A DNA stretch of 52,322 nucleotides from an uncultured Bacteroidaceae bacterium. Lineage in GTDB: Bacteria > Bacteroidota > Bacteroidia > Bacteroidales > SM23-62. Of this stretch, positions 1 through 52,322 are shown piece after piece; within the stretch, counting starts at the first letter, position 1, and each line of letters starts with the position of its first letter. The translations under genes and the position numbers were made by a program. Location of the stretch: NCBI GenBank assembly GCA_964540005.1, contig CAZILN010000185.1, positions 1-52,322 of the forward strand. The letters run 5' to 3'. The notes beneath the pieces were generated by a model. It was given only the letters and a program-made list of their open reading frames with translations, was not told the origin of the DNA and searched no databases.

Positions 1-2085
1 GAGAGCGGGTTGTTTGATGTAGCGGATAAAGAGGGCAGAGATTATAATGATCCGCTTAATACTATTCTTAACAAGCGTCACTGGCTGCGTAAACCTCAAT
101 ATCAATTTTCGTGGGATTGGAATCCGAACATGATAAACATAGGGATAACCGGAGATGTGAGGCTTGAATGGAAAGAAACGGCCCGCCTGGACCAGGTAGT
201 TACCTATGTAAAGATGAATGATGATCTTTCCTCTGCGGAATTAACCATCCGTCCCTTTATTCAGGGCTTATCTGAAAAAACAAACCTTACGGTGGAGGCA
301 ACAATTGCAGAAACCAACCAGAAAGTTATAATTCAGGACACCTTAACAAAGACACTCCGACCATTCGAGCTAACAATGAAAGTGGACAATCCTGAGCTCT
401 GGTGGCCGGTTGGATATGGGGCACCAAACCTGTATACGGTTAAAATAGAGCTTAAGGAAGACGAGAAAGTGATAGATGCCGGTTCGCGGCGTATCGGCTT
501 CCGCAAAATTGAAGTTGACAGGTCATCTCATCCGGTGGCTGGCAACTATTTTACAGTGAAGGTAAATAATCATAAGATTTTCATGAAAGGGGGCAACTGG
601 GTGCCGGCCGATATGATTTACAGCAGTGTTACCAGGAAAAGGCTGGAAAAACTTGTGGACCTGGCTGTAGATGCCAACTTCAACACACTCCGTATATGGG
701 GTGGGGGACAATTTGCCGGTAATGATTTACTCGATCTCTGTGATGAAAGGGGATTGCTGGTATGGCACGATTTCCTTTTTGCCTGTGCCGAATACCCGGG
801 TGACAAGCTTGAGTTTTATAATTCTATCAGGAATGAAGTTACATGGGCTGTACGTGAGTTTGCTCATCATCCTTCGCTTATCATCTGGTGTGGAAATAAT
901 GAGATGGAGTTGGGGACCTTCTCCTGGGGATATGACGCCCGCGGTAAAATTGTACCGGATTATATTTTATATCATCATCTTATTCCCGTAATCGTAAAAA
1001 ACGAAAATCCTGAAATTTTCTACTGGCCAAGCTCACCTTATTCTGAAGACTATGAGGATCCTGTGAGTCCGATAACCGGCGATCAGCATCCATGGAGTGT
1101 TTCGCTGGGATCTGATGATACTGATTTCTATGCCTACCGTAAGTATGTGGATCGTTTTCCGAATGAAGGTGGATTTCTCGGAGCAAGTTCCCCTGCCACC
1201 CTGCGACAGTTTCTGCCTGAAGACGAGCAATATATACGATCCGTAACATGGGATCATCACGATAACTTCGTTAACTTCTGGGGCGACAGAGATATAACCT
1301 ACAGATCCTTTGAGTACTGGCTTGGCAAATCCTATAATCAGGTATCCTTTGATGAATATATATTTGGAAGTGCCCTGCTGCAAGCCGAAGCTTTAACTGA
1401 ATATATCTCAAATTACCATAGAAGAATGTTTAGTTCATCCTGTGCTATCTTCTGGATGTACAACGACAGCTGGCCTGTAACGCACGGCTGGACTATTGTA
1501 GATTATTACAACCGCAAAAAACTGGCCTATCATCCCGTCCGAAGGGCTTTTTCTCAACTATGTGTTTCAGTGACTGAAGAAGCCGGTAATATAAATGTGT
1601 ATGGCATTAACGACAAAGCTGAAGAATGGCAGGGTACATTACAGTATGGTATTTTCAGAACAGAAGGAGGTTATTTAATCAATGAAAATAAAGAAGTGAC
1701 CCTGGCTGCAAATGCTTCAACTCTTATCGCTACATTTGATAAAAGTACTTACGAAAAGGCAGGATACACAGATCACGGGGCTTTCGCGGTACTTAAAAAG
1801 AATGACATTCCCCTTGCTCAGTACAAGATGCTGATGGAGAAATTTAGGAATATAGAATTCAAGAAACCACAGATAAGCATTAATTATGAGGGAGACAATG
1901 CAATTCTCACTTCTCCGGTATTTGTTTGGGCTGTTTGTATTGATATTGACGGAGAGGCTTCAGTGAAGGATAATTGTTTTGATCTGCTTCCTGATGTTCC
2001 GTATTATGTAAAGCTGGATAAGGGACAGAAGGTATCAGTCAAAGAAACAGGCAGCGAGCTAATGTTACAGCTAAATACAAATTAA
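1..2085 (+). CDS. Glycoside hydrolase family 2, beta-mannosidase-like (5' end truncated by the window edge)
   Basis: The frame is open from nt 1, and the TTG at 10 is only the first start-like codon. GH2-type motifs are present: QYQFSWDWNP, NWVPADMIYS, FLFACAEYP and WCGNNEMELG (catalytic Glu context). Roughly 170 N-terminal residues expected in full-length beta-mannosidases are absent. Confidence 0.8.
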   Translation, partial: ESGLFDVADKEGRDYNDPLNTILNKRHWLRKPQYQFSWDWNPNMINIGITGDVRLEWKETARLDQVVTYVKMNDDLSSAELTIRPFIQGLSEKTNLTVEATIAETNQKVIIQDTLTKTLRPFELTMKVDNPELWWPVGYGAPNLYTVKIELKEDEKVIDAGSRRIGFRKIEVDRSSHPVAGNYFTVKVNNHKIFMKGGNWVPADMIYSSVTRKRLEKLVDLAVDANFNTLRIWGGGQFAGNDLLDLCDERGLLVWHDFLFACAEYPGDKLEFYNSIRNEVTWAVREFAHHPSLIIWCGNNEMELGTFSWGYDARGKIVPDYILYHHLIPVIVKNENPEIFYWPSSPYSEDYEDPVSPITGDQHPWSVSLGSDDTDFYAYRKYVDRFPNEGGFLGASSPATLRQFLPEDEQYIRSVTWDHHDNFVNFWGDRDITYRSFEYWLGKSYNQVSFDEYIFGSALLQAEALTEYISNYHRRMFSSSCAIFWMYNDSWPVTHGWTIVDYYNRKKLAYHPVRRAFSQLCVSVTEEAGNINVYGINDKAEEWQGTLQYGIFRTEGGYLINENKEVTLAANASTLIATFDKSTYEKAGYTDHGAFAVLKKNDIPLAQYKMLMEKFRNIEFKKPQISINYEGDNAILTSPVFVWAVCIDIDGEASVKDNCFDLLPDVPYYVKLDKGQKVSVKETGSELMLQLNTN

Positions 2086-2130
2086 AAAGATACCCCTTGT
2101 AAATATTAATTATAAAACAAATAATTTATA

Positions 2131-3408
2131 ATGAAAACCATAAATCGCAGAAGCTTCCTGGCATCTGCTGCTGCCTTTTCAGCAATAAGCATTTTAAAAC
2201 CATCGATAGTATTTGGCTCTAAGTTAAATTCCTCGATCCGGCTGGGAATCATCGGATGTGGAAATCGGGGAACTGATGTTATCACTGATATGGTAAATCA
2301 CACATCAGCTAAAATAATCGCAATGGCTGATCTGTTCGGATACCAGCTGGAAAAAGCCAAGCCCCGGTTTGATCAGCTAAACAAAGATAACGATGGTGTA
2401 GCTGTAGATAAATCGAAGCTTTACCAGGGATCTGAAGCGTACATACAACTGGCAGATAATCCGGATGTAGATGCCATTCTCATCTCATCTCCTGCATATA
2501 CTCATCCCGGGTTTTTGGAGGCGGCCGTTAAGGCCGGGAAACATGTTTATTGTGAGAAACCTGTTGCTCCGGATGTCGATGGATGTCGAAAGATTATTCA
2601 GGCCGGAGAAATAGCACAAGGCAGGCTTAGCATAGCAATCGGGTTTCAAATCAGGCATGCAAGTCCTTATGTGGAAATGGCTGAACGAATCCGCAGGGGG
2701 GATATTGGCGAGGTGGTAAACGTGCAATTGTATTATATATCTTCCGGAAGTGGGAGAAGGGTTCAGCCGGTTGGAGATTCACCGGAAGAATTCATGATCC
2801 GCAACCATTTTCATTTCAGTGAATTGTCTGGTGGGATATTGCTTGACCAGGGAATTCATATGATAGATATCTGTAATTGGATACTGAACGAAAAACCGGA
2901 AAATGCAATCGGCAGGGGCAACCGGAAAGGAGAACCCGATTTTGGGAACACATATACCAACTACCAGGTGGTATACGGGTATCCTGAAGCAAGGAATGTG
3001 AGCGTACATTCCACCCAGGTAGGTCCGAAATTCAGCGATGTCTGTTGCCGGTTTATCGGCTCAAAGGGAATTGCTGAAGCGCATTACAGTCGCGGAGTTT
3101 ATATTGAAGGGGAAAATCAGTGGGATTCCGGTATTTTATGGGGACAGGCACCTGATCCTGAACTAATCGCAGCCGGCGCCTTTTCTGATTCTCTCCATGA
3201 TGCCACTCCAAATAAAGTAAAAGCATTTATAAACAGTATTGAAAGCGGAAATCTTATAAATGAAGCACAATCAGGTGCACGGTCCACCATGTCCGCAATA
3301 ATGGGAAGAATGAGCGCCATTTCAAGGGAGGAAATTAGCTGGGATAAAATGTATTCATCCAATCAAAAGTTCATTATAGATCTGAATCTGGAACAGTTTA
3401 ATAATTAA
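2131..3408 (+). CDS. Gfo/Idh/MocA family oxidoreductase with twin-arginine export signal
   Basis: The N-terminus NRRSFLASAAAFSA is Tat-like. A Rossmann motif GIIGCGNRG and the EKP motif (VYCEKPVA) typical of the family are present. 425 aa. Confidence 0.85.
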   Translation: MKTINRRSFLASAAAFSAISILKPSIVFGSKLNSSIRLGIIGCGNRGTDVITDMVNHTSAKIIAMADLFGYQLEKAKPRFDQLNKDNDGVAVDKSKLYQGSEAYIQLADNPDVDAILISSPAYTHPGFLEAAVKAGKHVYCEKPVAPDVDGCRKIIQAGEIAQGRLSIAIGFQIRHASPYVEMAERIRRGDIGEVVNVQLYYISSGSGRRVQPVGDSPEEFMIRNHFHFSELSGGILLDQGIHMIDICNWILNEKPENAIGRGNRKGEPDFGNTYTNYQVVYGYPEARNVSVHSTQVGPKFSDVCCRFIGSKGIAEAHYSRGVYIEGENQWDSGILWGQAPDPELIAAGAFSDSLHDATPNKVKAFINSIESGNLINEAQSGARSTMSAIMGRMSAISREEISWDKMYSSNQKFIIDLNLEQFNN

Positions 3409-3418
3409 TTATTTGAAT

Positions 3419-4048
3419 ATGAAAAACAAACACATTCTCTATCTGCTGGTTATCCTTGTTCTGATATCAGGATGTAAGCCTAAGTCCAATGAAATTCCAA
3501 AAGAGGAAAATCTTCCAATTGAACTTTTTAATGGTGAAGATCTTTCCGGATGGATTGTATATGGAAATGAAAAATGGTATGTCGAAAACGGTCTCCTGAT
3601 CTGTGAGAGCGGACCGGAAAAGGGATATGGCTACCTTGCAACGGATGCGTATTATAAAGATTTTGACCTGTCGGCTGATTTCAGACAAATATCAAACGGG
3701 AACTCCGGGATTTTCTTCAGATCTACAGTTGAAGGGACAAAAGTATCCGGCTGGCAGGTTGAAGTAGCTCCAAAAGGTCACGATTCCGGTGGTATATATG
3801 AATCCTATGGAAGAGGATGGCTGGTACAGATACCTGAAGAAAAGGAACAATATCTTGAGGAAGGAGCATGGAATACTATGCGTATTAAAGTCACGGGAGC
3901 AGAAGTTACTACCTGGCTTAATGACAACGAAATGATTCACTTGAACGATAGCCTGATCGGGACGGCCGATGGGCGGATTGCCCTCCAGATCCATGACGGA
4001 GGAGGGATTAAGGTTCAATGGAAAAATATTATTGTTACTCCTTTATAG
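3419..4048 (+). CDS. DUF1080 (3-keto-disaccharide hydrolase-like) lipoprotein
   Basis: Lipoprotein signal LVLISGC. Motifs LFNGEDLSGW, GNSGIFFR and IALQIHDGG..VQWKNI are characteristic of the DUF1080 / LamG-like fold. ATG at 3419 is preferred over the TTG at 3413. Confidence 0.8.
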   Translation: MKNKHILYLLVILVLISGCKPKSNEIPKEENLPIELFNGEDLSGWIVYGNEKWYVENGLLICESGPEKGYGYLATDAYYKDFDLSADFRQISNGNSGIFFRSTVEGTKVSGWQVEVAPKGHDSGGIYESYGRGWLVQIPEEKEQYLEEGAWNTMRIKVTGAEVTTWLNDNEMIHLNDSLIGTADGRIALQIHDGGGIKVQWKNIIVTPL

Positions 4049-5000
4049 TCTCAGGACATTTTAATCCTGAGAGTACTTCTTTCGCCCACCCGATATATTC
4101 AGGCCGTTCTTCAAACTGGTAGGCAGCAAATACCCTCAGGCCGGTAAGTTTTCCGGCATTTATCAACTCAACATAGAGTCTCAGGACCGTTTTGAATTCA
4201 TCCTCGGTCAGCCAGCGGCCTCCTTCCGGACCGGATCTCAGGTAGAGTCCCGCGATCATGGGTATATCGGGATGGTGTTCCAGTCCAGCAGCCAGATGTT
4301 CCCTGGCACCTGCCATGAGTTCGGGATCGTTTCCCCATAGGTTCAGGATCACCCCGTCAATGTCGAAGTCAAAAGCATGGCGGCCCTGGTTCCGGTGCGG
4401 GTAATGCGGAACCCATATCATTAAGTCCGGATTAATTCCTTTGGCAGCGGCAATGATTTCACGCCACTGATCTTCTGTACGGTGCCCTTCCTCAACCTCA
4501 TCGTAAAAATCACTCAGGTACAATCCCAGGATACCGGGATGTTCCAGGGATAATTCTGCGATCCACACAGCATGCTTTAAGGATTGTTCATGCGTCCAGC
4601 CCCAGGCTGCCCTTTCGATCTTGGCAAACACATATTTTACGCCAGGTATCTGAAGCAATTTGTACATATGGGTTTCCTCCCAGCTTTGACCGGTATATGC
4701 CTGGTCATGAGACCAGATAAGGTTAAATCCAAGTTCCTTTACCAGATTGGTCGGGTCGACATCCTTCCGGTGGTTCCACAGGGAGATCAGGCATTCCCCA
4801 TCGTATTTTTCAAAAGACTGAGTACCGGCAATGGACTTATCAGAAAGTTTTTCCGGCACCACAGCAACTGTTAACACTTCTTCTGCAGGAAAATTGCCGG
4901 ATGTTGAGGACTGAGACTGTGCGCCGACAACTGACAGTCCGGATATAAAGAGTCCCAGTGCAAAGAAGATGATCAGGAGTTTGTTTTTGTCAGGTCTCAT
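4035..5000 (-). CDS. Secreted hypothetical protein, possibly a TIM-barrel glycosidase-like fold
   Basis: 321-aa ORF with an N-terminal signal peptide (LLIIFFALGLFISGLSVVGAQ). I recognise no family motif. Its 3' end overlaps the convergent DUF1080 gene by 14 nt. Confidence 0.55.
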   Translation of the reverse strand: MRPDKNKLLIIFFALGLFISGLSVVGAQSQSSTSGNFPAEEVLTVAVVPEKLSDKSIAGTQSFEKYDGECLISLWNHRKDVDPTNLVKELGFNLIWSHDQAYTGQSWEETHMYKLLQIPGVKYVFAKIERAAWGWTHEQSLKHAVWIAELSLEHPGILGLYLSDFYDEVEEGHRTEDQWREIIAAAKGINPDLMIWVPHYPHRNQGRHAFDFDIDGVILNLWGNDPELMAGAREHLAAGLEHHPDIPMIAGLYLRSGPEGGRWLTEDEFKTVLRLYVELINAGKLTGLRVFAAYQFEERPEYIGWAKEVLSGLKCPETIKE

Positions 5001-5261
5001 GTGTTAATAATTTTTAAGTAAGTTTCATAGATATTGTTAATTCTTCAGATAATAATCAACGTGATATTATGAAAAAAAAATAAACTTAACAATTTCCCCA
5101 TATTAACAGAAATTACCCGGGTATCAACCTGACAATTTGATTTCAATGCAAACAGATAATGATATAAAGACAAATAAAGGTATATTTAAAGTTACATCGC
5201 TTCAATATCTGCTTACTTCAAAATTTGCAAATATTTAATCCAACAAACCAATAAAAATACC

Positions 5262-6950
5262 ATGAACAATTTCCGGCCTTTTTTTGTAGCAATAATACTG
5301 GTTGCAGTTTACAGTTGTGGCCAAAACGAGAATTATTATTCAGATCAGGCACCTTACCTGGAAAAACAAGGGACCGCTACCCGGCTTATTGTTGAAGGGG
5401 AACCATTCCTGATGATCTCCGGTGAACTGCATAACTCTACGGCGGGGGGATTTAATTATATGCGGCCGGTCTGGACTAAGTTAGCTGAAAAGAACCTTAA
5501 TTCTGTGATTGCAACAGTTTCCTGGGAACTGGTGGAACCGGAGGAAGGAAAATATGATTTTTCCCTTGTGGATAGTGTGATTCTGGGCGCTCGAGAAGCA
5601 AATCTTAAGGTGGTACTGATCTGGTTTGCCAGCTGGAAAAATGCAGGTTCCGTTTACATTCCATCCTGGGTGAAAAAAGACTACCTGAAATATCCGAGAG
5701 CCAGGGATGAACAGGGTAAACCACTGGAAATTCTCTCAACATTCGGAAAAGCTTCTGCCGAAGCTGATGCCAGGGCTTTTGCAGCCCTGATGCGCCATAT
5801 CAAAGAAGTAGACAGTAATCATCATACGGTTGTAATGATGCAGGTTGAAAATGAAATTGGCGTACTTGATAACCTGGGAAGTACTCCCGGTAATGCGAGA
5901 AGGGATTTCAATGATCCTGCCAACGCAGCCTTTAATGGTCCGGTACCCGGTGCATTGATGGAATATCTGCTTGAACAGAAGGAGAAGCTTTTTCCGGAAT
6001 TACATAAAGTATGGGGGGAAAATGGATTTAAGGCTTCCGGAACCTGGGAAGAAGTATTCGGTAAAAGTATTTTCAGACCTGATCCCGTGGACTGGAAATA
6101 TTACTCGTATTATACTGAAGAACTTTTTATGGCCTGGCATTATGCAAGGTATATCGAAACAATTGCCGCATCCGGCAAGAAGGAGTATCCACTGCCCATG
6201 TTCGTGAATGCATGGTTAAAACAACCTGATACATTCTGGCCCGGAAGGTATCCTTCAGGGGGGCCTTTGCCACAGGTACTTGATGTATGGCGGGCGGGAG
6301 CCCCGTCAATTGATTTCATAGCTCCTGATATTTATACGGATGAGTTTATCTGGGTATGTGAAGAATTTACCAGGAGCGGTAATCCGTTGTTTATACCTGA
6401 AACAAGAGGGGGGAGAGTAGGAGCTGCCAGGGTGTTCTATGCCATCGGGGAACACGATGCATCATGTTTTGCCCCCTTCGGCATCGACAATGCCCGATAC
6501 TCTGAGAGGGATCCCCTGGATGAGAGTTATGCGGTATTGAATATGATGTCACCTATTATTCTTAAAAACCAGGGTATGGGAACCATGAGAGGGATACTGG
6601 TAAACACCGGTTCTCCTGTTCAACAATTCGAATTGGGAGATTATATCATTGAAGCCAGACTCGCAAGGGGTCCGGATACGGAAATAGCCGGTGGCCTTAT
6701 CATACAAACAGGCCAGCAGGAATACATTTGTGCCGGCAGATCCCTGGATGTATTTTTTATCCCGAAAGATGATTCAATGCGTGTGGCTGTGGATGCTGTG
6801 GATGAAGGAAGTTTTGAAGACGGGGAGTGGATCACTGAAAGAAGGTTGAATGGAGACGAAGTCCATGCAAGTACATGGTCCGGGACAGGCCTGAAGATTC
6901 CGGGACACCAGGTAAGTATTCAGAGAATTTCTCTGTACCGCTATAAATAA
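5262..6950 (+). CDS. GH35/GH42-like glycoside hydrolase with DUF5597-type C-terminal domain (probable beta-galactosidase-like)
   Basis: Signal/lipoprotein N-terminus (VAVYSCG). PYLEKQGTATRLIVEGEPFLMISGELHNS and MMQVENEIG (catalytic Glu context) match the TIM-barrel beta-galactosidase-like family as I remember it. Confidence 0.65.
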   Translation: MNNFRPFFVAIILVAVYSCGQNENYYSDQAPYLEKQGTATRLIVEGEPFLMISGELHNSTAGGFNYMRPVWTKLAEKNLNSVIATVSWELVEPEEGKYDFSLVDSVILGAREANLKVVLIWFASWKNAGSVYIPSWVKKDYLKYPRARDEQGKPLEILSTFGKASAEADARAFAALMRHIKEVDSNHHTVVMMQVENEIGVLDNLGSTPGNARRDFNDPANAAFNGPVPGALMEYLLEQKEKLFPELHKVWGENGFKASGTWEEVFGKSIFRPDPVDWKYYSYYTEELFMAWHYARYIETIAASGKKEYPLPMFVNAWLKQPDTFWPGRYPSGGPLPQVLDVWRAGAPSIDFIAPDIYTDEFIWVCEEFTRSGNPLFIPETRGGRVGAARVFYAIGEHDASCFAPFGIDNARYSERDPLDESYAVLNMMSPIILKNQGMGTMRGILVNTGSPVQQFELGDYIIEARLARGPDTEIAGGLIIQTGQQEYICAGRSLDVFFIPKDDSMRVAVDAVDEGSFEDGEWITERRLNGDEVHASTWSGTGLKIPGHQVSIQRISLYRYK

Positions 6951-7052
6951 AATAATTGTTCTGGCTAAACCGGCTCTCAAATTACCTCCATGCTCATGAT
7001 GAATACAACAGAGAATGTCAGCCTGCCATAAATAGCCGGATATTATCTTGTT

Positions 7053-8027
7053 TCACCTTCTTTTCCATGATGCTTTTACCAATTGTCCGGATTTTATTGC
7101 CTGTTTTAGAATAAGCAGGCCAATTATTATTTGGATGGCCAAAGAAATATATGACAGCTCAACTCCGTATTCTCCACCTGTAATCCATTGTGGTCCTGTT
7201 ACTACAGAGGTAATGAATCCATCCTGTACCATACCTGAATTATTCATTCCAAATACTCCAGCCTGAAAAAAGTTCCAGCTAAAATGGAGGGCCCAGATAA
7301 ACCATATCCTTCGTGTGAGGATAAAAGGTGCCAACAGAAAAATATGTGCAACAGCTGTAACCAGCGAACTTTGAACAGAGGCATTGTCATTTCCTAAATG
7401 TAACAACCCGAACAGCAATGAGGTGACAACAATTGAAACTTTCGATCCAGCGAATTCTTCTACCAATTTGAAGAAGATCAATGTAAAGATTAATTCCTCA
7501 ATAAAAGCTCCTATGCTGTATCTGAATATCCCGGTAATAAGAATAAATACTGAATTTACATGTTCTGCCCTGTAAAATCCCAAAACTGATAATAAGAGAA
7601 CCAAAAATACTATAACTCCGGATCCTGTTGCTAATCCGACAGCGTACTCAGGGATCCATTTACCTGTACTAAACTCCAGTGCTTTCCTGTTTTCTATATA
7701 CCTGGTGTACAATGAATAGGCAAAATACAGGAGAATGATCAGGATGATTGTTTCGATAAAGTATAATATGCTGTTTAAAGGTTCCTCTGTACCGTTCAGA
7801 ACATATTTAATAAAAATGATATGAAGGATGAATACCGGCGATAAGAAAATGAAGGCAATTATGATTCTGAGCAAAGGGGATAAAATGAATTTTGACCATG
7901 CCTTCTTTGGAATTCTCTGTGAGAGAATCTCATTTGCCTTTATTAGTGGTCTCATAATTGTAAGTAACTTGTATTTCTGAATAGAATGAATTATTATACC
8001 GCTGCAAATTTGACAAGGGATAAGCAA
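7053..8027 (-). CDS. CPBP family intramembrane glutamic endopeptidase (CAAX protease-like)
   Basis: Polytopic membrane protein with the CPBP motifs EELIFTLIFFK (EExxxR-like), FGLLHL (FxxxH) and HFSWNF (HxxxN). The true start may be the ATG at 7955 (MRPLIKANE). Confidence 0.75.
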   Translation of the reverse strand: MLIPCQICSGIIIHSIQKYKLLTIMRPLIKANEILSQRIPKKAWSKFILSPLLRIIIAFIFLSPVFILHIIFIKYVLNGTEEPLNSILYFIETIILIILLYFAYSLYTRYIENRKALEFSTGKWIPEYAVGLATGSGVIVFLVLLLSVLGFYRAEHVNSVFILITGIFRYSIGAFIEELIFTLIFFKLVEEFAGSKVSIVVTSLLFGLLHLGNDNASVQSSLVTAVAHIFLLAPFILTRRIWFIWALHFSWNFFQAGVFGMNNSGMVQDGFITSVVTGPQWITGGEYGVELSYISLAIQIIIGLLILKQAIKSGQLVKASWKRR

Positions 8028-8236
8028 TTGGAAAAATAAACTTTTTGTTTTGCCTGTTTCTGCTGACGAACAAACAAAACAGGATTAAAACATCGGTTCG
8101 CATGTTTTTTTTGCTTTATAGGTGTTAAAATGAGTTTCTTTAACACTTCAATCCGGCTATATACTCGATTTTTAAAATTTTAAACCACAGGTATGCCTAC
8201 CATACCTACATCTGGGGTTTCTTTTTTATAGTATTT

Positions 8237-9163
8237 GTGTTTTTAGGATCAGATAGGTTTCGCGATGTAACTTACGGTTTACGAATGAGTTTTGCATTTA
8301 TTTTGCCCTGGATGATTGCAACCTACGCCCATTTCTTTCTACATACCCGTTTTTTCAACAGGCGCCAATATTATATTTACATCCTGTTAATTATTCCATT
8401 AGTAATAATCTGTGGATTCCTGTCTGAATTATCGGTTGATAAGATCATGTATGAAAGTGAATATGAGAGATCGGGTTACTTCGATATTATAATAGTAATT
8501 GCATTTACGACAGGATTGAGATATTTCAGGAGAGGAGTAAATCAGCAATACAGATTGCAGGAAATGGAAGCAAAGCAGTTAAAAGCTGAGTTAAGCCTCC
8601 TTAAAAGCCAGGTAAATCCACACTTCCTGTTTAACACTCTGAATAATCTATTTTCCATTGCTCAGAAAAATGATGATGAAGAAACGGCACAAGGATTGAT
8701 AAAGCTTTCTCAATTAATGAGATATATGATTTATGAAAGCAACGCAGAATTCGTAAGCCTTGAAAAGGAAATTAATTATATTGAAGATTACATTGAACTT
8801 CAGAAAATCAGGGTTAACAGCCAGGAATTTCCGAAAATTAAGCTGGACATTACCGGTACATATAAAGCAATATTTATTAGTCCGATGATACTGATACCAT
8901 TTATTGAAAACGCTTTTAAATACGGCATGAGTGCTGAGGACCAGAACTTAATAGACATATTTCTTGGTATTGAAGGTGGTATACTTAAGCTCAGGGTAAA
9001 AAACACCATAAGCAATTTTACAAACGAATCCGATAATATGAACTCGGGAATTGGTCTGAATAATGTAAAAAGAAGACTTGAATTAATTTATCCAGCAAGA
9101 CACATTCTTTCCATACAATCTGACCGTACATTATTCGAAGTTGATTTAAGGATAGAAATATAA
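8237..9163 (+). CDS. LytS-type sensor histidine kinase
   Basis: N-terminal TM helices followed by the His_kinase motif VNPHFLFNTLNNL and a C-terminal ATPase region (GIGLNNVKRRLEL). GTG start at 8237; ATG at 8285 is an alternative. Confidence 0.8.
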   Translation: MFLGSDRFRDVTYGLRMSFAFILPWMIATYAHFFLHTRFFNRRQYYIYILLIIPLVIICGFLSELSVDKIMYESEYERSGYFDIIIVIAFTTGLRYFRRGVNQQYRLQEMEAKQLKAELSLLKSQVNPHFLFNTLNNLFSIAQKNDDEETAQGLIKLSQLMRYMIYESNAEFVSLEKEINYIEDYIELQKIRVNSQEFPKIKLDITGTYKAIFISPMILIPFIENAFKYGMSAEDQNLIDIFLGIEGGILKLRVKNTISNFTNESDNMNSGIGLNNVKRRLELIYPARHILSIQSDRTLFEVDLRIEI

Positions 9164-9171
9164 TCGATGAC

Positions 9172-9888
9172 ATGAACTGTATAGCAGTAGATGATGAACC
9201 CCGGGCAATTGATGTTATAAAAAACTATAGCTCAAAGATTACATTTATAACTCTTGTCGGGTCCTTTACCAGTTCGTTAAGGGTCATTGATTATTTACAG
9301 AATCACGAAGTTGATTTGATTTTTCTTGATATTGAGATGCCAAACCTGAACGGTCTTGATTTTCTCAGGTCTCTCGAAAATCAGCCAATGGTAATTTTTA
9401 CAACTGCGTATTCAGAATTTGCGATAGATAGTTTTGAATTTAATGTAGTGGATTATCTGCTAAAACCAATAGATTTCAACCGGTTCTTTAAAGCAGTTAA
9501 CAAGGCGTACAAAAAATATAAGCTGATACAATCAGGATCAAAGCAGGCAAATACGGTCACAGATAGTAACAACAATTATGAATTTATTTTAGTAAAAAGC
9601 GGAACTAAAATACATAAAATCGTAAAGGAAGAAATTCTGTATATCCAGAGTGACAGCAATTATGTTTACTTCATAACACAAGCAGGAAGAGTCATTTCTG
9701 TTTTCACCATGAAACAGGTCCTGGCCCTTTTATCAGATGAAAATTTTATCCGCATTCACAAATCGTATATCATCAACATTCGCCGGATTGATCTGATTGA
9801 AAAACACCAGGTAAAAATCGGTGAGAACAAAATTCCTATTGGTTACAGCTACCGTGAACATTTCTTCAGCAAAATAAACCTGAAGTAA
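9172..9888 (+). CDS. LytTR family response regulator
   Basis: Receiver domain (DDEP, DLIFLDIEMP, YLLKP) plus a C-terminal LytTR DNA-binding domain (FIRIHKSYIIN). It lies 8 nt downstream of the kinase. Confidence 0.88.
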   Translation: MNCIAVDDEPRAIDVIKNYSSKITFITLVGSFTSSLRVIDYLQNHEVDLIFLDIEMPNLNGLDFLRSLENQPMVIFTTAYSEFAIDSFEFNVVDYLLKPIDFNRFFKAVNKAYKKYKLIQSGSKQANTVTDSNNNYEFILVKSGTKIHKIVKEEILYIQSDSNYVYFITQAGRVISVFTMKQVLALLSDENFIRIHKSYIINIRRIDLIEKHQVKIGENKIPIGYSYREHFFSKINLK

Positions 9889-9982
9889 ATACTAATCATT
9901 CAACAGTATTGTAATCCATAAATTTATAATCCGGTGATAATAATTACTATATTGCCCGGCTCAGGAGAACAAAATATGCTTA

Positions 9983-10654
9983 ATGGTAAAAAAGAAGAGT
10001 CATTATTTGCACAGGAAATGGGTGAAATCCATTCAAAAAATAAGATCATTCCCGTATTGCTTGAATTACCTGAAAGATTGTTGCCTTGTTCGTAGAATCA
10101 GAAAACAATTTGCCGGTATTCAGCTAAAAACAATTGAATTATTGAGAATCATCCATGCCATCAGGGAGTTTGAACATTGCAATATGCTGGTTTTTGGTCT
10201 GGGAAACGATTCTCCGCTCTGGAGTGAAATAAACAGTAGCGGGCGGAATGTATTTTTAGAAGATTATAAGCTCTGGTTCGATAAGATCACAAGTGATTTC
10301 CCTAACCTGGAATCATACCTGGTTTCTTATCCCAATAAAATAACTGAATGGAAGGAAATGATCAACTCACCGGAGAAGCTCACAGCAGATCTCCCCAGGG
10401 AGGTCGCCGGTCAAAAGTGGGATGTGATTCTGGTGGATGGACCGCGTGGACACATATATTCAGAAGATCAGCCGGGAAGGATGTCAAGTATATATCTGGC
10501 CTCCAGGCTGGTAGGGCCGGGAGGGTATGTTTTTGTACATGACGCAGAGCGTGAACTGGAAGATGCCTACTCTGAAAAATATCTGGGTAAAGATTACTTA
10601 ATAGCAACCCTCCGTGGACGCTCACTATTGAAGGTATATCACTTTCCCCGGTAA
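9983..10654 (+). CDS. DUF579 family protein (homologue of plant glucuronoxylan 4-O-methyltransferase / IRX15 family)
   Basis: CNMLVFGLGNDSPLW, RNVFLED, WDVILVDGPRG, PGRMSSIY and VFVHDAERELEDAYSEKYL match the conserved blocks of plant DUF579 proteins as I remember them. The exact start is uncertain. Confidence 0.7.
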   Translation: MVKKKSHYLHRKWVKSIQKIRSFPYCLNYLKDCCLVRRIRKQFAGIQLKTIELLRIIHAIREFEHCNMLVFGLGNDSPLWSEINSSGRNVFLEDYKLWFDKITSDFPNLESYLVSYPNKITEWKEMINSPEKLTADLPREVAGQKWDVILVDGPRGHIYSEDQPGRMSSIYLASRLVGPGGYVFVHDAERELEDAYSEKYLGKDYLIATLRGRSLLKVYHFPR

Positions 10655-10657
10655 GGA

Positions 10658-13009
10658 CTATTCCAGGCTTACTGTCCTGACACCAAATACAGGACCTGCA
10701 AAGTGGTTTTCATCGGCAGCAAAAGTTACTGAAACCGTTCCCCCGGAAGTTAGCTTTGCCGGGATATTATATTGTAACTCTTTGTTCTCATTGTCAGCAA
10801 GCCCGGAAAAATCTTCAATGGCAATCAGCTCTCCGTTTACCATTATTTCAAACTTCCTGGGACCGAGGAAACCTCCCCAGTACTCAACCATCAGTCCTGT
10901 TGGATTTCCCCTGTCAACTTTCATATCATAAGAGAACCATCCAAAACGGGATTCCACGCAATTCTGTCCGTTAAACTCAAAAAATCCGGGACTTTCAGCT
11001 TCAAAACCGTGATCCTGGGAATCCTCCCCGCGACCCGGGATAACATAATCGATGGTCCGGCTTTCAATAAGCCTTTTGTTTGTTTGCCATTCTTCGGTAT
11101 TTTCCAGCTGCTGTGACCATTCCTCACCAGTGTAAATATCCCAGTAGACTGTGAAGTTGCGGTCATGGATCAGGTATAAGGGTTTTAAAGTAACCTCCCT
11201 GGGCCGGCCTGTTTCGCTGGTGATGAAGGTATTAGCTTCCCTCTCATCAGGAACCAGCCAGTGGGAGGGGGCCCTGTCTTCAGTTACCAGTCCGGGCACA
11301 TAGAGGGGATCTGCTGACAGGGAGTCATAGGCAGGTCCCAGATCACCTGCAAGTACCAGGGGACCGTAACATATGGCTACCCTGTCCGGATCATCCGGCA
11401 TTGGTTCCATCCTAAGGGAAAATGGCATATTGACCTCTATCCTGTCACCATTCTGCCATATTCTCCGTATGGGTATGAAGGATCCTTTCATACCCTTCTT
11501 TTTTATTTCTCGTCCGTTCACAGATACTGAAAAGTCATCGCCGGCCCAGCCGGGACACCGGATCCTCAGTGTCAGTTCCCGGGGATCTTCGTTCAGGAAT
11601 TCAATTGTTGTCCCCTGTTCTTCCGGAAAGTCTGTGTGCTGGCGAAGGATAAGTCCTTTTTCTTCCCACCTTAGTTCGGCAGCTATGAATTGATTAATGA
11701 AAAGCTCATCATTGTTGTGATAAAATATGGCTGAAGCATATTTGGAATGATTTTCCATTCCCGTGCCTACGCAGCATGTAAACCCGTAAGGATCCTGGTA
11801 GTACTTATGTCCACCCATCTGCAATGAGTGGAAGTACAGTACTCGTCCGCTTTCGGGATGCTGTGATGAAAGTATATGATTAAACAAGGCCCTTTCATAA
11901 AAATCAGCCACTTCAGGGGAAGCCTCCCATGTGAACAGGTGTTCCGATAATTTGAGCATGTTGTAGACGTTACAGGATTCGGATGTATTACTGCTCAGGC
12001 GGTCACTGAGCCGGTCCGGCGGTCCGAAGTGCTCATGGTTGCCGTGAGAACCGTTAATATAGGAGTGGTGGTTGACGACACGGTCCCAGAAAAACTCAGC
12101 TGCTTCTCTGTCGGGCACTGATGCTGTCAGTTCATAACGAGTTGCCAGGCCAATGAGTTTAGGTATCTGGGTATTTCCATGCTGACCAGCAAGGATATCT
12201 TCTTTCCTGGACAGGGGATCCAGTATCTTGCGGTGATGGAATTTCATGGATAGATCTATGTATTCTTTATTACCCGTATCAGCATAAAGGTCAGCAAGCA
12301 CTTCATTCATCCCGCCATGTTCACATGCTAACACCTCCTGCATTTGTTGATCCGAAAGGCCCGAAAGAATATCTGCCAGCCAGTCGGCCACTTTAATCTC
12401 TGTCTCCAGGGCCAGTTGATTATCACAGAGCCTGTATGCATCCCTGAGTCCGGCCATGATCTTATGCATGGAATAAAAGGGCACCCAGATGCCATTAAGG
12501 TCAAAAGGAGCTGCACGTATATCTCCCTGCGAAACTTCCTCTTCAAGTATTTTTTGGCCATCAGGTATGGCCCCGATATAACCATTACCGTTGGCTGCCT
12601 GGCATTCAGCCAGTTCATTTACCATGTAGTTCACCCTGTCCAGGAACCGGCTATCTCCTGTAGCTTTGTACATCAGGGCACAGGCAGTAAGATAATGTCC
12701 CAGGCTATGCCCTGCTATAGTAGCATCCTCCCAACCGTGGTAATGCTCGGCTTTCGGTTCCAGGCCGGCTTCCATGCGGAACTTCGCAAGAAAACGGTCC
12801 GGCTCATAATTCAACAGGGACCGGACGTTCAGTTCAGTGGCCTGAAGGAAGGGGCCTTCCAGTAATCTGACATCATCCAGGTCGAATGGAAGGCACCTGA
12901 ATTCAATCACACCGGCTTTCTCGTCCTTTATCCCGCCGGAATGGAGTGTATTGCAGCTTATGCAGATAATTGACAGTAAAAGCAGTTGAATACCTGTTTG
13001 TAGTTTCAT
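10658..13009 (-). CDS. Glycoside hydrolase family 127 (beta-L-arabinofuranosidase-like, DUF1680) with extra C-terminal beta-domain
   Basis: Signal peptide, GHSLGHYLTACALMY, and GTGMENHSKY with the FTCCVGTG Cys cluster typical of GH127. At 783 aa it is about 120 aa longer than the characterised GH127 enzyme I recall. Confidence 0.85.
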   Translation of the reverse strand: MKLQTGIQLLLLSIICISCNTLHSGGIKDEKAGVIEFRCLPFDLDDVRLLEGPFLQATELNVRSLLNYEPDRFLAKFRMEAGLEPKAEHYHGWEDATIAGHSLGHYLTACALMYKATGDSRFLDRVNYMVNELAECQAANGNGYIGAIPDGQKILEEEVSQGDIRAAPFDLNGIWVPFYSMHKIMAGLRDAYRLCDNQLALETEIKVADWLADILSGLSDQQMQEVLACEHGGMNEVLADLYADTGNKEYIDLSMKFHHRKILDPLSRKEDILAGQHGNTQIPKLIGLATRYELTASVPDREAAEFFWDRVVNHHSYINGSHGNHEHFGPPDRLSDRLSSNTSESCNVYNMLKLSEHLFTWEASPEVADFYERALFNHILSSQHPESGRVLYFHSLQMGGHKYYQDPYGFTCCVGTGMENHSKYASAIFYHNNDELFINQFIAAELRWEEKGLILRQHTDFPEEQGTTIEFLNEDPRELTLRIRCPGWAGDDFSVSVNGREIKKKGMKGSFIPIRRIWQNGDRIEVNMPFSLRMEPMPDDPDRVAICYGPLVLAGDLGPAYDSLSADPLYVPGLVTEDRAPSHWLVPDEREANTFITSETGRPREVTLKPLYLIHDRNFTVYWDIYTGEEWSQQLENTEEWQTNKRLIESRTIDYVIPGRGEDSQDHGFEAESPGFFEFNGQNCVESRFGWFSYDMKVDRGNPTGLMVEYWGGFLGPRKFEIMVNGELIAIEDFSGLADNENKELQYNIPAKLTSGGTVSVTFAADENHFAGPVFGVRTVSLE

Positions 13010-13015
13010 TTGTAT

Positions 13016-13951
13016 TTAATGAGATGATCTGTAAAATATCCCTCTCTCCTTCCTGACCGGATGTACCTTATGTTCTGCTTCAAGTACATCCATGTATTTA
13101 TTGACCTCATTGATATGCAGGCCCAGGATCCTTGACAGGTCATCTATGGTACAGGGCCTGCGGGTTATGGTCTCAAGGATAGCTGTTTCAGTATCCTCCC
13201 GGTACGATTTGATATCCTTTCGCGCCAGGCTGCTCGAAATAATTTCCACGTTTTCAAGTTGCCAGAAACCGGCAATTTGCATTAATTCGGTTCTGCTTGC
13301 CGGATTCAGATCATCTATTGTTCCGGGCCTGTCGAGGGTATTCAGTTGTATCCTGTCAGGCCGTATCCTTTCTATGGCATTCCTCAGGGAGGTCAGTTCA
13401 GCCTTGTCATCATTATAGCCCGGCAGGATAAAGACTTCCAGCCAGATCTGTCCGGAAAACTCATCCCTGAAAGCCACCAGACCGTCGATATAATCATTTA
13501 TTGTGAGCTGAGGAGCAGGTTTGTTTATCCTGGCAAAGGCCTCATGGGAGGCTGCATCCAGTGAAGGCAGCACCAGGTCTGCACTCAGGAGATCCTTTCG
13601 TACCTGCCTATCTGTGAGGAGTGTCCCGTTAGTCAGAACAGCCACCGGTACATCCGGTTTATTCTGTTTGATAAATTTCAGCACATCGCCAATACGTAAA
13701 TTCAGGGTAGGTTCTCCGGCCCCTGAAAAAGTGATATAATCCGGGTCGGGGTTATTTGAGAAATAATGATCAAGCTCGGCTGTAACTTTTTCATACGGGA
13801 TATATTCCATCCTGTCGAGTGTAAGCTTGGTAGTTGCCCCGCATTCACAGTACACGCAGTCAAGGGAACAGACTTTATGCGGCACCAGGTCGACACCCAG
13901 TGACATGCCCAAACGCCTCGAAGGAACCGGACCAAATAGATATCTGTACAT
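13016..13951 (-). CDS. Radical SAM protein with C-terminal winged-helix-like tail
   Basis: FGPVPSRRLGMSLGVDL followed by the CSLDCVYCEC (CxxxCxxC) cluster. 311 aa. It starts 6 nt upstream of GH127. Confidence 0.8.
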   Translation of the reverse strand: MYRYLFGPVPSRRLGMSLGVDLVPHKVCSLDCVYCECGATTKLTLDRMEYIPYEKVTAELDHYFSNNPDPDYITFSGAGEPTLNLRIGDVLKFIKQNKPDVPVAVLTNGTLLTDRQVRKDLLSADLVLPSLDAASHEAFARINKPAPQLTINDYIDGLVAFRDEFSGQIWLEVFILPGYNDDKAELTSLRNAIERIRPDRIQLNTLDRPGTIDDLNPASRTELMQIAGFWQLENVEIISSSLARKDIKSYREDTETAILETITRRPCTIDDLSRILGLHINEVNKYMDVLEAEHKVHPVRKERGIFYRSSH

Positions 13952-13983
13952 ATGGATTCTAAGTTAAAAGATTCCGGAGCATT

Positions 13984-15219
13984 CTATCTTCTGCAATCCA
14001 TTTTATAGATAAAATAAAGAGCTGACAGTACCATAAAAGTAAACAAAATGAAAAATGACTGAAACCCGAACCGTTCAATGATCCATCCGCCCAGCATCGG
14101 GAAAAGGGCAGGCAGGATGTTCCCGGCCCCGGCAATTCCTGTATACAGGGCCCTGTTCTCATTACCTGAAATTTCCAGTAACACGCCGTTCATCGAAATG
14201 CTGTAGGCCGCAAATATGATCCCTCCAACCAGGAAAATAATCCTGAACGGAGGCATAAGGGGTGAAAAAAGCAGGATCAGGGGTACCGACAGCACAACCA
14301 GTACATTCCCATACAGCAGGTAACGGTATTTGAATCTTTTAGCCAGGGCAAACAGAAGGAAACCAATACCTACGCTTCCAATCACTTTGTAAAACAGGAA
14401 CACCCCTGTTTCATGACTCTGCGTATGGAAGGATTCCTTGGCATACAGCATTACGAATGGCAGGAGGGTGATGCTTATGCCCATGGTGTTGATCCAGCCC
14501 AGGAAATATCCCAGCCTGCGGTTCGCGCGCAGTTCGGTTTTCATTAATGACAGGAAATGCTTTATACCCCTTACAGTCATCCTGGATGGTACCTGCTCTT
14601 TCAACCGCCAGATGCCAAGTGAGGCGATAAAAAGGGCAAGGAACCCGATGAAGAACATATAGGCGTAGTTTACCGGAAAATCTTCCATCGTGATCACTTT
14701 CCTGGCCAGGAGGGCTGAGAGAAGCAGGACGATACCCGTAACAACTTGTTTCACAGATAGAAATGATTTTCTTACAGAGGGATTAACCGATTTACCCAGG
14801 ATATCCGTATAACTGATGTTGGCGAAGGCCCCTCCCAGTGAAAATGATGCGATCAGTAAAAAAATCAGCCAAATGACACTGTGCCCCTGCAAGCTGGATG
14901 AAAAATACAACATGATGCCCATGAAAAACAAGGAAAGGATGCGGCTATTGATCCCGATCAACAGGAATTTCCTTTTGTATTCATAATTGCTGATGAAGGG
15001 GGCAAAAATCAACTGCGTGAAGCTCGATCCTCCCAGCATGATAGCAGTCATCAAACCTATGTGCAGTCCGTTGCCTCCTGCCTCGATAAGCATGGACGGT
15101 ATGACCGTATCCACATCCATGAAATTCTGGGCCAGGGCAAGAAAGATGGCATGCCAGAGGAAGGAATTAAAATTATGTTTTGAGATTCCGGGACTAAGGT
15201 TCATTTGGTTTTTCTGCAC
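13984..15219 (-). CDS. MFS transporter
   Basis: 411 aa and about 12 predicted TM helices, with a typical MFS loop pattern. Substrate unknown. Confidence 0.75.
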   Translation of the reverse strand: MQKNQMNLSPGISKHNFNSFLWHAIFLALAQNFMDVDTVIPSMLIEAGGNGLHIGLMTAIMLGGSSFTQLIFAPFISNYEYKRKFLLIGINSRILSLFFMGIMLYFSSSLQGHSVIWLIFLLIASFSLGGAFANISYTDILGKSVNPSVRKSFLSVKQVVTGIVLLLSALLARKVITMEDFPVNYAYMFFIGFLALFIASLGIWRLKEQVPSRMTVRGIKHFLSLMKTELRANRRLGYFLGWINTMGISITLLPFVMLYAKESFHTQSHETGVFLFYKVIGSVGIGFLLFALAKRFKYRYLLYGNVLVVLSVPLILLFSPLMPPFRIIFLVGGIIFAAYSISMNGVLLEISGNENRALYTGIAGAGNILPALFPMLGGWIIERFGFQSFFILFTFMVLSALYFIYKMDCRR

Positions 15220-15225
15220 AAGATA

Positions 15226-15675
15226 CTAATCATACAATAACCTGACAGTCTCATTTGCCATTGCAGGCTGAATGAGCTCCCGCCACTCAGGTTTTTCCCA
15301 TGTTTTAAGCTTTGAGTGTGTTATAAAATATTTCTGAGGGACAGGATGCGTTCCGATAACCACTTTCATGCCATATTTTTCCCGTATAAAATCACGAAAA
15401 TGACTGATGTAAGGACAGGGTGGATAACCAACCACAAACCCGGTTGAAAAATGTATAATTTCCGCACCATTTTTCTGCATCTCCTCGGGAGCGTATTCAA
15501 TGTTGCCACCCGGACAACCTCCGCAGCTTGTGTATCCCACCAGTTTTACATCCGTTTCCTTTGAATAGATGTCGAATGCACCTTCCCTGTTATCCAGGGC
15601 TCTGAAACATTTGCCGCCCGCACAACTGCGGTAACGGTCACAGATAATGATCCCGATCTTGATTTGATTGCCCAT
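15226..15675 (-). CDS. CGGC domain-containing protein
   Basis: Motifs CDRYRSCAGGKC and TSCGGCPG are diagnostic of the CGGC domain family. Confidence 0.75.
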   Translation of the reverse strand: MGNQIKIGIIICDRYRSCAGGKCFRALDNREGAFDIYSKETDVKLVGYTSCGGCPGGNIEYAPEEMQKNGAEIIHFSTGFVVGYPPCPYISHFRDFIREKYGMKVVIGTHPVPQKYFITHSKLKTWEKPEWRELIQPAMANETVRLLYD

Positions 15676-15684
15676 AATGATGAT

Positions 15685-16533
15685 TTATGTAAGATTAATA
15701 CCCTTTAATACAATATCACCTTCTTTCACGCCCAGGTCATTTGCAATAATTTTACATTTTGCCTTCAGCATGAAAAACACACACCGGTCAGTACCTGAGA
15801 GTCCCTCATAATTCCCCTGTCCCTTGCTGATGATCAGGTCTGCATGGTAAAATCTTTCCTTGAAGGCATCGCTGCACAGGCCTAAGATAGTCCCGGGAGC
15901 AGTAGTCCCGGACGAAATAATTTCTGCCACCCGGTGGAGCCCGGAATCAATAGCATCCTCCCTGGTTACATCGTTTATTATGGGGATCTCACGAACCACA
16001 TAAGTAACCGGTTTTCCCATTTCTTCGATCAGGATTCTGTCGAATACCGATTCACCTGCATTATCACCTATATACATTACGGAACCTGCCTTTGCCAGCC
16101 GTTCTTTGAATAATGTGAAATGTGAAATGGCAAAATCCTGTTTCAGTATGTTACTGATATCCCTGACCAGATCAAATTCCCTGTTAATACCAAGATCAAT
16201 AACATTCCCGGCAATAGACATCCGGACGGCGGTAAGGAGCCTGTCCTCAGACTCAATAAGGGTTTTCTTCAGGTCCGGGTATAATGACAGAGCTTCCTTA
16301 ATATTTGCTTTCTTCAACTCCCTGTACGGATCTTTAACACCGGTGATCTCTTTCACCGTCCTGTAAATTGATTCACCCATCTGTGGAGGGGTTTTGTCAG
16401 GTGGAAAATCTTTGATCAGTCCTGCTACGGCGTCCAGTATTTCTTTTAACTGGTTTTCATCACTGGTTGCCATGCGTCCTGCCCTGAGAGCCTGGTCCAT
16501 AAAACACGGGTAACAATCAAGATAGGTTTTCAT
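15685..16533 (-). CDS. DUF89 family damage-control phosphatase-like protein (ARMT1-like)
   Basis: The N-terminus MKTYLDCYPCFMDQALRA, plus DNAGE and KGQGNYE, are typical of DUF89. Confidence 0.75.
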   Translation of the reverse strand: MKTYLDCYPCFMDQALRAGRMATSDENQLKEILDAVAGLIKDFPPDKTPPQMGESIYRTVKEITGVKDPYRELKKANIKEALSLYPDLKKTLIESEDRLLTAVRMSIAGNVIDLGINREFDLVRDISNILKQDFAISHFTLFKERLAKAGSVMYIGDNAGESVFDRILIEEMGKPVTYVVREIPIINDVTREDAIDSGLHRVAEIISSGTTAPGTILGLCSDAFKERFYHADLIISKGQGNYEGLSGTDRCVFFMLKAKCKIIANDLGVKEGDIVLKGINLT

Positions 16534-16544
16534 GCAGGATGCAT

Positions 16545-17705
16545 TTATTTTGCGAAATATTTTTCCATTCTGTCAAATGCTGTATTGATCATTTGCTGCG
16601 GGACACAGAAAGAAAGCCTTATATGGCTTTCACCGCTTGGCCCGAAGGAAGCGCCCGGAGTGGCAGAGACCTGGATATCCTTAAGCATATTCAAACTGAA
16701 TGCTACTGAATCCTTTCCCCTTTCTCCTTTAATACGGGGAAACATTAAATAGGAACCCCCTGGTTTATTATACTCAAATACATCATCCATTCTGTCCAGC
16801 CGTTCACACATCAGGTCCCGGGCATCCAGGTAATGCAACCTGAAGTCCTCAATACAATCCTGGCTGCCTTTTAATGCAGCAATAGCCGCATACTGGGAAA
16901 CAACAGGTGCACAAATAGAGATGGGTATATGAGCTTTTTTTACCTGTGCAATGATTTCTTCATCAGCATGCAGGTATCCGATACGCCAGCCAGTCATGGC
17001 ATAGGTCTTGGTGAAGGTATAATTGGTGATGACATTTTTTTTCATCTCAGGCATTGAGGCCATGCTGAAATGTCTTTTATCATCATAAACAAAATATTCA
17101 TAGGCTTCGTCCGTAATGATCGTCAGATCATTTTCAAGGGCAATTTCAGCCAGCCTTCGAAGATCCTCTTCAGGAAATACAGTTCCGGTGGGATTATTCG
17201 GACTGCAGAACAGGATGGCCCTGGTCCTGGATGTAATTGCTTTTTTGATACCCTCAATATCCAGTGAATAATTATCCTCTTCTATTAATGGAACAAATAC
17301 AGGTTTGCCGGAGGCAATCCTGACCTGTACAATATGTGCCGAGTAGGTTGGCGAAGGAAGTATCACTTCATCACCCGGATCAATGGCTGCCATGACTGAT
17401 GCAGCCAATCCTTCAATGGCTCCAACAGTCACGATTACTTCAGAAATACCGGCTTTAATATTGTTGTAATGCCCCAGCTTTTTTACAATTTCATTCCTTA
17501 ATTCAGGCAGGCCCTCATTTTGAGAGTATCCTCCTGTTAATCCATTTTCTATTGCAGAAACAGCTGCAGCATTAATATGTTCCGGACTTCCTGAAGTTGG
17601 TTTGGCCCAGGACAGGAATGCCACATCTTCATACTGTGCCGACAGTCTTGTCATTTCATGAATTGCCGATTTTTTGATCTGATTAACCCTGTTTGAAAAT
17701 TTCAT
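16545..17705 (-). CDS. Pyridoxal-phosphate-dependent aminotransferase, class I/II
   Basis: SPNNPTG, DEAYEYF and the TFTKTYAMTGWRIGY block (PLP lysine context). 386 aa. Confidence 0.88.
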   Translation of the reverse strand: MKFSNRVNQIKKSAIHEMTRLSAQYEDVAFLSWAKPTSGSPEHINAAAVSAIENGLTGGYSQNEGLPELRNEIVKKLGHYNNIKAGISEVIVTVGAIEGLAASVMAAIDPGDEVILPSPTYSAHIVQVRIASGKPVFVPLIEEDNYSLDIEGIKKAITSRTRAILFCSPNNPTGTVFPEEDLRRLAEIALENDLTIITDEAYEYFVYDDKRHFSMASMPEMKKNVITNYTFTKTYAMTGWRIGYLHADEEIIAQVKKAHIPISICAPVVSQYAAIAALKGSQDCIEDFRLHYLDARDLMCERLDRMDDVFEYNKPGGSYLMFPRIKGERGKDSVAFSLNMLKDIQVSATPGASFGPSGESHIRLSFCVPQQMINTAFDRMEKYFAK

Positions 17706-17710
17706 AATGA

Positions 17711-18097
17711 TTACTGTTTTATTGTGTCTTCTTTAATTTCAAAAATGTTTCCGCTTTTATCCTTGATAAATACCAGGTCTGATTGGGCTCTCTCAAGATG
17801 AATGCATTCATATCCCTTATTTATTGTTTGCTCAACAAACCCCTCCCTGTCAGGGATGGAAAGGCAGATGTGCCGGAAGTTTTGCGTACAGGTTTCCTCC
17901 TCTACAAAAAGTTCCAGGAACAGGCCGTTTTTTTTCAAAAGGTAAACCGGTGCTTCATTATTGATTCCAAATAGTTGTGCGGCAAGATCCCGGTTGAGGG
18001 TAAAACTCTTTAATATACTCATCCCGAGTAAATTCTTATAAAAGTCCTCGACCTCCTGAGGATCATTGATCACTAATGCGACATGTTCCAGTTTCAT
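17711..18097 (-). CDS. VOC (glyoxalase/bleomycin resistance/dioxygenase) family protein
   Basis: 128 aa. MKLEHVALVINDPQEVEDFY and the overall beta-alpha-beta-beta-beta pattern. Confidence 0.7.
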   Translation of the reverse strand: MKLEHVALVINDPQEVEDFYKNLLGMSILKSFTLNRDLAAQLFGINNEAPVYLLKKNGLFLELFVEEETCTQNFRHICLSIPDREGFVEQTINKGYECIHLERAQSDLVFIKDKSGNIFEIKEDTIKQ

Positions 18098-18109
18098 CTT
18101 ATGATCTTT

Positions 18110-18694
18110 TTATACATGAGCTGAATAATGGGAAGGATTGATTATTTCCCTGTACTTGAATACTATCTTTTTAAAATCTTCCCAGGTTTCGCGTTTCAAT
18201 GCCGGGTTCCTCAATAAAGCTGAAGGATGGTAGACAGGCATTGCCAGGCGGTTTTCCCAATCCATCCAGGTTCCCCTGACCTTTGTTATTCTCTGTTCAC
18301 CACCGGCCATACTCTTTAATGCGGTAGCACCCAGGAAGATCAATATTTTCGGATTTACATTTTCAATTTGCCGGATTAAATAAGGCATGCAGGCCCGGAT
18401 TTCTTCCTTTGAAGGTTCCCGGTTCCCGGGGGGCCTGCATTTTACAATATTGCTTATGAATACGTGATCGGTCCTGTTAAAGCCACAGGCGGCCAGGATC
18501 TTATCAAGCAGTTGTCCGGACTTACCAATAAACGGACGGCCTGCCATGTCCTCATCCCTGCCAGGGGCTTCTCCGATAATAAAGATTTCTGCCTGTATAT
18601 TGCCCTCGCCGAAGATTACCTTGTTTCTGGTACCGGACAGGCCACATTTACGGCAATTTGCTACTTCATTTTTTAAGGATTCAAGAGACGTCAT
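18110..18694 (-). CDS. Uracil-DNA glycosylase, family 4
   Basis: CRKC..., GEAPGRDED (GEAPG motif), NIVKCRPPGNR and HPSALLRN are signature family 4 UDG blocks. Confidence 0.88.
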   Translation of the reverse strand: MTSLESLKNEVANCRKCGLSGTRNKVIFGEGNIQAEIFIIGEAPGRDEDMAGRPFIGKSGQLLDKILAACGFNRTDHVFISNIVKCRPPGNREPSKEEIRACMPYLIRQIENVNPKILIFLGATALKSMAGGEQRITKVRGTWMDWENRLAMPVYHPSALLRNPALKRETWEDFKKIVFKYREIINPSHYSAHV

Positions 18695-18727
18695 TACAAG
18701 TATGATCAGTTAATTAATTCCGGATAA

Positions 18728-19507
18728 TCAAAAATACAGTACCTTACCTGTAGCCAGCTGATTTATTCCAAATTCATTATAAAATGCAGCCAGAGCGGGT
18801 AACTGTGTACAGTGTGAGGGCATCACATTCGTTACTTTATGTTCCTTAAAATACCTGATCGTTTCTTTAGTCTGGATATTATTTGCCTGTAAGTGAAAAC
18901 CTCCTATTACAGCCAGTATTTCTTTAATTCCGGTTACCTCCATAGCATACTTTGTAATATTGCAGATCCCGGAGTGTGCACAGCCGGACACAATTACCAG
19001 TTCCTGTTCGATAAGCATGACCAGAGCTGAATCATCCATGACAAAATCATCATTATTATTCTCATCAACAAAGTCAGTTGACTGGGCTTCAAAATGATTT
19101 ACCCTGGGTATTTCGCCAAGGAATACAACATTGTCCGAAATATGGTAAGGTTCCTTTGAATGTATCAACTCATACTTTTCACTCAGTTCTTCATAGTTCA
19201 ATTCAAGTCCTATATTGATCCTTTCATTTCTGTGAAACCTCCTGATGAAGGCACCCGGATGCGATAACAATCTTTTACCGGACAGGTATTTCAGTCCGTT
19301 ACCATGATCCCAGTGCCCGTGACTGAGCACAACTATGTCGGCTTTGGAAATATCAAGCTGAAGCTTTTCGGCATTCTTTAAAAACACATCGCTGTGCCCT
19401 GTATCAAATAGTATGTTGAGACCATCATGTTCGATAAAATATGATAAACCAAATTCTGCAAGAAAATGGCCCGACGCAGTATTTTCAGTGAGTACAGTAA
19501 GTTTCAT
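18728..19507 (-). CDS. MBL-fold metallo-hydrolase
   Basis: MKLTVLTEN N-terminus and the HGHWDH metal-binding motif. 259 aa. Confidence 0.8.
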   Translation of the reverse strand: MKLTVLTENTASGHFLAEFGLSYFIEHDGLNILFDTGHSDVFLKNAEKLQLDISKADIVVLSHGHWDHGNGLKYLSGKRLLSHPGAFIRRFHRNERINIGLELNYEELSEKYELIHSKEPYHISDNVVFLGEIPRVNHFEAQSTDFVDENNNDDFVMDDSALVMLIEQELVIVSGCAHSGICNITKYAMEVTGIKEILAVIGGFHLQANNIQTKETIRYFKEHKVTNVMPSHCTQLPALAAFYNEFGINQLATGKVLYF

Positions 19508-19532
19508 TTTTTATATTTATATCCCGGTTATT

Positions 19533-19871
19533 CTAAAACTTTTCCAGTTTATTGTCCTTAAAAGCCTGCAAAGCTTCTTTAACACTTAATTCTCCGGCCC
19601 CTACATAGACTGTAACTCCAAGTTTTTCAAGGATGGTGGCTGCGTTGCCGCCCGGACCGTTTCCCGTGATCAGGATGCTTGCATTCATCTCATGCATTTT
19701 TTGTGCAGTCCTTGGTCCGGCACCATGAGCTTCATCTTCAATCGACCTGTTATCAAAATGCAGGAGTTTATCTTCTTCTTCATCGTAGACAAGTAGAAAA
19801 TCGGTCCGGCCGAAACGGGGATCCATACTCGAATCCCATTCAGCTCCTTTGCTTGTAAATGCTATTTTCAT
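19533..19871 (-). CDS. NifB/NifX-family (dinitrogenase FeMo-cofactor-binding domain) protein
   Basis: 112 aa. FGRTDFLLVYD, HGAGPRTAQ and ILITGNGPGGNA are typical of the small NifX-like domain. Confidence 0.8.
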   Translation of the reverse strand: MKIAFTSKGAEWDSSMDPRFGRTDFLLVYDEEEDKLLHFDNRSIEDEAHGAGPRTAQKMHEMNASILITGNGPGGNAATILEKLGVTVYVGAGELSVKEALQAFKDNKLEKF

Positions 19872-19908
19872 AATGTATGTTATTAGGTTAATTATGGGTT
19901 TTTCGCAA

Positions 19909-20808
19909 TTAATTATTTTTATTTATTCCATTGCCGGATGTTATCTGTTTGATTGTCTGCCAGCTCTCTGAAATTATATCTTTCAGGTTATTATCAGTAT
20001 ATTCCACTATGGTTTGACCGTATGTCATCGACAGTGTGAAAGTCTCATCATAAGGCAGATTGGCCAGATGAATGATACCTTCTTTCCTGATAAATCCTTC
20101 GATCTCTCCTGTGATCCGGGTATTCAGATCTGATTTATTTATAATGCATCCAGCAGGTATCCTGAATTTTTTAACCAGCTCATAAACCCTTTTCAAATCA
20201 TGCATTCCTGAGAGAGAGGGTTCGGTAACCAGTACCACAAAGTCCGCGCCCGAAAGCGATGAGATTACAGGACATCCAATGCCGGGGGATCCGTCAATAA
20301 TGATATAATCCTTATTAGTAACAGTTGCTGTTTTGCGTGCTTCATTCTTTACTTTTGCCACCAGTTTCCCTGAGTTATCTGCCCCTATTCCAAGCCTGGC
20401 ATGCACCATGATGCTGCCGGTTTTTATGGTTGATATAAACCACTGGCCGGCTTTAAGGCTTTGGTTTGTTATGGCATCTGCCGGACAACCCCGGGAACAA
20501 TAGCCGCAGCCTTCACAGTTCAGGGGATCAATGGTATATTGATCACCATCGAACCGTATGGCATTAAAACGGCACACATCAGCGCAGGCTCCGCATTGGG
20601 TGCACTCATCCTGGTTAATGATGGCCTGCTGGCCACTGTAGAAATCTTCCGGTTCCCCGAAATCAGGTTGCATCAGCAGATGCATGTCGGCAGCATCAAC
20701 GTCGCAATCCGCGACGATCACCTCAATCCCGCCCAGCCAGGCAAAAGAAGCGGTAATAGACGTTTTGCCGGTTCCTCCTTTCCCGGAGATGACCACGATC
20801 TCTTTCAT
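19909..20808 (-). CDS. MinD/ParA-like P-loop ATPase with inserted 2x[4Fe-4S] ferredoxin domain
   Basis: Walker A GKGGTGKT. Cys clusters CTQCGACADVC and CEGCGYCSRGCP. 4-nt ATGA-type overlap with the upstream paralogue. Confidence 0.85.
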   Translation of the reverse strand: MKEIVVISGKGGTGKTSITASFAWLGGIEVIVADCDVDAADMHLLMQPDFGEPEDFYSGQQAIINQDECTQCGACADVCRFNAIRFDGDQYTIDPLNCEGCGYCSRGCPADAITNQSLKAGQWFISTIKTGSIMVHARLGIGADNSGKLVAKVKNEARKTATVTNKDYIIIDGSPGIGCPVISSLSGADFVVLVTEPSLSGMHDLKRVYELVKKFRIPAGCIINKSDLNTRITGEIEGFIRKEGIIHLANLPYDETFTLSMTYGQTIVEYTDNNLKDIISESWQTIKQITSGNGINKNN

Positions 20809-21665
20809 ATATTGCTGCTTCGTTTGTTAATAAATTCCCAGATCTTTTTCAACTGCAGTTCCACTTCAGGAATATCCGGATAGATCAGTTTCCCGCAGGA
20901 ATACAGTTCAGCAATCCGGCGATCATTGGGTATGAGGGCAAGCACGGGGATCATTTCGTTTGTGCAATAATGCAGCACTTCCTCATTACCGATACCATGA
21001 CGGTTGATAACTACCCCGTACTGTTTACCGAGTGTCTTCATGGTTTCAACCGCCAGTTTCAGGTCATGCAATCCAAAAGGGGTGGGTTCGGTTACCAGGA
21101 TGACAAAATCAGCATTTTTCGTGGCTTCTATTACCGGGCAGGATGTCCCGGGAGGGGCATCATAAATAATGACGGTTCCATCAGGAAAGTGTTGATCGGT
21201 ATAAATTTCTGTCTGAGCAATGAGAGGAGTGGCCTGTTCCTGGCCTATCTCCAGGCTGCTTTCAATAAAACTCAGGGAATTGTCTTTAAAATGCCTTAAC
21301 TCACCCATCTTACGGGGCTTCATGGGAAGAGCAGATGCCGGGCATAATTCAGAGCAGGCATAACATCCATGGCATAATTCCGGAAACACCATTATAACCG
21401 GACCCAGTTGAATAACTGCATTGTAATTGCAGACTTCCTGGCATAAACCGCATAATGTACAATTCTGCTCATGCCATTCAGGGATCATTCTGAATTTATC
21501 TTCCTTGTGGATCAATCCGGCTTTAATGAATAATCCTGAATTAGGTTCCTCAACATCCATGTCCACCAGGACAACTTTTTGTGATTTTGCGAGATAAGAT
21601 GCCAGGTTGACTGATAAAGTGGTTTTCCCGGTACCTCCCTTTCCGCTTGCAACAGCAATCTTCAA
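20805..21665 (-). CDS. MinD/ParA-like P-loop ATPase with inserted 2x[4Fe-4S] ferredoxin domain (paralogue)
   Basis: Walker A GKGGTGKTT. Cys clusters CTLCGLCQEVC and CHGCYACSELCP. It overlaps both neighbours by 4 nt. Confidence 0.85.
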   Translation of the reverse strand: MKIAVASGKGGTGKTTLSVNLASYLAKSQKVVLVDMDVEEPNSGLFIKAGLIHKEDKFRMIPEWHEQNCTLCGLCQEVCNYNAVIQLGPVIMVFPELCHGCYACSELCPASALPMKPRKMGELRHFKDNSLSFIESSLEIGQEQATPLIAQTEIYTDQHFPDGTVIIYDAPPGTSCPVIEATKNADFVILVTEPTPFGLHDLKLAVETMKTLGKQYGVVINRHGIGNEEVLHYCTNEMIPVLALIPNDRRIAELYSCGKLIYPDIPEVELQLKKIWEFINKRSSNI

Positions 21666-22066
21666 TTGATTAAGTTATTATGTTTTTTCTCTTCAAATAA
21701 GCTGAGTGTCTTTTTAAATGTTATCATAGCCAGATGAACGCAATCAATTTTCGCTGCGGGTACCCCTCCAAGATGGTTAATAATATCTTCCTCAGCTATC
21801 TCTTTGGCTTCATTAATACTTTTCCCTGTAACCGTTTCCATAAGGGCGGATGCAGCAGAAAAAGCACCTGCACATCCGATGGCTTCAAATTTCGCCACTT
21901 TGATTATGCCGGAATCAATTATCAGATAAATCTTTAAGGTATCTCCACAATGGCCCGTATATGAAAGTACCACGGTGGGATTTTCTATTTTACCGACATG
22001 TGTTTTTTTAAGGTAGTATTCAATGGCTCTTTCAGAGTAACCTGATTTTTTTAAAAGATCATCCAT
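21662..22066 (-). CDS. NifU/IscU-like Fe-S cluster scaffold domain protein
   Basis: 134 aa. GHCGDTLKIYL, AIGCAGAFSAASAL and KIDCVHLA resemble the three-Cys IscU-like N-terminal NifU domain. Confidence 0.7.
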   Translation of the reverse strand: MDDLLKKSGYSERAIEYYLKKTHVGKIENPTVVLSYTGHCGDTLKIYLIIDSGIIKVAKFEAIGCAGAFSAASALMETVTGKSINEAKEIAEEDIINHLGGVPAAKIDCVHLAMITFKKTLSLFEEKKHNNLIN

Positions 22067-22101
22067 GCTAAACTGCTTAAGGCATTTTACGCCGGACCGG
22101 G

Positions 22102-22443
22102 TTAGTGATCACAGAGGTTCTGGCCGGTTTGAAGTTCATCACTCAGGTATGATTTAACAAGCTCCTGGGGTGAGCCACTTGAAACACCAACGCAAACCTC
22201 GATATTATTCATGGCAAAAAGATTCTGTGCTTTCATGCCCATGCCCCCGGAAATAATAACATTGACTCCCTGATCAGCCAGGAACCTTGGATAAGCACCC
22301 GGTTCATGCATGGGCGGAACCAGATAATTCATGCTTATGATGGCGTTATTTTCAGTTTCCAGTATGGCAAATTTTTCACAATGGCCAAAATGAGCGGTCA
22401 ATGAATTATTTACTACCGGGACGGCAAACTTTTTTCTGTTCAT
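22102..22443 (-). CDS. NifB/NifX-family (FeMo-cofactor-binding domain) protein
   Basis: 113 aa. HFGHCEKFAI and VNVIISGGMGMKA are typical of the family. Confidence 0.8.
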   Translation of the reverse strand: MNRKKFAVPVVNNSLTAHFGHCEKFAILETENNAIISMNYLVPPMHEPGAYPRFLADQGVNVIISGGMGMKAQNLFAMNNIEVCVGVSSGSPQELVKSYLSDELQTGQNLCDH

Positions 22444-22512
22444 AATTTTTAATGGATTTATATGAAATTTTCATTAGTATCGCTGCATATCTTTATGGGT
22501 GGCAGCAATGAT

Positions 22513-22692
22513 TTACTCTCTTACTATTTCGACCCTCCTGTTTTTTGCTTTTCCCTCATCTGTTGAATTCGCTGTGACAGGACACAGGCTGCTTACTCCG
22601 TATGCTTTTAATTGTTGAGCATTGACTCCTGACTTATTTACCATGTGGTCCGTAACAGCTTTAGCCCTGTTTTCATTTTTTGACTTTAATAA
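22513..22692 (-). pseudogene. Remnant of the C-terminus of an OmpA-family protein
   Basis: My own minus-strand translation gives LLKSKNENRAKAVTDHMVNKSGVNAQQLKAYGVSSLCPVTANSTDEGKAKNRRVEIVRE*. This matches the OmpA_C consensus tail (RA.AV...L...G......G.G...P...N.T.EG.A.NRRVE). An in-frame stop sits immediately upstream at 22693-22695, and no N-terminal part is present. Confidence 0.6.
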
Positions 22693-22766
22693 TTAATACT
22701 CTTATTATTAGTATTTACGCTAGCCATTGCTGAGAACTAAAATCAATTTGATATCATAAATTGGGC

Positions 22767-23018
22767 TTATAACTTTTTTTTGAGTAATTCTTCCCTTATC
22801 ATGGTATGTCCGCATTCAGGACATTTAATGGTGGTACATTTAACTCCCTGCTGGTGCGGTATTTTCTTTCCGCATTTTGCACAGACACATTGTCCGCCCG
22901 GACCAAAAGCACCGCCTTTGTTCCGGCCCTGTCCGCCTCCGCGGCCTAAGCCCTGTCCGCCTCCGCGGCCCAGTCCCTGTCCTGATCCGGCATTCTTGCC
23001 TCTTCCTGTTGATTTCAT
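22767..23018 (-). CDS. Small Gly/Arg-rich protein with C-terminal zinc-ribbon
   Basis: 83 aa. The N-terminal half is GRGKNAGSGQGLGRGGGQGLGRGGGQGRNKGG. The C-terminal half CVCAKCGKK...CPECGH has a 4-Cys ribbon. Confidence 0.7.
   Translation of the reverse strand: MKSTGRGKNAGSGQGLGRGGGQGLGRGGGQGRNKGGAFGPGGQCVCAKCGKKIPHQQGVKCTTIKCPECGHTMIREELLKKKL
22927..22982. repeat. 24-nt tandem repeat (2.3 copies) inside the Zn-ribbon gene, encoding GLGRGGGQ units
   Basis: The plus strand reads ccctgtccgcctccgcggcctaag / ccctgtccgcctccgcggcccagt / ccctgtcc. Confidence 0.9.
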
Positions 23019-23141
23019 AATACTGTTATTTTGATTGGTTTATCACTCTCAAAGAAAGCTGCCTCAAAATGCATTTTATTTCCAACCCCATTCCTTCTGA
23101 CTGGGAATTTCAACTGATCAATTATTCTGAGGCAGCTCCTG

Positions 23142-23492
23142 CTATTTACTCTCTTCCTTACCCAGGCTGGAGAGCCTTCCTTCCAGTGACGATAGCTGAT
23201 CCTTGAGGATCCTGATCTCGTTTTCTATCACTGTTTTTTCAGATACATCAGGGATGTTTTCGCTGTAGAAACTACCAGAGCCATACCTGAATCCCCGGCC
23301 GAATCCTCCCCTGAATCCCCGGCCAAATCCTCCTCCAGGACCAAATCCTCCCCTGAATCCTCCTCCAAAGCCTCTTGCGTATCCTCTTCCCTGATTAATA
23401 TACCCCGGATGGTCATATCCGGCACAAAATCCCATTCCTCTTCCTGTTTGCGGGCCTTCACCTACCGGGCCCGTTCTGTCTCCTCTTGGCAT
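23142..23492 (-). CDS. DUF5320 domain-containing protein (Gly/Arg/Phe-rich, C-terminal coiled coil)
   Basis: The start is reassigned to MPRGDRTGPVGEGPQTGRGMGFCAG, the hallmark DUF5320 N-terminus, which is preceded by a GGAGG Shine-Dalgarno. A GFGGGFRGGFGPGGGFGRGFRGGFGRGF tract is followed by the coiled coil IENEIRILKDQLSSLEGRLSSL. Confidence 0.75.
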   Translation of the reverse strand: MPRGDRTGPVGEGPQTGRGMGFCAGYDHPGYINQGRGYARGFGGGFRGGFGPGGGFGRGFRGGFGRGFRYGSGSFYSENIPDVSEKTVIENEIRILKDQLSSLEGRLSSLGKEESK

Positions 23493-23949
23493 AATTACCT
23501 CCTTTTTTAAAGTTAATACTGGTACAACATCTGCCGTGTCCAAATCCACCGGCCAGATTCAGCAGGTTGGTGGATCTGCATTCCGGACATTCGGCAAGTG
23601 AACTGCCAATTGTTGTTTTAAACATATGGCCACAATCCACGCACCGAATTATATTATTCCTGAAATGTATATTCCCGCCTTCGATTGTCAGGAGTTTCCC
23701 CTGGATCATAAACCTGGCTACTTTCTGCCTGGCTGTTTCAACCAATCGTGAGAATGTAGACCGGGAAATTTCCATTTCTTCAGCTGCTTCCTCGTGTGTT
23801 AAACCTTTAAAATCAGCTAATCGGATTGCTTCAAACTCATCGATGGAAAGAGCTATCTGATCCAGTGATCTTCCTGTAACTCCAACTGGTTTGAACTCTG
23901 TAAAAATCGGCGGCTCATGAATAATTCTATTGTTTTTAGGACGCGACAT
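23458..23949 (-). CDS. DUF134 (UPF0251) predicted DNA-binding protein with C-terminal Cys-rich extension
   Basis: The start is reassigned to MSRPKNNRIIHEPPIFTEFKP, the typical DUF134 N-terminus. It has a sigma-70 region-4-like HTH (LTHEEAAEEMEISRSTFSRLV) and a CVDCGH...CPEC zinc-ribbon. It overlaps the DUF5320 start by 35 nt. Confidence 0.75.
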   Translation of the reverse strand: MSRPKNNRIIHEPPIFTEFKPVGVTGRSLDQIALSIDEFEAIRLADFKGLTHEEAAEEMEISRSTFSRLVETARQKVARFMIQGKLLTIEGGNIHFRNNIIRCVDCGHMFKTTIGSSLAECPECRSTNLLNLAGGFGHGRCCTSINFKKGGNYAKRRQNGPGR

Positions 23950-24026
23950 ATACAAAAAATTATTATATTTGTCCTGCAAAGATAATGCACATATGTGCAA
24001 AATCCAAATAATATAAAATAAATGTT

Positions 24027-24494
24027 ATGAAATTCTCCAGCGTATTATTTGTATCAGCGGGTATTTTAATAGCTACATGGTCTCCGGCTCAACGGACCGG
24101 CACTGGCGATCTTTGCCAGGCCATACCTGACCTTACCCCGGATCAGGAACAAAAAATTGATAAGCTGAGTGTTGCCCACCAGAAAGAAATGGATGATCTG
24201 CGTACGAAATTCTGGTCAGAGAATGATGCTGCACAGGCTACAGTAATTAAAACACAGATGAATACTGAGATGGAGAAGCATTACAAGAATATTTCCGCTT
24301 TGCTAACTCCTGAACAGCAAAGCTGGTATGACAGTAACTGTAATGTGAACAACAGATACTATTCCCGCAAAGGAGGTTCTGCCAGGTATGGCAGGGGTGC
24401 AGGACGCGGCAGGGGAATGGGTCCTGGCAGAGGCCTGGGAAGAGGCAGGAGTGCAGGACGCGGCAGGGGCCTTGGTCCGGGCCGGGGGTATTGA
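24027..24494 (+). CDS. Secreted Spy/CpxP-like (LTXXQ motif) protein with C-terminal Arg/Gly repeat tail
   Basis: Signal peptide, two LTXXQ motifs (LTPDQEQ, LTPEQQ), and the tail GRGAGRGRGMGPGRGLGRGRSAGRGRGLGPGRGY. Confidence 0.7.
   Translation: MKFSSVLFVSAGILIATWSPAQRTGTGDLCQAIPDLTPDQEQKIDKLSVAHQKEMDDLRTKFWSENDAAQATVIKTQMNTEMEKHYKNISALLTPEQQSWYDSNCNVNNRYYSRKGGSARYGRGAGRGRGMGPGRGLGRGRSAGRGRGLGPGRGY
24391..24490. repeat. 54-nt period tandem repeat encoding the GRG tail
   Basis: gtgcaggacgcggcagggg occurs at 24397-24415 and again at 24451-24469. Confidence 0.85.
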
Positions 24495-24522
24495 TCCGGC
24501 CAGGACAGGGGCCGCAGAGCAT

Positions 24523-24554
24523 ATATCTGTCCGGATTGGGAGCCGGATAGATAT
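24523..24554. terminator. 12-bp-stem hairpin between convergent genes (candidate bidirectional terminator)
   Basis: atatctgtccgg-attgggag-ccggatagatat has one G-T pair. It sits between the stops at 24494 (+) and 24563 (-). No clear U-tract follows. Confidence 0.4.
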
Positions 24555-24562
24555 CCTTATCA

Positions 24563-25243
24563 CTAACCTTTCTTACTTATGATCTCCAGCAGGTCTTTAT
24601 CCAGAATTTTTATCTTCCTGCCGCTCAGTTCTATTATCCCCGTATCATCAAATTCATTAAGAATGCGGCAGATGCTTTCCCGTGAAGTATTAATAAAATA
24701 CCCCAGTTCAAGTCTTGTTAAGGGTAATACAAATTCATCCTTTTCGTAGATCTCATCAGAGAAGAACAATAAGGCATCCGATGCACGGCCATGAATATAT
24801 TTCTGGGTTCGGTTTACACATTGATGAAATGAGTTCAGCTCATTGCGGCATAGTTCAATGATTATTTCGTAGGCAAAATTTCCGTTTGCAAAAATGAAGT
24901 CCTTAAATACATCAATATTAATAAAGCAGACTTTGGTATCTTCAACTGCCGTTGCAGAATATTGGTTGATCTTTTCACCAAAGGTCGTAGGGATACCCAG
25001 GTAGGATGGAGCTTTGGTAATCTTAATTATCTGCTCTTCAACCGGACCTGACATATGTATTTTAACAAGGCCGCTCCTGACATATATAATATTTGAAGAG
25101 AAGGCTCCCTGTTTAAAGATAACATCCCCCTTTCTGAAATTGACTATCACACAATTGTTCCCAAGTTTTTCCAGCTCATCTGTATTCAGAAATTTAACTG
25201 CAGATGATTGGATTTTACAATTCTTACAGATGCTCTCTTCCAT
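24563..25243 (-). CDS. Crp/Fnr family transcriptional regulator
   Basis: 226 aa with a cNMP-binding-like beta-barrel (FRKGDVIFKQG) and a C-terminal HTH (TSRESICRILNEF). The N-terminal CKNCK pair is reminiscent of Fnr-type Cys ligands, but the set is incomplete. Confidence 0.82.
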   Translation of the reverse strand: MEESICKNCKIQSSAVKFLNTDELEKLGNNCVIVNFRKGDVIFKQGAFSSNIIYVRSGLVKIHMSGPVEEQIIKITKAPSYLGIPTTFGEKINQYSATAVEDTKVCFINIDVFKDFIFANGNFAYEIIIELCRNELNSFHQCVNRTQKYIHGRASDALLFFSDEIYEKDEFVLPLTRLELGYFINTSRESICRILNEFDDTGIIELSGRKIKILDKDLLEIISKKG

Positions 25244-25283
25244 GATTTCTTAAAAACTAATAAAGCACAAATATATATATAAA

Positions 25284-25299
25284 TGTGATCTATATCACA
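25284..25299. promoter_or_regulatory. Crp/Fnr-type operator TGTGATCTATATCACA (TGTGA-N6-TCACA)
   Basis: The 6+6 palindromic arms TGTGAT/ATCACA are perfect. The site is 41 nt from the regulator ATG and about 100 nt upstream of the DsrE-like gene. An extra half-site ATATCACA lies at 25314-25321. Confidence 0.7.
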
Positions 25300-25397
25300 A
25301 AATGATTTACTTCATATCACAGATCTTTTCTGCTCTTCCTCCCGATTAATACACAATTTTATCCCCTGATTAAATTAAAAACTAAAGATTCAGGATT

Positions 25398-25823
25398 ATG
25401 GAAAACAAAAAAATGGTAATGGCTCTTTTTTCAGGAAGCTTAGACAAACTAACCTGTGCAGGTGTTATACTCAGTGGTGCTGCGGCTGATGATATGGAAG
25501 TCGATATTTATGTACTGCTGCAGGGCGCCCGGGCCTTCAAAAAGGAAATTGCAAAAAATACGGATAAGCTGGCTATGGCAGAGAATCCTCATCTAAGAGA
25601 AGAGTTCATACAATCATTAGAGCAGCTCAAGGTAAAACCATGGCATGAATTTTTTAAGGAAGCCAAAGAACTTACCAGCGTTAAGATTCACGTTTGCGGG
25701 TTGGCCGGGAAGCTCTGGGGAGGTGAAAAAATTGATGACTTCATTGATCTTGCCGACGATATATGCGGTATAGGGGAATATGTCTCAGCTGCACAGGAAG
25801 CTGATGTGCACCTGTTTATCTAA
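25398..25823 (+). CDS. DsrE/DsrF-like family protein
   Basis: 141 aa. MALFSGSLDKLTCAGVILSGAAA and the HVCGLAG pattern match the DsrE-like peroxiredoxin-family fold commonly paired with TusA. Confidence 0.65.
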   Translation: MENKKMVMALFSGSLDKLTCAGVILSGAAADDMEVDIYVLLQGARAFKKEIAKNTDKLAMAENPHLREEFIQSLEQLKVKPWHEFFKEAKELTSVKIHVCGLAGKLWGGEKIDDFIDLADDICGIGEYVSAAQEADVHLFI

Positions 25824-25887
25824 ACAGCAATCATTAGCTGTAACGAAATATAGGTAACTGTAATAATAAATTACTAAATCTAACATC

Positions 25888-26139
25888 ATGGAAGCACAAG
25901 AATTAAGCGGTCTTACAGTAAATAAAGTTGTTGACGCCCGTGGAACGGCATGTCCAGGTCCACTGCTGGCAGCTAAAAAAGCCATTGCAGAAATCGGCTC
26001 GGGTGATATTATGGAGATACTATCTTCAGATGAAGGAACAAGACGGGATATCCCGAAATGGGCCGGTAAGAAGGGTCATGAGTATCTGGGGACCCTTGAA
26101 GAATCGGGTTATTTTAAGATCTACATGAAGAAACAATAA
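25888..26139 (+). CDS. TusA/SirA-like sulfurtransferase
   Basis: 83 aa. DARGTACPGPLLAAKKAI carries the Cys-Pro-x-Pro active-site motif. Confidence 0.85.
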   Translation: MEAQELSGLTVNKVVDARGTACPGPLLAAKKAIAEIGSGDIMEILSSDEGTRRDIPKWAGKKGHEYLGTLEESGYFKIYMKKQ

Positions 26140-26144
26140 GGAGG

Positions 26145-26546
26145 ATGGAGGGCTCAGAAGGTAAGAATTCTCCAAAGATCCTGGTATTCTCAACAGAAAA
26201 GATCTCAGATCCTGCTATAGACCTTGCCGGTTTGCTTAAAATGCACTATCCGCCAACGGTCTGCACTATAAGTATTCCCTGCTCCAGCGCTGTCAAACCC
26301 AGGTGGATCATGCATGCCTTTGAGAAGGGTTACGACGGTGTTTTTATTGCAGCTGACGGCACGGATTGCCCGTACAGCGATAGTTGTACCGACAATACGG
26401 CCTGGATTGTCGGGCAAACCCATGAGCTGATGAAGGAGAAAGGTTTGAAGCCTGAAAGACTGAGGATGGCTGCCATCTGTTCCGTGTGTTCGGAGCCCTT
26501 TGTCAGGCAGATGAAAACCTTTGCAGAATCCTTCTCGGGATCTTAA
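26145..26546 (+). CDS. MvhD/FlpD-like (methyl-viologen-reducing hydrogenase delta subunit) domain protein, Cys-depleted variant
   Basis: KILVF...AIDLAGLLKMHYPP...IPCSS...HAFEKGYDGVFIAADGTDCPY aligns to the MvhD pattern I recall (CNWCSY...VMCSG...GCHxGDCHY). The first CxxC is replaced by STEKIS and the GCH Cys is absent. A GGAGG Shine-Dalgarno lies upstream. Confidence 0.7.
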   Translation: MEGSEGKNSPKILVFSTEKISDPAIDLAGLLKMHYPPTVCTISIPCSSAVKPRWIMHAFEKGYDGVFIAADGTDCPYSDSCTDNTAWIVGQTHELMKEKGLKPERLRMAAICSVCSEPFVRQMKTFAESFSGS

Positions 26547-26556
26547 AAGCATTGTT

Positions 26557-27858
26557 ATGACAGAATTAACAGCAGATTATGATGTTCTGGTCATCGGGGG
26601 AGGCATAGCCGGGGAAGAGGCTGCCTTAAACCTTGCATATTCGGGTTTTAAGATCCTGCTTGTTGAGAAGGATTTTTCAATCGGTGGCAAAATGATCCAC
26701 CTGAGCAAGGTTTTTCCCACCCTTGACTGCGCTGCCTGCATCACCACACCAAAAGTATCGGAAACGGTCAGGCATCCGAATATTACCATATTTACCAGCT
26801 CTGAGGTCCGGGATATAGAAAAGCAAGCGGACAATAGTTTTTCCTTCACCCTGGTTGAAAACCCGAGATACGTGACAGATGATTGCACAGGCTGCCAGGT
26901 CTGTGAGGAAAAATGTCCCATCGTTGTGGATGACCAGTATCAATGGGACCTGGTAGGCAGAAAAGCAATATATATACCATTCAGTATTGCGAGTCCGCGC
27001 ATCGCGGCTATTGATATCGAGAATTGTATACTCTGTGGATTATGCGAGAAATTATGTCCTGCGGACGCTATTGACTTTACCCAGGAAATAAGACAGAGTA
27101 CTGTTACAGTCAGATCAATCATCTTCGCAACCGGTTTCAGGCTTTTCGATCCGCTGCAAATGCCACGGTACGGTTTCGGACAATATAAGAATGTGGTTAC
27201 TTCCATGCAAATGGAAAGACAGCTGGTTCCCACCCGGCCGTATAACACCGTACTGCGTCCGGGGGACGGCAAAGTACCTGATAATATTGCCTATGTCCTG
27301 TGTACAGGTTCCCGCGATGAGAGCATCGGAAACCCTATCTGTTCCCAGGTTTGCTGCATGTATTCCATTAAGCAGGCACAACTGCTGATGGGTGCCTTAC
27401 CCATGGCCGATATTACTATTTATTATATCAATATAAGAGCCTTTGGTAAAGGATTCAATGAGTTTTATGAACAATCAAAAGATATGGGGGTTGAATTCGT
27501 AAAGGCAAAAATTGCAAAAATCGACAAAAAAGAGAACGGAAACCTGGTCCTAAGGTATGAAGACATTAAGGAAGCGAAAATTATGGAGACCGAACATGAT
27601 ATGGTAGTATTATCGATTGGTTTTCTCGCAAATACTGAGTTCTCAGGGATGTTTAAAAATGATTCGGTTGAAGAGGACAGTTATCATTTTATAAAACAAA
27701 CGCAGGTATTGGCCAGTCCGGCAAAAACAAGCATTGAAGGGATTTTTGTTGCCGGAACTGCATCAGGACCCATGGATATTCCTGACTCTATCCTGTCTGC
27801 CGGGGCAGCTTCTTCCGAAACGGCCGGTTATATCAGGAGGCTTAGCAATGAAGAATAA
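26557..27858 (+). CDS. HdrA-like FAD/Fe-S oxidoreductase, short form (QmoA-like architecture)
   Basis: The start is reassigned to MTELTADYDVLVIGGGIAGEEAA (FAD dinucleotide fold). Also present: LDCAACITTPK, the ferredoxin insert CTGCQVCEEKCP / CILCGLCEKLCP, CSQVCCMYS and FVAGTASGPMDIPDS. 433 aa. Confidence 0.85.
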   Translation: MTELTADYDVLVIGGGIAGEEAALNLAYSGFKILLVEKDFSIGGKMIHLSKVFPTLDCAACITTPKVSETVRHPNITIFTSSEVRDIEKQADNSFSFTLVENPRYVTDDCTGCQVCEEKCPIVVDDQYQWDLVGRKAIYIPFSIASPRIAAIDIENCILCGLCEKLCPADAIDFTQEIRQSTVTVRSIIFATGFRLFDPLQMPRYGFGQYKNVVTSMQMERQLVPTRPYNTVLRPGDGKVPDNIAYVLCTGSRDESIGNPICSQVCCMYSIKQAQLLMGALPMADITIYYINIRAFGKGFNEFYEQSKDMGVEFVKAKIAKIDKKENGNLVLRYEDIKEAKIMETEHDMVVLSIGFLANTEFSGMFKNDSVEEDSYHFIKQTQVLASPAKTSIEGIFVAGTASGPMDIPDSILSAGAASSETAGYIRRLSNEE

Positions 27859-29782
27859 AATAGGTGTATATATCTGTCAGTGTGGTTCAAACATCTCCGA
27901 TTATGTTGATGTAGAAAAAGTCAAAGATATTGTATCCGCACGGGACGGGGTCAAACTGGCAAAAACAACCATGTTTGCCTGCGCAGATTCGGTCCAGAAA
28001 GAGATCGTCCAGGATATACAAGAAAACGAACTGGATGCTATTGTTATCGCTTCCTGTTCACCGAAACTGCATTTATTCACCTTTCGTGCTGTGGCTGAAC
28101 GTGCCGGCCTGAATCCCTATAATTATGTCCAGGTAAATATACGTGAACAATGTTCATGGGCCCATTCTGACAATCCGGTCAAAGCCACGGATAAAGCAAT
28201 CCGGCTGATCGAAGCAGGTATAGCACGGGTCAGGCATTCTGCAGCACTGGAGAAAATTAAGATCGAAGCTCAGAATACTGTTGTAGTTGTTGGCGCCGGC
28301 ATAGCAGGCATGCGTGCCGCTATTGAACTTGCTGATATGGGATCACAGGTCTTTTTGATTGAAAGGGAATATTATACAGGGGGCAGGCTTGCTCAATGGA
28401 ATGAACTTTATCCCAGCAGCGAATCCGGACACGATATCATCGCCGGGCTTTATAAGCAATTGATCAATCACAGGAACATAAGAGTTTATACCGGGGCGGA
28501 GATTGTTTCAAATACGGGAATTATGGGTGACTATACAATAGAAGTCAGCATCAGGCCCAGGTATATCAGTACGGATACCAGGATAGATGCTGCAGTGCTG
28601 CAGAAGGCTATAGATGCCTGTCCTGTTGAAACAGATGATGATTTTAATTTTAATCTTACCATTAGGAAGGCCATTTATAAAAACCCTACGGGCACATATC
28701 CTGACATACCTGTAATCGATGTTGGATCCTGCAATAAATGCGGTGAATGCCTTAAAATATGTAAGGATATAGATCTTGAACGAAAATCCGAAACAGTAGA
28801 GATCCATGCAGGGGCCATTTTACTGGCAACCGGTTTCGACCTTTATGAACCCCAGCCCGGGGAGTTTGCTTACTCCCGGATAGACAATGTTATTACATTT
28901 CAGCAATTCAGGCGGTTGATAGAACTGAATGAAAAGGAGCTGGTTTATAAGAACAGGACTATCAGGAACATCGCCTATATATACTGCGTGGGGAGCCGGC
29001 AGGCAGATAATGGCAATAAATATTGCTCACGTTATTGTTGCACGGCTGCCATCCATTCAGCTATCCTGGCAAGGAAAAAATACCCCGGCATAAATAATTT
29101 TCATTTTACCAGGGGGATAAGGACATACGGTAAACAGGAAGTGATATACCAGGAAAGTCTGAATAATGGTGACCTGTTCATGCAATCCTTCGAAGATGAT
29201 CCCCCTGTAGTAGAAAAACAGGGTAATGAGACTATTGTAAAGATCAGGGATGTTCTGACTGAAAACACAGAACTTGAAGTGAGTGCAGACCTGGTTGTGC
29301 TGATTACCGCTATGGTTCCCCGTAAGGATAATTCCATAGCCGGTATCCTGAAAGTTCCCCTCGGGCGTGATAATTTTTTCAATGAAATTCATCCAAAACT
29401 CCGTCCTGTTGAGACAGTTATCGATGGCGTGTTTATTGCAGGGGTTTGCCAGGGACCAAAAAACATAACTGAATCAGTACAATCGGCATTATCTGCCGCA
29501 TCAAAAGCATATTCCATGCTCAGCAAAGGGGAAATAGAACTGGAACCCACCCTTGCCAGGATAGATAAGAGCCTTTGTCAGTGGTGTGATAAATGCCTGG
29601 AAGTATGTCCCTATGATGCAATTGTTAAAACAGAGCATGAAGGCAAAACGGTAGCTGTTGTTAATGAGCCAAACTGTAAGGGCTGTGGGATGTGCTTACC
29701 GGTTTGTCCGGAAAATGCAATTGATCTTATTGGTTATACGGATAAGGAAATTGAAAGTATGATAGATGCCATGGCGGAATAA
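27848..29782 (+). CDS. hdrA: HdrA-like heterodisulfide reductase subunit A homologue, long form
   Basis: The start is reassigned to MKNKIGVYICQCGSNI (HdrA N-terminal domain) and overlaps the previous stop by 11 nt. It has a FAD fold VVVVGAGIAGMRAA, CSRYCCTAAIH, the insert CNKCGECLKIC and the C-terminal 2x[4Fe-4S] CQWCDKCLEVCP / CKGCGMCLPVCP. 644 aa. Confidence 0.88.
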   Translation: MKNKIGVYICQCGSNISDYVDVEKVKDIVSARDGVKLAKTTMFACADSVQKEIVQDIQENELDAIVIASCSPKLHLFTFRAVAERAGLNPYNYVQVNIREQCSWAHSDNPVKATDKAIRLIEAGIARVRHSAALEKIKIEAQNTVVVVGAGIAGMRAAIELADMGSQVFLIEREYYTGGRLAQWNELYPSSESGHDIIAGLYKQLINHRNIRVYTGAEIVSNTGIMGDYTIEVSIRPRYISTDTRIDAAVLQKAIDACPVETDDDFNFNLTIRKAIYKNPTGTYPDIPVIDVGSCNKCGECLKICKDIDLERKSETVEIHAGAILLATGFDLYEPQPGEFAYSRIDNVITFQQFRRLIELNEKELVYKNRTIRNIAYIYCVGSRQADNGNKYCSRYCCTAAIHSAILARKKYPGINNFHFTRGIRTYGKQEVIYQESLNNGDLFMQSFEDDPPVVEKQGNETIVKIRDVLTENTELEVSADLVVLITAMVPRKDNSIAGILKVPLGRDNFFNEIHPKLRPVETVIDGVFIAGVCQGPKNITESVQSALSAASKAYSMLSKGEIELEPTLARIDKSLCQWCDKCLEVCPYDAIVKTEHEGKTVAVVNEPNCKGCGMCLPVCPENAIDLIGYTDKEIESMIDAMAE

Positions 29783-29799
29783 GGATAAAAATTTCGGAA

Positions 29800-30075
29800 A
29801 TGAAAAAAACAATTGATCATATCAAGGAGAAAAGGACGGTTTCCGAGGAATTAAAAGAAAAGCGTAAAGAGGACAACAGGATCAATAAACTGATCCTTAA
29901 AGCACTTGAATCCGGACCAAAGACCATTCCCCGGATTGCAGGGGAAACCGGGCTCGCGGAAGATATTGTTACCTATTATCTGATGACCCTCAGGAAATAC
30001 GGAAAGCTGGAAACCGGAGAGATTGATGATATGGATGAGTATTTCAACTATAAACTGAAACAGAAAAATGAATAA
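29800..30075 (+). CDS. Small winged-helix DNA-binding-like protein
   Basis: 91 aa. ILKALESGPKTIPRIAGETGLAEDIVTYYLMTLRKYGKL resembles a wHTH (ArsR/MarR-like) core. It is the last gene of the HdrA operon. Confidence 0.55.
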   Translation: MKKTIDHIKEKRTVSEELKEKRKEDNRINKLILKALESGPKTIPRIAGETGLAEDIVTYYLMTLRKYGKLETGEIDDMDEYFNYKLKQKNE

Positions 30076-30248
30076 CAAAGTGCCAATAAATCAAAGAGTT
30101 AATTCATTTGAAATTATTTACTGTTGAATTTTACGCCATATGCTGTATATTTCAACACTCCCTCTAAGTATTTAATTACCAGGTTAGTACAATGATCAAT
30201 TATTTCAGGTGTTGATATTCTCAGCAGTTTATCACCTGGACAGGCTTT

Positions 30249-30279
30249 TTGTACATCAATGTAAGATATTGATATACAA
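30249..30279. promoter_or_regulatory. Imperfect palindrome TTGTACATCAAT-N7-ATTGATATACAA (candidate enhancer-binding-protein site)
   Basis: 12-bp arms with one mismatch, centred about 42 nt upstream of the GG of the putative -24 element. Confidence 0.45.
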
Positions 30280-30304
30280 TGCAATATGACCTGTTTTTTT
30301 AGTT

Positions 30305-30319
30305 TGGCACCATGTTTGG
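30305..30319 (+). promoter_or_regulatory. Candidate sigma-54 (-24/-12) promoter TGGCAC-N5-TTGG
   Basis: TGGCACCATGTTTGG matches the consensus TGGCAC-N5-TTGC with correct spacing and one mismatch at -12. It lies about 60 nt upstream of the ATG at 30381, and a sigma-54 activator is encoded in the same locus. Confidence 0.55.
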
Positions 30320-30380
30320 GATACCTGCTCAAAAGAAAGTTTACGGCAGTTCAGATGCCACCAACTAAAATTTGAGAAAA

Positions 30381-32066
30381 ATGAAAACAATTATTGTATT
30401 GATTTCAACAGTAACACTTCTGACTGCAACATTTGCAAATGGAGTGTCAAAAGGGAAAAGCCAACCCGCGACAGACTCCATTCATATCCTGTGTAGTCCC
30501 GACCTGGTGGAAATAGCCGGCACATGGGCTGCAAAATACACAAGTGATAATCCGGGAGCCGGCCTGTCGGTAAGCAGGATACCTGACCAAGGCTTGGATG
30601 ATATGTTGCAGACCGCCGGTACTATCTCTCTTGTCAGTAAGAAATACCTCCCTAATGCAGCCGGCCAGCGAACATGGAAGATGGTAGTAGGCCGGGATGT
30701 TGTTGTACCTGTTATGAATTCTGAAAACCCATACAGGGAGGAGATATTGCAGAAAGGGATCTCGCCTGAGGAATTTGCCGAACTTGTCAGTACTCCGGGC
30801 CGGCTTAGCTGGGGAATACTATTGAACAATACAGTTTCAGATCCTGTTAGGCCTTATTCTGCTAGCGATCAGTCTACCAGGACTTACCTGGCTGAATTCC
30901 TTGAGATAGATCAGCATTATATCACAGGGATAGAAACTGAAAATGCAGATGAGATGCTGAACTGCATCAGAAATGACAGGTTTGCCATTGGCTTTTGCCG
31001 GCTGACGGATATACTGGAGACCGGGGACAATGAAGTTATACCTGGAATAAGCCTTATACCGGTTGACAAGAACGGGAATGATCAGCTTGACCTTTTTGAG
31101 GATATTTATAATAATACCGGTGAACTGACCAGGGGTATCTGGATTGGCAAGTACCCGGGTACCTTATACAGCAGGTTGTATATGGTGGCCGCTGCCCGGC
31201 CGACCAGCGATAATGAACTGGCATTTATGGAATGGCTTGTCACCGAAGGTCAGCAATACCTGCCGGAGGATGGGTTCACAAGCCTGATTTACAGTGAGAG
31301 GCAATCTATGCTGCATAGTATTTATGACTACGGCATCCCTGTTGTTGATGTTCCTGTCAGAAGGGCTTCACAGCTAAAGTTATTCCTGATTATTACCGGA
31401 GCACTGCTGCTTGTTGCCATAATCCTTTATTTGCTTGCCAGGATCTTCAGGACCGGGAAATGGGAGGATGAAACAGTCGATGTCTGCCGCCTGTCTGTTT
31501 TCAGGGAAAACGCTGTTACATTTCCTACAGGATTATTTTTTGATAAAACTCATACATGGACCTTTATGGAAAAAGACGGCCGGGTACGAACCGGTATTGA
31601 TGATTTTCTTCAGCATGTAACAGGCCCCATTACAAGGGTGAAAATGAAGAAAGCCGGCGACAGGGTCGTTAAAGGAGAAACATTCCTTTCACTGATCCAG
31701 CGAGGCAAACAACTTGATATTCAATCGCCTGTATCAGGGATCATCAGGGAACAGAATTCAGAACTGGTTGCAGACTCGGAAACAATTAATGATGCTCCCT
31801 TTTCCGCTGGCTGGGTGTATGTAGTTGAACCCGGCAACTGGCTGAAAGAGATCAATACTTATCTCATGGGGGATAAGTACAGGGAATGGTTAAAAACCGA
31901 ATTTTCACGACTGAAGAATTTCCTGGCATCGGGCTTAAAACCCATGGAAACCGTAAATCCTGAACTCGTATTGCAGGATGGGGGTGAGATCAGGGACGGG
32001 GTACTTGAGTGTTATGGCCCGGAGGCATGGGAAGAATTTCAGTCCGGGTTCCTGCATACGGTTTGA
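30381..32066 (+). CDS. Fusion protein: signal peptide - PstS-like periplasmic binding domain - TM helix - GcvH-like domain
   Basis: ATG at 30381 (MKTIIVLISTVTLLTATFA) is preferred. The PBP-like N-terminal half includes IHILCSPDLVEIAGTWAAKY and VGRDVVVPVMNSENP. One TM helix (LFLIITGALLLVAIILYLLARIF) follows. The C-terminal part, HTWTFMEKDGRVRTGIDDFLQHVTG...GKQLDIQSPVSGII...PFSAGWVYVVEP, aligns along its length to the glycine-cleavage H-protein fold. Confidence 0.7.
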   Translation: MKTIIVLISTVTLLTATFANGVSKGKSQPATDSIHILCSPDLVEIAGTWAAKYTSDNPGAGLSVSRIPDQGLDDMLQTAGTISLVSKKYLPNAAGQRTWKMVVGRDVVVPVMNSENPYREEILQKGISPEEFAELVSTPGRLSWGILLNNTVSDPVRPYSASDQSTRTYLAEFLEIDQHYITGIETENADEMLNCIRNDRFAIGFCRLTDILETGDNEVIPGISLIPVDKNGNDQLDLFEDIYNNTGELTRGIWIGKYPGTLYSRLYMVAAARPTSDNELAFMEWLVTEGQQYLPEDGFTSLIYSERQSMLHSIYDYGIPVVDVPVRRASQLKLFLIITGALLLVAIILYLLARIFRTGKWEDETVDVCRLSVFRENAVTFPTGLFFDKTHTWTFMEKDGRVRTGIDDFLQHVTGPITRVKMKKAGDRVVKGETFLSLIQRGKQLDIQSPVSGIIREQNSELVADSETINDAPFSAGWVYVVEPGNWLKEINTYLMGDKYREWLKTEFSRLKNFLASGLKPMETVNPELVLQDGGEIRDGVLECYGPEAWEEFQSGFLHTV

Positions 32067-32113
32067 TAAGACAAAAAAGTTATTTAACATAATTAATTTA
32101 TTCTAATCTGATA

Positions 32114-32989
32114 ATGGGAATCAATCGACGAAATTTTTTCAAAGTACTTGGTTTGACAGGCGTATCACTGGGAACAGGCAAGAAGCTTGTTGCCATGCCT
32201 GATCAGGGAGATGATAAGGAATTCCGGGCCATCCTCTATGATGCAACCCGTTGCGGGGGGTGCCAGAGTTGTGAACTTGTATGTGCCTGGGAACATGATT
32301 TGCCTGAACCGGATCCTGAGGATATCCCCGTAGCGGGGATTCTCCGGAAGACCAATGAAAACAGGCGTTCTGTAATTAATGCTTATGAGACTTCCAGGGG
32401 GGAAGTATATGTTAAAAACCAGTGTATGCAGTGCAATCAGCCTGCCTGCGCTGCTGCCTGCCTGACCAGGGCCATGTATAAAACCGAGGAGGGACCCGTA
32501 ATCTGGAGGGGTGATAAGTGCATGGGCTGCCGGTACTGCATGGTCTCCTGTCCCTTTGATGTGCCTAAATTCGAATACAACAGTCCGAACCCTAAAATTG
32601 AAAAATGCAATATGTGTTTTGAAAAGGTAAAAGAGGGTGAGCTACCGGTCTGTGTCGAGAACTGCCCGGCTGAGGCCCTTACATTCGGGACCCGAAGGGA
32701 GCTGATTGCCGAGGCGCACAGGAGGATACATGATGACCCTGATCTGTACTATGACGGGGTTTATGGTGAACATGAAGCAGGAGGAACAGGATTTTTATAT
32801 CTCTCACCGGTCCCTTTCGAGGAGCTGGGATTCAATACCTCACTTCTGGACAGGCCTTATCCTGAATTAACAAAAGGATTCCTGTACTCTGTGCCTACAA
32901 TTTTTGTTTTGTGGCCCGCATTGTTACTGGGAATACACAATTCAACAAAGAATAATTCAAATAAGCCTGACCAGGATGAAGATGAATAA
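32114..32989 (+). CDS. NrfC/DsrO/HybA-type periplasmic 4x[4Fe-4S] ferredoxin subunit with Tat signal and C-terminal TM anchor
   Basis: Tat motif INRRNFFKVLGLTG. Four Cys clusters: CGGCQSCELVC, CMQCNQPACAAAC, CMGCRYCMVSCP and CNMC...CVENCP. Hydrophobic tail VPTIFVLWPALLLGI. Confidence 0.85.
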   Translation: MGINRRNFFKVLGLTGVSLGTGKKLVAMPDQGDDKEFRAILYDATRCGGCQSCELVCAWEHDLPEPDPEDIPVAGILRKTNENRRSVINAYETSRGEVYVKNQCMQCNQPACAAACLTRAMYKTEEGPVIWRGDKCMGCRYCMVSCPFDVPKFEYNSPNPKIEKCNMCFEKVKEGELPVCVENCPAEALTFGTRRELIAEAHRRIHDDPDLYYDGVYGEHEAGGTGFLYLSPVPFEELGFNTSLLDRPYPELTKGFLYSVPTIFVLWPALLLGIHNSTKNNSNKPDQDEDE

Positions 32990-34211
32990 AGCAGATTATA
33001 TCTTACCGCAAGATAATGACGGCAGGCCGGTTGTCAAATTCCTGGCTGCCGAACTCAAACCCAGGGGCAGGTTCCTGACTCCCTTCAATATCATTTCCTT
33101 ACCAATCATGATCCTAGGCATTGTGTTGATAGTCATTCGTTTTGCCAGGGGTATAGGTTCCATTACCAACCTTACCCAGGAAGTGCCCTGGGGCCTGTGG
33201 ATAGGATTTGATGTGGTAACAGGTGTTGCATTTGCCGGCGGAGCCTATGTTATAACATTCCTGGTCTATATTCTGAATGTGAAAAAGTATCATTCGATTG
33301 TCAGGGTGACAGTATTGAACGGGTTCCTGGCCTATGTATTTTATGCCGGTGCACTGCTTCTTGATCTTGGAAGACCATGGAATGTCATAAATCCTATCAT
33401 AGGGAACAGTTTCGGTGTCAGTTCTGTTCTGTTTCTTGTTGCCTGGCATTTCCTGCTTTACATGATAGCCCAGCTTATAGAATTCTCCCCGGCAATTGCC
33501 GAATGGTTAGGAGCCAGAAAAGCCAGAAAGATACTTTCGGGTATGACACTTGCCGCTGTCATTTTCGGAATCACCCTTTCCACTTTGCACCAGTCAGGTT
33601 TGGGAGCGCTGTACCTTATGGCCAAAGAAAAGATACATCCCTTGTGGTATTCTGAATTCATTCCCATCCTGTTCTTTGTGTCCAGCATTTTCGCAGGCCT
33701 GTCCATGGTGATTTTTGAAGGCTCGATCAGCCAGAAAGTCTTTTTTAAACAGATCAGTCCTGAGAATCATAAAACACACAATGGGATCCTGCATGGTTTG
33801 TCAAAGATTTGTGCCTTTACCCTCTTTGTATACTTTTTCCTGCAACTGCTTGTATTTGTACACGGACAGCACTGGGATCTGATTGGTACACCTATGGGTT
33901 ACTGGTACCTGACCGAGATGCTGGGATTTGTTCTGGTACCCATGCTGCTCTTTTTCTACAGTTACAGGAAACAGAACATTTTCATGATCAAGCTTGCCGC
34001 AATCATTACCATGCTGGGAGTAATAATAAACAGGCTGAACGTCACCGTCATTGGATTTAAATGGGATGCTGCTAATCATTACTATCCTTCATGGATGGAA
34101 ATTGTTGTAACGCTGACCGTCCTTTTTATCGAGATATGGATTTTCAGGTGGATAGTGAATCGCCTGCCGGTACTCAGGGACCCCCCGGCCTGGGCAAGGG
34201 AAAGTAATTAA
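32976..34211 (+). CDS. NrfD/PsrC/DsrP-type integral membrane quinone-interacting subunit
   Basis: The start is reassigned to MKMNKADY and overlaps the NrfC-like stop. About 410 aa, 8-10 TM helices, and the family-typical blocks WGLWIGFDVVTGVAFAGGAY and LGRPWN. Confidence 0.82.
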   Translation: MKMNKADYILPQDNDGRPVVKFLAAELKPRGRFLTPFNIISLPIMILGIVLIVIRFARGIGSITNLTQEVPWGLWIGFDVVTGVAFAGGAYVITFLVYILNVKKYHSIVRVTVLNGFLAYVFYAGALLLDLGRPWNVINPIIGNSFGVSSVLFLVAWHFLLYMIAQLIEFSPAIAEWLGARKARKILSGMTLAAVIFGITLSTLHQSGLGALYLMAKEKIHPLWYSEFIPILFFVSSIFAGLSMVIFEGSISQKVFFKQISPENHKTHNGILHGLSKICAFTLFVYFFLQLLVFVHGQHWDLIGTPMGYWYLTEMLGFVLVPMLLFFYSYRKQNIFMIKLAAIITMLGVIINRLNVTVIGFKWDAANHYYPSWMEIVVTLTVLFIEIWIFRWIVNRLPVLRDPPAWARESN

Positions 34212-34231
34212 GAACTATAAATAGTAAAAAA

Positions 34232-34951
34232 ATGAACGGATTTACATATACTGATATTTTTGACACCAAAGGCATTGAATACCTGATAATAATAGGGTTC
34301 CTGCTGTTGATCATTCCCGTATGGATACTGATAAACAGGCCCCTGAACCTGGGAATGAAAGTCAGGGAGGCGCTGGGGACACTGACAGATCGTATACTGC
34401 GCATCCCCCAGGGATTGTTCTACAGTAAAAATCATACCTGGACCTACCTGGAGAAATCGGGACTGGCAAGGGTGGGGATAAATGATCTCCTGCAGCATAT
34501 TACAGGCAGGATAGAACTGAACGATCTGCATGTTCCGGGGGAAAGGATAAATAAGGGCGATGTAATTGCACGGATCATACAGGATGGTAAGCACCTGGAC
34601 ATAACTTCTCCCATTTCCGGGGAGATACAGAAAGTTCATACCTCATTGGAACAGGATTCTGGCACCATCAATAAGGACCCATATGGTGAAGGCTGGATAT
34701 ATAAGATCAAACCGCATAGGTGGCTTGACGACACCTTTAGCTGTTACCTGGCTGGAGAAGCTACCGAATGGCTGAATAAGGAACTGAGAAGGTTTAAGGA
34801 TTTCCTGCTTGAAGCAATTAACCGTGATGCACCGGAATCATCTGCGGTAATAATGCAGGAAGGGGGAGAAATGTCCGATAATCCGCTTTCAGGAATGAGT
34901 AAGACAATCTGGAATGACTTCCAGAAAATGTTCCTCGACACAATAGACTGA
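34232..34951 (+). CDS. Membrane-anchored GcvH-like protein (paralogue of the C-terminal half of the 30381 fusion)
   Basis: N-terminal TM helix (IEYLIIIGFLLLIIPVWILI), then YSKNHTWTYLEKSGLARVGINDLLQHITG...GKHLDITSPISGEI...PYGEGWIYKIKP. This aligns to E. coli GcvH (YSKEHEWL...VGIT...ESVKAASDIYAPVSGEI...PYAGGWIFKIK) and continues into a tail shared with the fusion protein (EWL..EL.R.K.FL). Confidence 0.75.
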   Translation: MNGFTYTDIFDTKGIEYLIIIGFLLLIIPVWILINRPLNLGMKVREALGTLTDRILRIPQGLFYSKNHTWTYLEKSGLARVGINDLLQHITGRIELNDLHVPGERINKGDVIARIIQDGKHLDITSPISGEIQKVHTSLEQDSGTINKDPYGEGWIYKIKPHRWLDDTFSCYLAGEATEWLNKELRRFKDFLLEAINRDAPESSAVIMQEGGEMSDNPLSGMSKTIWNDFQKMFLDTID

Positions 34952-35046
34952 AAAGTGTCAGTTAAAGAGATATAGATACAATCAATTTATGTAAATTTTA
35001 AAGATAATTTGAATCCCGGTCGACCCTGATATAAAATGACGCAAAC

Positions 35047-36717
35047 ATGATCGGTCCTGTTTATAGCTTTTTTAAAAAAACACTGGAAAGGAAACCGATA
35101 AGAAATTTCGTAAGATTCAGATCTTCGATCTATGGACGGGTCGTGCTTATCAGTGCCGGTTCGCTTATTGTCCTCTTTGTTCTCTTCAACATTGTTTTCA
35201 GGTCAGTTTATGTCGAATTTTTCAACAGGACAATTCGCCAGAACGGTGATCACATCAGCTCAATCGTCGAGGGAGCTTTGTACTATTCCATGCTGGAGAA
35301 TGACAGGGGGATGCTCCAGCGGACACTCGATATTATCAGTACCATGTCGGATATCGACGAGGTGAATATGTATGATGACATCAATAATCTTGCTTATACA
35401 ACCGCCCCTGCAGAGCTGGAAAACCGGGGAAATCCGAACTGCAATGAATGCCATGAAGATCTCGGAGCCATGTTCTCTTACAGGGAAAATGCATACAGGA
35501 TTGCTGATAATATACCCGAATGCGGGATCTACCAGAATACAAATAAAAGCAGGCATTTACTGATCAGGACGCCAATCCTTAATGAACCATCCTGTTATAC
35601 GGCAGCATGCCATGCACACTCAGAAAGTGATGTAGTACTTGGTTCTCTTTTGATCAACCTTCCGCTTGTGGATCTGGATGCATTCGTTGATGAATCATCG
35701 ACAAATTTTCTTTTCCTGGCTACCTTAATAACCATATTTCTCGTTACATTCCTAATCGTGTTTACCAGGAAAAGGATAAAGGATCCGCTCAATTCAATTA
35801 TTGAAGCCAGCGAAGCCGTATCCAACGGAGATAATAACATAAGGCTGGATATAAAACCCGGACTTCTTGATGATATGAGAAAGGTTTCACTTGCCTTCAA
35901 TAATATGCTTGATAATATTGATTCGGCAACTAAAGAATTACAAAACTGGTCACAACAGCTCGAATATAAGGTACAGAAAAAAACAGAGGAATTATCGGAA
36001 GCCCAGAACGAACTGATACATGTGGAAAGAATTGCATCCCTGGGTAAGCTCTCATCCTCAGTCGCACATGAGATCAATAACCCCCTGTCAGGGATCCTGG
36101 TGTATACTAAGTTGATACACAAACAATTAAGTAGTCCTGAATTCTATCATTCAAAAAAAGAATCCATCCTTAAAAACCTGACTTTAATTGAAACTGAAAC
36201 CAAACGCTGCGGCGACATAGTGAAGGGCTTACTTGATTTTTCGAGACAGGACAGGGATGATTTTGAGGTGTCACACCTTCATCAGCTCCTTGATGAAACA
36301 TACAATCTGATGACCCATTCCATCAAGATCGCAGACATCCGTTTTACCACCGATTATAATGCGGTCTCTGACATGGTTTTCTGCAGTCCGAACCAGGTGA
36401 AACAGGCTTGTATCGCACTGCTGGTGAATGCCTCGGAAGCCATACAGGAGCATGGTGAAATTAATATTAAAACATACAATCCGGATACGGATCACATAAG
36501 GGTTGATTTTTCAGATAACGGATCGGGGATCGCTCAGCAGGATCTGCCTCATATTTTCGAACCCTTTTTCTCAACCAAGCGTGAAGCGAGGGGTATCGGG
36601 CTGGGACTTTCCATCGTTCATGGGATTGTTGAAAATCATAAAGGCCGTATCGAAGTGGACTCAGAGCCGGGTGCAGGTACCACAGTCACAATAATTTTTC
36701 CTTTATCGGAAAATTAA
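35047..36717 (+). CDS. Sensor histidine kinase with periplasmic domain carrying c-type haem-binding motifs, plus HAMP, HisKA and HATPase
   Basis: Two TM helices flank a domain of about 170 aa containing CNECH (nt 35440-35454, CXXCH) and CYTAACH (nt 35593-35613, CX4CH). HAMP and a coiled coil follow, then the H-box SSVAHEINNPLS and the G-boxes DNGSGI and GIGLGLSIV. Confidence 0.8.
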   Translation: MIGPVYSFFKKTLERKPIRNFVRFRSSIYGRVVLISAGSLIVLFVLFNIVFRSVYVEFFNRTIRQNGDHISSIVEGALYYSMLENDRGMLQRTLDIISTMSDIDEVNMYDDINNLAYTTAPAELENRGNPNCNECHEDLGAMFSYRENAYRIADNIPECGIYQNTNKSRHLLIRTPILNEPSCYTAACHAHSESDVVLGSLLINLPLVDLDAFVDESSTNFLFLATLITIFLVTFLIVFTRKRIKDPLNSIIEASEAVSNGDNNIRLDIKPGLLDDMRKVSLAFNNMLDNIDSATKELQNWSQQLEYKVQKKTEELSEAQNELIHVERIASLGKLSSSVAHEINNPLSGILVYTKLIHKQLSSPEFYHSKKESILKNLTLIETETKRCGDIVKGLLDFSRQDRDDFEVSHLHQLLDETYNLMTHSIKIADIRFTTDYNAVSDMVFCSPNQVKQACIALLVNASEAIQEHGEINIKTYNPDTDHIRVDFSDNGSGIAQQDLPHIFEPFFSTKREARGIGLGLSIVHGIVENHKGRIEVDSEPGAGTTVTIIFPLSEN

Positions 36718-36727
36718 GAAATATATA

Positions 36728-38065
36728 ATGAATGAAAAAGTTACCATTTTAATCGTGGATGATGAGGAGTCAGTCAGGGATTCACTATACGACTGGTTCA
36801 TTGATGATGGATATTATGTTGAAACCGCTGAAGATGCGAAGAAAGCCCTCTCCATCCTTGATGAGAAGGAATTTGATATTGTACTGGCCGACATTAAAAT
36901 GCCGGGGATGGATGGTATGGAATTGCATAAACGTATCAAAACAATGTCCAGGGAACCCATCTTCATAATCATGACAGCCTTTGCTTCGGTTGATACGGCG
37001 GTCCAGGCCCTGAAAAACGGAGCATTCGACTATGTCACCAAACCTTTCGACCCTGATGACCTGTCCCATCTGATCAGAAATGCGGCCACACAGGTGTCTT
37101 TAAGGGCTGAAAATGAAACCTTGAAGAAAAACATCACCTCTCTTGTCGATGTGGAAGATATCGTCGGGAAGAGTGAAGCCCTGAAGAATGTTCTCAAAGA
37201 AGTTGAAAGTGTTGCCCAGTCTAATTCTTCCATTATTATCTGTGGGGAAAGCGGTACCGGGAAAGAATTAATTGCCAGGGCCATTCATTCCAATTCATCA
37301 CGGAAATATTTCCCCATGGTCAGCGTTCATTGTGGTGCCCTGACTGAGAGCCTCCTTGAGAGTGAACTCTTCGGTCATGAAAAAGGTGCTTTTACCGGTG
37401 CTTCTTTTAACCGTAAAGGAAGGTTCGAAATGGCTGACGGCGGAACGATCTTCCTGGATGAGATCAGTACCATTACCTCCAAAATGCAAATAGAATTGCT
37501 CAGGGTCCTGGAATCCAAGACATTTGTCAGGGTTGGGGGAAACAAGGAAATGACCTCTGATTTCCGGGTTATCTGTGCCACCAACAGGGACCTGAAGAGC
37601 ATGGTAAACAGCGGTACCTTCCGTAAAGATCTCTACTACAGGTTGAATGTGGTAACCATCAGGATCCCTCCGCTGCGGGACAGGGTTGAGGATATTCCAT
37701 TGCTGGCGGATCACTTTATCAGGAAGTATTGTACATCGATGAGCCGGGACCTGATATCAATTGAACCGGCGGCCCTCAGGCACCTGGAAGAACTGGAATT
37801 CCCCGGTAATGTTCGTGAACTGGAGAACATGATCGAACGGGCCATCGTAATAGGAAACGGGAAGGAGATCAGGTTAAAAGACCTTCCTATGGGTAAGGAG
37901 GTCATAAGCAGTTCCATTGAAAGCCTGGAAGATCTTGAAAAGAAGCATATCCTGAAGATACTGGACAAATATTCATGGAATATTTCGCGTACTGCCAAGG
38001 CCTTGCATGTCGACAGGGCTACTCTCTATAACAAGATCAAGAAATATAAACTGGAGCAGGAGTGA
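36728..38065 (+). CDS. Sigma-54-dependent response regulator (NtrC/Fis family enhancer-binding protein)
   Basis: Receiver domain (DDEESV, DIVLADIKMPGMDG). AAA+ core with Walker A GESGTGKE and the sigma-54 contact loop GAFTGA. C-terminal Fis-type HTH (NISRTAKALHVDRATLYNKIKK). Confidence 0.9.
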   Translation: MNEKVTILIVDDEESVRDSLYDWFIDDGYYVETAEDAKKALSILDEKEFDIVLADIKMPGMDGMELHKRIKTMSREPIFIIMTAFASVDTAVQALKNGAFDYVTKPFDPDDLSHLIRNAATQVSLRAENETLKKNITSLVDVEDIVGKSEALKNVLKEVESVAQSNSSIIICGESGTGKELIARAIHSNSSRKYFPMVSVHCGALTESLLESELFGHEKGAFTGASFNRKGRFEMADGGTIFLDEISTITSKMQIELLRVLESKTFVRVGGNKEMTSDFRVICATNRDLKSMVNSGTFRKDLYYRLNVVTIRIPPLRDRVEDIPLLADHFIRKYCTSMSRDLISIEPAALRHLEELEFPGNVRELENMIERAIVIGNGKEIRLKDLPMGKEVISSSIESLEDLEKKHILKILDKYSWNISRTAKALHVDRATLYNKIKKYKLEQE

Positions 38066-38070
38066 TTTGA

Positions 38071-38607
38071 TTGGATAAACAGAAAATTATATTAATAGCC
38101 TGCGGTCATTTTGAGAAAAACCAGACAGGCGGGATAGAAGAAAAAATAGAGCAAAGCTTTCATTATCCTGTGGAGCTGATAGAATGCAATCTTGATATCA
38201 GTCGTTTCTATAATCCGGGCCGCCGGCAGTATAATGCCAATGAATTAATGGCTGTTGTGTCAAACTCTTACCTTCCCGGTTCATTAAAAATAATGGGATT
38301 GTTCAGGGTGGACCTGTATATACCCATCCTGACCTATATCTTCGGCCAGGCTCAATTAAAGGGTCAGACCGGGATCGCTTCTCTTTACCGCCTCAGAAAC
38401 GAACTGTACGGCCTCGAACCGGACCACAGCCTGCTGAGCGAACGATTCACCAAGGTCATCATTCATGAACTGGGACATATGTTTGGCCTGATCCATTGCA
38501 ATTACCCGGTCTGCGTCATGCGCTCCAGCACTTATGTTGAGGACTTGGATCAGAAAGAGATCCATTTCTGCCACAGCTGCCAGGCAGAGCTTAGCCGCCT
38601 TCAATAA
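38071..38607 (+). CDS. Archaemetzincin-like zinc metallopeptidase (peptidase family M54-like)
   Basis: HELGHMFGLIHCNYPVCVM...CHSC follows the archaemetzincin signature HExxHxxGxxxCxxxxCxM...CxxC. TTG start 5 nt after the regulator stop. 178 aa. Confidence 0.75.
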   Translation: MDKQKIILIACGHFEKNQTGGIEEKIEQSFHYPVELIECNLDISRFYNPGRRQYNANELMAVVSNSYLPGSLKIMGLFRVDLYIPILTYIFGQAQLKGQTGIASLYRLRNELYGLEPDHSLLSERFTKVIIHELGHMFGLIHCNYPVCVMRSSTYVEDLDQKEIHFCHSCQAELSRLQ

Positions 38608-38689
38608 CTATTTCTGTGCGCCTTTGAAATAAATATTTTATTATAATTTTAGACTCCTACCGGAATACTTATCTCATGAATATTTTTTA

Positions 38690-39247
38690 ATGTCCTATAC
38701 TGATAATGAAATAATTGAAAAACTCAGGCAGGGTGATCAGAAGGTTTTAAAACATCTATTTGATGTTTATTTCAGGGACCTGTTGATCTGTTCATTAAAA
38801 TATGTAATAAACAGTGACATCGCAGAGGAGATCGTGCAGGATGTTTTTATTCAGATCTGGAAGAACCGGAAGGTAATTCAGATCAAAAAATCCCTTTCTT
38901 CCTATCTTTTTACTTCAGTTAAGAACAGATCATTAAATCATATTAAGAGCAAGCATGCACGGATGCAATTCGTCGAACTGGGATCCGCAGAAATTAAAAT
39001 ATCAGCCGGTCCGGCCGATGAAACTTTAATTAGCGGGGAAATGAAAGCATCCATACAGGAAGCGATAAATACCCTTCCTCCCAAATGCAGGATCATATTT
39101 AACCTGTCCAGAAACGCAGAAATGTCCACAGCTGAGATTGCCGGCGAACTGAATATATCTGTAAAGACCGTTCATGCACAGATTGGGATAGCTCTGAAAA
39201 AAATCAGGGAACATCTTAAGGATCAGTGGGATAATATACTTTCCTGA
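38690..39247 (+). CDS. ECF-type RNA polymerase sigma-70 factor (Bacteroidetes subfamily)
   Basis: 185 aa. Region 2 (EEIVQDVFIQIWKNR) and region 4 HTH (MSTAEIAGELNISVKTVHAQI). Confidence 0.88.
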   Translation: MSYTDNEIIEKLRQGDQKVLKHLFDVYFRDLLICSLKYVINSDIAEEIVQDVFIQIWKNRKVIQIKKSLSSYLFTSVKNRSLNHIKSKHARMQFVELGSAEIKISAGPADETLISGEMKASIQEAINTLPPKCRIIFNLSRNAEMSTAEIAGELNISVKTVHAQIGIALKKIREHLKDQWDNILS

Positions 39248-39351
39248 ATACTGCGAACCCGGTTAATTTTCATTTTTCCCCGGAATCTTTTTAAGCATCT
39301 GCCTGATAATCTTGTCTTATATACAGACAGGGATCAATAAATCTATTTGTC

Positions 39352-40344
39352 ATGAATGATGAACACATTATTGCTTATCTCAGGAATGAGCTAAGCACCG
39401 AAAAGAGGAAAGAGGTCGAAAACTGGGCAGCCTCCTCGAAAGATAACAAACGGTATTTTAACAGGATAAAATTTCTCTGGGAACATTCTGTCAGTGATTT
39501 TAAGAACGCGGCCATCAGGCCGGAACTGGTATGGAACAGGATTGAATATGCTGTCAACCAGGAACGTTCCGTGCGGAGCAGAACCTTTTCTGTGGTATAC
39601 AGAAACTTCAGCAGAATAGCAGCCATAGCGATCATTGCGTTTGGCATCGGATTTCTGACTATCAGGACAGTCCGTCAAAACCAGATACCGGAATCTGAAT
39701 GGATCCTTGCTCATGCTGCAACAGGATCCAACGAAATAATATTGCCCGATAAAAGCCGGGTATGGCTGAACGCCGGTTCCGGGATTTCCTATCCTGAAAA
39801 GTTCAGGGGAAGACTGCGTGAAGTGAAAATTGAAGGTGAAGCCTACTTCGAAGTTACCAGGAAAAGAAGCAAACCATTTGTAATCCAGGCAGGCAGCTCA
39901 GGCATCAGGGTTCTGGGTACAAGCTTCAATGTGAACCACAAGCATAATGCAGAAAAGATTATCGTAACGGTACTTACAGGACGCATCGCTTTCTTTGAAT
40001 CTGAAAAACCAGAAAACAGAATCAAACTTGATGCGGGAGAACAGGGTGTGTACAATACGCTGAATGCGGAGCTGAATAAACAGGTAAATACCGATGATAA
40101 TTTCCTGTCCTGGAAAACAGGTATCCTCATTTTTGACAATACTTCACTGGAGGATGTATGCCGGGATCTGTCTCTTCATTACATGCTGACAATAGTTCCA
40201 TCCAATGCAGATATTCTTAAAGCAAAAAGCCTTTCGGCTACTTTTGATAATAAGACTGTTGAAGAGGTATTAAACATTCTGTCCATCACCCTCGATATAT
40301 CCTATAAAACAGATGATGAAATTATTACTCTTTTCCCTGAATAA
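39352..40344 (+). CDS. FecR family anti-sigma factor / transmembrane sensor
   Basis: 330 aa, a single TM (IAAIAIIAFGIGFLTI), the FecR domain (LPDKSRVWLNAGS..., GEAYFEV) and a C-terminal DUF4974-like part. Confidence 0.85.
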   Translation: MNDEHIIAYLRNELSTEKRKEVENWAASSKDNKRYFNRIKFLWEHSVSDFKNAAIRPELVWNRIEYAVNQERSVRSRTFSVVYRNFSRIAAIAIIAFGIGFLTIRTVRQNQIPESEWILAHAATGSNEIILPDKSRVWLNAGSGISYPEKFRGRLREVKIEGEAYFEVTRKRSKPFVIQAGSSGIRVLGTSFNVNHKHNAEKIIVTVLTGRIAFFESEKPENRIKLDAGEQGVYNTLNAELNKQVNTDDNFLSWKTGILIFDNTSLEDVCRDLSLHYMLTIVPSNADILKAKSLSATFDNKTVEEVLNILSITLDISYKTDDEIITLFPE

Positions 40345-40375
40345 GCGGCAAGGGTATCAATATGAGAAATCCATC

Positions 40376-43081
40376 ATGAATCTCAATTCAAATATCCGTA
40401 AAGCAATGGCGGCAAATCCGGTACACGTAAAGAAATATCTGAGCCTTCCCGGCATCCTTCCGGCTGTGCTTGTAGGCCTTCTTATGATATGTCAGAACAT
40501 CTCCGGACAAACCACCGGAAGTATGCTCAACTCCGAGATCAGCCTCGAAGTGAGCCGGGGTACTGTACATGATATTATAACTGAACTGTCTGAGAACCAT
40601 CAGGTTCAATTTTCCTATGATCCGGGTATCATTCCCATGGAGAAACTGTGTACATTATCCGCCTCTATACTGACCCTGGCTCAGATACTGGACCAGGTCT
40701 TCTTGAATACCAGGATTAAATATACGGCATATAATAGTGTGATAATTTTATCGAAACGAAAGGAGTTTATTGTAAGTGGCTTTATTGAGAATAAGATAAG
40801 CGGAGAGAGACTTATCGGGGCAACCATTTTTGAACACAGTTCACATACAGGTACAGTTTCCAATAATTACGGTTTTTTCAGCATGACGGTCCTGGAAGGA
40901 GATATAATCCTGAATGCCTCATTCGTAGGGTACAAAACAGCCAATCACAGAATTGAACTCACAAAAGATACCTCGCTGGTAATCGGGCTGGAACCGGGGA
41001 TGGAAATTGAGGAAGTCTCTGTGTCTGCCCGGATGAAAAGGGAAGAGCTGACCTCATCCGAGATCAGTGTGGAGAAAATTGCTGTACAATCCTTAAAAAC
41101 AATACCGGTTCTCCTGGGTGAAGGAGATGTGCTTAAAATGATGCAGTACTTGCCGGGGATTCAGTTCGGCACAGAAACCTCATCGGGTCTTGTCGTAAGG
41201 GGAGGCAATCCGGAACAAAACCTGATACTCCTGGATGGGGCACCTGTGTACAACTCCAATCATGCCTTCGGCTTGTTTTCAGTATTTAATCCGGATGCCA
41301 TTAAAAACGTTTCATTGATCAAAGGAGGATTCCCGGCCCGATACGGAGGCAGGTTGTCATCTGTCATTGATGTGCGGATGAATGAAGGCAATATGAAAGA
41401 GTTCAGCGGAAATGCAACGATAGGAACAATAGCTTCAAAATTCAATATTGAGGGCCCCATCATCAAAGACAAATCTTCCTTTAATATTTCGGCCAGACGA
41501 ACCTATGTCGATTTGTTGTTACCAAAGAAGTTCAAGGAAGATGAAGATATTCCGATGTTCTCATTTTATGATCTCAATGCTAAGTTAAACTATAAACTAT
41601 CCCGGAAGGACAGGCTTTTTTTAAGTTTTTATGCAGGACATGACCGGTTTACTGAAGAGGAAAGCTATACCAGTGATGACGGAAATTTCTTTGAATTCGA
41701 TAATAACCAGGCCAACTGGGGAAATAAGACTTTACTGACAAGGTGGAATCACCTGTTCAGCAATAAACTGTTCAGCAACCTCTCGCTGGTGTACACCAAG
41801 TATGAAGTACGAATTGATGTGGAGGATGATGAGAAGGAATTCGATGATTATTACTATTCGGCAGTTATTTATAATTCAGGGATACAAGATCTGTCGGTAT
41901 TATATGATGTTGACTATTATCCTCATGCAAAACATAAAATCAAATTTGGCTCCAATTATATATACCATACATTCAATCCGGGAGTTTTACGGAAAGTTTC
42001 ACAGGATTATTATTTCCTTGACGGAGAAAAATACTACACTGCTTCAGGAAACGTAGATGAAATCAACCGGAACCCACTCATTAATGCGAGTGAGTTCAGG
42101 GCTTTTATGGAAGATGATTTTATACTGGGCGAAAAATATTTTATTAACACCGGCCTGCATTATTCCGGATTCTATGTACATGATGTTTATTATTCCTCCC
42201 TGGAACCTCGAATATCAGCCACTCGTACACTTACGGACGATATTTCTGTAAAAGCGGCATACTCCAGGATGAAGCAATATCTCCACCTGCTGACCCACTC
42301 GGGTATGGGCCTACCTACGGATCTGTGGATGCCTGTGACTGCACGGGTTAAACCCCAGTATTCCAACCAGTATACTCTGGGAATGGTTTATCACATCAAT
42401 GAGTCTTATAAACTGAATGTTGAGACCTATTATAAATCATTGCACCAGATATATGCCTATAAAGAAGGTGTTGATTACCTGTCAGCAAATAACAGCTGGG
42501 AAAGCAATATCGCAATGGGTAATGGCAGGTCGTTCGGTACTGAGTTCATGATCAGGAAATCTTCCGGAAAACTGGATGGATGGATGTCCTACACCTGGTC
42601 AAAAACTGACCGGAAATTTGAGGAGCTGAACTATAGTAAGAGCTTCCCGTATAAATATGACCGTACGCACCAGCTAAATACGGTTTTAAAATATGCATTC
42701 AACGAGAAGTTCTCATTAAATGCTTCATGGATTTATGCCACTGGCATGGCTTATACTCTTTCAACCAGTAAATATACTTCCCTGCTTAACCTGTATAACT
42801 GGAATTCCCCGAACAGGCCGTCCGGATTCATAGATGCCATCGATAACAGGAATAATATCCGAATGCCGGATTACCATCGTCTGGACCTGGCTCTGTCATA
42901 TCATAAGGCAAAGCAGAAGGTATCCACAACCTGGTTGCTGTCGGTTTATAATGTCTATAACCGGTTTAATCCATACCTGAGTTACTGGGACGATGATATG
43001 GGCGATCTGGGTAAAAGAAAAGTCAAACAGGTGGCACTTTTTTCAGTTATACCGGCACTGAGTGTCAGGTTGGAGTTTTAG
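40376..43081 (+). CDS. TonB-dependent receptor with N-terminal STN signalling domain and carboxypeptidase-regulatory-like domain
   Basis: The start is reassigned to MNLNSNIRK. It has an STN-like segment (VHDIITELSENHQVQFSYD), a CarbopepD_reg-like segment (VSGFIENKISGERLIGATI), a plug (LPGIQFG..GLVVRGG) and a C-terminal beta-barrel ending in F. Confidence 0.85.
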   Translation: MNLNSNIRKAMAANPVHVKKYLSLPGILPAVLVGLLMICQNISGQTTGSMLNSEISLEVSRGTVHDIITELSENHQVQFSYDPGIIPMEKLCTLSASILTLAQILDQVFLNTRIKYTAYNSVIILSKRKEFIVSGFIENKISGERLIGATIFEHSSHTGTVSNNYGFFSMTVLEGDIILNASFVGYKTANHRIELTKDTSLVIGLEPGMEIEEVSVSARMKREELTSSEISVEKIAVQSLKTIPVLLGEGDVLKMMQYLPGIQFGTETSSGLVVRGGNPEQNLILLDGAPVYNSNHAFGLFSVFNPDAIKNVSLIKGGFPARYGGRLSSVIDVRMNEGNMKEFSGNATIGTIASKFNIEGPIIKDKSSFNISARRTYVDLLLPKKFKEDEDIPMFSFYDLNAKLNYKLSRKDRLFLSFYAGHDRFTEEESYTSDDGNFFEFDNNQANWGNKTLLTRWNHLFSNKLFSNLSLVYTKYEVRIDVEDDEKEFDDYYYSAVIYNSGIQDLSVLYDVDYYPHAKHKIKFGSNYIYHTFNPGVLRKVSQDYYFLDGEKYYTASGNVDEINRNPLINASEFRAFMEDDFILGEKYFINTGLHYSGFYVHDVYYSSLEPRISATRTLTDDISVKAAYSRMKQYLHLLTHSGMGLPTDLWMPVTARVKPQYSNQYTLGMVYHINESYKLNVETYYKSLHQIYAYKEGVDYLSANNSWESNIAMGNGRSFGTEFMIRKSSGKLDGWMSYTWSKTDRKFEELNYSKSFPYKYDRTHQLNTVLKYAFNEKFSLNASWIYATGMAYTLSTSKYTSLLNLYNWNSPNRPSGFIDAIDNRNNIRMPDYHRLDLALSYHKAKQKVSTTWLLSVYNVYNRFNPYLSYWDDDMGDLGKRKVKQVALFSVIPALSVRLEF

Positions 43082-43116
43082 AATGATATTTTAAGAACAT
43101 ATCAATTAAAATAAGA

Positions 43117-44034
43117 ATGAAGGATATAAAAATCAGAAAGCGGGATACAATTAAAGTTTTATTGCTTTCCATATTGACAGCTATTTCATGCGTTTCATGT
43201 GAGAAAGTACTATTTATGGATCTTCCTGATGAGGACAGGAAAATAGTTATGAATGGTATCATCGCCCCCGGTTACGGATTATGGCTGAATGTTTCGTCAA
43301 GCGTCGGCACATCAGAGATACCGGTGTATAGTTATGTACCAATCAATAATGCCCAGGTGGAGTATTACCAGGATGGTATCCTCATTTCAAGCCTGGTCGG
43401 CAACGGCTATGGTGATTATTATGAAACGGATTTCAAACCTGAAGCTAAGGCTGAATACAATATAGTGGTAATTGCCCCGGGGTTTCCCAGGGCAAGCGCA
43501 GTTGTAAATATTCCTGAGCGGGTTGATATTATGGATTTTGATACCTCTTCTGTCCTTAAACGGGTGGATATACATAATCAGAATTATCATGAAATTGAAT
43601 TCTTCGTAAACTTTACCATAAGTGATCCTGAAGAAGTTGATAATTACTATATGCTGGGTGCGTTTTTTAGTGATGATTGTACCTTCTATCCCCTGGCAGC
43701 AGAATCAGCCGACCTTAATATGAATATATACATTAAGGATGGGATTGATGTACTGGCCTGGACCGATCAGAATACCAACGGGCAGACCAGGCAGTACGAT
43801 GTAAAATTCAAACTGAGCAGGTACGCTGGTTTCGAAACAGATATAGAAATAAGATTATACTCCATCGAGGAGGCATATTTCAGCTACCTTAAGACATATT
43901 CTCAGAATTATACCGTCCTGAATGATGGCTCGCTTCTGTACGAGCCAGTACTCGTATCATCCAATGTTTCAGGAGGATATGGAATTCTTGCCGCTGTGTC
44001 CACTAGCCGGATAGGCTTTCATTACCGGTTCTGA
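43117..44034 (+). CDS. DUF4249 domain-containing lipoprotein
   Basis: Lipoprotein signal (LTAISCVSC), 305 aa, and the usual position directly after SusD-less TonB receptors of this type. Confidence 0.65.
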   Translation: MKDIKIRKRDTIKVLLLSILTAISCVSCEKVLFMDLPDEDRKIVMNGIIAPGYGLWLNVSSSVGTSEIPVYSYVPINNAQVEYYQDGILISSLVGNGYGDYYETDFKPEAKAEYNIVVIAPGFPRASAVVNIPERVDIMDFDTSSVLKRVDIHNQNYHEIEFFVNFTISDPEEVDNYYMLGAFFSDDCTFYPLAAESADLNMNIYIKDGIDVLAWTDQNTNGQTRQYDVKFKLSRYAGFETDIEIRLYSIEEAYFSYLKTYSQNYTVLNDGSLLYEPVLVSSNVSGGYGILAAVSTSRIGFHYRF

Positions 44035-44154
44035 TTTTTGTAAAACAGAAAGGAATCTCTATTTTTGGACCGGGCGAAAAAGGATGACGGATCATTAGCC
44101 CGGATCCTCCGCTCCACAGGAGTTTTACTAATAACGGTTCTCAAACAATATCTC

Positions 44155-45609
44155 ATGGAAAAATATCCCCTGATTCCCAAAGGGATCACCCTGCCTTTCA
44201 TACTTCTTACCTCCCTGTTTTTTGCCTGGGCCATCCCCAACAACCTAACCGACACCATGCTGGCGGCATTTAAAAGGATCATGAGTCTGACCGATACCAA
44301 AACTGCATGGATACAGGTTTCCTGTTACCTGCTCGGGTACGGGTGTTTTGCAATCCCCGGTGCATTATTCATTAAGAAGTATACCTACAAATCAGGAGTG
44401 ATGCTTGGACTGGGACTTTATGCCCTGGGTGCTTTCCTGTTCTATCCTGCAATGCTTACTTCAGGAGGAAGCATAAATCTCAGCTTCATGATGTACCTTA
44501 CTGCAATTGTGATCCTTTTTGCGGGACTGTCGATTATTGAGACCTCGGCAAACTCCTATGTATGTGCCATCGGTCCGGAACAATCCGCCACCCGGCGTCT
44601 GAACTTTTCACAATCATTCAACCCCTTTGGTTCTATTGTGGGTGTTATAATCAGCCAGGTATTTGTGCTTTCTCAATTGAATACAATGAGTGCCGCTGAA
44701 CGGGCCTCTATTCCTGCGGAAGAATTGACCCGGATACAGGGAGGTGAATTAAATGCCGTTACCATGACTTACGTGGTCCTGGGATTGGTGATGGTGGTCC
44801 TTTTACTTGCGATATTAATTACCAGGATGCCTAAGCTGAAGGAGGATGATAAAAAACTTGATTTTGCCGGGACCTTCAAAAGGCTTAGTAAAAACAGAAA
44901 CTATGTATGGGGGGTGGCTGCCCAGTTTTTCTATGTGGGGGCCCAGATCGCTGTCTGGTCATTCATCATCAGGTATGCAATGCAGCAACTTCAGTTTGAT
45001 GCCATAATCGCAAAGATAGGATCAGATGCCAGCTCAGCAGAAATAATAGCTGTGCTGAGGAATGTCGAACCCGTAGCGGCCAGGTTTTATAATTTCTGTG
45101 AATGGATAGGGATGGATGTCCTGTTGCCCCGTACAGCCGAACAGGCCGGTGCTACTTATTATATAATGTCTTTGATTGCTTTCGTACTGGGACGGTTTAT
45201 CTGTACGGCTTTAATGAAGTTTATCAAACCCCGGAACCTTCTGACAGCCCTGGCACTGATTGCCGTGGTATGCTGTTTGGTTTCAATTTATGGACAGGGG
45301 TTCATTGGTGTGTATACGCTGGTTTTGATCTCCGGCTGTATGTCACTGATGTTTCCAACTATTTATAGTCTGGGGATAGCCGGACTGAAGGATGATACGA
45401 AAATCGGGGGTGCGGGGATGATCATGGCTATTGCCGGGGCAGCCTTCCTGACACAGATCCAGGGTATTGTCTCTGACCAGTCAGGGAGCATTAAGTTTGC
45501 TTACTGGGTGCCTACCATTGCCTTCCTTATAATTGCATACTATGCAGCCGTTGTGAGCCGGAAACGGGCGCCGGTTATATCCGGGACAGGAACTGATCTT
45601 CATCAGTAA
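44155..45609 (+). CDS. MFS sugar:H+ symporter of the FucP/GluP family
   Basis: The start is reassigned to MEKYPLIPK. SLFFAWAIPNNLTDTMLAAFK, YKSGVMLGLGLYALGAFLFYPA and ETSANSYVCAIGPEQSATRRLNFSQSFNPFGS align block by block with E. coli FucP as I remember it. Confidence 0.8.
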   Translation: MEKYPLIPKGITLPFILLTSLFFAWAIPNNLTDTMLAAFKRIMSLTDTKTAWIQVSCYLLGYGCFAIPGALFIKKYTYKSGVMLGLGLYALGAFLFYPAMLTSGGSINLSFMMYLTAIVILFAGLSIIETSANSYVCAIGPEQSATRRLNFSQSFNPFGSIVGVIISQVFVLSQLNTMSAAERASIPAEELTRIQGGELNAVTMTYVVLGLVMVVLLLAILITRMPKLKEDDKKLDFAGTFKRLSKNRNYVWGVAAQFFYVGAQIAVWSFIIRYAMQQLQFDAIIAKIGSDASSAEIIAVLRNVEPVAARFYNFCEWIGMDVLLPRTAEQAGATYYIMSLIAFVLGRFICTALMKFIKPRNLLTALALIAVVCCLVSIYGQGFIGVYTLVLISGCMSLMFPTIYSLGIAGLKDDTKIGGAGMIMAIAGAAFLTQIQGIVSDQSGSIKFAYWVPTIAFLIIAYYAAVVSRKRAPVISGTGTDLHQ

Positions 45610-45715
45610 AAATCTTATTACAGGCGGTTTGGTTAACTGGACCTGTGGGTTATTTTTATTACCCAGACTTGGAATCTGTCCGGGTAATTCTTAAATTGAA
45701 CATTATTTTAACTAT

Positions 45716-46639
45716 ATGAGATTTAACCGATTCATAAACCGGGGAACAGGGTTCTTAATTCTTATTATACCTGTCCTGATATGCTCCTCCTGTAAATCAG
45801 ACAAAAGCCATTCACGGGATGTCGGACAATACCTGGATGACTCCGAACTGTCAGAGGTAATGGTTCAGATCGACCAGATCCGGAACGTGTTTTACCTGAC
45901 CCCCTCACCGGCAGAGATGCTGGGCATTATTGATCTCACCGGCCTTCAGTTCGATGGCACATTGCCGAATAACAGGGATAATGCCGACAGGTATCTGGAT
46001 TCCAGGTCACAATCCCTGAACCTCGGGATATACATTACCGACCTTGCTTATATGGCGTTGTACGGAAGGCATGAGGAAACCATTGATTATCTTGAAACAG
46101 TCGGGGATATGGCCAGGCAGGTAAGGGTCAGTGAGGCAATAAGCAGTGAACTTGTTGATCGGGCAAGGGATAATGCGGAGTCGATGGATTCCCTGTATGA
46201 AGTATGTAATGAAGCCTTTGTCGAATTGCTGCTTTACTGCGAGCAGAACAAAAGGGCCAATACAGCCGTCCTGATCTCGGCCGGCGCATTCATTGAGAGC
46301 CTTTACATGGCCATCAGTATGGTGGAGGATTATAGCCAGGTGAATAAGCTGATCCAGCATCTTGCGGACCAGAAATACGTGATTGATAACCTGTTCCTGA
46401 TGGCTGAAAGTTTATCCGGGGATGATAATGTGAAGGCTTTACTTGAGAATTTAAGACCCGTGAAAGACCTGTACGACCTGGTCGAAGAACCTCAGGGTAA
46501 CACAACAATGAAAAAAGAAGATTCAGGTAAACTGGTGATCGGATCAAAGAAACAAATCGGGCTGTCTGAAGATCAGTTCAGGGAATTGAAAAAGATCACG
46601 ACTGAAGTCCGGACAAATATCATATCAAATATTGTTTAA
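45716..46639 (+). CDS. Hypothetical lipoprotein
   Basis: 307-aa ORF with a lipobox-like LICSSC. I recognise no family motifs, and the composition looks predominantly helical. Confidence 0.55.
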   Translation: MRFNRFINRGTGFLILIIPVLICSSCKSDKSHSRDVGQYLDDSELSEVMVQIDQIRNVFYLTPSPAEMLGIIDLTGLQFDGTLPNNRDNADRYLDSRSQSLNLGIYITDLAYMALYGRHEETIDYLETVGDMARQVRVSEAISSELVDRARDNAESMDSLYEVCNEAFVELLLYCEQNKRANTAVLISAGAFIESLYMAISMVEDYSQVNKLIQHLADQKYVIDNLFLMAESLSGDDNVKALLENLRPVKDLYDLVEEPQGNTTMKKEDSGKLVIGSKKQIGLSEDQFRELKKITTEVRTNIISNIV

Positions 46640-46651
46640 CGTGCGTCAGTA

Positions 46652-47110
46652 ATGAAAAATCTAAACTGTTTATTCCTTTTCACTGCCCTTTTATCATTAT
46701 TTACCTTTAATACTTGGGCCCAGGAATGCACTGAATACCACAAGAAAGGTGATTGTAGTATGGATAAGGAAAGGGGCTGGAAAGTATACAGCCAGTCGAA
46801 AAGTTCAGCCATATCCCTCAAGGAGGCGGTTGATTTCAACGTCGTTTTTTACGGACAGAAAAACTATGTTTTATCTTTTTGTACCAGCCAGCACATGTAC
46901 CCGGTGCATTACAAATTGCTGGATCCGCAGACCCGGGAAGTACTGTATGACAATGCAGGCGACAGGTATGTTGGTTCGCTCGAAGTAGGATTCGATGTGA
47001 CCAGGTCGCTGCTGATTGAGATAGATGTGCTGGCAGAGACAGCACCGTCAGAGAAGAAAAAGTCAGAACCCGGGTGCATAGGGCTGCTGATACAGTATGA
47101 TAATTACTGA
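46652..47110 (+). CDS. Hypothetical secreted protein
   Basis: 152-aa ORF with a signal peptide (LFLFTALLSLFTFNTWAQ). It lies 12 nt after the previous gene. Confidence 0.5.
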   Translation: MKNLNCLFLFTALLSLFTFNTWAQECTEYHKKGDCSMDKERGWKVYSQSKSSAISLKEAVDFNVVFYGQKNYVLSFCTSQHMYPVHYKLLDPQTREVLYDNAGDRYVGSLEVGFDVTRSLLIEIDVLAETAPSEKKKSEPGCIGLLIQYDNY

Positions 47111-47190
47111 CCCATGCCTGTCTGGTAAATAAGTTGTTCAAAAAAATTGAAATAAACTGCTGAAACCGGTACCGTATAGCTTACTGATGA

Positions 47191-47208
47191 GCATCCTGGA
47201 ATGGATGC
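47191..47208 (+). terminator. Weak candidate terminator hairpin GCATCC-TGGAAT-GGATGC
   Basis: 6-bp stem about 80 nt after the stop at 47110. A TTTTT run begins 8 nt downstream of the stem. Confidence 0.3.
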
Positions 47209-47350
47209 AGCTGTGATTTTTCCTGTTTACTTCCAACCAAAAATCCTAAGTGTTGTTGTAGGCCAAACACCTACAAAAAAATCAGCCTTTATACTATACT
47301 GGAGGAGTTTATAATTCTCTAATTTCACAACAATTAATCTTCATTGAGAT

Positions 47351-49915
47351 ATGAAAACAGCCAAAATGCCAACCGGAGTCGAAAAAAGGATTTTCCCGGT
47401 TGTGGGCATAGGCGCCTCGGCAGGCGGACTGGAAGCCCTGGAACAGTTTTTTGGCAATATGCCTGAAAACAGCGGTATATCTTTCGTGGTCATCCAGCAC
47501 CTCGACCCGGACCACGTTGGCATTATGCCCGAGCTTTTACAAAGGACTACCCGCATGAAGGTCCTGCAGGCGACCGACAGGCTTAAGGTGAAACCAGACT
47601 GTGTATATGTGATACCACCCAAAAAGAGCCTTTCATTGCTGAATGGCGCACTGCATTTGTTCGATCCGGTTGAATCACGCGGCCTTCGTTTACCTATAGA
47701 TATTTTTTTCCGGTCACTGGCCGACGACATGCAGGAAAAAAGCATTGGTATTATACTTTCGGGCATGGGATCCGATGGCAGCCTGGGACTGAAGGCCATT
47801 AAAGAAAAAAACGGGGTGGTACTGGTGCAGGATCCTGCCACTGCCAAATTCAACGGTATGCCCCTCGCCGCCACCGAAGCCGTAATTGCTGATATTGTGG
47901 CACCCGCCGGGGAGTTGCCCGGCAAACTGATCGATTACCTTAAGTTTATCCCGGCAATAAAAACAGGCCCCGAGCTTGAGAGTAAAAATAAAAGCAACCT
48001 GGATAAAATTATCATCCTGCTACGCGAACATTCAGGCCATGATTATTCTTTGTATAAAAAAAATACCCTTTTTCGCCGGATCGAAAGGCGCAAAGGTGTT
48101 CACCAGATAGACAAGATACAAACCTATGTCCGCTTTTTGCAGGAAAATCCTCAGGAAGTCGGGATCCTTTTTAAAGAGCTGCTGATTGGTGTTACCAGCT
48201 TTTTCCGCGATACTGCCGTATGGGAAATGCTCAAAGAAAGTGTTCTTCCTGCCCTGATTAACGAACTGCCCGACGGACATGCTCTGCGTGCCTGGGTGCC
48301 GGGTTGCTCAACCGGGGAAGAGGCCTATTCCCTGGCCATAGTTTTTAAAGAAACACTTGAAAAAGTCAAAAAGTGCAAAAACCTTACTCTGCAGATATTT
48401 GCCACCGATCTCGATAAGGATGCCATTGAGAAAGCCCGCAAAGGTAATTTTTCTTCAAACATCACTGCCGATGTATCACCCGAACGTATCAGCCGGTTTT
48501 TTACTGTTGAGGATGACGGCTATCGCATGAATACCGACATACGTGAAATGATGGTGTTTGCTACTCAGAATGTCATCAAAGACCCTCCCTTTACCAAACT
48601 CGACATTCTTTCGTGCCGCAATATGCTGATATACATGGAACCCGGATTGCAGAAAAAACTTACAGCGCTGTTTAATTACAGCATTAATCCCGGTGGAATT
48701 ATGATACTTGGCTCAGCCGAAACCCTTGGTACCCGGGAAGAAGGTTTTACGGAGCTTGACGCCAGATTGAAAATTTTTAAACGCTCTGCGACAGTTCTGC
48801 TGCCTGAACTGGTTGATTTCCCAAGCTCTTTTTACCGCAATAAAGTAATGGCAATTGATAACAAAACATCCCCGAAAGTTATTGAAAACATACAGACCCT
48901 TGCCGATCAGATTTTGCTTCAGCGTTTTGCCCCTGCCGGCGTGCTGGTAAACGATAAAGGAGACATAATTTACATCTCAGGCCGCACCGGGAAATACCTT
49001 GAACCGGTTGCAGGCAAGGCAAACTGGAACATTCATGCGATGGCACGCGACGGATTGCGCCAGGTGCTGCCGGGTGCCTTCCGAAAAGCCTTGCAGAACT
49101 TTGATCCGTTGATCCTGCACAATATAAAGATAGGAACCAACGGGGGTACCCAGTGTGTGGATGTCACTATTCAACGCATCGAAAACCCCGATTCGATAAG
49201 AGGCATGGTTATGGTGGTATTTACCGATCTGCCAGTCGTAGCTGAACAATATGTAAAGAGCCCGAAAACAGGAAAACAAAGTTCGACCGGGCAACAGAAG
49301 GAACTGGAAATTGAACTGCAACGATCGTATGAAGAGCTGCAAAGCACCCGCGAAGAAATGCAGACATCCCAGGAAGAGCTGCAATCAACCAATGAAGAAC
49401 TGCAATCGACAAATGAAGAACTTACAACCTCCAAGGAAGAGATGCAGAGCCTGAACGAAGAACTGCAAACGGTTAATCTTGAACTGCAGACCAAGGTAAG
49501 TGATTATATCCAGATGCACGATGACATGAAAAACTTGCTCAACAGTACCGAGATTGCTACCCTTTTCCTCGACAAGGAGTTGAACATCCGCAGGTTCACC
49601 GATCAGGTAACCAGGATATTTAAACTGCGTACCTCTGATATCGGCAGGCCTTTTACCGACCTGGTAACTGATTTGCAGTACCCCGAAATGGACAACCATA
49701 CCAGGCAGGTACTCAGATCCCTGACACCCATCGAAACGGCAATTGAAACAAACGACGGAAGGTGGTTTACTGTCAGGATCATGCCTTACCGAACCCTCGA
49801 CGATCGCATCGATGGACTGGTATTGACATTTACTGATATAACCATAGCCAAAAAGCTTGAAATAGAGCTGAAAAAAGCAAATGAGGCACTTCGCAGAAGC
49901 AAGAAAAACCTGTAA
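47351..49915 (+). CDS. CheB methylesterase - CheR methyltransferase - coiled coil - PAS fusion protein
   Basis: CheB-like VVGIGASAGGLEALEQFF. CheR-like SFFRD and GCSTGEEAYSLA. The coiled coil ELQSTREEMQTSQEELQSTNEELQSTNEEL is typical of this fusion family. C-terminal PAS (GRWFTVRIMPYR). Confidence 0.88.
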   Translation: MKTAKMPTGVEKRIFPVVGIGASAGGLEALEQFFGNMPENSGISFVVIQHLDPDHVGIMPELLQRTTRMKVLQATDRLKVKPDCVYVIPPKKSLSLLNGALHLFDPVESRGLRLPIDIFFRSLADDMQEKSIGIILSGMGSDGSLGLKAIKEKNGVVLVQDPATAKFNGMPLAATEAVIADIVAPAGELPGKLIDYLKFIPAIKTGPELESKNKSNLDKIIILLREHSGHDYSLYKKNTLFRRIERRKGVHQIDKIQTYVRFLQENPQEVGILFKELLIGVTSFFRDTAVWEMLKESVLPALINELPDGHALRAWVPGCSTGEEAYSLAIVFKETLEKVKKCKNLTLQIFATDLDKDAIEKARKGNFSSNITADVSPERISRFFTVEDDGYRMNTDIREMMVFATQNVIKDPPFTKLDILSCRNMLIYMEPGLQKKLTALFNYSINPGGIMILGSAETLGTREEGFTELDARLKIFKRSATVLLPELVDFPSSFYRNKVMAIDNKTSPKVIENIQTLADQILLQRFAPAGVLVNDKGDIIYISGRTGKYLEPVAGKANWNIHAMARDGLRQVLPGAFRKALQNFDPLILHNIKIGTNGGTQCVDVTIQRIENPDSIRGMVMVVFTDLPVVAEQYVKSPKTGKQSSTGQQKELEIELQRSYEELQSTREEMQTSQEELQSTNEELQSTNEELTTSKEEMQSLNEELQTVNLELQTKVSDYIQMHDDMKNLLNSTEIATLFLDKELNIRRFTDQVTRIFKLRTSDIGRPFTDLVTDLQYPEMDNHTRQVLRSLTPIETAIETNDGRWFTVRIMPYRTLDDRIDGLVLTFTDITIAKKLEIELKKANEALRRSKKNL

Positions 49916-49966
49916 CACCACCCGGCTCACACAAGCGAAGGGCACCAGGTCAGAAAGGAAGCAATT

Positions 49967-51358
49967 ATGAAAAATGCCGGTAAGAAATCAGAAGCCGTAA
50001 TCCTGAGACAGAAAGCAGAGGAGTTGATGAAAAAGAAACAGTCAAAAACAGGGACGCAGGCATCTGAATTACGCGAGCGCATTCCCCGAAGCTCTGCTTC
50101 GGGGTTAGCGAGCACAAATGAAAATAAACAATTAATCGACGATTCCTCGCAGCTCTGCTGCGAGGAGAGTCAATCCGAAACGCTGAAACTCCTTCACGAG
50201 CTGGAGGTACACCAGATAGAGCTGGAATTGCAGAATGATGAACTCATGCTGGCAAGATCCGCTGCACAGGAGGCTGCTGAAAAATATATTGAATTATATG
50301 AGTTTGCACCATCTGGTTACTTTACACTTTCCAGGGAAGGTAAAATCATCGAGCTGAACCTTCGCGGATCGCAGATACTTGGCAAAGAAAAAGCACACCT
50401 GAAAAACAGCCTGTTTGGTTTTTTTGTCTCCAGCGATACAAAATCAATCTTCAATCTCTTCCTCGGGAATATATTTTCCAGCAAGGCCAAAGGATCATGC
50501 GAGGTATCGCTGAAACCGGATGGCAACTCACCAACGTACATATACCTTTCCGGCATTATAACTGAAAATGAGAAACAATGCCTTATAACCGCAGTGGATA
50601 TTACCAAACGAAGAGAAGCCCTGGAACAAATAAAACAAAAAAGTGAACAATTGGAGAAAGCCAATGCTGAAAAAGATAAATTTTTCTCCATCCTCTCACA
50701 CGATCTTCGAAGTCCGTTGAGTTCTTTTATTGGTCTCACAAAGATCCTTTCAGAGAGATTGCCTGAAATGAACCAGAATGAAATTCAGAAACTAGCAGAT
50801 ACCTTAAAAAAAACTTCAACATCGATTTACCTTCTGGTTGTTGATCTTCTTGAGTGGTCGGTACTGCAACGTGGATTGGCTGATTTCAACCCTGTGCCAG
50901 CGCCCCTTATTGAAGTTGTTAAAAGCAGCACAGAGTCTCTTTCTGATCTGGCACACCAGAAAAATCTGGAAATACAATTGCAGGTACCTGAAAATCTTTT
51001 AGTGAAGGTAGATCGGACAATGCTTGAATCTACCCTGAGGAATCTGCTCTCAAATGCAGTAAAGTTTTCATTCCGGGGTGAAAAAATAGTGGTATCGGCA
51101 AAGCTTGCTCATGACAATTTTATTGAAATAGCAATAACAGATACCGGTGTTGGGATGAGTCCTGAGTTATTGGGCAATTTGTTTCAAATGAACGGAGAGA
51201 CAGGTCACGAAGGTACTGAAGGGGAACCCAGCACGGGCCTTGGGCTGCTGTTGTGCAAGGAATTCGCCGAAAAACATGGCGGGAAAATTCACGCTGAATC
51301 GATAGAAGGTAAAGGAAGCACGTTCCGGTTTACTGTACCGGGAGCAGGTGCCGGGTAA
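49967..51358 (+). CDS. PAS domain sensor histidine kinase (cytoplasmic)
   Basis: Coiled coil HQIELELQNDEL, a PAS domain, the H-box FFSILSHDLRSPL, and HATPase blocks DTGVGM and GLGLLLCKEFAEKHGG. Confidence 0.88.
   Translation: MKNAGKKSEAVILRQKAEELMKKKQSKTGTQASELRERIPRSSASGLASTNENKQLIDDSSQLCCEESQSETLKLLHELEVHQIELELQNDELMLARSAAQEAAEKYIELYEFAPSGYFTLSREGKIIELNLRGSQILGKEKAHLKNSLFGFFVSSDTKSIFNLFLGNIFSSKAKGSCEVSLKPDGNSPTYIYLSGIITENEKQCLITAVDITKRREALEQIKQKSEQLEKANAEKDKFFSILSHDLRSPLSSFIGLTKILSERLPEMNQNEIQKLADTLKKTSTSIYLLVVDLLEWSVLQRGLADFNPVPAPLIEVVKSSTESLSDLAHQKNLEIQLQVPENLLVKVDRTMLESTLRNLLSNAVKFSFRGEKIVVSAKLAHDNFIEIAITDTGVGMSPELLGNLFQMNGETGHEGTEGEPSTGLGLLLCKEFAEKHGGKIHAESIEGKGSTFRFTVPGAGAG
50084..50104. 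repeat. Hairpin 1 of a covarying pair: CCCCGAAG-CTCTG-CTTCGGGG
   Basis: Perfect 8-bp stem and 5-nt loop, inside the coding sequence of the 49967 gene. Confidence 0.85.
50145..50165. repeat. Hairpin 2 of a covarying pair: CCTCGCAG-CTCTG-CTGCGAGG
   Basis: Perfect 8-bp stem with the same CTCTG loop. It differs from hairpin 1 at two stem positions, and both changes are compensated on the opposite arm. Confidence 0.85.
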
Positions 51359-51430
51359 TAAACCTGGCCAAAGGAACCTTCGCCCTGATAAATGCATCAG
51401 TCAGTCAGGCCCTCAGGAAGCAGTTGATAA

Positions 51431-52322
51431 ATGAAAAACTCACAGCTTATGAAAAATTCAAAGGATAACAAAACATCGGAGGCTACATCTTTGCGCCAGA
51501 AAGCAGAAGAGTTGATGAAAGCGAGACCTTCAAAATCAAGTTCGCAGCTTTCTGAAGCCGAAGCGCTGAAACTCATTCATGAGCTTAAGGTGCACCAGAT
51601 AGAGCTGGAATTGCAGAACGAAGAACTCATACTGGCAAGATCCGCTGCACAGGATGCTGCTGAAAAATATGCTGAATTATTCGATTTTGCTCCTTCGGAT
51701 TGTTTTGTGCTTTCCAGGGAAGGCAAAATCATTGAGCTAAACCTCAGCGGATCGCAAATGCTGGGCAAAGAACGCTCCCTTTTAGAAAACTGCCGGTTTG
51801 ACCTTTTTATTTCCGGCGATACAAAACCAATTTTCAATCTCTTTCTTGAGAAAGTATTTAACAGTAAAACCAGAGAATCATGTGAACTGAGCCTGTCAAC
51901 CGGTGACAACCTGCCTGTGCATGTTCATCTTACCGGGATCGCTACCGCAAATGGAGAACAATGCCACATAAACGTGATTGATATAACAGGGCGCAAGCAG
52001 GCGGAAAAGGACATCCTCTACCAGGCACAGCTATTGGAAAATGTTTCTGACGCCGTGGTTTCAACAGATAATGAATTCAACATTGTAAGTTGGAATAAGG
52101 CCGCGGAAACGTTTTACGGCTGGCAGGCGGATGAAGTTATTGGTAAGGCTTTCAACCAGGTTGTACCGGTGAAATATATAAATGCTGACAATGAGGATGT
52201 TTTGCTCCAATTCCGCAATGAAGGTCTTTGGAAGGGTGAAGTCATCCAGCAGAAAAAAAACGGCGATGAATTTTATGTGCAAGCTTCCATGACAGTTCTG
52301 AAGGATCAAAACGGGAATCCCA
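51431..52322 (+). CDS. PAS domain sensor protein, 3' end truncated by the window (tandem paralogue of 49967)
   Basis: This ORF is not in the supplied track because it has no stop. My translation from the ATG at 51431 is open to nt 52322: MKNSQLMKNSKDNKTSEATSLRQKAEELMK...HQIELELQNEELILARSAAQDAAEKYAELFDFAP...  A second PAS domain follows (IVSWNKAAETFYGWQADEVIGK). Confidence 0.85.
   Translation, partial: MKNSQLMKNSKDNKTSEATSLRQKAEELMKARPSKSSSQLSEAEALKLIHELKVHQIELELQNEELILARSAAQDAAEKYAELFDFAPSDCFVLSREGKIIELNLSGSQMLGKERSLLENCRFDLFISGDTKPIFNLFLEKVFNSKTRESCELSLSTGDNLPVHVHLTGIATANGEQCHINVIDITGRKQAEKDILYQAQLLENVSDAVVSTDNEFNIVSWNKAAETFYGWQADEVIGKAFNQVVPVKYINADNEDVLLQFRNEGLWKGEVIQQKKNGDEFYVQASMTVLKDQNGNP

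Follow-up and report, generated by a model that had tools for sequence, protein, structure and literature searches.

The thirteen co-oriented plus-strand genes that follow a divergent Crp/Fnr regulator gene in the window (the whole stretch of 52,322 nucleotides that was analysed) probably, though by no means certainly, belong to two independent and uncharacterised modules of anaerobic Bacteroidota, which became adjacent through an insertion or deletion and do not form one machine, with functions as proposed below. Module A (25398-30075) appears to be an operon of sulfur carriers and Hdr/Qmo-like flavoproteins, and module B (30305-38607) a sigma-54-controlled membrane redox cluster. Annotation with profile HMMs (Pfam and NCBIfam) bore out the coordinates and domain assignments of the original prediction, and both predicted start/stop overlaps (27848/27858 and 32976/32989) were found in the sequence. 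The further claim that all thirteen genes form one system, which was to be given up if the two halves were never neighbours in relatives, is not supported, as they almost never are. A published description of module A or module B was not found in the literature. The novelty is genuine, yet smaller than first claimed and of another kind.

Gene content of the two modules

24563-25243, minus: Crp/Fnr regulator (cNMP_binding and HTH_Crp_2; best NCBIfam match Fnr), divergent from module A
25284-25299, unstranded: Crp-type operator TGTGATCTATATCACA (TGTGA-N6-TCACA), perfect palindrome
25398-25823, plus: DsrE-like sulfur carrier (DrsE_2; PF13686, E = 1e-9)
25888-26139, plus: TusA sulfur carrier (PF01206, 78.7 bits)
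26145-26546, plus: MvhD-like [2Fe-2S] protein, stand-alone gene (PF02662 FlpD, 100 bits)
26557-27858, plus: short HdrA, QmoA-like, 433 aa (aligns to HdrA 5ODC residues 146-562, E = 4e-106)
27848-29782, plus: full-length HdrA, QmoB-like without fused MvhD, 644 aa (5ODC residues 5-639, E = 1e-130)
29800-30075, plus: small Cys-free winged-helix-like (wHTH) protein (weak HTH matches only), ending module A here
30122-30216, unstranded: putative enhancer (UAS) half-sites (TGTTGAA 30122, TTCAACA 30151, TGTTGAT 30210)
30305-30319, plus: sigma-54 (-24/-12) promoter TGGCACCATGTTTGG (TGGCAC-N5-TTGG), upstream of PBP-GcvH
30381-32066, plus: PBP-GcvH, with signal peptide, periplasmic PstS-type binding domain, TM helix and cytoplasmic GcvH fold (Pfam GCV_H, PBP_like_2)
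32114-32989, plus: HmcB/HybA-like periplasmic 4x[4Fe-4S] protein with Tat signal and C-terminal TM anchor (HmcB 311 bits, cutoff 420)
32976-34211, plus: HmcC/HybB-like NrfD-family quinone-interacting membrane subunit (HmcC 401 bits, cutoff 550; HybB 260 bits; Pfam NrfD)
34232-34951, plus: TM-GcvH, with N-terminal TM helix and cytoplasmic GcvH fold (GCV_H, 74 bits)
35047-36717, plus: HAMP sensor histidine kinase, periplasmic PAS/Cache-like domain with CxxCH and Cx4CH (Pfam HAMP, HisKA, HATPase)
36728-38065, plus: NtrC-type sigma-54-dependent response regulator (Response_reg; Sigma54_activat, 233 bits; HTH_8)
38071-38607, plus: archaemetzincin (M54) Zn peptidase, final gene of module B (NF033823, 162 bits, above the cutoff of 145)

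Separability of modules A and B

The genes of module A occur together as a unit in 42 metagenome loci, and the HmcBC/GcvH block was found downstream of it in 0/21 loci with at least 4 kb of downstream sequence. Of the 53 loci whose sequence extends 7 kb or more upstream of PBP-GcvH, only one has the DsrE-TusA-MvhD-HdrA block near that gene: L062, a distantly related genome in which the block is inverted and lies about 4 kb from module B. Module B is complete in 51/55 Bacteroidota genomes with enough sequence, and its flanks elsewhere are unrelated housekeeping genes. In the window, an LTXXQ gene precedes Crp and module A. Because the closest relative, L003, carries the same gene about 1 kb from module B, with neither Crp nor module A in between, module A together with Crp is read as an indel. 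Each module also has its own conserved regulator and cis-element. The two juxtapositions of A and B among roughly 100 loci are slightly above the chance expectation, which counts against full independence.

Module A: conservation and proposed working

The Crp gene stands at the matching position in most module A loci. The element TGTGA-N6-TCACA occurs with at most one mismatch in 20/27 distinct Crp|DsrE intergenic regions, and TGTTA-N6-TAACA in four more. Shuffled sequence often yields a match to the Crp operator or to the sigma-54 element, and either could arise by chance within one window; their conservation across related loci shows that both are real. The predicted regulator with a perfect operator, the sole such site in the window, can thus be retained.

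The sulfur carriers and flavoproteins are well conserved. In the DsrE-like protein, Cys100 (IHxCxLAGK) and Cys123 (DDICGIGEY) are invariant among orthologues, and TusA orthologues keep the active-site motif CPGP. The MvhD-like protein matches the C-terminal MvhD domain of HdrA2, with its Cys residues conserved. Compared with 5ODC HdrA, the short HdrA is missing the N-terminal and C-terminal domains; it retains two ferredoxin motifs, CxGxRD..CSxxCC and FPTxDCxxC, the last kept in 38/39 orthologues. The long HdrA, whose gene overlaps that of the short one by 11 bp, has an N-terminal CxCGxNI domain and a C-terminal 2x[4Fe-4S] domain and has lost FPTxDCxxC, which is kept by only 1/34 orthologues. 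This motif loss is complementary between the two paralogues and conserved in orthologues. In about 30 loci the long HdrA is followed by the wHTH protein, whose DDMDEY motif is invariant.

As predicted, homologues of HdrB, HdrC and QmoC were not found in the window; the missing of usual partners is, however, not a general trait of the Hdr half, since in most relatives the wHTH gene is followed by a QmoC-like gene (26 module A loci; NF038018, 172 bits over the full length, equivalog cutoff 300), and in some HdrC and a CCG-domain HdrB-like protein take its place. From this comparison, the absence in the window is judged to be a lineage-specific loss, and the complex of this lineage is therefore probably soluble. 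In extended module A loci, the genes immediately upstream encode TusA, YeeE/YedE, a porin and three to four rhodaneses, with signal peptides in three of the rhodanese families.

Module A appears to encode an Hdr/Qmo-type flavin/iron-sulfur complex that is cytoplasmic and supplied by sulfur carriers. The two HdrA paralogues may pair as a heterodimer, each retaining what its partner lost, with MvhD docked, and the complex may trade electrons with sulfane sulfur held as persulfide on TusA and DsrE. The likeliest direction would be reduction of sulfane sulfur to sulfide, serving as an electron sink in these anaerobes. One partner could be ferredoxin, by way of the ferredoxin domain at the C-terminus of the long HdrA. 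In most relatives the QmoC-like subunit would link the complex to the menaquinone pool; a few have HdrBC in its place. The reaction is guessed from the neighbours, because the window copy encodes no membrane link and has no obvious S-S catalytic site (neither an HdrB/CCG domain nor a redox-active CxxC was identified). MvhD usually docks a hydrogenase or formate dehydrogenase; neither is encoded near module A, which counts against the proposed scheme.

Module B: conservation and proposed working

In 71/76 loci, the 200 nt ahead of the PBP-GcvH gene contain the motif TGG[CT]A[CTA]-N5-TTG, compared to 1.8% of random 220-nt windows. Upstream of the -24 element, the 8-mer ATTCAACA/TGTTGAAT is found in 47/71 regions of related loci, and the UAS region of the window aligns with the regulatory region of L003. 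No intact UAS palindrome exists in the window; the half-sites TGTTGAA/TTCAACA are probably the enhancer for the sigma-54 activator. Both kinase haem motifs (di-haem c) are retained in 63/66 orthologues, and the activator gene follows the kinase in every locus long enough. The haem-motif kinase, sigma-54 activator and sigma-54 promoter of the original prediction all stand. The AF2 model of the kinase matches WalK and the haem-c sensors GSU0935/GSU0582, the latter weakly (E = 3e-4, low TM-score, model pLDDT 75).

More than 860 homologues of PBP-GcvH were found, Bacteroidota in every case with a name given. Its AF2 model (pLDDT 78) matches phosphate-binding proteins, and H-proteins at a TM-score of 0.9. 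The GK motif (K446) is invariant; the invariant Lys of the GcvH domain aligns to the lipoyl-Lys of 1ONL and falls one residue off the lipoyl-Lys in an ungapped alignment to pea H-protein, and its lipoylation is possible. TM-GcvH is a paralogue of the C-terminal half of PBP-GcvH, shares its conserved C-terminal extension after the GcvH-fold domain, and keeps the motif GK.L.I.SP.SGE in 67 orthologues. Only these two architectures occur among 288 representatives of the GcvH-fold membrane family, and the claimed novelty of these membrane proteins is upheld.

The pair first named NrfCD does contain an NrfD-family subunit (58-91% identity across loci), but the name NrfC does not fit: its iron-sulfur partner best matches HmcB and HybA (214 bits against the HybA profile), and the pair is better called HmcBC/HybAB-like. 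All 73 orthologues of the HmcB-like protein keep its 16 Cys and the Tat motif RRxFxK. Loci without HmcBC are always without TM-GcvH, and the archaemetzincin gene is found even there. This peptidase, the thirteenth gene, which had been left unnamed, conserves HExxHxxGxxH and four Cys in 57 orthologues.

Module B is a self-contained cluster, widespread in Bacteroidota. The kinase may use its two c-type haems to read the redox state of the periplasm, and phosphorylate the activator, which would bind the TGTTGAA/TTCAACA sites and fire the sigma-54 promoter. The output would be a HybAB/HmcBC-type module by which menaquinone exchanges electrons with a partner in the periplasm whose gene lies elsewhere; no periplasmic catalytic subunit is encoded in module B, which counts against this proposal. 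The two membrane-tethered cytoplasmic H-protein-like domains, one of them joined to a periplasmic oxyanion-type binding domain, may be accessory or signalling partners. The link between HmcBC and GcvH has no known mechanism, because NrfD proteins hold, to our knowledge, no cofactors able to reach the cytoplasmic GcvH domains.

Alternative explanations

If the thirteen genes were after all a single sulfur-relay respiratory system, HmcBC would replace QmoC/HdrBC and the GcvH domains would act like the LbpA of sHdr. The modules do adjoin in the same orientation in the window and are also near each other in L062, the window module A is without QmoC and HdrBC while module B supplies a quinone module, and an invariant Lys is found at or beside the lipoyl position of the GcvH domains. 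Nevertheless, this is quite improbable given the rarity of the juxtaposition and the indel relative to L003, and other module A loci without QmoC (L088, L095, L100-L105) have no adjoining module B. Between the modules lies a gap of 296 bp, in which a separate conserved sigma-54 promoter and UAS are found. Furthermore, Tat export takes HmcB to the periplasm, away from the cytoplasmic Hdr, TusA and DsrE proteins and GcvH domains, and NrfD proteins are not known to have cofactors for carrying electrons through the membrane. Both HdrA proteins belong with the methanogen/Qmo type and not with sHdrA, and lipoate-maturation genes are absent from the locus. It is still less credible that module A is an ordinary Qmo working with APS reductase, whether to reduce sulfate or to oxidise sulfite, or a sulfur-oxidising complex of the sHdr type. 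Its two HdrA proteins do resemble QmoA and QmoB, and a QmoC-like gene occurs in relatives; the same replacement of QmoC by HdrBC is described for Gram-positive sulfate reducers (PMC10504309), and sHdr systems are accompanied by TusA and DsrE (PMC11094781). Against this, AprAB, Sat and Dsr do not recur as a shared family in module A flanks of up to 10 kb, the QmoC-like protein scores below its equivalog cutoff, the HdrA proteins fit methanogen-type HdrA far better than sHdrA 6TJR, and HdrB1B2C1C2, LbpA and lipoate-maturation genes are absent from most module A loci.

Module B might instead be chiefly a signalling device, in which HmcBC wires the menaquinone pool to the kinase haems, PBP-GcvH is a ligand co-sensor, the archaemetzincin processes the tethered GcvH domain and the regulated targets lie elsewhere in the genome. 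Six loci (L014, L031, L033, L055, L060, L073) keep PBP-GcvH, kinase and activator without HmcB, HmcC and TM-GcvH, which makes the sensor-like genes the invariant core; M54 is present in four of them, and L014 and L031 end before its position. In Hmc complexes HmcB pairs with a multihaem cytochrome, the kinase is the sole haem protein of module B, and kinase identity (69-93%) exceeds that of PBP-GcvH (40-77%). We regard this explanation as unlikely: HmcBC would be unusually costly as a sensor accessory, the kinase is found without HmcBC too and can thus sense alone, and the sigma-54 promoter lies directly upstream of the module B operon. Neither H-protein domains nor archaemetzincins are known to act in signalling, which also counts against it. 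Two separate modules, with module B as a regulated redox cluster, are preferred.

Comparison with known systems

Module A most resembles QmoABC, in particular the 'type II' QmoAB, which is nearer to HdrA and found in organisms without Dsr/Apr, where its role is not known (PMC10504309). Both have a short and a long HdrA-derived flavoprotein plus an MvhD module, and the QmoC-like proteins of the 26 related loci are HdrC-membrane fusions, with HdrBC as the alternative, as in sulfate reducers. Unlike in QmoABC, the MvhD of module A is separate and ahead of the HdrA genes rather than fused to QmoB, in relatives the small wHTH-like protein separates QmoC from the long HdrA, TusA and DsrE (plus YeeE and rhodaneses) take the place of AprAB/Sat as neighbours, and QmoC is lacking in the window and under the family cutoff in relatives. 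The long HdrA also aligns end to end with that of methanogen HdrABC-MvhAGD (5ODC), with cluster motifs kept, MvhD present, and the FAD-proximal CxGxRD..CSxxCC motif in both paralogues. However, module A lacks HdrB/HdrC, which hold the catalytic heterodisulfide site, and Mvh hydrogenase; it has two differentiated HdrA paralogues instead of a homodimer, and its host is a bacterium with sulfur carriers as neighbours.

The sHdr-LbpA systems of Hyphomicrobium and Acidithiobacillus (PMC6067878, PMC11094781) likewise join an Hdr-like flavoprotein to sulfur transferases of the TusA and DsrE families, and GcvH-fold proteins are in the neighbourhood. Their sHdrA (6TJR) is short and non-bifurcating, the window HdrA proteins fit it much less well, and sHdrB1B2C1C2 and lipoate-maturation genes are missing here. 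LbpA is small and soluble, while the GcvH-fold proteins of module B are membrane-tethered and sit in a separate operon conserved without Hdr genes.

Module B shares with HmcABCDEF (Desulfovibrio) and HybOABC (hydrogenase 2, E. coli), its best family matches, a Tat-exported, C-terminally anchored 4x[4Fe-4S] subunit and an NrfD-type subunit. It scores under both equivalog cutoffs, is without the HmcA cytochrome, HmcDEF and hydrogenase subunits, and differs in having two H-protein-like membrane proteins as partners and in its control, which falls to a di-haem kinase and a sigma-54 activator. Geobacter GSU0935/GSU0582 (3B42, 3B47) resemble this kinase in a periplasmic PAS/Cache-like domain with covalent c-type haem motifs between two TM helices; they are chemoreceptors with one haem each, whereas the present protein is a histidine kinase with CxxCH and Cx4CH.

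Gene content of the locus

Six-frame ORF listing and profile searches recovered 13 plus-strand genes behind a divergently oriented Crp/Fnr gene, which bears out the gene number and the domains named in the original prediction. Both of the start/stop overlaps it had described are present in the sequence, and so are its palindrome and its sigma-54-like element. The main features are as follows.

24027-24494: gene of an LTXXQ (Spy/CpxP-like) periplasmic protein with a low-complexity Gly/Arg-rich tail, preceding the Crp gene; found at 1-470 in L003, the closest related locus
25284-25299: palindrome TGTGATCTATATCACA
25398-30075, plus strand: module A, from the DsrE-like gene to the wHTH gene
30305-30319: sigma-54-like element TGGCACCATGTTTGG
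30305-38607, plus strand: module B, from this element to the archaemetzincin gene
30381-32066, plus strand: PBP-GcvH, with a database gene call of 561 aa that places its ATG at 30381
38071-38607, plus strand: archaemetzincin-family M54 peptidase, the last gene

The M54 assignment is given by NF033823 (162 bits, above the cutoff of 145), and the HExxHxxGxxH zinc site and the Cys4 structural site of this protein are kept in 57 orthologues. The locus is flanked by ECF sigma, FecR and SusC-type genes typical of Bacteroidota, and all named homologues come from Bacteroidales or related orders.

Two independently conserved modules

All proteins of the window were mapped onto two sets of related loci with flanks of up to 10 kb. 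One set contains 80 genome loci around relatives of PBP-GcvH, which are encoded in at least 448 GTDB species genomes, and the other contains 80 metagenome loci around DsrE-like relatives. The order of module A, a divergent Crp gene and then DsrE, TusA, MvhD, short HdrA, long HdrA and wHTH, recurs in 42 loci. The order of module B is PBP-GcvH, HmcB-like, HmcC-like, TM-GcvH, kinase, sigma-54 activator and M54; this full block was found in 51 of the 55 loci extending far enough, three of the six loci without HmcBC being counted among these 55. In other loci it borders on housekeeping genes unrelated to it, purL and one of the beta-lactamase family among them. MAGs labelled Draconibacterium and Mariniphaga are among its carriers.

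The original prediction had read the 13 genes as a single system and had offered the co-occurrence of the two halves as its test. Of 53 module B loci whose upstream sequence reaches 7 kb or more, one has module A nearby, inverted and at a distance of about 4 kb (L062); of 21 module A loci whose downstream sequence reaches 4 kb or more, none has module B after it. These 13 genes are therefore two independent modules, a conclusion that we hold with high confidence, and a 13-gene super-system is not supported. L062, the second case of such closeness, hints weakly at some association. In L003 (HmcC 91% identical) the LTXXQ gene is situated about 1 kb from module B, and the regulatory region aligns with window 30100-30380. 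This spacing and alignment indicate that Crp and module A (24563-30075) form an indel between collinear segments, with the LTXXQ gene marking its left breakpoint relative to L003; the L003 stretch between that gene and module B is partly masked by a run of N and holds an unrelated minus-strand ORF. In this case the co-orientation and narrow gaps of one genome misled, and it was comparative synteny that split the apparent 13-gene system.

What is new here is two conserved uncharacterised modules, of which module B is especially worth following. They occur commonly among uncultured Bacteroidales, Marinilabiliales and Prolixibacteraceae of sediment and groundwater. No description of either module arrangement was found in the full-text literature searched, where candidate papers proved to treat other clusters, although absence there is not proof.

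Module A resembles Qmo and Hdr complexes

Of the sulfur carriers of module A, TusA keeps its CPxP cysteine and the DsrE-like protein has two invariant cysteines. The alignment with the methanogen HdrA structure 5ODC spans the long HdrA (644 aa) from end to end (E = 1e-130), whereas that of the short HdrA (433 aa) is confined to the central residues 146-562. Their genes stand side by side with an 11-bp overlap. The long protein has a CxCGxNI cluster domain at its N-terminus and a 2x[4Fe-4S] domain at its C-terminus, and its FPTxDCxxC motif is lost (kept in 1 of 34 orthologues). The short protein is without both end domains and retains FPTxDCxxC (38 of 39 orthologues) together with both inserted-ferredoxin motifs. 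In 5ODC the N-terminal cluster of one protomer is presumably completed by a cysteine of this motif in the other; in that case the complementary losses would suggest an obligate HdrA heterodimer.

A short, QmoA-like and a long, QmoB-like HdrA paralogue encoded side by side are a feature that module A shares with QmoABC. However, in QmoABC the MvhD is fused to the C-terminus of QmoB, whereas here it is a separate 133-aa gene upstream and the long HdrA ends after its ferredoxin domain. QmoABC also has a membrane subunit, QmoC, with an HdrC-like FeS part and a haem-b membrane domain, which module A of the window lacks. HdrABC contains HdrC and an HdrB with CCG domains for non-cubane clusters, and neither is encoded in the window. 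As the original prediction had noted, HdrB, HdrC and QmoC are missing: tblastn with related-locus sequences matched only generic ferredoxin motifs in the window, with no homologue, and the window has no CCG domain. In the sHdr-LbpA system one locus encodes a short flavoprotein of the sHdrA type, HdrB1B2C1C2, a soluble LbpA and lipoate maturation, a combination not seen here; the GcvH-fold proteins of the window are instead membrane-tethered and belong to a separately conserved operon. Moreover, both HdrA proteins are far closer to methanogen HdrA (E = 1e-106 to 1e-130) than to sHdrA 6TJR (E = 1e-25 to 7e-41). Neither Apr nor Sat genes occur in the window, and neither is a recurring family in the flanks of module A loci, which reach up to 10 kb. 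Module A was thus rejected on defining features as a member of QmoABC, HdrABC-Mvh or sHdr-LbpA, and the best reading is that it works most like a Qmo/Hdr complex.

The related loci display how such a complex is varied. In 26 of them a QmoC-like gene follows wHTH; its product of about 350-380 aa begins with an HdrC-like 2x[4Fe-4S] part, has a membrane domain of several helices and matches the NCBIfam QmoC model over its full length with 172 bits, below the cutoff of 300. HdrC and a CCG-domain HdrB-like protein end the operon in place of wHTH and the QmoC-like gene in L104 and L123, the only related loci with HdrB/CCG and HdrC. This alternation mirrors the Qmo complexes of sulfate reducers. In L104, L123 and L127 a protein of about 910 aa takes the place of the short HdrA and contains an inserted GltD/NfnB-like NAD(P)H-binding module (Fer4_20 and Pyr_redox_2). 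QmoC and HdrBC are both missing from the window and from the module A loci nearest to it (L088, L095, L100-L105, a range that takes in L104). The QmoC-less complex of the window is probably soluble. About eight extended loci (L086/L087, L126, L128, L133, L143, L146, L168) carry, directly upstream, a second TusA, a YeeE/YedE-family transporter, a porin and 3-4 rhodaneses; three of the rhodanese families bear signal or lipoprotein peptides, and in some of these loci a second DsrE and extra Crp paralogues occur as well. These extended loci fit thiosulfate/polysulfide-type sulfur import, with sulfane sulfur handed to TusA and DsrE.

We tentatively propose, at somewhat less than even chances, that module A is a Qmo/Hdr-type complex for electron exchange with sulfane sulfur bound to its carriers; it would most likely reduce this sulfur, and ferredoxin would be one of its partners. 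A catalytic site for sulfur chemistry is not evident among the module A genes of the window. If the proposal is right, the Hdr/Qmo flavoprotein toolkit, possibly with electron bifurcation, would extend to protein-persulfide carriers in fermentative Bacteroidota. Module A would thereby be relevant to cryptic sulfur cycling, to sulfur as a sink for electrons and to the role of 'type II' Qmo without Dsr/Apr. A 'type II' QmoAB that is closer to HdrA was described in organisms without Dsr/Apr, its role being unknown there (PMC10504309).

Module B combines an FeS/NrfD core with H-protein-like domains and a haem-motif kinase

The model of PBP-GcvH (pLDDT 78) divides into four parts: a PstS-type binding domain preceded by a signal peptide, a single TM helix, an H-protein-like domain and a helical extension without known relatives. 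The H-protein domain superposes on the H-proteins of E. coli and Thermus with a TM-score of 0.9 and an rmsd of 1.4-1.8 Å. TM-GcvH, a 239-aa protein, is a paralogue of the C-terminal half of PBP-GcvH behind an N-terminal TM helix. The signal peptide of the former protein and the charges flanking the helix of the latter would place both H-protein domains in the cytoplasm. In both proteins an invariant Gly-Lys, whose Lys is K446 in PBP-GcvH, is located at the hairpin that carries the lipoyl-lysine; with HMMER this Lys falls on the lipoyl-Lys of Thermus GcvH if one residue is gapped, and against pea H-protein, aligned without gaps, it is one position off. The scores of 57-76 bits stay below the GcvH equivalog cutoffs of 116-117, and no genes for GcvT, GcvP or GcvL are found nearby. 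Among 288 representatives (E <= 1e-30) the family has two architectures only; an exhaustive Rosetta-stone fusion search of 1.84 billion representatives returned the same two, besides a few proteins of about 455 aa with an unassigned N-terminus. Canonical PstS anion-binding motifs are not obvious in the binding domain. Residues D232-E243 of PBP-GcvH (window 31074-31109) form a nearly invariant D-x-N-x-N-x3-D-x2-E loop (PIDxNGNxxxDxxExIY), which resembles a Ca2+-binding loop of the EF-hand type.

The HmcB-like protein has a conserved twin-arginine motif, 16 invariant Cys for four cubane clusters and a C-terminal anchor, and the HmcC-like protein is a highly conserved member of the NrfD family. 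Profile scores in bits, with cutoffs in brackets, are 311 (420) for HmcB, 401 (550) for HmcC, 214 (263) for HybA and 260 (450) for HybB. The original prediction had named this pair NrfC/NrfD, a label abandoned here for HmcBC/HybAB-like because NrfC reaches 86 bits against a cutoff of 378, far below the HmcB score. Only the general NrfD Pfam family is shared with NrfABCD, and no multihaem reductase is present. From Hmc or HybAB one would expect HmcA (or HybOC) and HmcDEF, but module B is without them and its scores stay below the cutoffs; no cytochrome, hydrogenase or HdrD-like gene occurs in the seven-gene block of 51 loci. Module B was thus rejected as Hmc, Hyb or Nrf, with which it has only the two-subunit FeS/NrfD core in common.

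The periplasmic domain of the kinase keeps CxxCH and Cx4CH in 63 of 66 orthologues. Its model (pLDDT 75) is PAS/Cache-like, with weak fold matches to WalK and to the Geobacter haem-c sensors GSU0935 and GSU0582; sequence searches of PDB and Pfam with this domain and with the GcvH C-terminal extension returned nothing or a weak sCache_4 match. Together with the activator, the kinase has the features of an NtrC-type two-component system: HisKA/HATPase, a regulator with REC, AAA+ sigma-54 interaction and HTH_8 domains, and a nearby -24/-12 promoter.

Of the possible roles of module B, the one we favour, tentatively and with well under even confidence, is that the haem kinase and activator would switch on the sigma-54 operon, whose output would be a HybAB/HmcBC-type module passing electrons from menaquinone to the periplasm, where a partner encoded elsewhere may receive them; the H-protein-like pair and the binding domain would be accessory or sensory parts. 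Six loci (L014, L031, L033, L055, L060, L073) lack HmcB, HmcC and TM-GcvH together, so that PBP-GcvH is followed directly by the kinase, with activator and archaemetzincin next as far as the sequence extends. These loci support a different role, in which module B is mainly a sensor and HmcBC wires the quinone pool to the kinase haems, which we regard as unlikely. More doubtful still is that the two tethered, possibly lipoylated H-protein domains would couple the HmcBC-type module and a periplasmic oxyanion-binding domain to cytoplasmic thiol/sulfur chemistry, cooperating in genomes like this one with the QmoC-less module A, with the GcvH domains as LbpA-like acceptors. If true, hundreds of anaerobic Bacteroidota species would have a membrane complex of an undescribed kind. 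In pairing membrane-anchored H-protein domains, a haem-based kinase and an archaemetzincin with a quinone module of the NrfD type, module B is itself of interest. No other bacterial gene context for archaemetzincins was met in this analysis. Either module could reveal new roles of the H-protein fold.

Regulation of the two modules

In a single window the palindrome or the sigma-54-like element could each arise by chance, and the Crp operator and sigma-54 promoter gain their significance from conservation across related loci. TGTGA-N6-TCACA (at most one mismatch) is present in 20 of 27 distinct Crp|DsrE intergenic regions, and TGTTA-N6-TAACA in 4 further ones. Within 200 nt upstream of PBP-GcvH, TGG[CT]A[CTA]-N5-TTG occurs in 71 of 76 loci, compared to 1.8% of random windows. 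Upstream of this element the 8-mer ATTCAACA/TGTTGAAT, a likely activator site, was found in 47 of 71 regions. The regulatory region of the window contains half-sites but no intact TGTTGAA-N4-TTCAACA palindrome. No other Crp or sigma-54 sites linking the two modules were found, and a scan for sigma-70 promoters and terminators, with a model not made for Bacteroidota promoters, gave the same counts as shuffled sequence. In L115 and L149 a paralogue of the sigma-54 activator (39-41% identical to that of the window) adjoins the module A operon and no Crp gene was detected beside it, so module A regulation may vary between lineages.

Flanking genes

Several gene groups outside the two modules were also recorded. 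On the minus strand, 19533-24000 holds an anaerobe-typical cluster of DUF134, DUF5320, two NifX-like (Nitro_FeMo-Co) and NifU_N proteins, together with two ATPases of the MinD/ParA type that contain 4Fe-4S ferredoxin inserts; module A also has a DUF134 gene close by in L114, L121, L123/L124, L135 and L148. Consecutive genes at 13016-16533 (minus strand) encode a radical SAM protein, a transporter of the MFS type, a CGGC-domain protein and a damage-control phosphatase resembling ARMT1. At 47351-51358, a histidine kinase comes after an 854-aa CheB-CheR fusion that has PAS domains at its C-terminus.

Follow-up and report, generated by a model that had tools for sequence, protein, structure and literature searches.

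The six genes described here are predicted to form the cytoplasmic core of an operon that is conserved across phyla. On sequence grounds, this operon is a widespread and uncharacterised sulfur-handling redox system found in anaerobic Bacteroidales and akin to the Qmo and heterodisulfide reductase (Hdr) complexes. We suggest, with a probability of roughly one half, that the operon encodes an HdrA-type flavin/iron-sulfur oxidoreductase similar to "type II Qmo", which would be fed with persulfides by TusA and DsrE-like proteins and would occur in a soluble form in the stretch of DNA analysed. This stretch, referred to hereafter as the window, is an entire contig of 52,322 nt (52 kb), and statements of absence made for the window cover that contig. 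No description of this operon variant was found in the searchable literature.

Table 1. Operon genes, divergent regulator and promoter element, with positions in the window
Feature	Positions	Strand	Evidence
Crp/Fnr-family regulator, 226 aa	24563..25243	-	Pfam cNMP_binding 5.7e-14, HTH_Crp_2 2.7e-13
CRP-type palindrome TGTGATCTATATCACA (TGTGA-N6-TCACA)	25284..25299	.	Divergent promoter region; read directly
DsrE-like sulfur-carrier protein, 141 aa	25398..25823	+	Pfam DrsE_2 PF13686, 38.8 bits vs cut-off 25
TusA-family sulfurtransferase, 83 aa	25888..26139	+	PF01206, 78.7 bits
Stand-alone non-canonical MvhD-like protein, 133 aa	26145..26546	+	FlpD/MvhD PF02662, 100.3 bits vs cut-off 22.3
Short HdrA paralogue, QmoA-like, 433 aa	26557..27858	+	NCBIfam HdrA2 462 bits, model positions 136-557
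Long HdrA paralogue, QmoB-like, no MvhD domain, 644 aa	27848..29782	+	NCBIfam HdrA2 574 bits, model positions 1-641
Small ArsR-type winged-helix protein, 91 aa, no Cys	29800..30075	+	Window copy with weak hits to HTH families of Pfam

Gene order and the HdrA pair

An earlier note, made from the DNA letters alone, had placed all six genes correctly, and each ORF has matching family hits (Table 1). They follow one another in the order DsrE-like protein, TusA, MvhD-like protein, short HdrA, long HdrA and ArsR-type winged-helix (wHTH) protein. The same order was kept in 80/80 species-level orthologous loci fetched for the synteny survey and is therefore not due to chance; the MvhD-like subtype is encoded in at least 551 species genomes. 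In full, the operon layout consists of a divergent Crp-type regulator, the six genes and, normally, a QmoC paralogue after the wHTH gene. Genes for hydrogenase, formate dehydrogenase (Fdh) or Elp were found neither in the operon at any of the 80 loci nor in the window. The two GcvH-like genes located at 30372-34951 are part of another conserved module, which is independent of the operon and occurs without any Hdr genes.

The wHTH gene is a conserved operon member, which in 56 of 57 operons separates the long HdrA gene from the QmoC-like gene. ArsR-type HTH_5 is matched by 22 of 26 orthologues (best 4e-07), weak PDB profile matches point to NmtR, HlyU and CzrA, and the Chloroflexota operons encode a homologous small protein, with start and stop codons that overlap.

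The short and long HdrA, whose genes overlap by 11 nt, do form a QmoA/QmoB-like pair, as had been proposed. The short paralogue combines a FAD/thioredoxin-reductase-like domain with an inserted 2x[4Fe-4S] ferredoxin domain and an HA4-type Cys set, and carries a Cys pair next to the flavin (FPTLDC58AAC61), visible also in its alignment to the PDB hit 9sfi_A (1.5e-112). Fourteen of its cysteines, as well as the FPTLDCxxC motif, are invariant in 74/74 orthologues. The long paralogue (PDB hit 5odc_A, 1.2e-130) has an N-terminal cluster domain and a FAD domain in which the CxxC pair is missing (YPSSESGH); of its ferredoxin domains, the inserted one has a single complete Cys motif and the C-terminal one is of the 2x[4Fe-4S] type. 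Both proteins remain below the NCBIfam HdrA2 cut-off (462 and 574 vs 1100 bits), and the other two of the methanogen-type models NF040770, NF041778 and NF041891 gave lower scores than HdrA2.

QmoABC type I, known from sulfate reducers and Chlorobi as the quinone-interacting membrane-bound oxidoreductase, is similarly built from a short and a long HdrA paralogue plus an MvhD-type module, and there too the flavin-adjacent Cys pair is present in the short paralogue (CPPYC in type I QmoA) and missing from the long one. However, the type I QmoB is fused to MvhD (as seen at locus L008 of our survey), whereas in the window MvhD is encoded by a separate upstream gene, in agreement with the earlier note: the long HdrA match stops at position 641 of 777 in the HdrA2 model, leaving no fused MvhD domain. 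Furthermore, the window operon has an extra small wHTH gene and is tied to TusA/DsrE rather than to aprBA, which Pfam scans did not find in the window. Of the features that define type I in the NCBIfam equivalogs and the literature, the window has a QmoA-type short HdrA and lacks a fused QmoB, an encoded QmoC and an AprBA linkage. The window HdrA paralogues are 23-38% identical to one type I QmoA/QmoB pair (30-38% for the short HdrA against QmoA) and score far higher against the NCBIfam methanogen HdrA2 model; they resemble HdrA much more than they resemble a type I Qmo.

By description, this recalls the HdrA-like "type II" QmoAB(C) of Vulcanisaeta moutnovskia and Ammonifex degensii, also reported from organisms without Dsr/Apr, the role of which is acknowledged to be unknown and the subunits of which are nearer to typical HdrA than to bacterial QmoAB (PMC10504309). 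The passages of that paper retrieved by term search mention no TusA/DsrE linkage, separate CxxC-type MvhD-like protein or wHTH gene. With methanogen HdrABC-MvhAGD (and Fdh/Elp-Hdr) the operon shares the full HdrA architecture of the long paralogue, the MvhD fold, the FPTxDCxxC pair in the short paralogue and the Asp of the GDC motif (D74 of the MvhD-like protein). Unlike these systems, it would form a heterodimer of two different HdrA paralogues, and the window has no HdrB, HdrC, hydrogenase, formate dehydrogenase or Elp input module.

QmoC in orthologous operons and its loss in one clade

Pfam scans, tblastn and a CCG motif scan detected no gene for a CCG-domain protein, HdrB, HdrC, HdrD or QmoC in the 52-kb window, where no CCG motif falls into a credible ORF, and HdrBC is missing from the gene tables of the orthologous loci as well. 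The earlier description of an operon that ends at the wHTH gene and has neither HdrBC nor QmoC describes the window correctly, though not the system at large: a QmoC paralogue lies directly 3' of the wHTH gene in 57 of the 62 orthologous operons informative for QmoC, and the Chloroflexota versions also contain such paralogues. That note had itself named, as grounds for giving up its reading, orthologous operons that regularly include HdrBC or a QmoC simply relocated in this genome, and half of this applies, in that a QmoC-type gene is regular in them. The paralogues align with the whole NCBIfam qmoC model (NF038018) at 152-201 bits, short of the 300 bits set for an equivalog, and share eight invariant cysteines and the histidines H233 (57/57), H356 (56/57), H338 (51/57) and H152 (42/57). 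As in type I QmoC, this indicates a 2x[4Fe-4S] subunit in which conserved His would serve haem b.

In most lineages the QmoC paralogue, with two [4Fe-4S] clusters and di-haem b, would link the flavin to menaquinone, and such coupling would allow confurcation or bifurcation among ferredoxin, quinone and the sulfur couple. Menaquinol by itself lacks the reducing power that persulfide requires; by thermodynamic reasoning, the quinone-coupled form would therefore need a confurcation scheme.

The QmoC-less loci, including the window, form one clade in a neighbour-joining tree, and no QmoC remnant is left in them. Since the exceptions make up one clade, we interpret the missing gene as lineage-specific loss and not as system design; by this phylogeny, it is a single, derived loss from the operon in the clade of the window alone.

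Such a loss could have left function unchanged, if the complex of this clade were still coupled to the membrane through a QmoC-, HdrBC- or HdrD-type partner encoded elsewhere or shared with a canonical Qmo. We regard this as unlikely but worth serious consideration, given how regularly QmoC belongs to the system and that the window is one 52-kb contig of its genome. The QmoC-less locus L008 even has canonical aprB-aprA-qmoA-qmoB-qmoC immediately upstream (AprA 887 bits, QmoC 351 vs the 300-bit cut-off) and is alone in having aprBA nearby, together with its own type I qmoABC. However, that type I QmoC is only ~25-30% identical to the QmoC paralogues of the operon, and the operon flanks and downstream genes differ in every genome of the clade. 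Further to the absence of a QmoC-like or CCG gene over the 52 kb of the window, none is present within ~10 kb on each side (less at contig ends) of four other QmoC-less loci (L005, L006, L007 and L038), and two further loci of this type, L086 and L087, likewise end at the wHTH gene. Most likely, the complex in the window's clade would be soluble and ferredoxin-linked.

Sulfur-carrier proteins and the direction of the reaction

The DsrE-like protein reaches 22 bits against NCBIfam DsrE2, below its 210-bit equivalog cut-off, and has an invariant C100 in 68/68 orthologues. Its neighbour belongs to the TusA family by its score, shows the Cys-Pro-x-Pro active-site motif as ACPGP, and keeps C22 in 77/77 orthologues. 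A module of TusA, YeeE (Sulf_transp), two to four rhodaneses and a porin adjoins the operon in 13/80 loci; no YeeE or rhodanese gene is found in the 52-kb window itself, and the Chloroflexota versions of the operon also carry rhodanese and DsrE genes. The invariant cysteines and the sulfur module make plausible the protein-bound persulfide substrate which the earlier note had proposed. In this reading, TusA/DsrE would hold the sulfane sulfur in persulfide form; it would derive from thiosulfate, polysulfide or S0 and be released as H2S.

A genetic tie between an Hdr-related complex and the TusA and DsrE-family sulfur transferases is also known for sHdr-LbpA (PMC11094781), which in contrast has the CCG subunits HdrB1C1/B2C2, a minimal sHdrA and lipoate-binding LbpA. 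The sHdrA structure 6tjr_A matches just part of the window HdrA proteins, and the cluster has neither sHdrB1C1/B2C2 nor LbpA, the nearby GcvH-like genes being an independent module. A fusion of DsrE, Npsr, TusA and rhodanese has been noted among the Npsr flavoprotein persulfide/polysulfide reductases (PMC7887784). As in Npsr and the thioredoxin reductase/thioredoxin relay, FAD and a redox-active Cys pair would here reduce sulfane sulfur that is delivered by TusA, DsrE or rhodanese. The families are, however, unrelated in detail: the flavoprotein of the window belongs to the HdrA type and is rich in Fe-S clusters, the dithiol carrier would have an MvhD fold, and electrons would probably come from ferredoxin or quinol and not from NAD(P)H.

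We infer a reductive direction, although the sequence is compatible with reduction and oxidation alike. In the opposite scheme, which we consider improbable, a bifurcating HdrA module would oxidise sulfur at the sulfide/persulfide level, or another mid-potential donor, and reduce ferredoxin (and quinone), with TusA/DsrE as mere carriers or in an unrelated thiolation role. An N-terminal "shuttle" together with C-terminal ferredoxin domains is the architecture of bifurcating Hdr (PMC13580544), TusA and DsrE do supply the oxidative systems sHdr and rDsr (PMC11094781), and some organisms carrying the operon reduce nitrate (Prolixibacter, PMC8368055). Most carriers, however, resemble fermentative, polysaccharide-degrading Bacteroidales, and the import-type YeeE-rhodanese-porin module suggests consumption of external thiosulfate or polysulfide. 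At the same time, the operon has no HdrB/CCG subunit, lipoate-binding partner or sulfite-forming enzyme and thus offers no catalyst for oxidation past the persulfide level.

Rearranged cysteines of the MvhD-like protein and a proposed electron path

Assignment of the stand-alone MvhD-like protein to PF02662 is backed by its sequence score and by the MvhD fold of a predicted model: it matches 5odc_D at 1.6e-14 among PDB sequences, and its AlphaFold2 model (pLDDT 77) superimposes on 5odh_D/5odc_D with a TM-score of 0.81-0.83 and an rmsd of 2.3 Å. Alignments to 5odc_D and others place FSTEKIS where MvhD has FCCNWC and D71 at the position of the GCH cysteine, so that the N-terminal CxxC and the GCH cysteine are indeed missing, as had been noticed. 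T17, I20 and D71 stand for MvhD C13, C16 and C67. The four cluster ligand positions of MvhD (C13, C4x, C67 and C72) were assigned by elimination, on the basis that Cys16 is termed "additional" (PMC13580544) and that type I QmoB retains exactly four Cys. On this assignment, T17 and D71 replace two of the four presumed [2Fe-2S] ligands in all orthologues. Rather than the full four-ligand set of MvhD/FlpD, C46 and C75 alone are kept; with two presumed ligands and the extra Cys16 gone, the usual [2Fe-2S] cluster site cannot be intact, which upholds the cluster loss that the earlier note had thought possible. Neither does the MvhD/FlpD role of connector between an electron-input module and HdrA apply, as no input module genes are present in the operon at the 80 loci or in the window.

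The same protein had also been called cysteine-depleted, and this was wrong. It has six cysteines, five of which are invariant in 81/81 orthologues: C46 and C75, kept from MvhD, and the gained C81 and C112-x2-C115, the latter a C-terminal CxxC that had been overlooked. The type I QmoB, with the four canonical Cys positions, has no such CxxC. This C-terminal pair is present in 18/18 representatives of non-canonical MvhD-like proteins, and in the Chloroflexota type it is the only Cys pair. C112-x2-C115 is thus, in the aligned sequences, the hallmark of a separate MvhD-like lineage and the sole cysteine feature common to all of it, and the protein is rewired, not depleted, in cysteines.

It is therefore very improbable that the system is by design a membrane-independent HdrA pair that lacks an HdrBC/QmoC partner and works with an MvhD-like protein poor in cysteines and devoid of a cofactor. 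Three canonical MvhD cysteine positions are missing and the operon does stop at the wHTH gene in the window and its clade, but five cysteines including a new CxxC are invariant, QmoC paralogues are regular in the orthologous and Chloroflexota operons, and the QmoC-less state is derived by loss in a single clade, so that the synteny survey largely refutes this reading.

In methanogen Hdr, the HdrA Cys pair has the MvhD cluster on one side and the partner HdrA's FAD on the other (PMC13580544) and has been proposed as a redox-active (seleno)disulfide relay (PMC13518236). For the putative persulfide oxidoreductase we infer the subunit arrangement from methanogen Hdr structures, and likewise infer the substrate, direction and dithiol relay. 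The two HdrA paralogues would pair as a pseudo-dimer, into which the MvhD-like protein would dock, and electrons would be exchanged with ferredoxin. The short HdrA would supply the flavin-adjacent C58xxC61 pair, to which the MvhD-like protein would present its invariant C112xxC115, giving an electron path from FAD via the HdrA CxxC and the MvhD-like CxxC to the TusA persulfide; a cluster on C46/C75/C81 may assist the MvhD-like CxxC step. Tentatively, the MvhD-like subunit could then use its MvhD fold not as an iron-sulfur wire but as a shuttle, of the dithiol/disulfide or the sulfane-accepting kind, its C112xxC115 being reduced by the CxxC of the QmoA-like HdrA before cleaving the TusA persulfide. 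Were this so, the job of HdrB/DsrK would be done by a new route without a CCG non-cubane cluster, and the QmoC-containing majority would couple ferredoxin, menaquinone and S0/H2S by flavin-based electron con-/bifurcation. Such a shuttle can be likened to thioredoxin reduced by thioredoxin reductase.

That the operon is a decaying, non-functional remnant after the loss of one conserved subunit gene, QmoC, is scarcely credible, as no fewer than seven species-level genomes have the six ORFs intact, all cofactor cysteines and the upstream CRP-type box are retained, and the genes are under strong purifying selection with dN/dS < 0.1 (0.056-0.098 where computable, with dS saturated; dN 0.08-0.27).

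The Crp/Fnr-family regulator is divergent to the operon and occupies an equal position in most orthologous loci. The TGTGA-N6-TCACA box, located 114 nt 5' of the DsrE-like start codon in the window, recurs in 36 of the 42 loci where Crp and DsrE genes are paired divergently, there 105-142 nt ahead of the first gene, against a background of 0.5 matches per 10 kb, and is presumably bound by the adjacent Crp-family regulator.

The HdrA paralogues and the MvhD-like protein

Six closely packed ORFs make up the + strand operon, and our ORF calls and Pfam/NCBIfam matches reproduce the coordinates, lengths and domain assignments of the earlier note, which was largely right in what it observed and partly right in how it interpreted it. 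The genes for the short and long HdrA paralogues overlap by 11 nt, and the long HdrA ends at the point where fused forms start their MvhD domain. The closest relatives of the MvhD-like protein are found in Bacteroidales MAGs. Judging by other genes of the window (glycoside hydrolases, an ECF sigma/FecR/TonB-receptor set, DUF4249), the host is a polysaccharide degrader from the Bacteroidota.

Features of the window and of orthologous loci fetched from other genomes (L numbers)
Feature	Sequence	Position	Strand	Match
DsrE-like protein, 141 aa	window	25398-25823	+	Pfam DrsE_2, 38.8 bits
TusA, 83 aa	window	25888-26139	+	PF01206, 78.7 bits
FlpD/MvhD-family protein, 133 aa	window	26145-26546	+	PF02662, 100.3 bits
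Short HdrA paralogue, 433 aa	window	26557-27858	+	NCBIfam HdrA2 positions 136-557, 462 bits
Long HdrA paralogue, 644 aa	window	27848-29782	+	NCBIfam HdrA2 positions 1-641, 574 bits
C102 of long HdrA	window	28151-28153
Small protein, 91 aa	window	29800-30075	+	weak winged-helix matches
Whole operon	window	25398-30075	+
Crp/Fnr-family regulator, divergent from the operon	window	24563-25243	-
CRP-type palindrome	window	25284-25299
MinD/ParA-type ATPase cluster	window	19909-24000	-
HmcB/HmcC-GcvH module	window	30372-38607
HmcB/HmcC-like and two GcvH-like genes	window	30372-34951
CheB-CheR fusion and PAS histidine kinase	window	47351-51358
Split long HdrA	L001	11748-13680
Intact long HdrA, 643 aa	L002	2957-4888
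aprB-aprA-qmoA-qmoB-qmoC	L008 (CAYQQR010000059.1)	289-7117		AprA 887 bits, QmoC 351 bits
TusA-YeeE/YedE-rhodanese(x2-4)-OprO/P-like porin module	L082	3891-9283
Chloroflexota operon	L090	6518-15184
Chloroflexota operon	L091	7353-13830

The short HdrA matches residues 142-561 of methanogen HdrA (9sfi_A, 1.5e-112), and in this alignment retains the FAD fold, both CxxCxxCxxxC motifs of the inserted ferredoxin domain, the four Cys of the HA4-type site and the FPTLDC58AAC61 pair; these 14 Cys are invariant in 74/74 orthologues. The long HdrA can be aligned over its whole length with 5odc_A (1.2e-130). It has a cluster domain at the N-terminus and a 2x[4Fe-4S] domain at the C-terminus, with only one complete motif left in its inserted ferredoxin domain and YPSSESGH replacing the flavin-side Cys pair. 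The same Cys-pair asymmetry is seen in a QmoA/QmoB pair of type I Qmo (the QmoABC of sulfate reducers and Chlorobi) and in the Chloroflexota versions of the operon. From this asymmetry we infer that the short and long HdrA would form a pseudo-dimer, with the MvhD-like protein sitting on the long HdrA and turned towards the short one, at its Cys pair and FAD.

One further Cys of the long HdrA, C102 (REQCSW), corresponds to a conserved Cys of methanogen HdrA (REHCSW). The window has this Cys, as do only 12/63 orthologues, and the Chloroflexota versions have Asp instead; given this patchy conservation, the N-terminal cluster site may differ between lineages. In locus L001, on a 375-kb contig, the long HdrA is split into ORFs of 458 and 162 aa, probably by a frameshift or an assembly error; the equivalent operon on a short contig from the same sample (L002) has it intact.

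The earlier note described the MvhD-like protein as devoid of the N-terminal CxxC and the GCH cysteine. Both absences are borne out by alignment to solved MvhD, VhuD and ElpC chains, where FSTEKIS stands in place of FCCNWC and D71 in place of the GCH Cys. The accessible papers list no cluster ligands for MvhD, and by elimination these are presumably C13, C4x, C67 and C72, since a type I QmoB (from locus L008) has exactly four Cys, at these positions. Two of the presumed ligands are kept in the window protein (C46 and C75), and equivalents of C13, C16 and C67 are absent. The description "cysteine-depleted" is nevertheless wrong, as five Cys (C46, C75, C81, C112 and C115) do not vary in two alignments, with 18 and 62 homologues, or in 81/81 genome-derived orthologues; the protein has instead been rewired and belongs to a separate lineage that bears a CxxC. 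The MvhD fold is recovered in an AlphaFold2 model (pLDDT 77; TM-score 0.81-0.83 to 5odh_D/5odc_D). Each of the five Cys is found there either at the C-terminal end of strand 2, 3 or 4 or where the helix that follows begins, along the sheet edge where the canonical cluster sits.

Members of this non-canonical lineage were collected by a search of 1.84 billion cluster representatives followed by alignment, and 18 were sampled. All of these (18/18) carry (I/V)C(S/T)xC after strand 4, where canonical MvhD has WISASEG and type I QmoB FVEITDY. Cys outside the CxxC vary across the lineage, and the C-terminal CxxC pair is the only Cys-containing element left in Chloroflexota members. What stays constant in the lineage is thus the CxxC, and not an Fe-S site. 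Two or more cluster-ligand Cys have been lost, depending on the lineage, and all of them in Chloroflexota.

Loss of the QmoC paralogue

Pfam scans, tblastn and a CCG motif scan found no CCG-domain, HdrC-type or QmoC-type gene in the 52-kb window, so that the lack of QmoC and HdrBC pointed out in the earlier note holds for the window; the lack of QmoC does not hold for the system as a whole. When one genome per species was scanned, at least 551 species genomes, mainly of sediment and digester Bacteroidales but also of Krumholzibacteriota and Chloroflexota, were found to encode this MvhD-like subtype; the cultured Prolixibacter denitrificans DSM 27267 (L065) is among the carriers of the operon. 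The gene order DsrE-like, TusA, MvhD-like, short HdrA, long HdrA, winged helix-turn-helix (wHTH) protein was constant across the 80 loci fetched. Among the 62 loci with sufficient downstream sequence, 57 have a gene for a 350-390-aa protein downstream (in 56 directly after the wHTH gene). Its product gives full-length matches to NCBIfam qmoC, which at 152-201 bits stay under the equivalog cut-off of 300 bits. Eight of its Cys are invariant, and it has conserved His that would suit two b haems; it is a QmoC paralogue.

The paralogue is missing at five loci, L005, L006, L007, L008 and L038. In a neighbour-joining tree of concatenated HdrA proteins, from which L006 was left out as its long HdrA is split, the other four form a single clade with the window and L069. 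Genomes of the QmoC-less clade include GCA_964574985.1 and the LJUQ01 MAG. Searches 3' of the wHTH gene in the window, L005-L008 and L038 gave only E-values >1 and no QmoC pseudogene remnant, and the genes found there vary between genomes of the clade. At the same time, all six operon genes are intact, every cofactor Cys is retained, and dN is 0.08-0.27 with dS saturated (dN/dS 0.056-0.098 where computable), which rejects decay of the operon after QmoC loss. Given the single clade, the missing remnant, the intact genes with their Cys and the low dN/dS, the QmoC-less state is derived, through a single loss from the operon, and the remaining genes still function. The missing QmoC is thus specific to the clade and does not reflect how the system is designed.

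It is conceivable that the window's genome shares the QmoC of another complex or encodes one elsewhere. We keep this possibility because L008, itself a member of the clade, has a canonical aprB-aprA-qmoA-qmoB-qmoC set, with an MvhD-fused qmoB, directly upstream of the operon. This uncultured 'Bacteroidaceae' MAG is thus a Bacteroidota genome with dissimilatory APS-reductase genes beside the operon.

Sulfur genes, regulation and proposed mechanism

TusA C22 (in the ACPGP motif) and C100 of the DsrE-like protein are invariant in orthologues. A second TusA, a YeeE/YedE sulfur transporter, 2-4 rhodaneses and often an OprO/P-type porin adjoin the operon in 13/80 loci; this module, absent from the window, is found at L082 and at L016, L020, L024, L032, L034, L047, L050, L059, L062, L063, L074 and L075. 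The Chloroflexota operons run regulator, TusA, CxxC-only MvhD-like protein, short HdrA (FPTLDCCSC), long HdrA without the pair, wHTH protein and QmoC paralogue, followed by a rhodanese and/or DsrE.

The 91-aa protein is an ArsR-type winged helix (22/26 orthologues match HTH_5) and contains no Cys; a DsrC-like role is rejected on these grounds. In both Chloroflexota loci, the homologous small gene overlaps each neighbour by 4 nt (start and stop codons overlapping). With this translational coupling and a position that is always between the genes for the long HdrA and QmoC, the protein could be either a regulator or a subunit.

A perfect CRP-type palindrome, TGTGATCTATATCACA, lies between the operon and the divergent regulator gene. 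In 36/42 loci with a divergent regulator, the same TGTGA-N6-TCACA box precedes the first gene by 105-142 nt, against a background rate of 0.5 per 10 kb. Simple sigma-70 promoter and terminator scans gave counts at background level.

The operon resembles Qmo in that it would work alike and is built of HdrA and MvhD parts. It differs from type I Qmo in having neither a fused MvhD domain nor linkage to aprBA, and a QmoC paralogue which is below cut-off in relatives and absent in the window. Unlike methanogen Hdr, it has no HdrBC and no input module, and unlike sHdr, no HdrBC and no LbpA. It probably belongs with type II Qmo, the HdrA-like Qmo which Neukirchen et al. note, unexplained, in organisms without Dsr/Apr (PMC10504309). 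The full-text literature searched contained no paper combining mvhD, tusA and hdrA for these phyla. The underlying system is widespread, conserved between phyla, tied to sulfur trafficking and apparently uncharacterised.

We suggest that the system would reduce sulfane sulfur presented as persulfide on TusA/DsrE. Substrate and direction are inferred, as is the relay described next; what the analysis shows is the gene content, the motifs, the synteny, the selection and the regulation. Electrons would pass from the short HdrA flavin to its CxxC and on to the CxxC of the MvhD-like protein in a putative dithiol relay, possibly with the help of a cluster on C46, C75 and C81 of the latter. The entry site for ferredoxin would be on the long HdrA, in its C-terminal domain, and menaquinone would be the third partner where QmoC is present; for the window's clade, we would expect a soluble enzyme linked to ferredoxin. 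As the potentials of ferredoxin and menaquinone average out near that of the S0/H2S couple, a confurcating or bifurcating scheme would be thermodynamically sensible.

HdrA/Qmo modules are central in anaerobic energy conservation. In the Hdr structures of 2025-2026, the electron route from MvhD to the bifurcating flavin is an open question, with the conserved HdrA Cys pair a suspected relay (PMC12350162, PMC13580544, PMC13518236). The operon is a natural experiment on this route, in which ligand Cys are given up, the CxxC is always there and the HdrA pair is kept. As it is very common and tied to TusA, DsrE, YeeE and rhodanese genes, it may give fermentative heterotrophs a way of turning over thiosulfate or zero-valent sulfur that has been overlooked and that current surveys of sulfur-cycle markers (dsr, apr, psr/phs, sox, sHdr) would miss.

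Genes flanking the operon

Downstream of the operon lies a module of seven genes encoding a PBP_like_2-TM-GcvH-like protein (564 aa), an HmcB/HybA-like Tat Fe-S protein, an HmcC/HybB (NrfD)-like membrane protein, a TM-GcvH-like protein (239 aa), a HAMP histidine kinase, a sigma54 response regulator and an M54 peptidase. We rejected its HmcB/HmcC-like and two GcvH-like genes as a QmoC substitute or lipoate partner, since other Bacteroidales contigs have the same module, in the same order, away from any Hdr genes, the window's relatives carry other genes after the wHTH gene, and a 300-bp AT-rich gap separates operon and module. The TM-GcvH-like protein has >1,400 homologues, annotated solely as 'glycine cleavage H', and the Lys at the lipoyl position is apparently conserved, as judged by eye.

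On the other side, a - strand cluster encodes two MinD/ParA-type ATPases with 4Fe-4S ferredoxin inserts, NifU_N, a Nitro_FeMo-Co (NifX/NifB-like) protein, a Gly-rich Cys-containing 83-aa protein, DUF5320 and DUF134. CooT, DUF8180 and a ParA/CbiA gene are also found near the Chloroflexota operon of L090. Towards the end of the window, a CheB-CheR fusion with a PAS_10 domain (854 aa) is followed by a PAS histidine kinase.

Follow-up and report, generated by a model that had tools for sequence, protein, structure and literature searches.

A conserved operon of anaerobic Bacteroidales encodes an NrfC/NrfD pair together with two membrane-tethered H-protein-fold paralogues

Specific to anaerobic Bacteroidales and their relatives is a conserved, previously undescribed operon in which genes for an NrfC-type iron-sulfur protein and an NrfD-type membrane subunit are flanked by genes for two paralogous single-pass proteins with an H-protein (GcvH) fold. 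The first paralogue is a fusion with a PstS-fold domain. The operon was analysed in a 52,322-nucleotide stretch of contig CAZILN010000185.1 (the window) and in 20 related loci, all from metagenome-assembled genomes, giving 21 loci in total. The region is tentatively read, at somewhat less than even confidence, as an inducible periplasmic redox module that is linked to menaquinone, controlled by sigma-54 and equipped with new accessory subunits. A literature search returned no paper describing a protein with the fusion's architecture of signal peptide, binding-protein domain, transmembrane helix and GcvH domain, in line with what the initial annotation had supposed.

Table 1. Features of the operon and its flanking genes in the window
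Feature	Residues	Positions	Strand	Basis
TGTTG-N7-CAACA-type palindromes, two, one mismatch each		30141-30157, 30210-30226	+	motif match
Sigma-54-type -24/-12 element, TGGCAC-N5-TTG		30305..30318	+	motif match
Fusion, 561 aa		30381..32066	+	Pfam, AlphaFold2 model, PDB structure matches, alignments
Fusion, signal peptide	1-19		+
Fusion, PstS-fold domain without phosphate site	about 30-325	30468-31355	+
Fusion, TM helix	330-357	31368-31451	+
Fusion, GcvH-fold domain	381-508	31521-31904	+
Fusion, invariant lysine	Lys443	31707-31709	+
Fusion, conserved tail	509-561	31905-32063	+
NrfC-type iron-sulfur protein, HybA/HmcB-like		32114..32989	+	family profiles, motifs, hydropathy
NrfD-type membrane subunit, HybB/HmcC-like, about 411 aa		32976..34211	+	family profiles, comparison
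Short paralogue, 239 aa		34232..34951	+	Pfam, BLASTP, conservation, hydropathy
Short paralogue, conserved N-terminal tail and TM helix	1-36		+
Short paralogue, lysine in cytoplasmic GcvH-fold domain	Lys120	34589-34591	+
Sensor histidine kinase		35047..36717	+	domain searches, structure matches, motif counts
Kinase, CxxCH	C132-H136	35440-35454	+
Kinase, Cx4CH	C183-H189	35593-35613	+
Sigma-54 response regulator		36728..38065	+	receiver, AAA+ sigma-54 activator domain, Fis-type HTH
M54 (archaemetzincin-like) metallopeptidase		38071..38607	+	Peptidase_M54, 77 bits

The initial annotation had marked out 30381-34951, and both limits proved exact: the first base opens the ATG of the fusion gene (MKTII...) and the last closes the stop codon of the short paralogue. 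The four genes between them, in the order fusion, nrfC, nrfD and short paralogue, form a real, syntenic unit. It is nevertheless incomplete, being part of a conserved unit of six to seven genes that always continues with a histidine kinase and a sigma-54 response regulator and usually with an M54 metallopeptidase. The order from fusion to regulator is the same in 20 of the 21 loci, and full-length homologues of the fusion number more than 860, those of the short paralogue 1441; on this evidence the four-gene arrangement is not due to chance. Genes 5' of the operon are unrelated from locus to locus.

The single exception is L013, which keeps an intact fusion, kinase and regulator but has lost nrfC, nrfD and the short paralogue. 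Here the fusion may function with the kinase alone, or the locus may be decaying or misassembled. The deletion counts against the redox-module reading.

Across the 21 loci, the operon has no conserved neighbour that encodes an ABC transporter, a hydrogenase or a separate cytochrome. As annotated, then, no catalytic or stand-alone cytochrome subunit adjoins the NrfC/NrfD pair. A probable di-haem sensor kinase, which the initial annotation had not noted, follows directly 3' and is equally conserved; the unit is thus not wholly haem-free. With the response regulator, this kinase also provides it with dedicated regulation.

NrfC has a twin-arginine signal (RRNFFK), 16 cysteines forming four cluster motifs (4x[4Fe-4S]) and a C-terminal transmembrane anchor at residues 256-274. 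It matches Fer4_11 of Pfam (71.2 bits), and its best family matches are HmcB (310.6 bits, below the equivalog cutoff of 420) and HybA (214 bits). The nrfD gene most likely starts at 32976 rather than at the ORF start, 32904, as judged from the called gene in the related locus L019. Its product has 9-10 transmembrane helices, no cofactor motifs and no conserved cysteine, and matches the NrfD domain of Pfam (51.8 bits), HmcC (400 bits, below the equivalog cutoff of 550) and HybB (259 bits). No other protein of the unit is as conserved as NrfD, whose orthologues share 63-78% identity. Comparison with the residue lists and mutagenesis summary for HybB in PMC8076601 showed the HybB residues R89, Y99, E148 and H184 to be invariant. 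The proposed proton half-channel is kept for the most part and the quinone site partly.

These best family matches, HybA-HybB of E. coli hydrogenase 2 and HmcB-HmcC of Desulfovibrio Hmc, likewise combine a Tat-exported, tail-anchored ferredoxin with a ten-helix, cofactor-less quinone subunit, and the proton-pathway residues of HybB are conserved here. Homology shows NrfC to be a four-cluster ferredoxin of this type in the periplasm and NrfD its quinone- and proton-handling counterpart, the two shuttling electrons between menaquinone and a partner in the periplasm. In contrast to both systems, neither a hydrogenase nor HmcA, HmcD, HmcE or HmcF is encoded here; NrfC and NrfD are instead partnered by the two H-protein-fold bitopic proteins. 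A survey of tail-anchored ferredoxin/HybB-like pairs found them only in octahaem-cytochrome, Hmc and FeFe-hydrogenase contexts (bioRxiv 10.1101/2023.11.02.564894).

The fusion was modelled by AlphaFold2, with pLDDT 80-95 throughout its periplasmic domain. The model matched PstS-type binding proteins in the PDB (4jwo, E 3e-15; 1twy and 4n13, TM 0.69-0.72), which bears out the periplasmic-binding-protein fold proposed for the N-terminal half, and also H-proteins (3ab9, TM 0.80), confirming the GcvH fold. In Pfam, residues 389-509 match GCV_H (67.6 bits, cutoff 22.2), and residues 30-290 match PBP_like_2 at 25.7 bits, slightly under the cutoff of 27. Topology was assigned by our own hydropathy and charge analysis, which gives an N-terminal signal peptide and a single transmembrane helix at 334-352, against 330-357 in the model. 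Together with the model it predicts, as had been proposed, that the two domains lie on opposite sides of the membrane, the binding-protein-like domain outside and GcvH inside.

The PstS fold and the weak PBP_like_2 match could suggest a tethered receptor for a phosphate or oxyanion ABC transporter encoded elsewhere. We give this reading next to no credence. None of the three phosphate-binding motifs of PstS (GSTS, GSSxG and R..SGT) is retained, which speaks against a function in transport, while D229, N231, N233 and E240 are invariant and a conserved acidic, EF-hand-like loop has been gained. In none of the 21 loci is there a permease or ATPase gene, and in every case the domain is joined to a cytoplasmic GcvH domain and its gene accompanied by nrfCD. 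The initial annotation had likewise seen no transporter component in the fusion. Its alternative, a transmembrane sensor or relay, is compatible with the data but is one among several readings that they allow.

Fusion and short paralogue align over 191 gap-free residues (BLASTP, E 1e-51, 38% identity). The alignment includes both tail strings from which common ancestry had been proposed, although the common tail extends about 53 residues (509-561) beyond the canonical GcvH end rather than about 40; canonical GcvH has no such extension. The short paralogue matches GCV_H with 73.8 bits. Its best-conserved stretch is the N-terminal tail with the transmembrane helix, and its GcvH domain is predicted to lie inside because lysine and arginine occur only C-terminal of that helix. 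In the fusion, nearly all canonical structural residues of GcvH are kept (E 6e-22 against T. thermophilus GcvH) and the Gly-Lys pair is invariant; the HxW, PxSG, N, P and GW motifs and a lysine at the hairpin tip resemble GcvH. The GcvH-fold proteins nevertheless score about half the GcvH equivalog cutoff, are membrane-tethered, and are not encoded alongside gcvT or gcvP.

The candidate lipoyl lysine is one residue off the canonical position (K-6-P.SG against K-7-P.SG; QxGK against ESVK). In the sequences compared it is invariant in the fusion (120 of 120 close homologues; about 108 of 109 cluster representatives) and dispensable in the short paralogue, missing from about 7 of 36 representatives. 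The swinging-arm role first proposed is weakened by the shift and by the loss in part of the short-paralogue family. The conserved lysine and canonical residues would suit a respiratory complex in which Lys443 is lipoylated and the tethered arm, reduced by Lpd or the glycine-cleavage P/T proteins, reduces menaquinone directly at the cytoplasmic face of NrfD, as DsbB/VKOR couple dithiols to quinones. The quinol would be re-oxidised at a periplasmic site, and electrons would exit via NrfC to a periplasmic acceptor that the PstS-like domain holds. A precedent is DsrMKJOP, which contains NrfCD and works on the dithiol arm of a cytoplasmic protein, DsrC. This scheme is nevertheless unlikely: besides the lysine spacing and losses and the lack of conserved cysteines in NrfD, no dedicated lipoate ligase is conserved across the loci, and the quinone sites known in NrfD-type subunits are on the periplasmic side (PMC8076601).

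Directly 5' of the operon in the window, on the same strand, lie DsrE, TusA, MvhD and two HdrA-like genes. In sHdr systems, Hdr-like proteins, LbpA, TusA and DsrE are always combined (PMC6067878; bioRxiv 10.1101/2023.12.18.572138), so the tethered GcvH domains might act like LbpA and hand sulfur or electrons to the HdrA-like flavoproteins. Like LbpA, they are GcvH-like, with a conserved lysine, outside glycine cleavage. LbpA, however, is a soluble protein with two strictly conserved cysteines, and its gene accompanies shdr genes and that of a dedicated ligase (PMC6067878). None of these features was found here: the only cysteines in the GcvH parts, C369, C544 and C171, are not conserved, and HdrB, HdrC and LplA-like ligase genes are absent. 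Moreover, the upstream cluster is confined to the window: none of the 20 related loci has it, not even the 77%-identical L019. The operon also has its own sigma-54 promoter. A sulfur relay is very improbable, and synteny has already largely refuted it.

The kinase comprises TM1, a periplasmic PDC/sCache-type domain, TM2, HAMP, HisKA and HATPase. Its sensor has a PDC fold, best matched by the extracellular domain of WalK; the top structural matches also include the haem-c sensors GSU0935 and GSU0582. CxxCH is present in 42 of 43 homologues and Cx4CH in all 43; from these haem-c motifs the sensor is probably di-haem, with a fifth conserved cysteine, Cys159, leaving room for a different metal site. 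The two Geobacter proteins similarly bear a c-type haem motif in a PDC-like periplasmic sensor, but they are chemoreceptors with one haem.

The -24/-12 element, which like the palindromes was not noted in the initial annotation, lies 76 bp 5' of the fusion start codon, and an equivalent [TC]GGCA[CT]-N5-TTG was found 41-194 bp 5' of the fusion gene in 20 of 20 related loci. The response regulator is the probable activator of this promoter. In most related loci, two to three copies of the palindrome occur 90-180 bp 5' of the element, and these are probably its binding sites.

The kinase and regulator are syntenic as strictly as the four genes, which would also fit a sensory complex for the kinase rather than a respiratory enzyme. 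NrfC and NrfD would then equilibrate the kinase haems with menaquinone, the PstS-like domain would be a co-sensor touching the periplasmic domain of the kinase, and the GcvH domains and tails would modulate kinase or regulator. AioX-AioS-AioR, with a sigma-54-dependent regulator, and TorT-TorS-TorR are precedents for a trio of periplasmic binding-protein fold, sensor kinase and regulator, though their binding proteins are soluble, lack a cytoplasmic domain and involve no NrfCD module. WalK, a PDC-type kinase, is itself regulated by two single-pass accessory proteins, YycH and YycI. The lost phosphate site and the gene content of L013 also favor such a role. Nevertheless, the conservation of NrfD and its HybB residues suggests energy transduction rather than a probe, the four genes, under a regulated promoter, appear to be output as well as possible input, and no known kinase uses an H-protein-fold partner. 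We regard a purely sensory function as possible but rather unlikely.

In the preferred redox-module reading, strict synteny and the common promoter point to the two paralogues as accessory subunits. The short one would be anchored in the complex through its N-terminal tail and transmembrane helix, and the fusion would set its PstS-fold domain next to the iron-sulfur protein, where it may dock or bind a periplasmic ligand or partner rather than feed a transporter. On the cytoplasmic face, the H-protein-fold domains and conserved tails may have a regulatory or relay role. A direct electron path to them is unlikely, as NrfD-type subunits lack cofactors for transmembrane electrons. DsrMKJOP similarly joins an NrfC/NrfD pair to a periplasmic haem protein and a cytoplasmic partner with a mobile redox-active arm, but its DsrMK (haem b and a CCG-domain subunit) provides a transmembrane electron path and catalytic site without equivalent here. 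The kinase would sense the periplasmic redox state, possibly by electron exchange with the iron-sulfur protein, and switch on the operon through the regulator, the palindromic sites and the -24/-12 promoter. Assembly of four or five proteins into one complex is suggested by synteny and co-regulation, which are not proof of it; the poorly conserved transmembrane helix of the fusion would be unusual for a tightly packed subunit and counts against the complex model. A further point against this reading is that it assigns no specific chemistry to the GcvH domains, the operon's most unusual feature.

The M54 metallopeptidase possibly belongs to the unit. Its gene is missing 3' of the regulator in L019 and is found there in 16 of the 17 loci that reach that far, the window counted; in the window it starts 5 bp past the regulator gene.

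The initial annotation had placed an NrfC/NrfD pair between two membrane-anchored, GcvH-like paralogues, the first of them fused to a PstS-like domain. This description of positions 30381-34951 is correct, as four co-directional genes with these domains lie there, separated by short or overlapping junctions, and the products of genes 1 and 4 are 38% identical in their cytoplasmic parts over a gap-free alignment of 191 residues (E 1e-51). The locus was compared with 17 loci from Bacteroidales metagenome-assembled genomes in a genome collection and with three more retrieved by exact protein look-ups, giving 21 loci with the window. The conserved unit was found to extend beyond the four reported genes, since a histidine kinase and a sigma-54 response regulator follow downstream, and the order fusion, nrfC, nrfD, short paralogue, kinase, regulator is constant in 20 of the 21. 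Of the 17 loci that reach far enough, the window counted, 16 have an M54 metallopeptidase gene after the regulator. The exception in gene order is locus L013, where only 41 residues of nrfC are left (L013 11684-12023) and nrfD and the short paralogue are gone, with fusion, kinase and regulator intact; the loss is due either to a natural deletion or to an artefact of assembly.

Upstream of the fusion gene, the genes are unrelated from locus to locus. When upstream ORFs from 14 loci were clustered all against all, no shared catalytic gene emerged on either strand, and the only ORF in common was a Crp-type regulator, with weak similarity, in three of these loci.

Features of the conserved unit and its surroundings in the window, with the identity of proteins from related loci to the window protein
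Feature	Window position	Strand	Protein or residues	Description	Identity (%)
Carbohydrate-related genes	2131-4048			Glycoside hydrolase, GFO/IDH/MocA, 3-keto-disaccharide hydrolase	
ATPase region	19909-24000	-		Two MinD/ParA-type ATPases with ferredoxin inserts, DUF134 protein, small ORFs	
Crp/Fnr regulator	24563-25243	-			
Hdr-like cluster	25398-30075	+		DsrE-like, TusA, MvhD/FlpD, two HdrA-like flavoproteins (445 aa, ~644 aa), small winged-helix protein	
Palindrome copies	30141-30157; 30210-30226			TGTTG-N7-CAACA	
Sigma-54-type element	30305-30318			[TC]GGCA[CT]-N5-TTG	
Gene 1, fusion	30381-32066	+	561 aa	Signal peptide, ~300-residue periplasmic domain, one TM helix, GCV_H, ~53-residue tail	35-44
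EF-hand-like loop of fusion	31059-31100		Residues 227-240	PxDxNGNxxxDxxE	
Gene 2, nrfC	32114-32989	+		NrfC-type ferredoxin, Fer4_11 (Pfam)	59-77
Gene 3, nrfD	32976 (probable start)-34211	+		NrfD-type subunit, Pfam NrfD	63-78
Gene 4, short paralogue	34232-34951	+	239 aa	Short N-terminal tail, one TM helix, GCV_H, then the tail of gene 1	45-56
N-terminal tail and TM helix of short paralogue	34232-34339		Residues 1-36	MxGFxYTxIFDTKGIEY in the tail	
Lysine of short paralogue	34589-34591		Lys120		
Histidine kinase	35047-36717	+			60-73
Kinase CxxCH			Residues 132-136	In 42/43 homologues	
Kinase cysteine	35521-35523		C159	In 42/43 homologues; between the two haem motifs	
Kinase Cx4CH			Residues 183-189	In 43/43 homologues	
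Kinase histidine			H191	In 43/43 homologues	
Sigma-54 response regulator	36728-38065	+			71-84
M54 metallopeptidase	38071-38607			Archaemetzincin-like; starts 5 bp past the response regulator gene	
ECF sigma/TonB unit	38690-44034	+		ECF sigma factor, FecR-type anti-sigma factor, TonB-dependent receptor, DUF4249 protein	
CheB-CheR fusion	47351-49915	+	854 residues	CheB methylesterase, CheR methyltransferase and PAS domains	

A search of cluster representatives placed about 288 clusters (50% identity) in the family at E <= 1e-30. Among the best 150 matches, which filled the list, only two architectures occurred, of about 240 and about 560 residues, together with a few versions of 450-510 residues that have a shorter periplasmic domain and some incomplete sequences. 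The named sources are all Bacteroidota, and the proteins are annotated there as hypothetical, as GcvH or as phosphate-binding protein. The only genome match outside the Bacteroidota, L018 from a Thermoproteota archaeon, is confined to the GcvH domain at 28% identity. Full-text searches of the literature brought up neither a membrane-anchored GcvH nor a PstS-GcvH fusion, nor an NrfCD unit that has GcvH next to it. The core, an NrfCD pair under a two-component system, is of a known kind; for the accessory architecture no precedent was found.

NrfC/NrfD modules are the standard quinone adaptor in anaerobic respiration and, to our knowledge, always occur with a catalytic or cytochrome partner. The product of gene 2 has the Tat signal (RRNFFK), the four cysteine clusters (16 Cys, at residues 47-57, 104-116, 136-146 and 165-184) and the C-terminal TM anchor (helix 256-274) of NrfC/HybA/HmcB subunits. 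Its top family matches were HmcB (310.6 bits) and HybA (214 bits), and those of gene 3 were HmcC (400.3 bits) and HybB (259 bits); gene 3 also scored 51.8 bits against Pfam NrfD (cutoff 25.8) and encodes 9-10 hydrophobic segments. Nevertheless, the unit differs from the Hmc complex in that both scores fall below the equivalog cutoffs (420 for HmcB, 550 for HmcC), and genes for the multihaem cytochrome HmcA, the cytochrome b HmcE and the CCG protein HmcF are absent from the loci compared.

Alignment of 19 NrfD orthologues to E. coli HybB showed that the equivalents of R89, Y99, E148, E155, H184, K198, H200, E291 and R329 are invariant. These include the residues of the proposed cytoplasmic-side proton half-channel, which are invariant in all 19; the periplasmic-side residues are mostly invariant, as are three of the six quinone-site residues. 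Mutation of R89, Y99, E148 or H184 in HybB impairs hydrogen oxidation (PMC8076601, also the source of the residue lists). Judged by these residues, the NrfCD pair looks functional. In a published survey, pairs of a tail-anchored ferredoxin and a HybB-like protein accompany octahaem cytochromes or FeFe hydrogenases or belong to Hmc, and the context seen here, with tethered GcvH neighbours, is not reported there (bioRxiv 10.1101/2023.11.02.564894).

The N-terminal half of the fusion had been proposed to be a periplasmic binding protein, and this was borne out by an AlphaFold2 model built from 85 homologues (mean pLDDT 75.5, with 80-95 in the periplasmic domain). Foldseek matched the domain to PstS-type binding proteins of the type II fold (4jwo, E 3e-15; 1twy, TM 0.69; 4n13, TM 0.72). 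A search of the PDB with the single sequence of the domain gave zero matches, so that a profile was needed. The Pfam score for PBP_like_2 was 25.7 bits, below the gathering cutoff of 27, and a precomputed PF12849 match is carried by only some homologues.

Alignment of the domain profile to the solved PstS proteins 4h1x, 4pqj and 1twy showed that the N-terminal GS[ST][ST] motif corresponds to a conserved SSPDL in the fusion family, GS[SG]xG to unconserved residues and R..SGT to xDES. The hinge Asp alone is retained. Phosphate binding was rejected because the binding motifs are lost, and with all three anion-binding motifs replaced the ligand, if any, is other than phosphate. An EF-hand-like loop inside the domain, with D229, N231, N233 and E240 invariant in the family, is acidic and suggests that a cation may be bound. 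Other conserved features are an RGxWIGKYP motif and one cysteine, C206. As the initial annotation had noted for the window, ABC permease and ATPase genes are missing, here from all 21 loci, and a transporter role for the fusion is largely excluded.

The signal peptide and single TM helix of the fusion (330-357 in the AlphaFold2 model) put the PstS-like domain on the outer side of the membrane and the H-like domain on the inner side, as had been claimed. In the short paralogue, lysine and arginine occur only after the TM helix, so that its H-like domain is also predicted to be inside. This topology derives from hydropathy and charge rules rather than from a dedicated predictor and is given at a crude level. 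Within the short paralogue, conservation is highest in the N-terminal tail and TM helix; in the fusion, the TM helix is not conserved. The shorter fusion variant P0370 has a TKGIEY motif just ahead of its TM helix.

Both H-like domains matched Pfam GCV_H well above the cutoff of 22.2 (67.6 bits for the fusion, 73.8 bits for the short paralogue), and a profile matched GcvH in the PDB with an E-value of 6e-22. The comparison with GcvH structures proposed in the initial annotation was carried out, and the fusion model superimposed on the H-protein 3ab9 with a TM score of 0.80 (Foldseek), separately from the PstS match. The domains nevertheless fell below the equivalog cutoff for GcvH, scoring 57.1 and 62.4 bits with TIGR00527 (cutoff 115.85) and 73 and 76 bits with PRK01202 (cutoff 117). 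GcvH is a small soluble protein that goes with GcvT and GcvP, whereas both paralogues are membrane-anchored, and gcvT and gcvP are absent from every one of the 21 loci. The lipoate-binding protein LbpA has two strictly conserved cysteines, one N-terminal and one C-terminal, and is accompanied by shdr genes and an LplA-like ligase (PMC6067878). The LbpA cysteines are without equivalent here, as the GcvH parts have no conserved cysteine, and Hdr-like genes adjoin the unit only in the window.

Nearly all canonical H-protein residues are retained (HxW, the Gly positions, PxSG, N, P and GW), and hardly any member of either family lacks the tail motifs Q[DE]GG and W..F[QE]. The candidate lipoyl lysine stands in a QxGK context (canonically ESVK) and one residue nearer to PxSG than in GcvH; aligning it with the GcvH lysine in HMMER required a one-residue indel on either side. 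In the fusion family it is present in 120 of 120 close homologues and kept in about 108 of 109 cluster representatives, whereas in the short-paralogue family it is present in 118 of 120 close homologues but substituted (R, Q, H, N or G) in about 7 of 36 representatives. The lysine is thus strictly constrained in the fusion and dispensable in the short paralogue, a pattern that fits one putatively active and one structural copy. Homologous proteins in which it is replaced include P0146, P0151, P0358, P0360, P0361, P0363, P0373, P0432 and P0445.

Given the invariance of this lysine, Lys443 of the fusion, a lipoyl-dependent respiratory complex is conceivable, in which it would bear lipoate or a related acyl-dithiol. 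The tethered H-protein would then act as a swinging arm coupling a cytoplasmic dithiol/disulfide directly to the menaquinone pool through the cofactor-less NrfD, and the periplasmic ferredoxin would pass the electrons on to a ligand on the repurposed PstS domain. Such a complex would be a new kind of respiratory enzyme, and the lipoyl cofactor would have a sixth context, this one membrane-bound. We consider it improbable, as the lysine is shifted, the loci compared contain no lipoate ligase gene and the quinone site of known NrfD proteins faces the periplasm.

In each of the 21 loci a sigma-54-type element precedes the fusion gene by 41-194 bp, against a chance expectation of about 0.006 per locus as estimated from base composition for a 390-bp search of one strand. 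Moreover, two or three copies of the palindrome TGTTG-N7-CAACA recur across loci 90-180 bp further upstream. Such an element with upstream palindromes is the usual layout where a bacterial enhancer-binding protein activates the promoter. The unit has the remaining parts of a two-component system of the NtrBC, AtoSC or ZraSR type, namely a HisKA and HATPase kinase and a regulator with receiver, sigma-54 AAA+ and HTH_8 domains, and the adjacent regulator is the obvious candidate to act on this -24/-12 promoter. Scans for sigma-70 promoters and terminators gave counts similar to those in shuffled sequence, with a consensus that does not fit Bacteroidota.

The periplasmic region of the kinase (residues 53-218) had no sequence match in the PDB and no significant match in Pfam, where only weak hits to sCache_4 and the CusS sensor were seen. 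As modelled from 43 homologues (pLDDT 71), it has PDC topology, with a long helix and five strands, and Foldseek matched it to the extracellular domain of WalK and to the Geobacter haem-c sensors GSU0935 and GSU0582. The PDC fold and the CxxCH motif are those of haem-c periplasmic PDC/PAS sensors and, going by its motifs, the domain is most simply read as a putative di-haem c sensor. The kinase is the only haem-type protein of the conserved unit. C159, a fifth and nearly invariant cysteine, might form a disulfide or an extra thioether, or belong to a different metal site.

Our leading reading, still tentative, is that the unit serves as a periplasmic redox module, inducible and linked to menaquinone, to which new accessory subunits have been added. 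Its proteins would assemble as one complex, with the PstS-like domain docking a periplasmic ligand or partner and the H-like domains serving regulation or relay, while the kinase would sense redox state and control the operon. The main rival makes the entire assembly a sensory device that feeds the kinase, and is rated unlikely, though less so than the lipoyl-dependent complex.

A widespread Bacteroidales lineage of sediments and bioreactors keeps a highly conserved NrfCD pair that has no fixed partners other than two H-protein domains tethered to the membrane, a binding-protein domain that is degenerate and a kinase that probably contains haem. Its function, once solved, would yield either a new type of input or output for NrfCD modules or a respiratory module recruited to redox sensing, and the H-protein fold would acquire a membrane-bound role for the first time. 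The unit is compact, has a clear promoter and regulator and offers several sharp, testable predictions.

Directly upstream in the window lies a cluster of the sulfur-relay or Qmo-like type that lacks HdrBC and QmoC, with a Crp/Fnr regulator beside it. This DsrE-TusA-MvhD-HdrA-HdrA cluster would be an attractive cytoplasmic partner of the operon but was rejected, being missing from 20 of 20 related loci, that of L019 included, and a link between the two is largely excluded. The fusion protein of L019 is 77% identical to that of the window. Comparison of window 10-6950 with L019 1-4400 showed that the carbohydrate-related genes precede the operon by only about 3 kb in L019, so that about 25 kb was inserted or rearranged in the window's lineage. 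The cluster with the MinD/ParA-type ATPases is typical of anaerobes. Downstream, the ECF sigma/TonB genes form a standard Bacteroidota unit for trans-envelope signalling and uptake, and further on a single gene encodes the CheB-CheR fusion with PAS domains.
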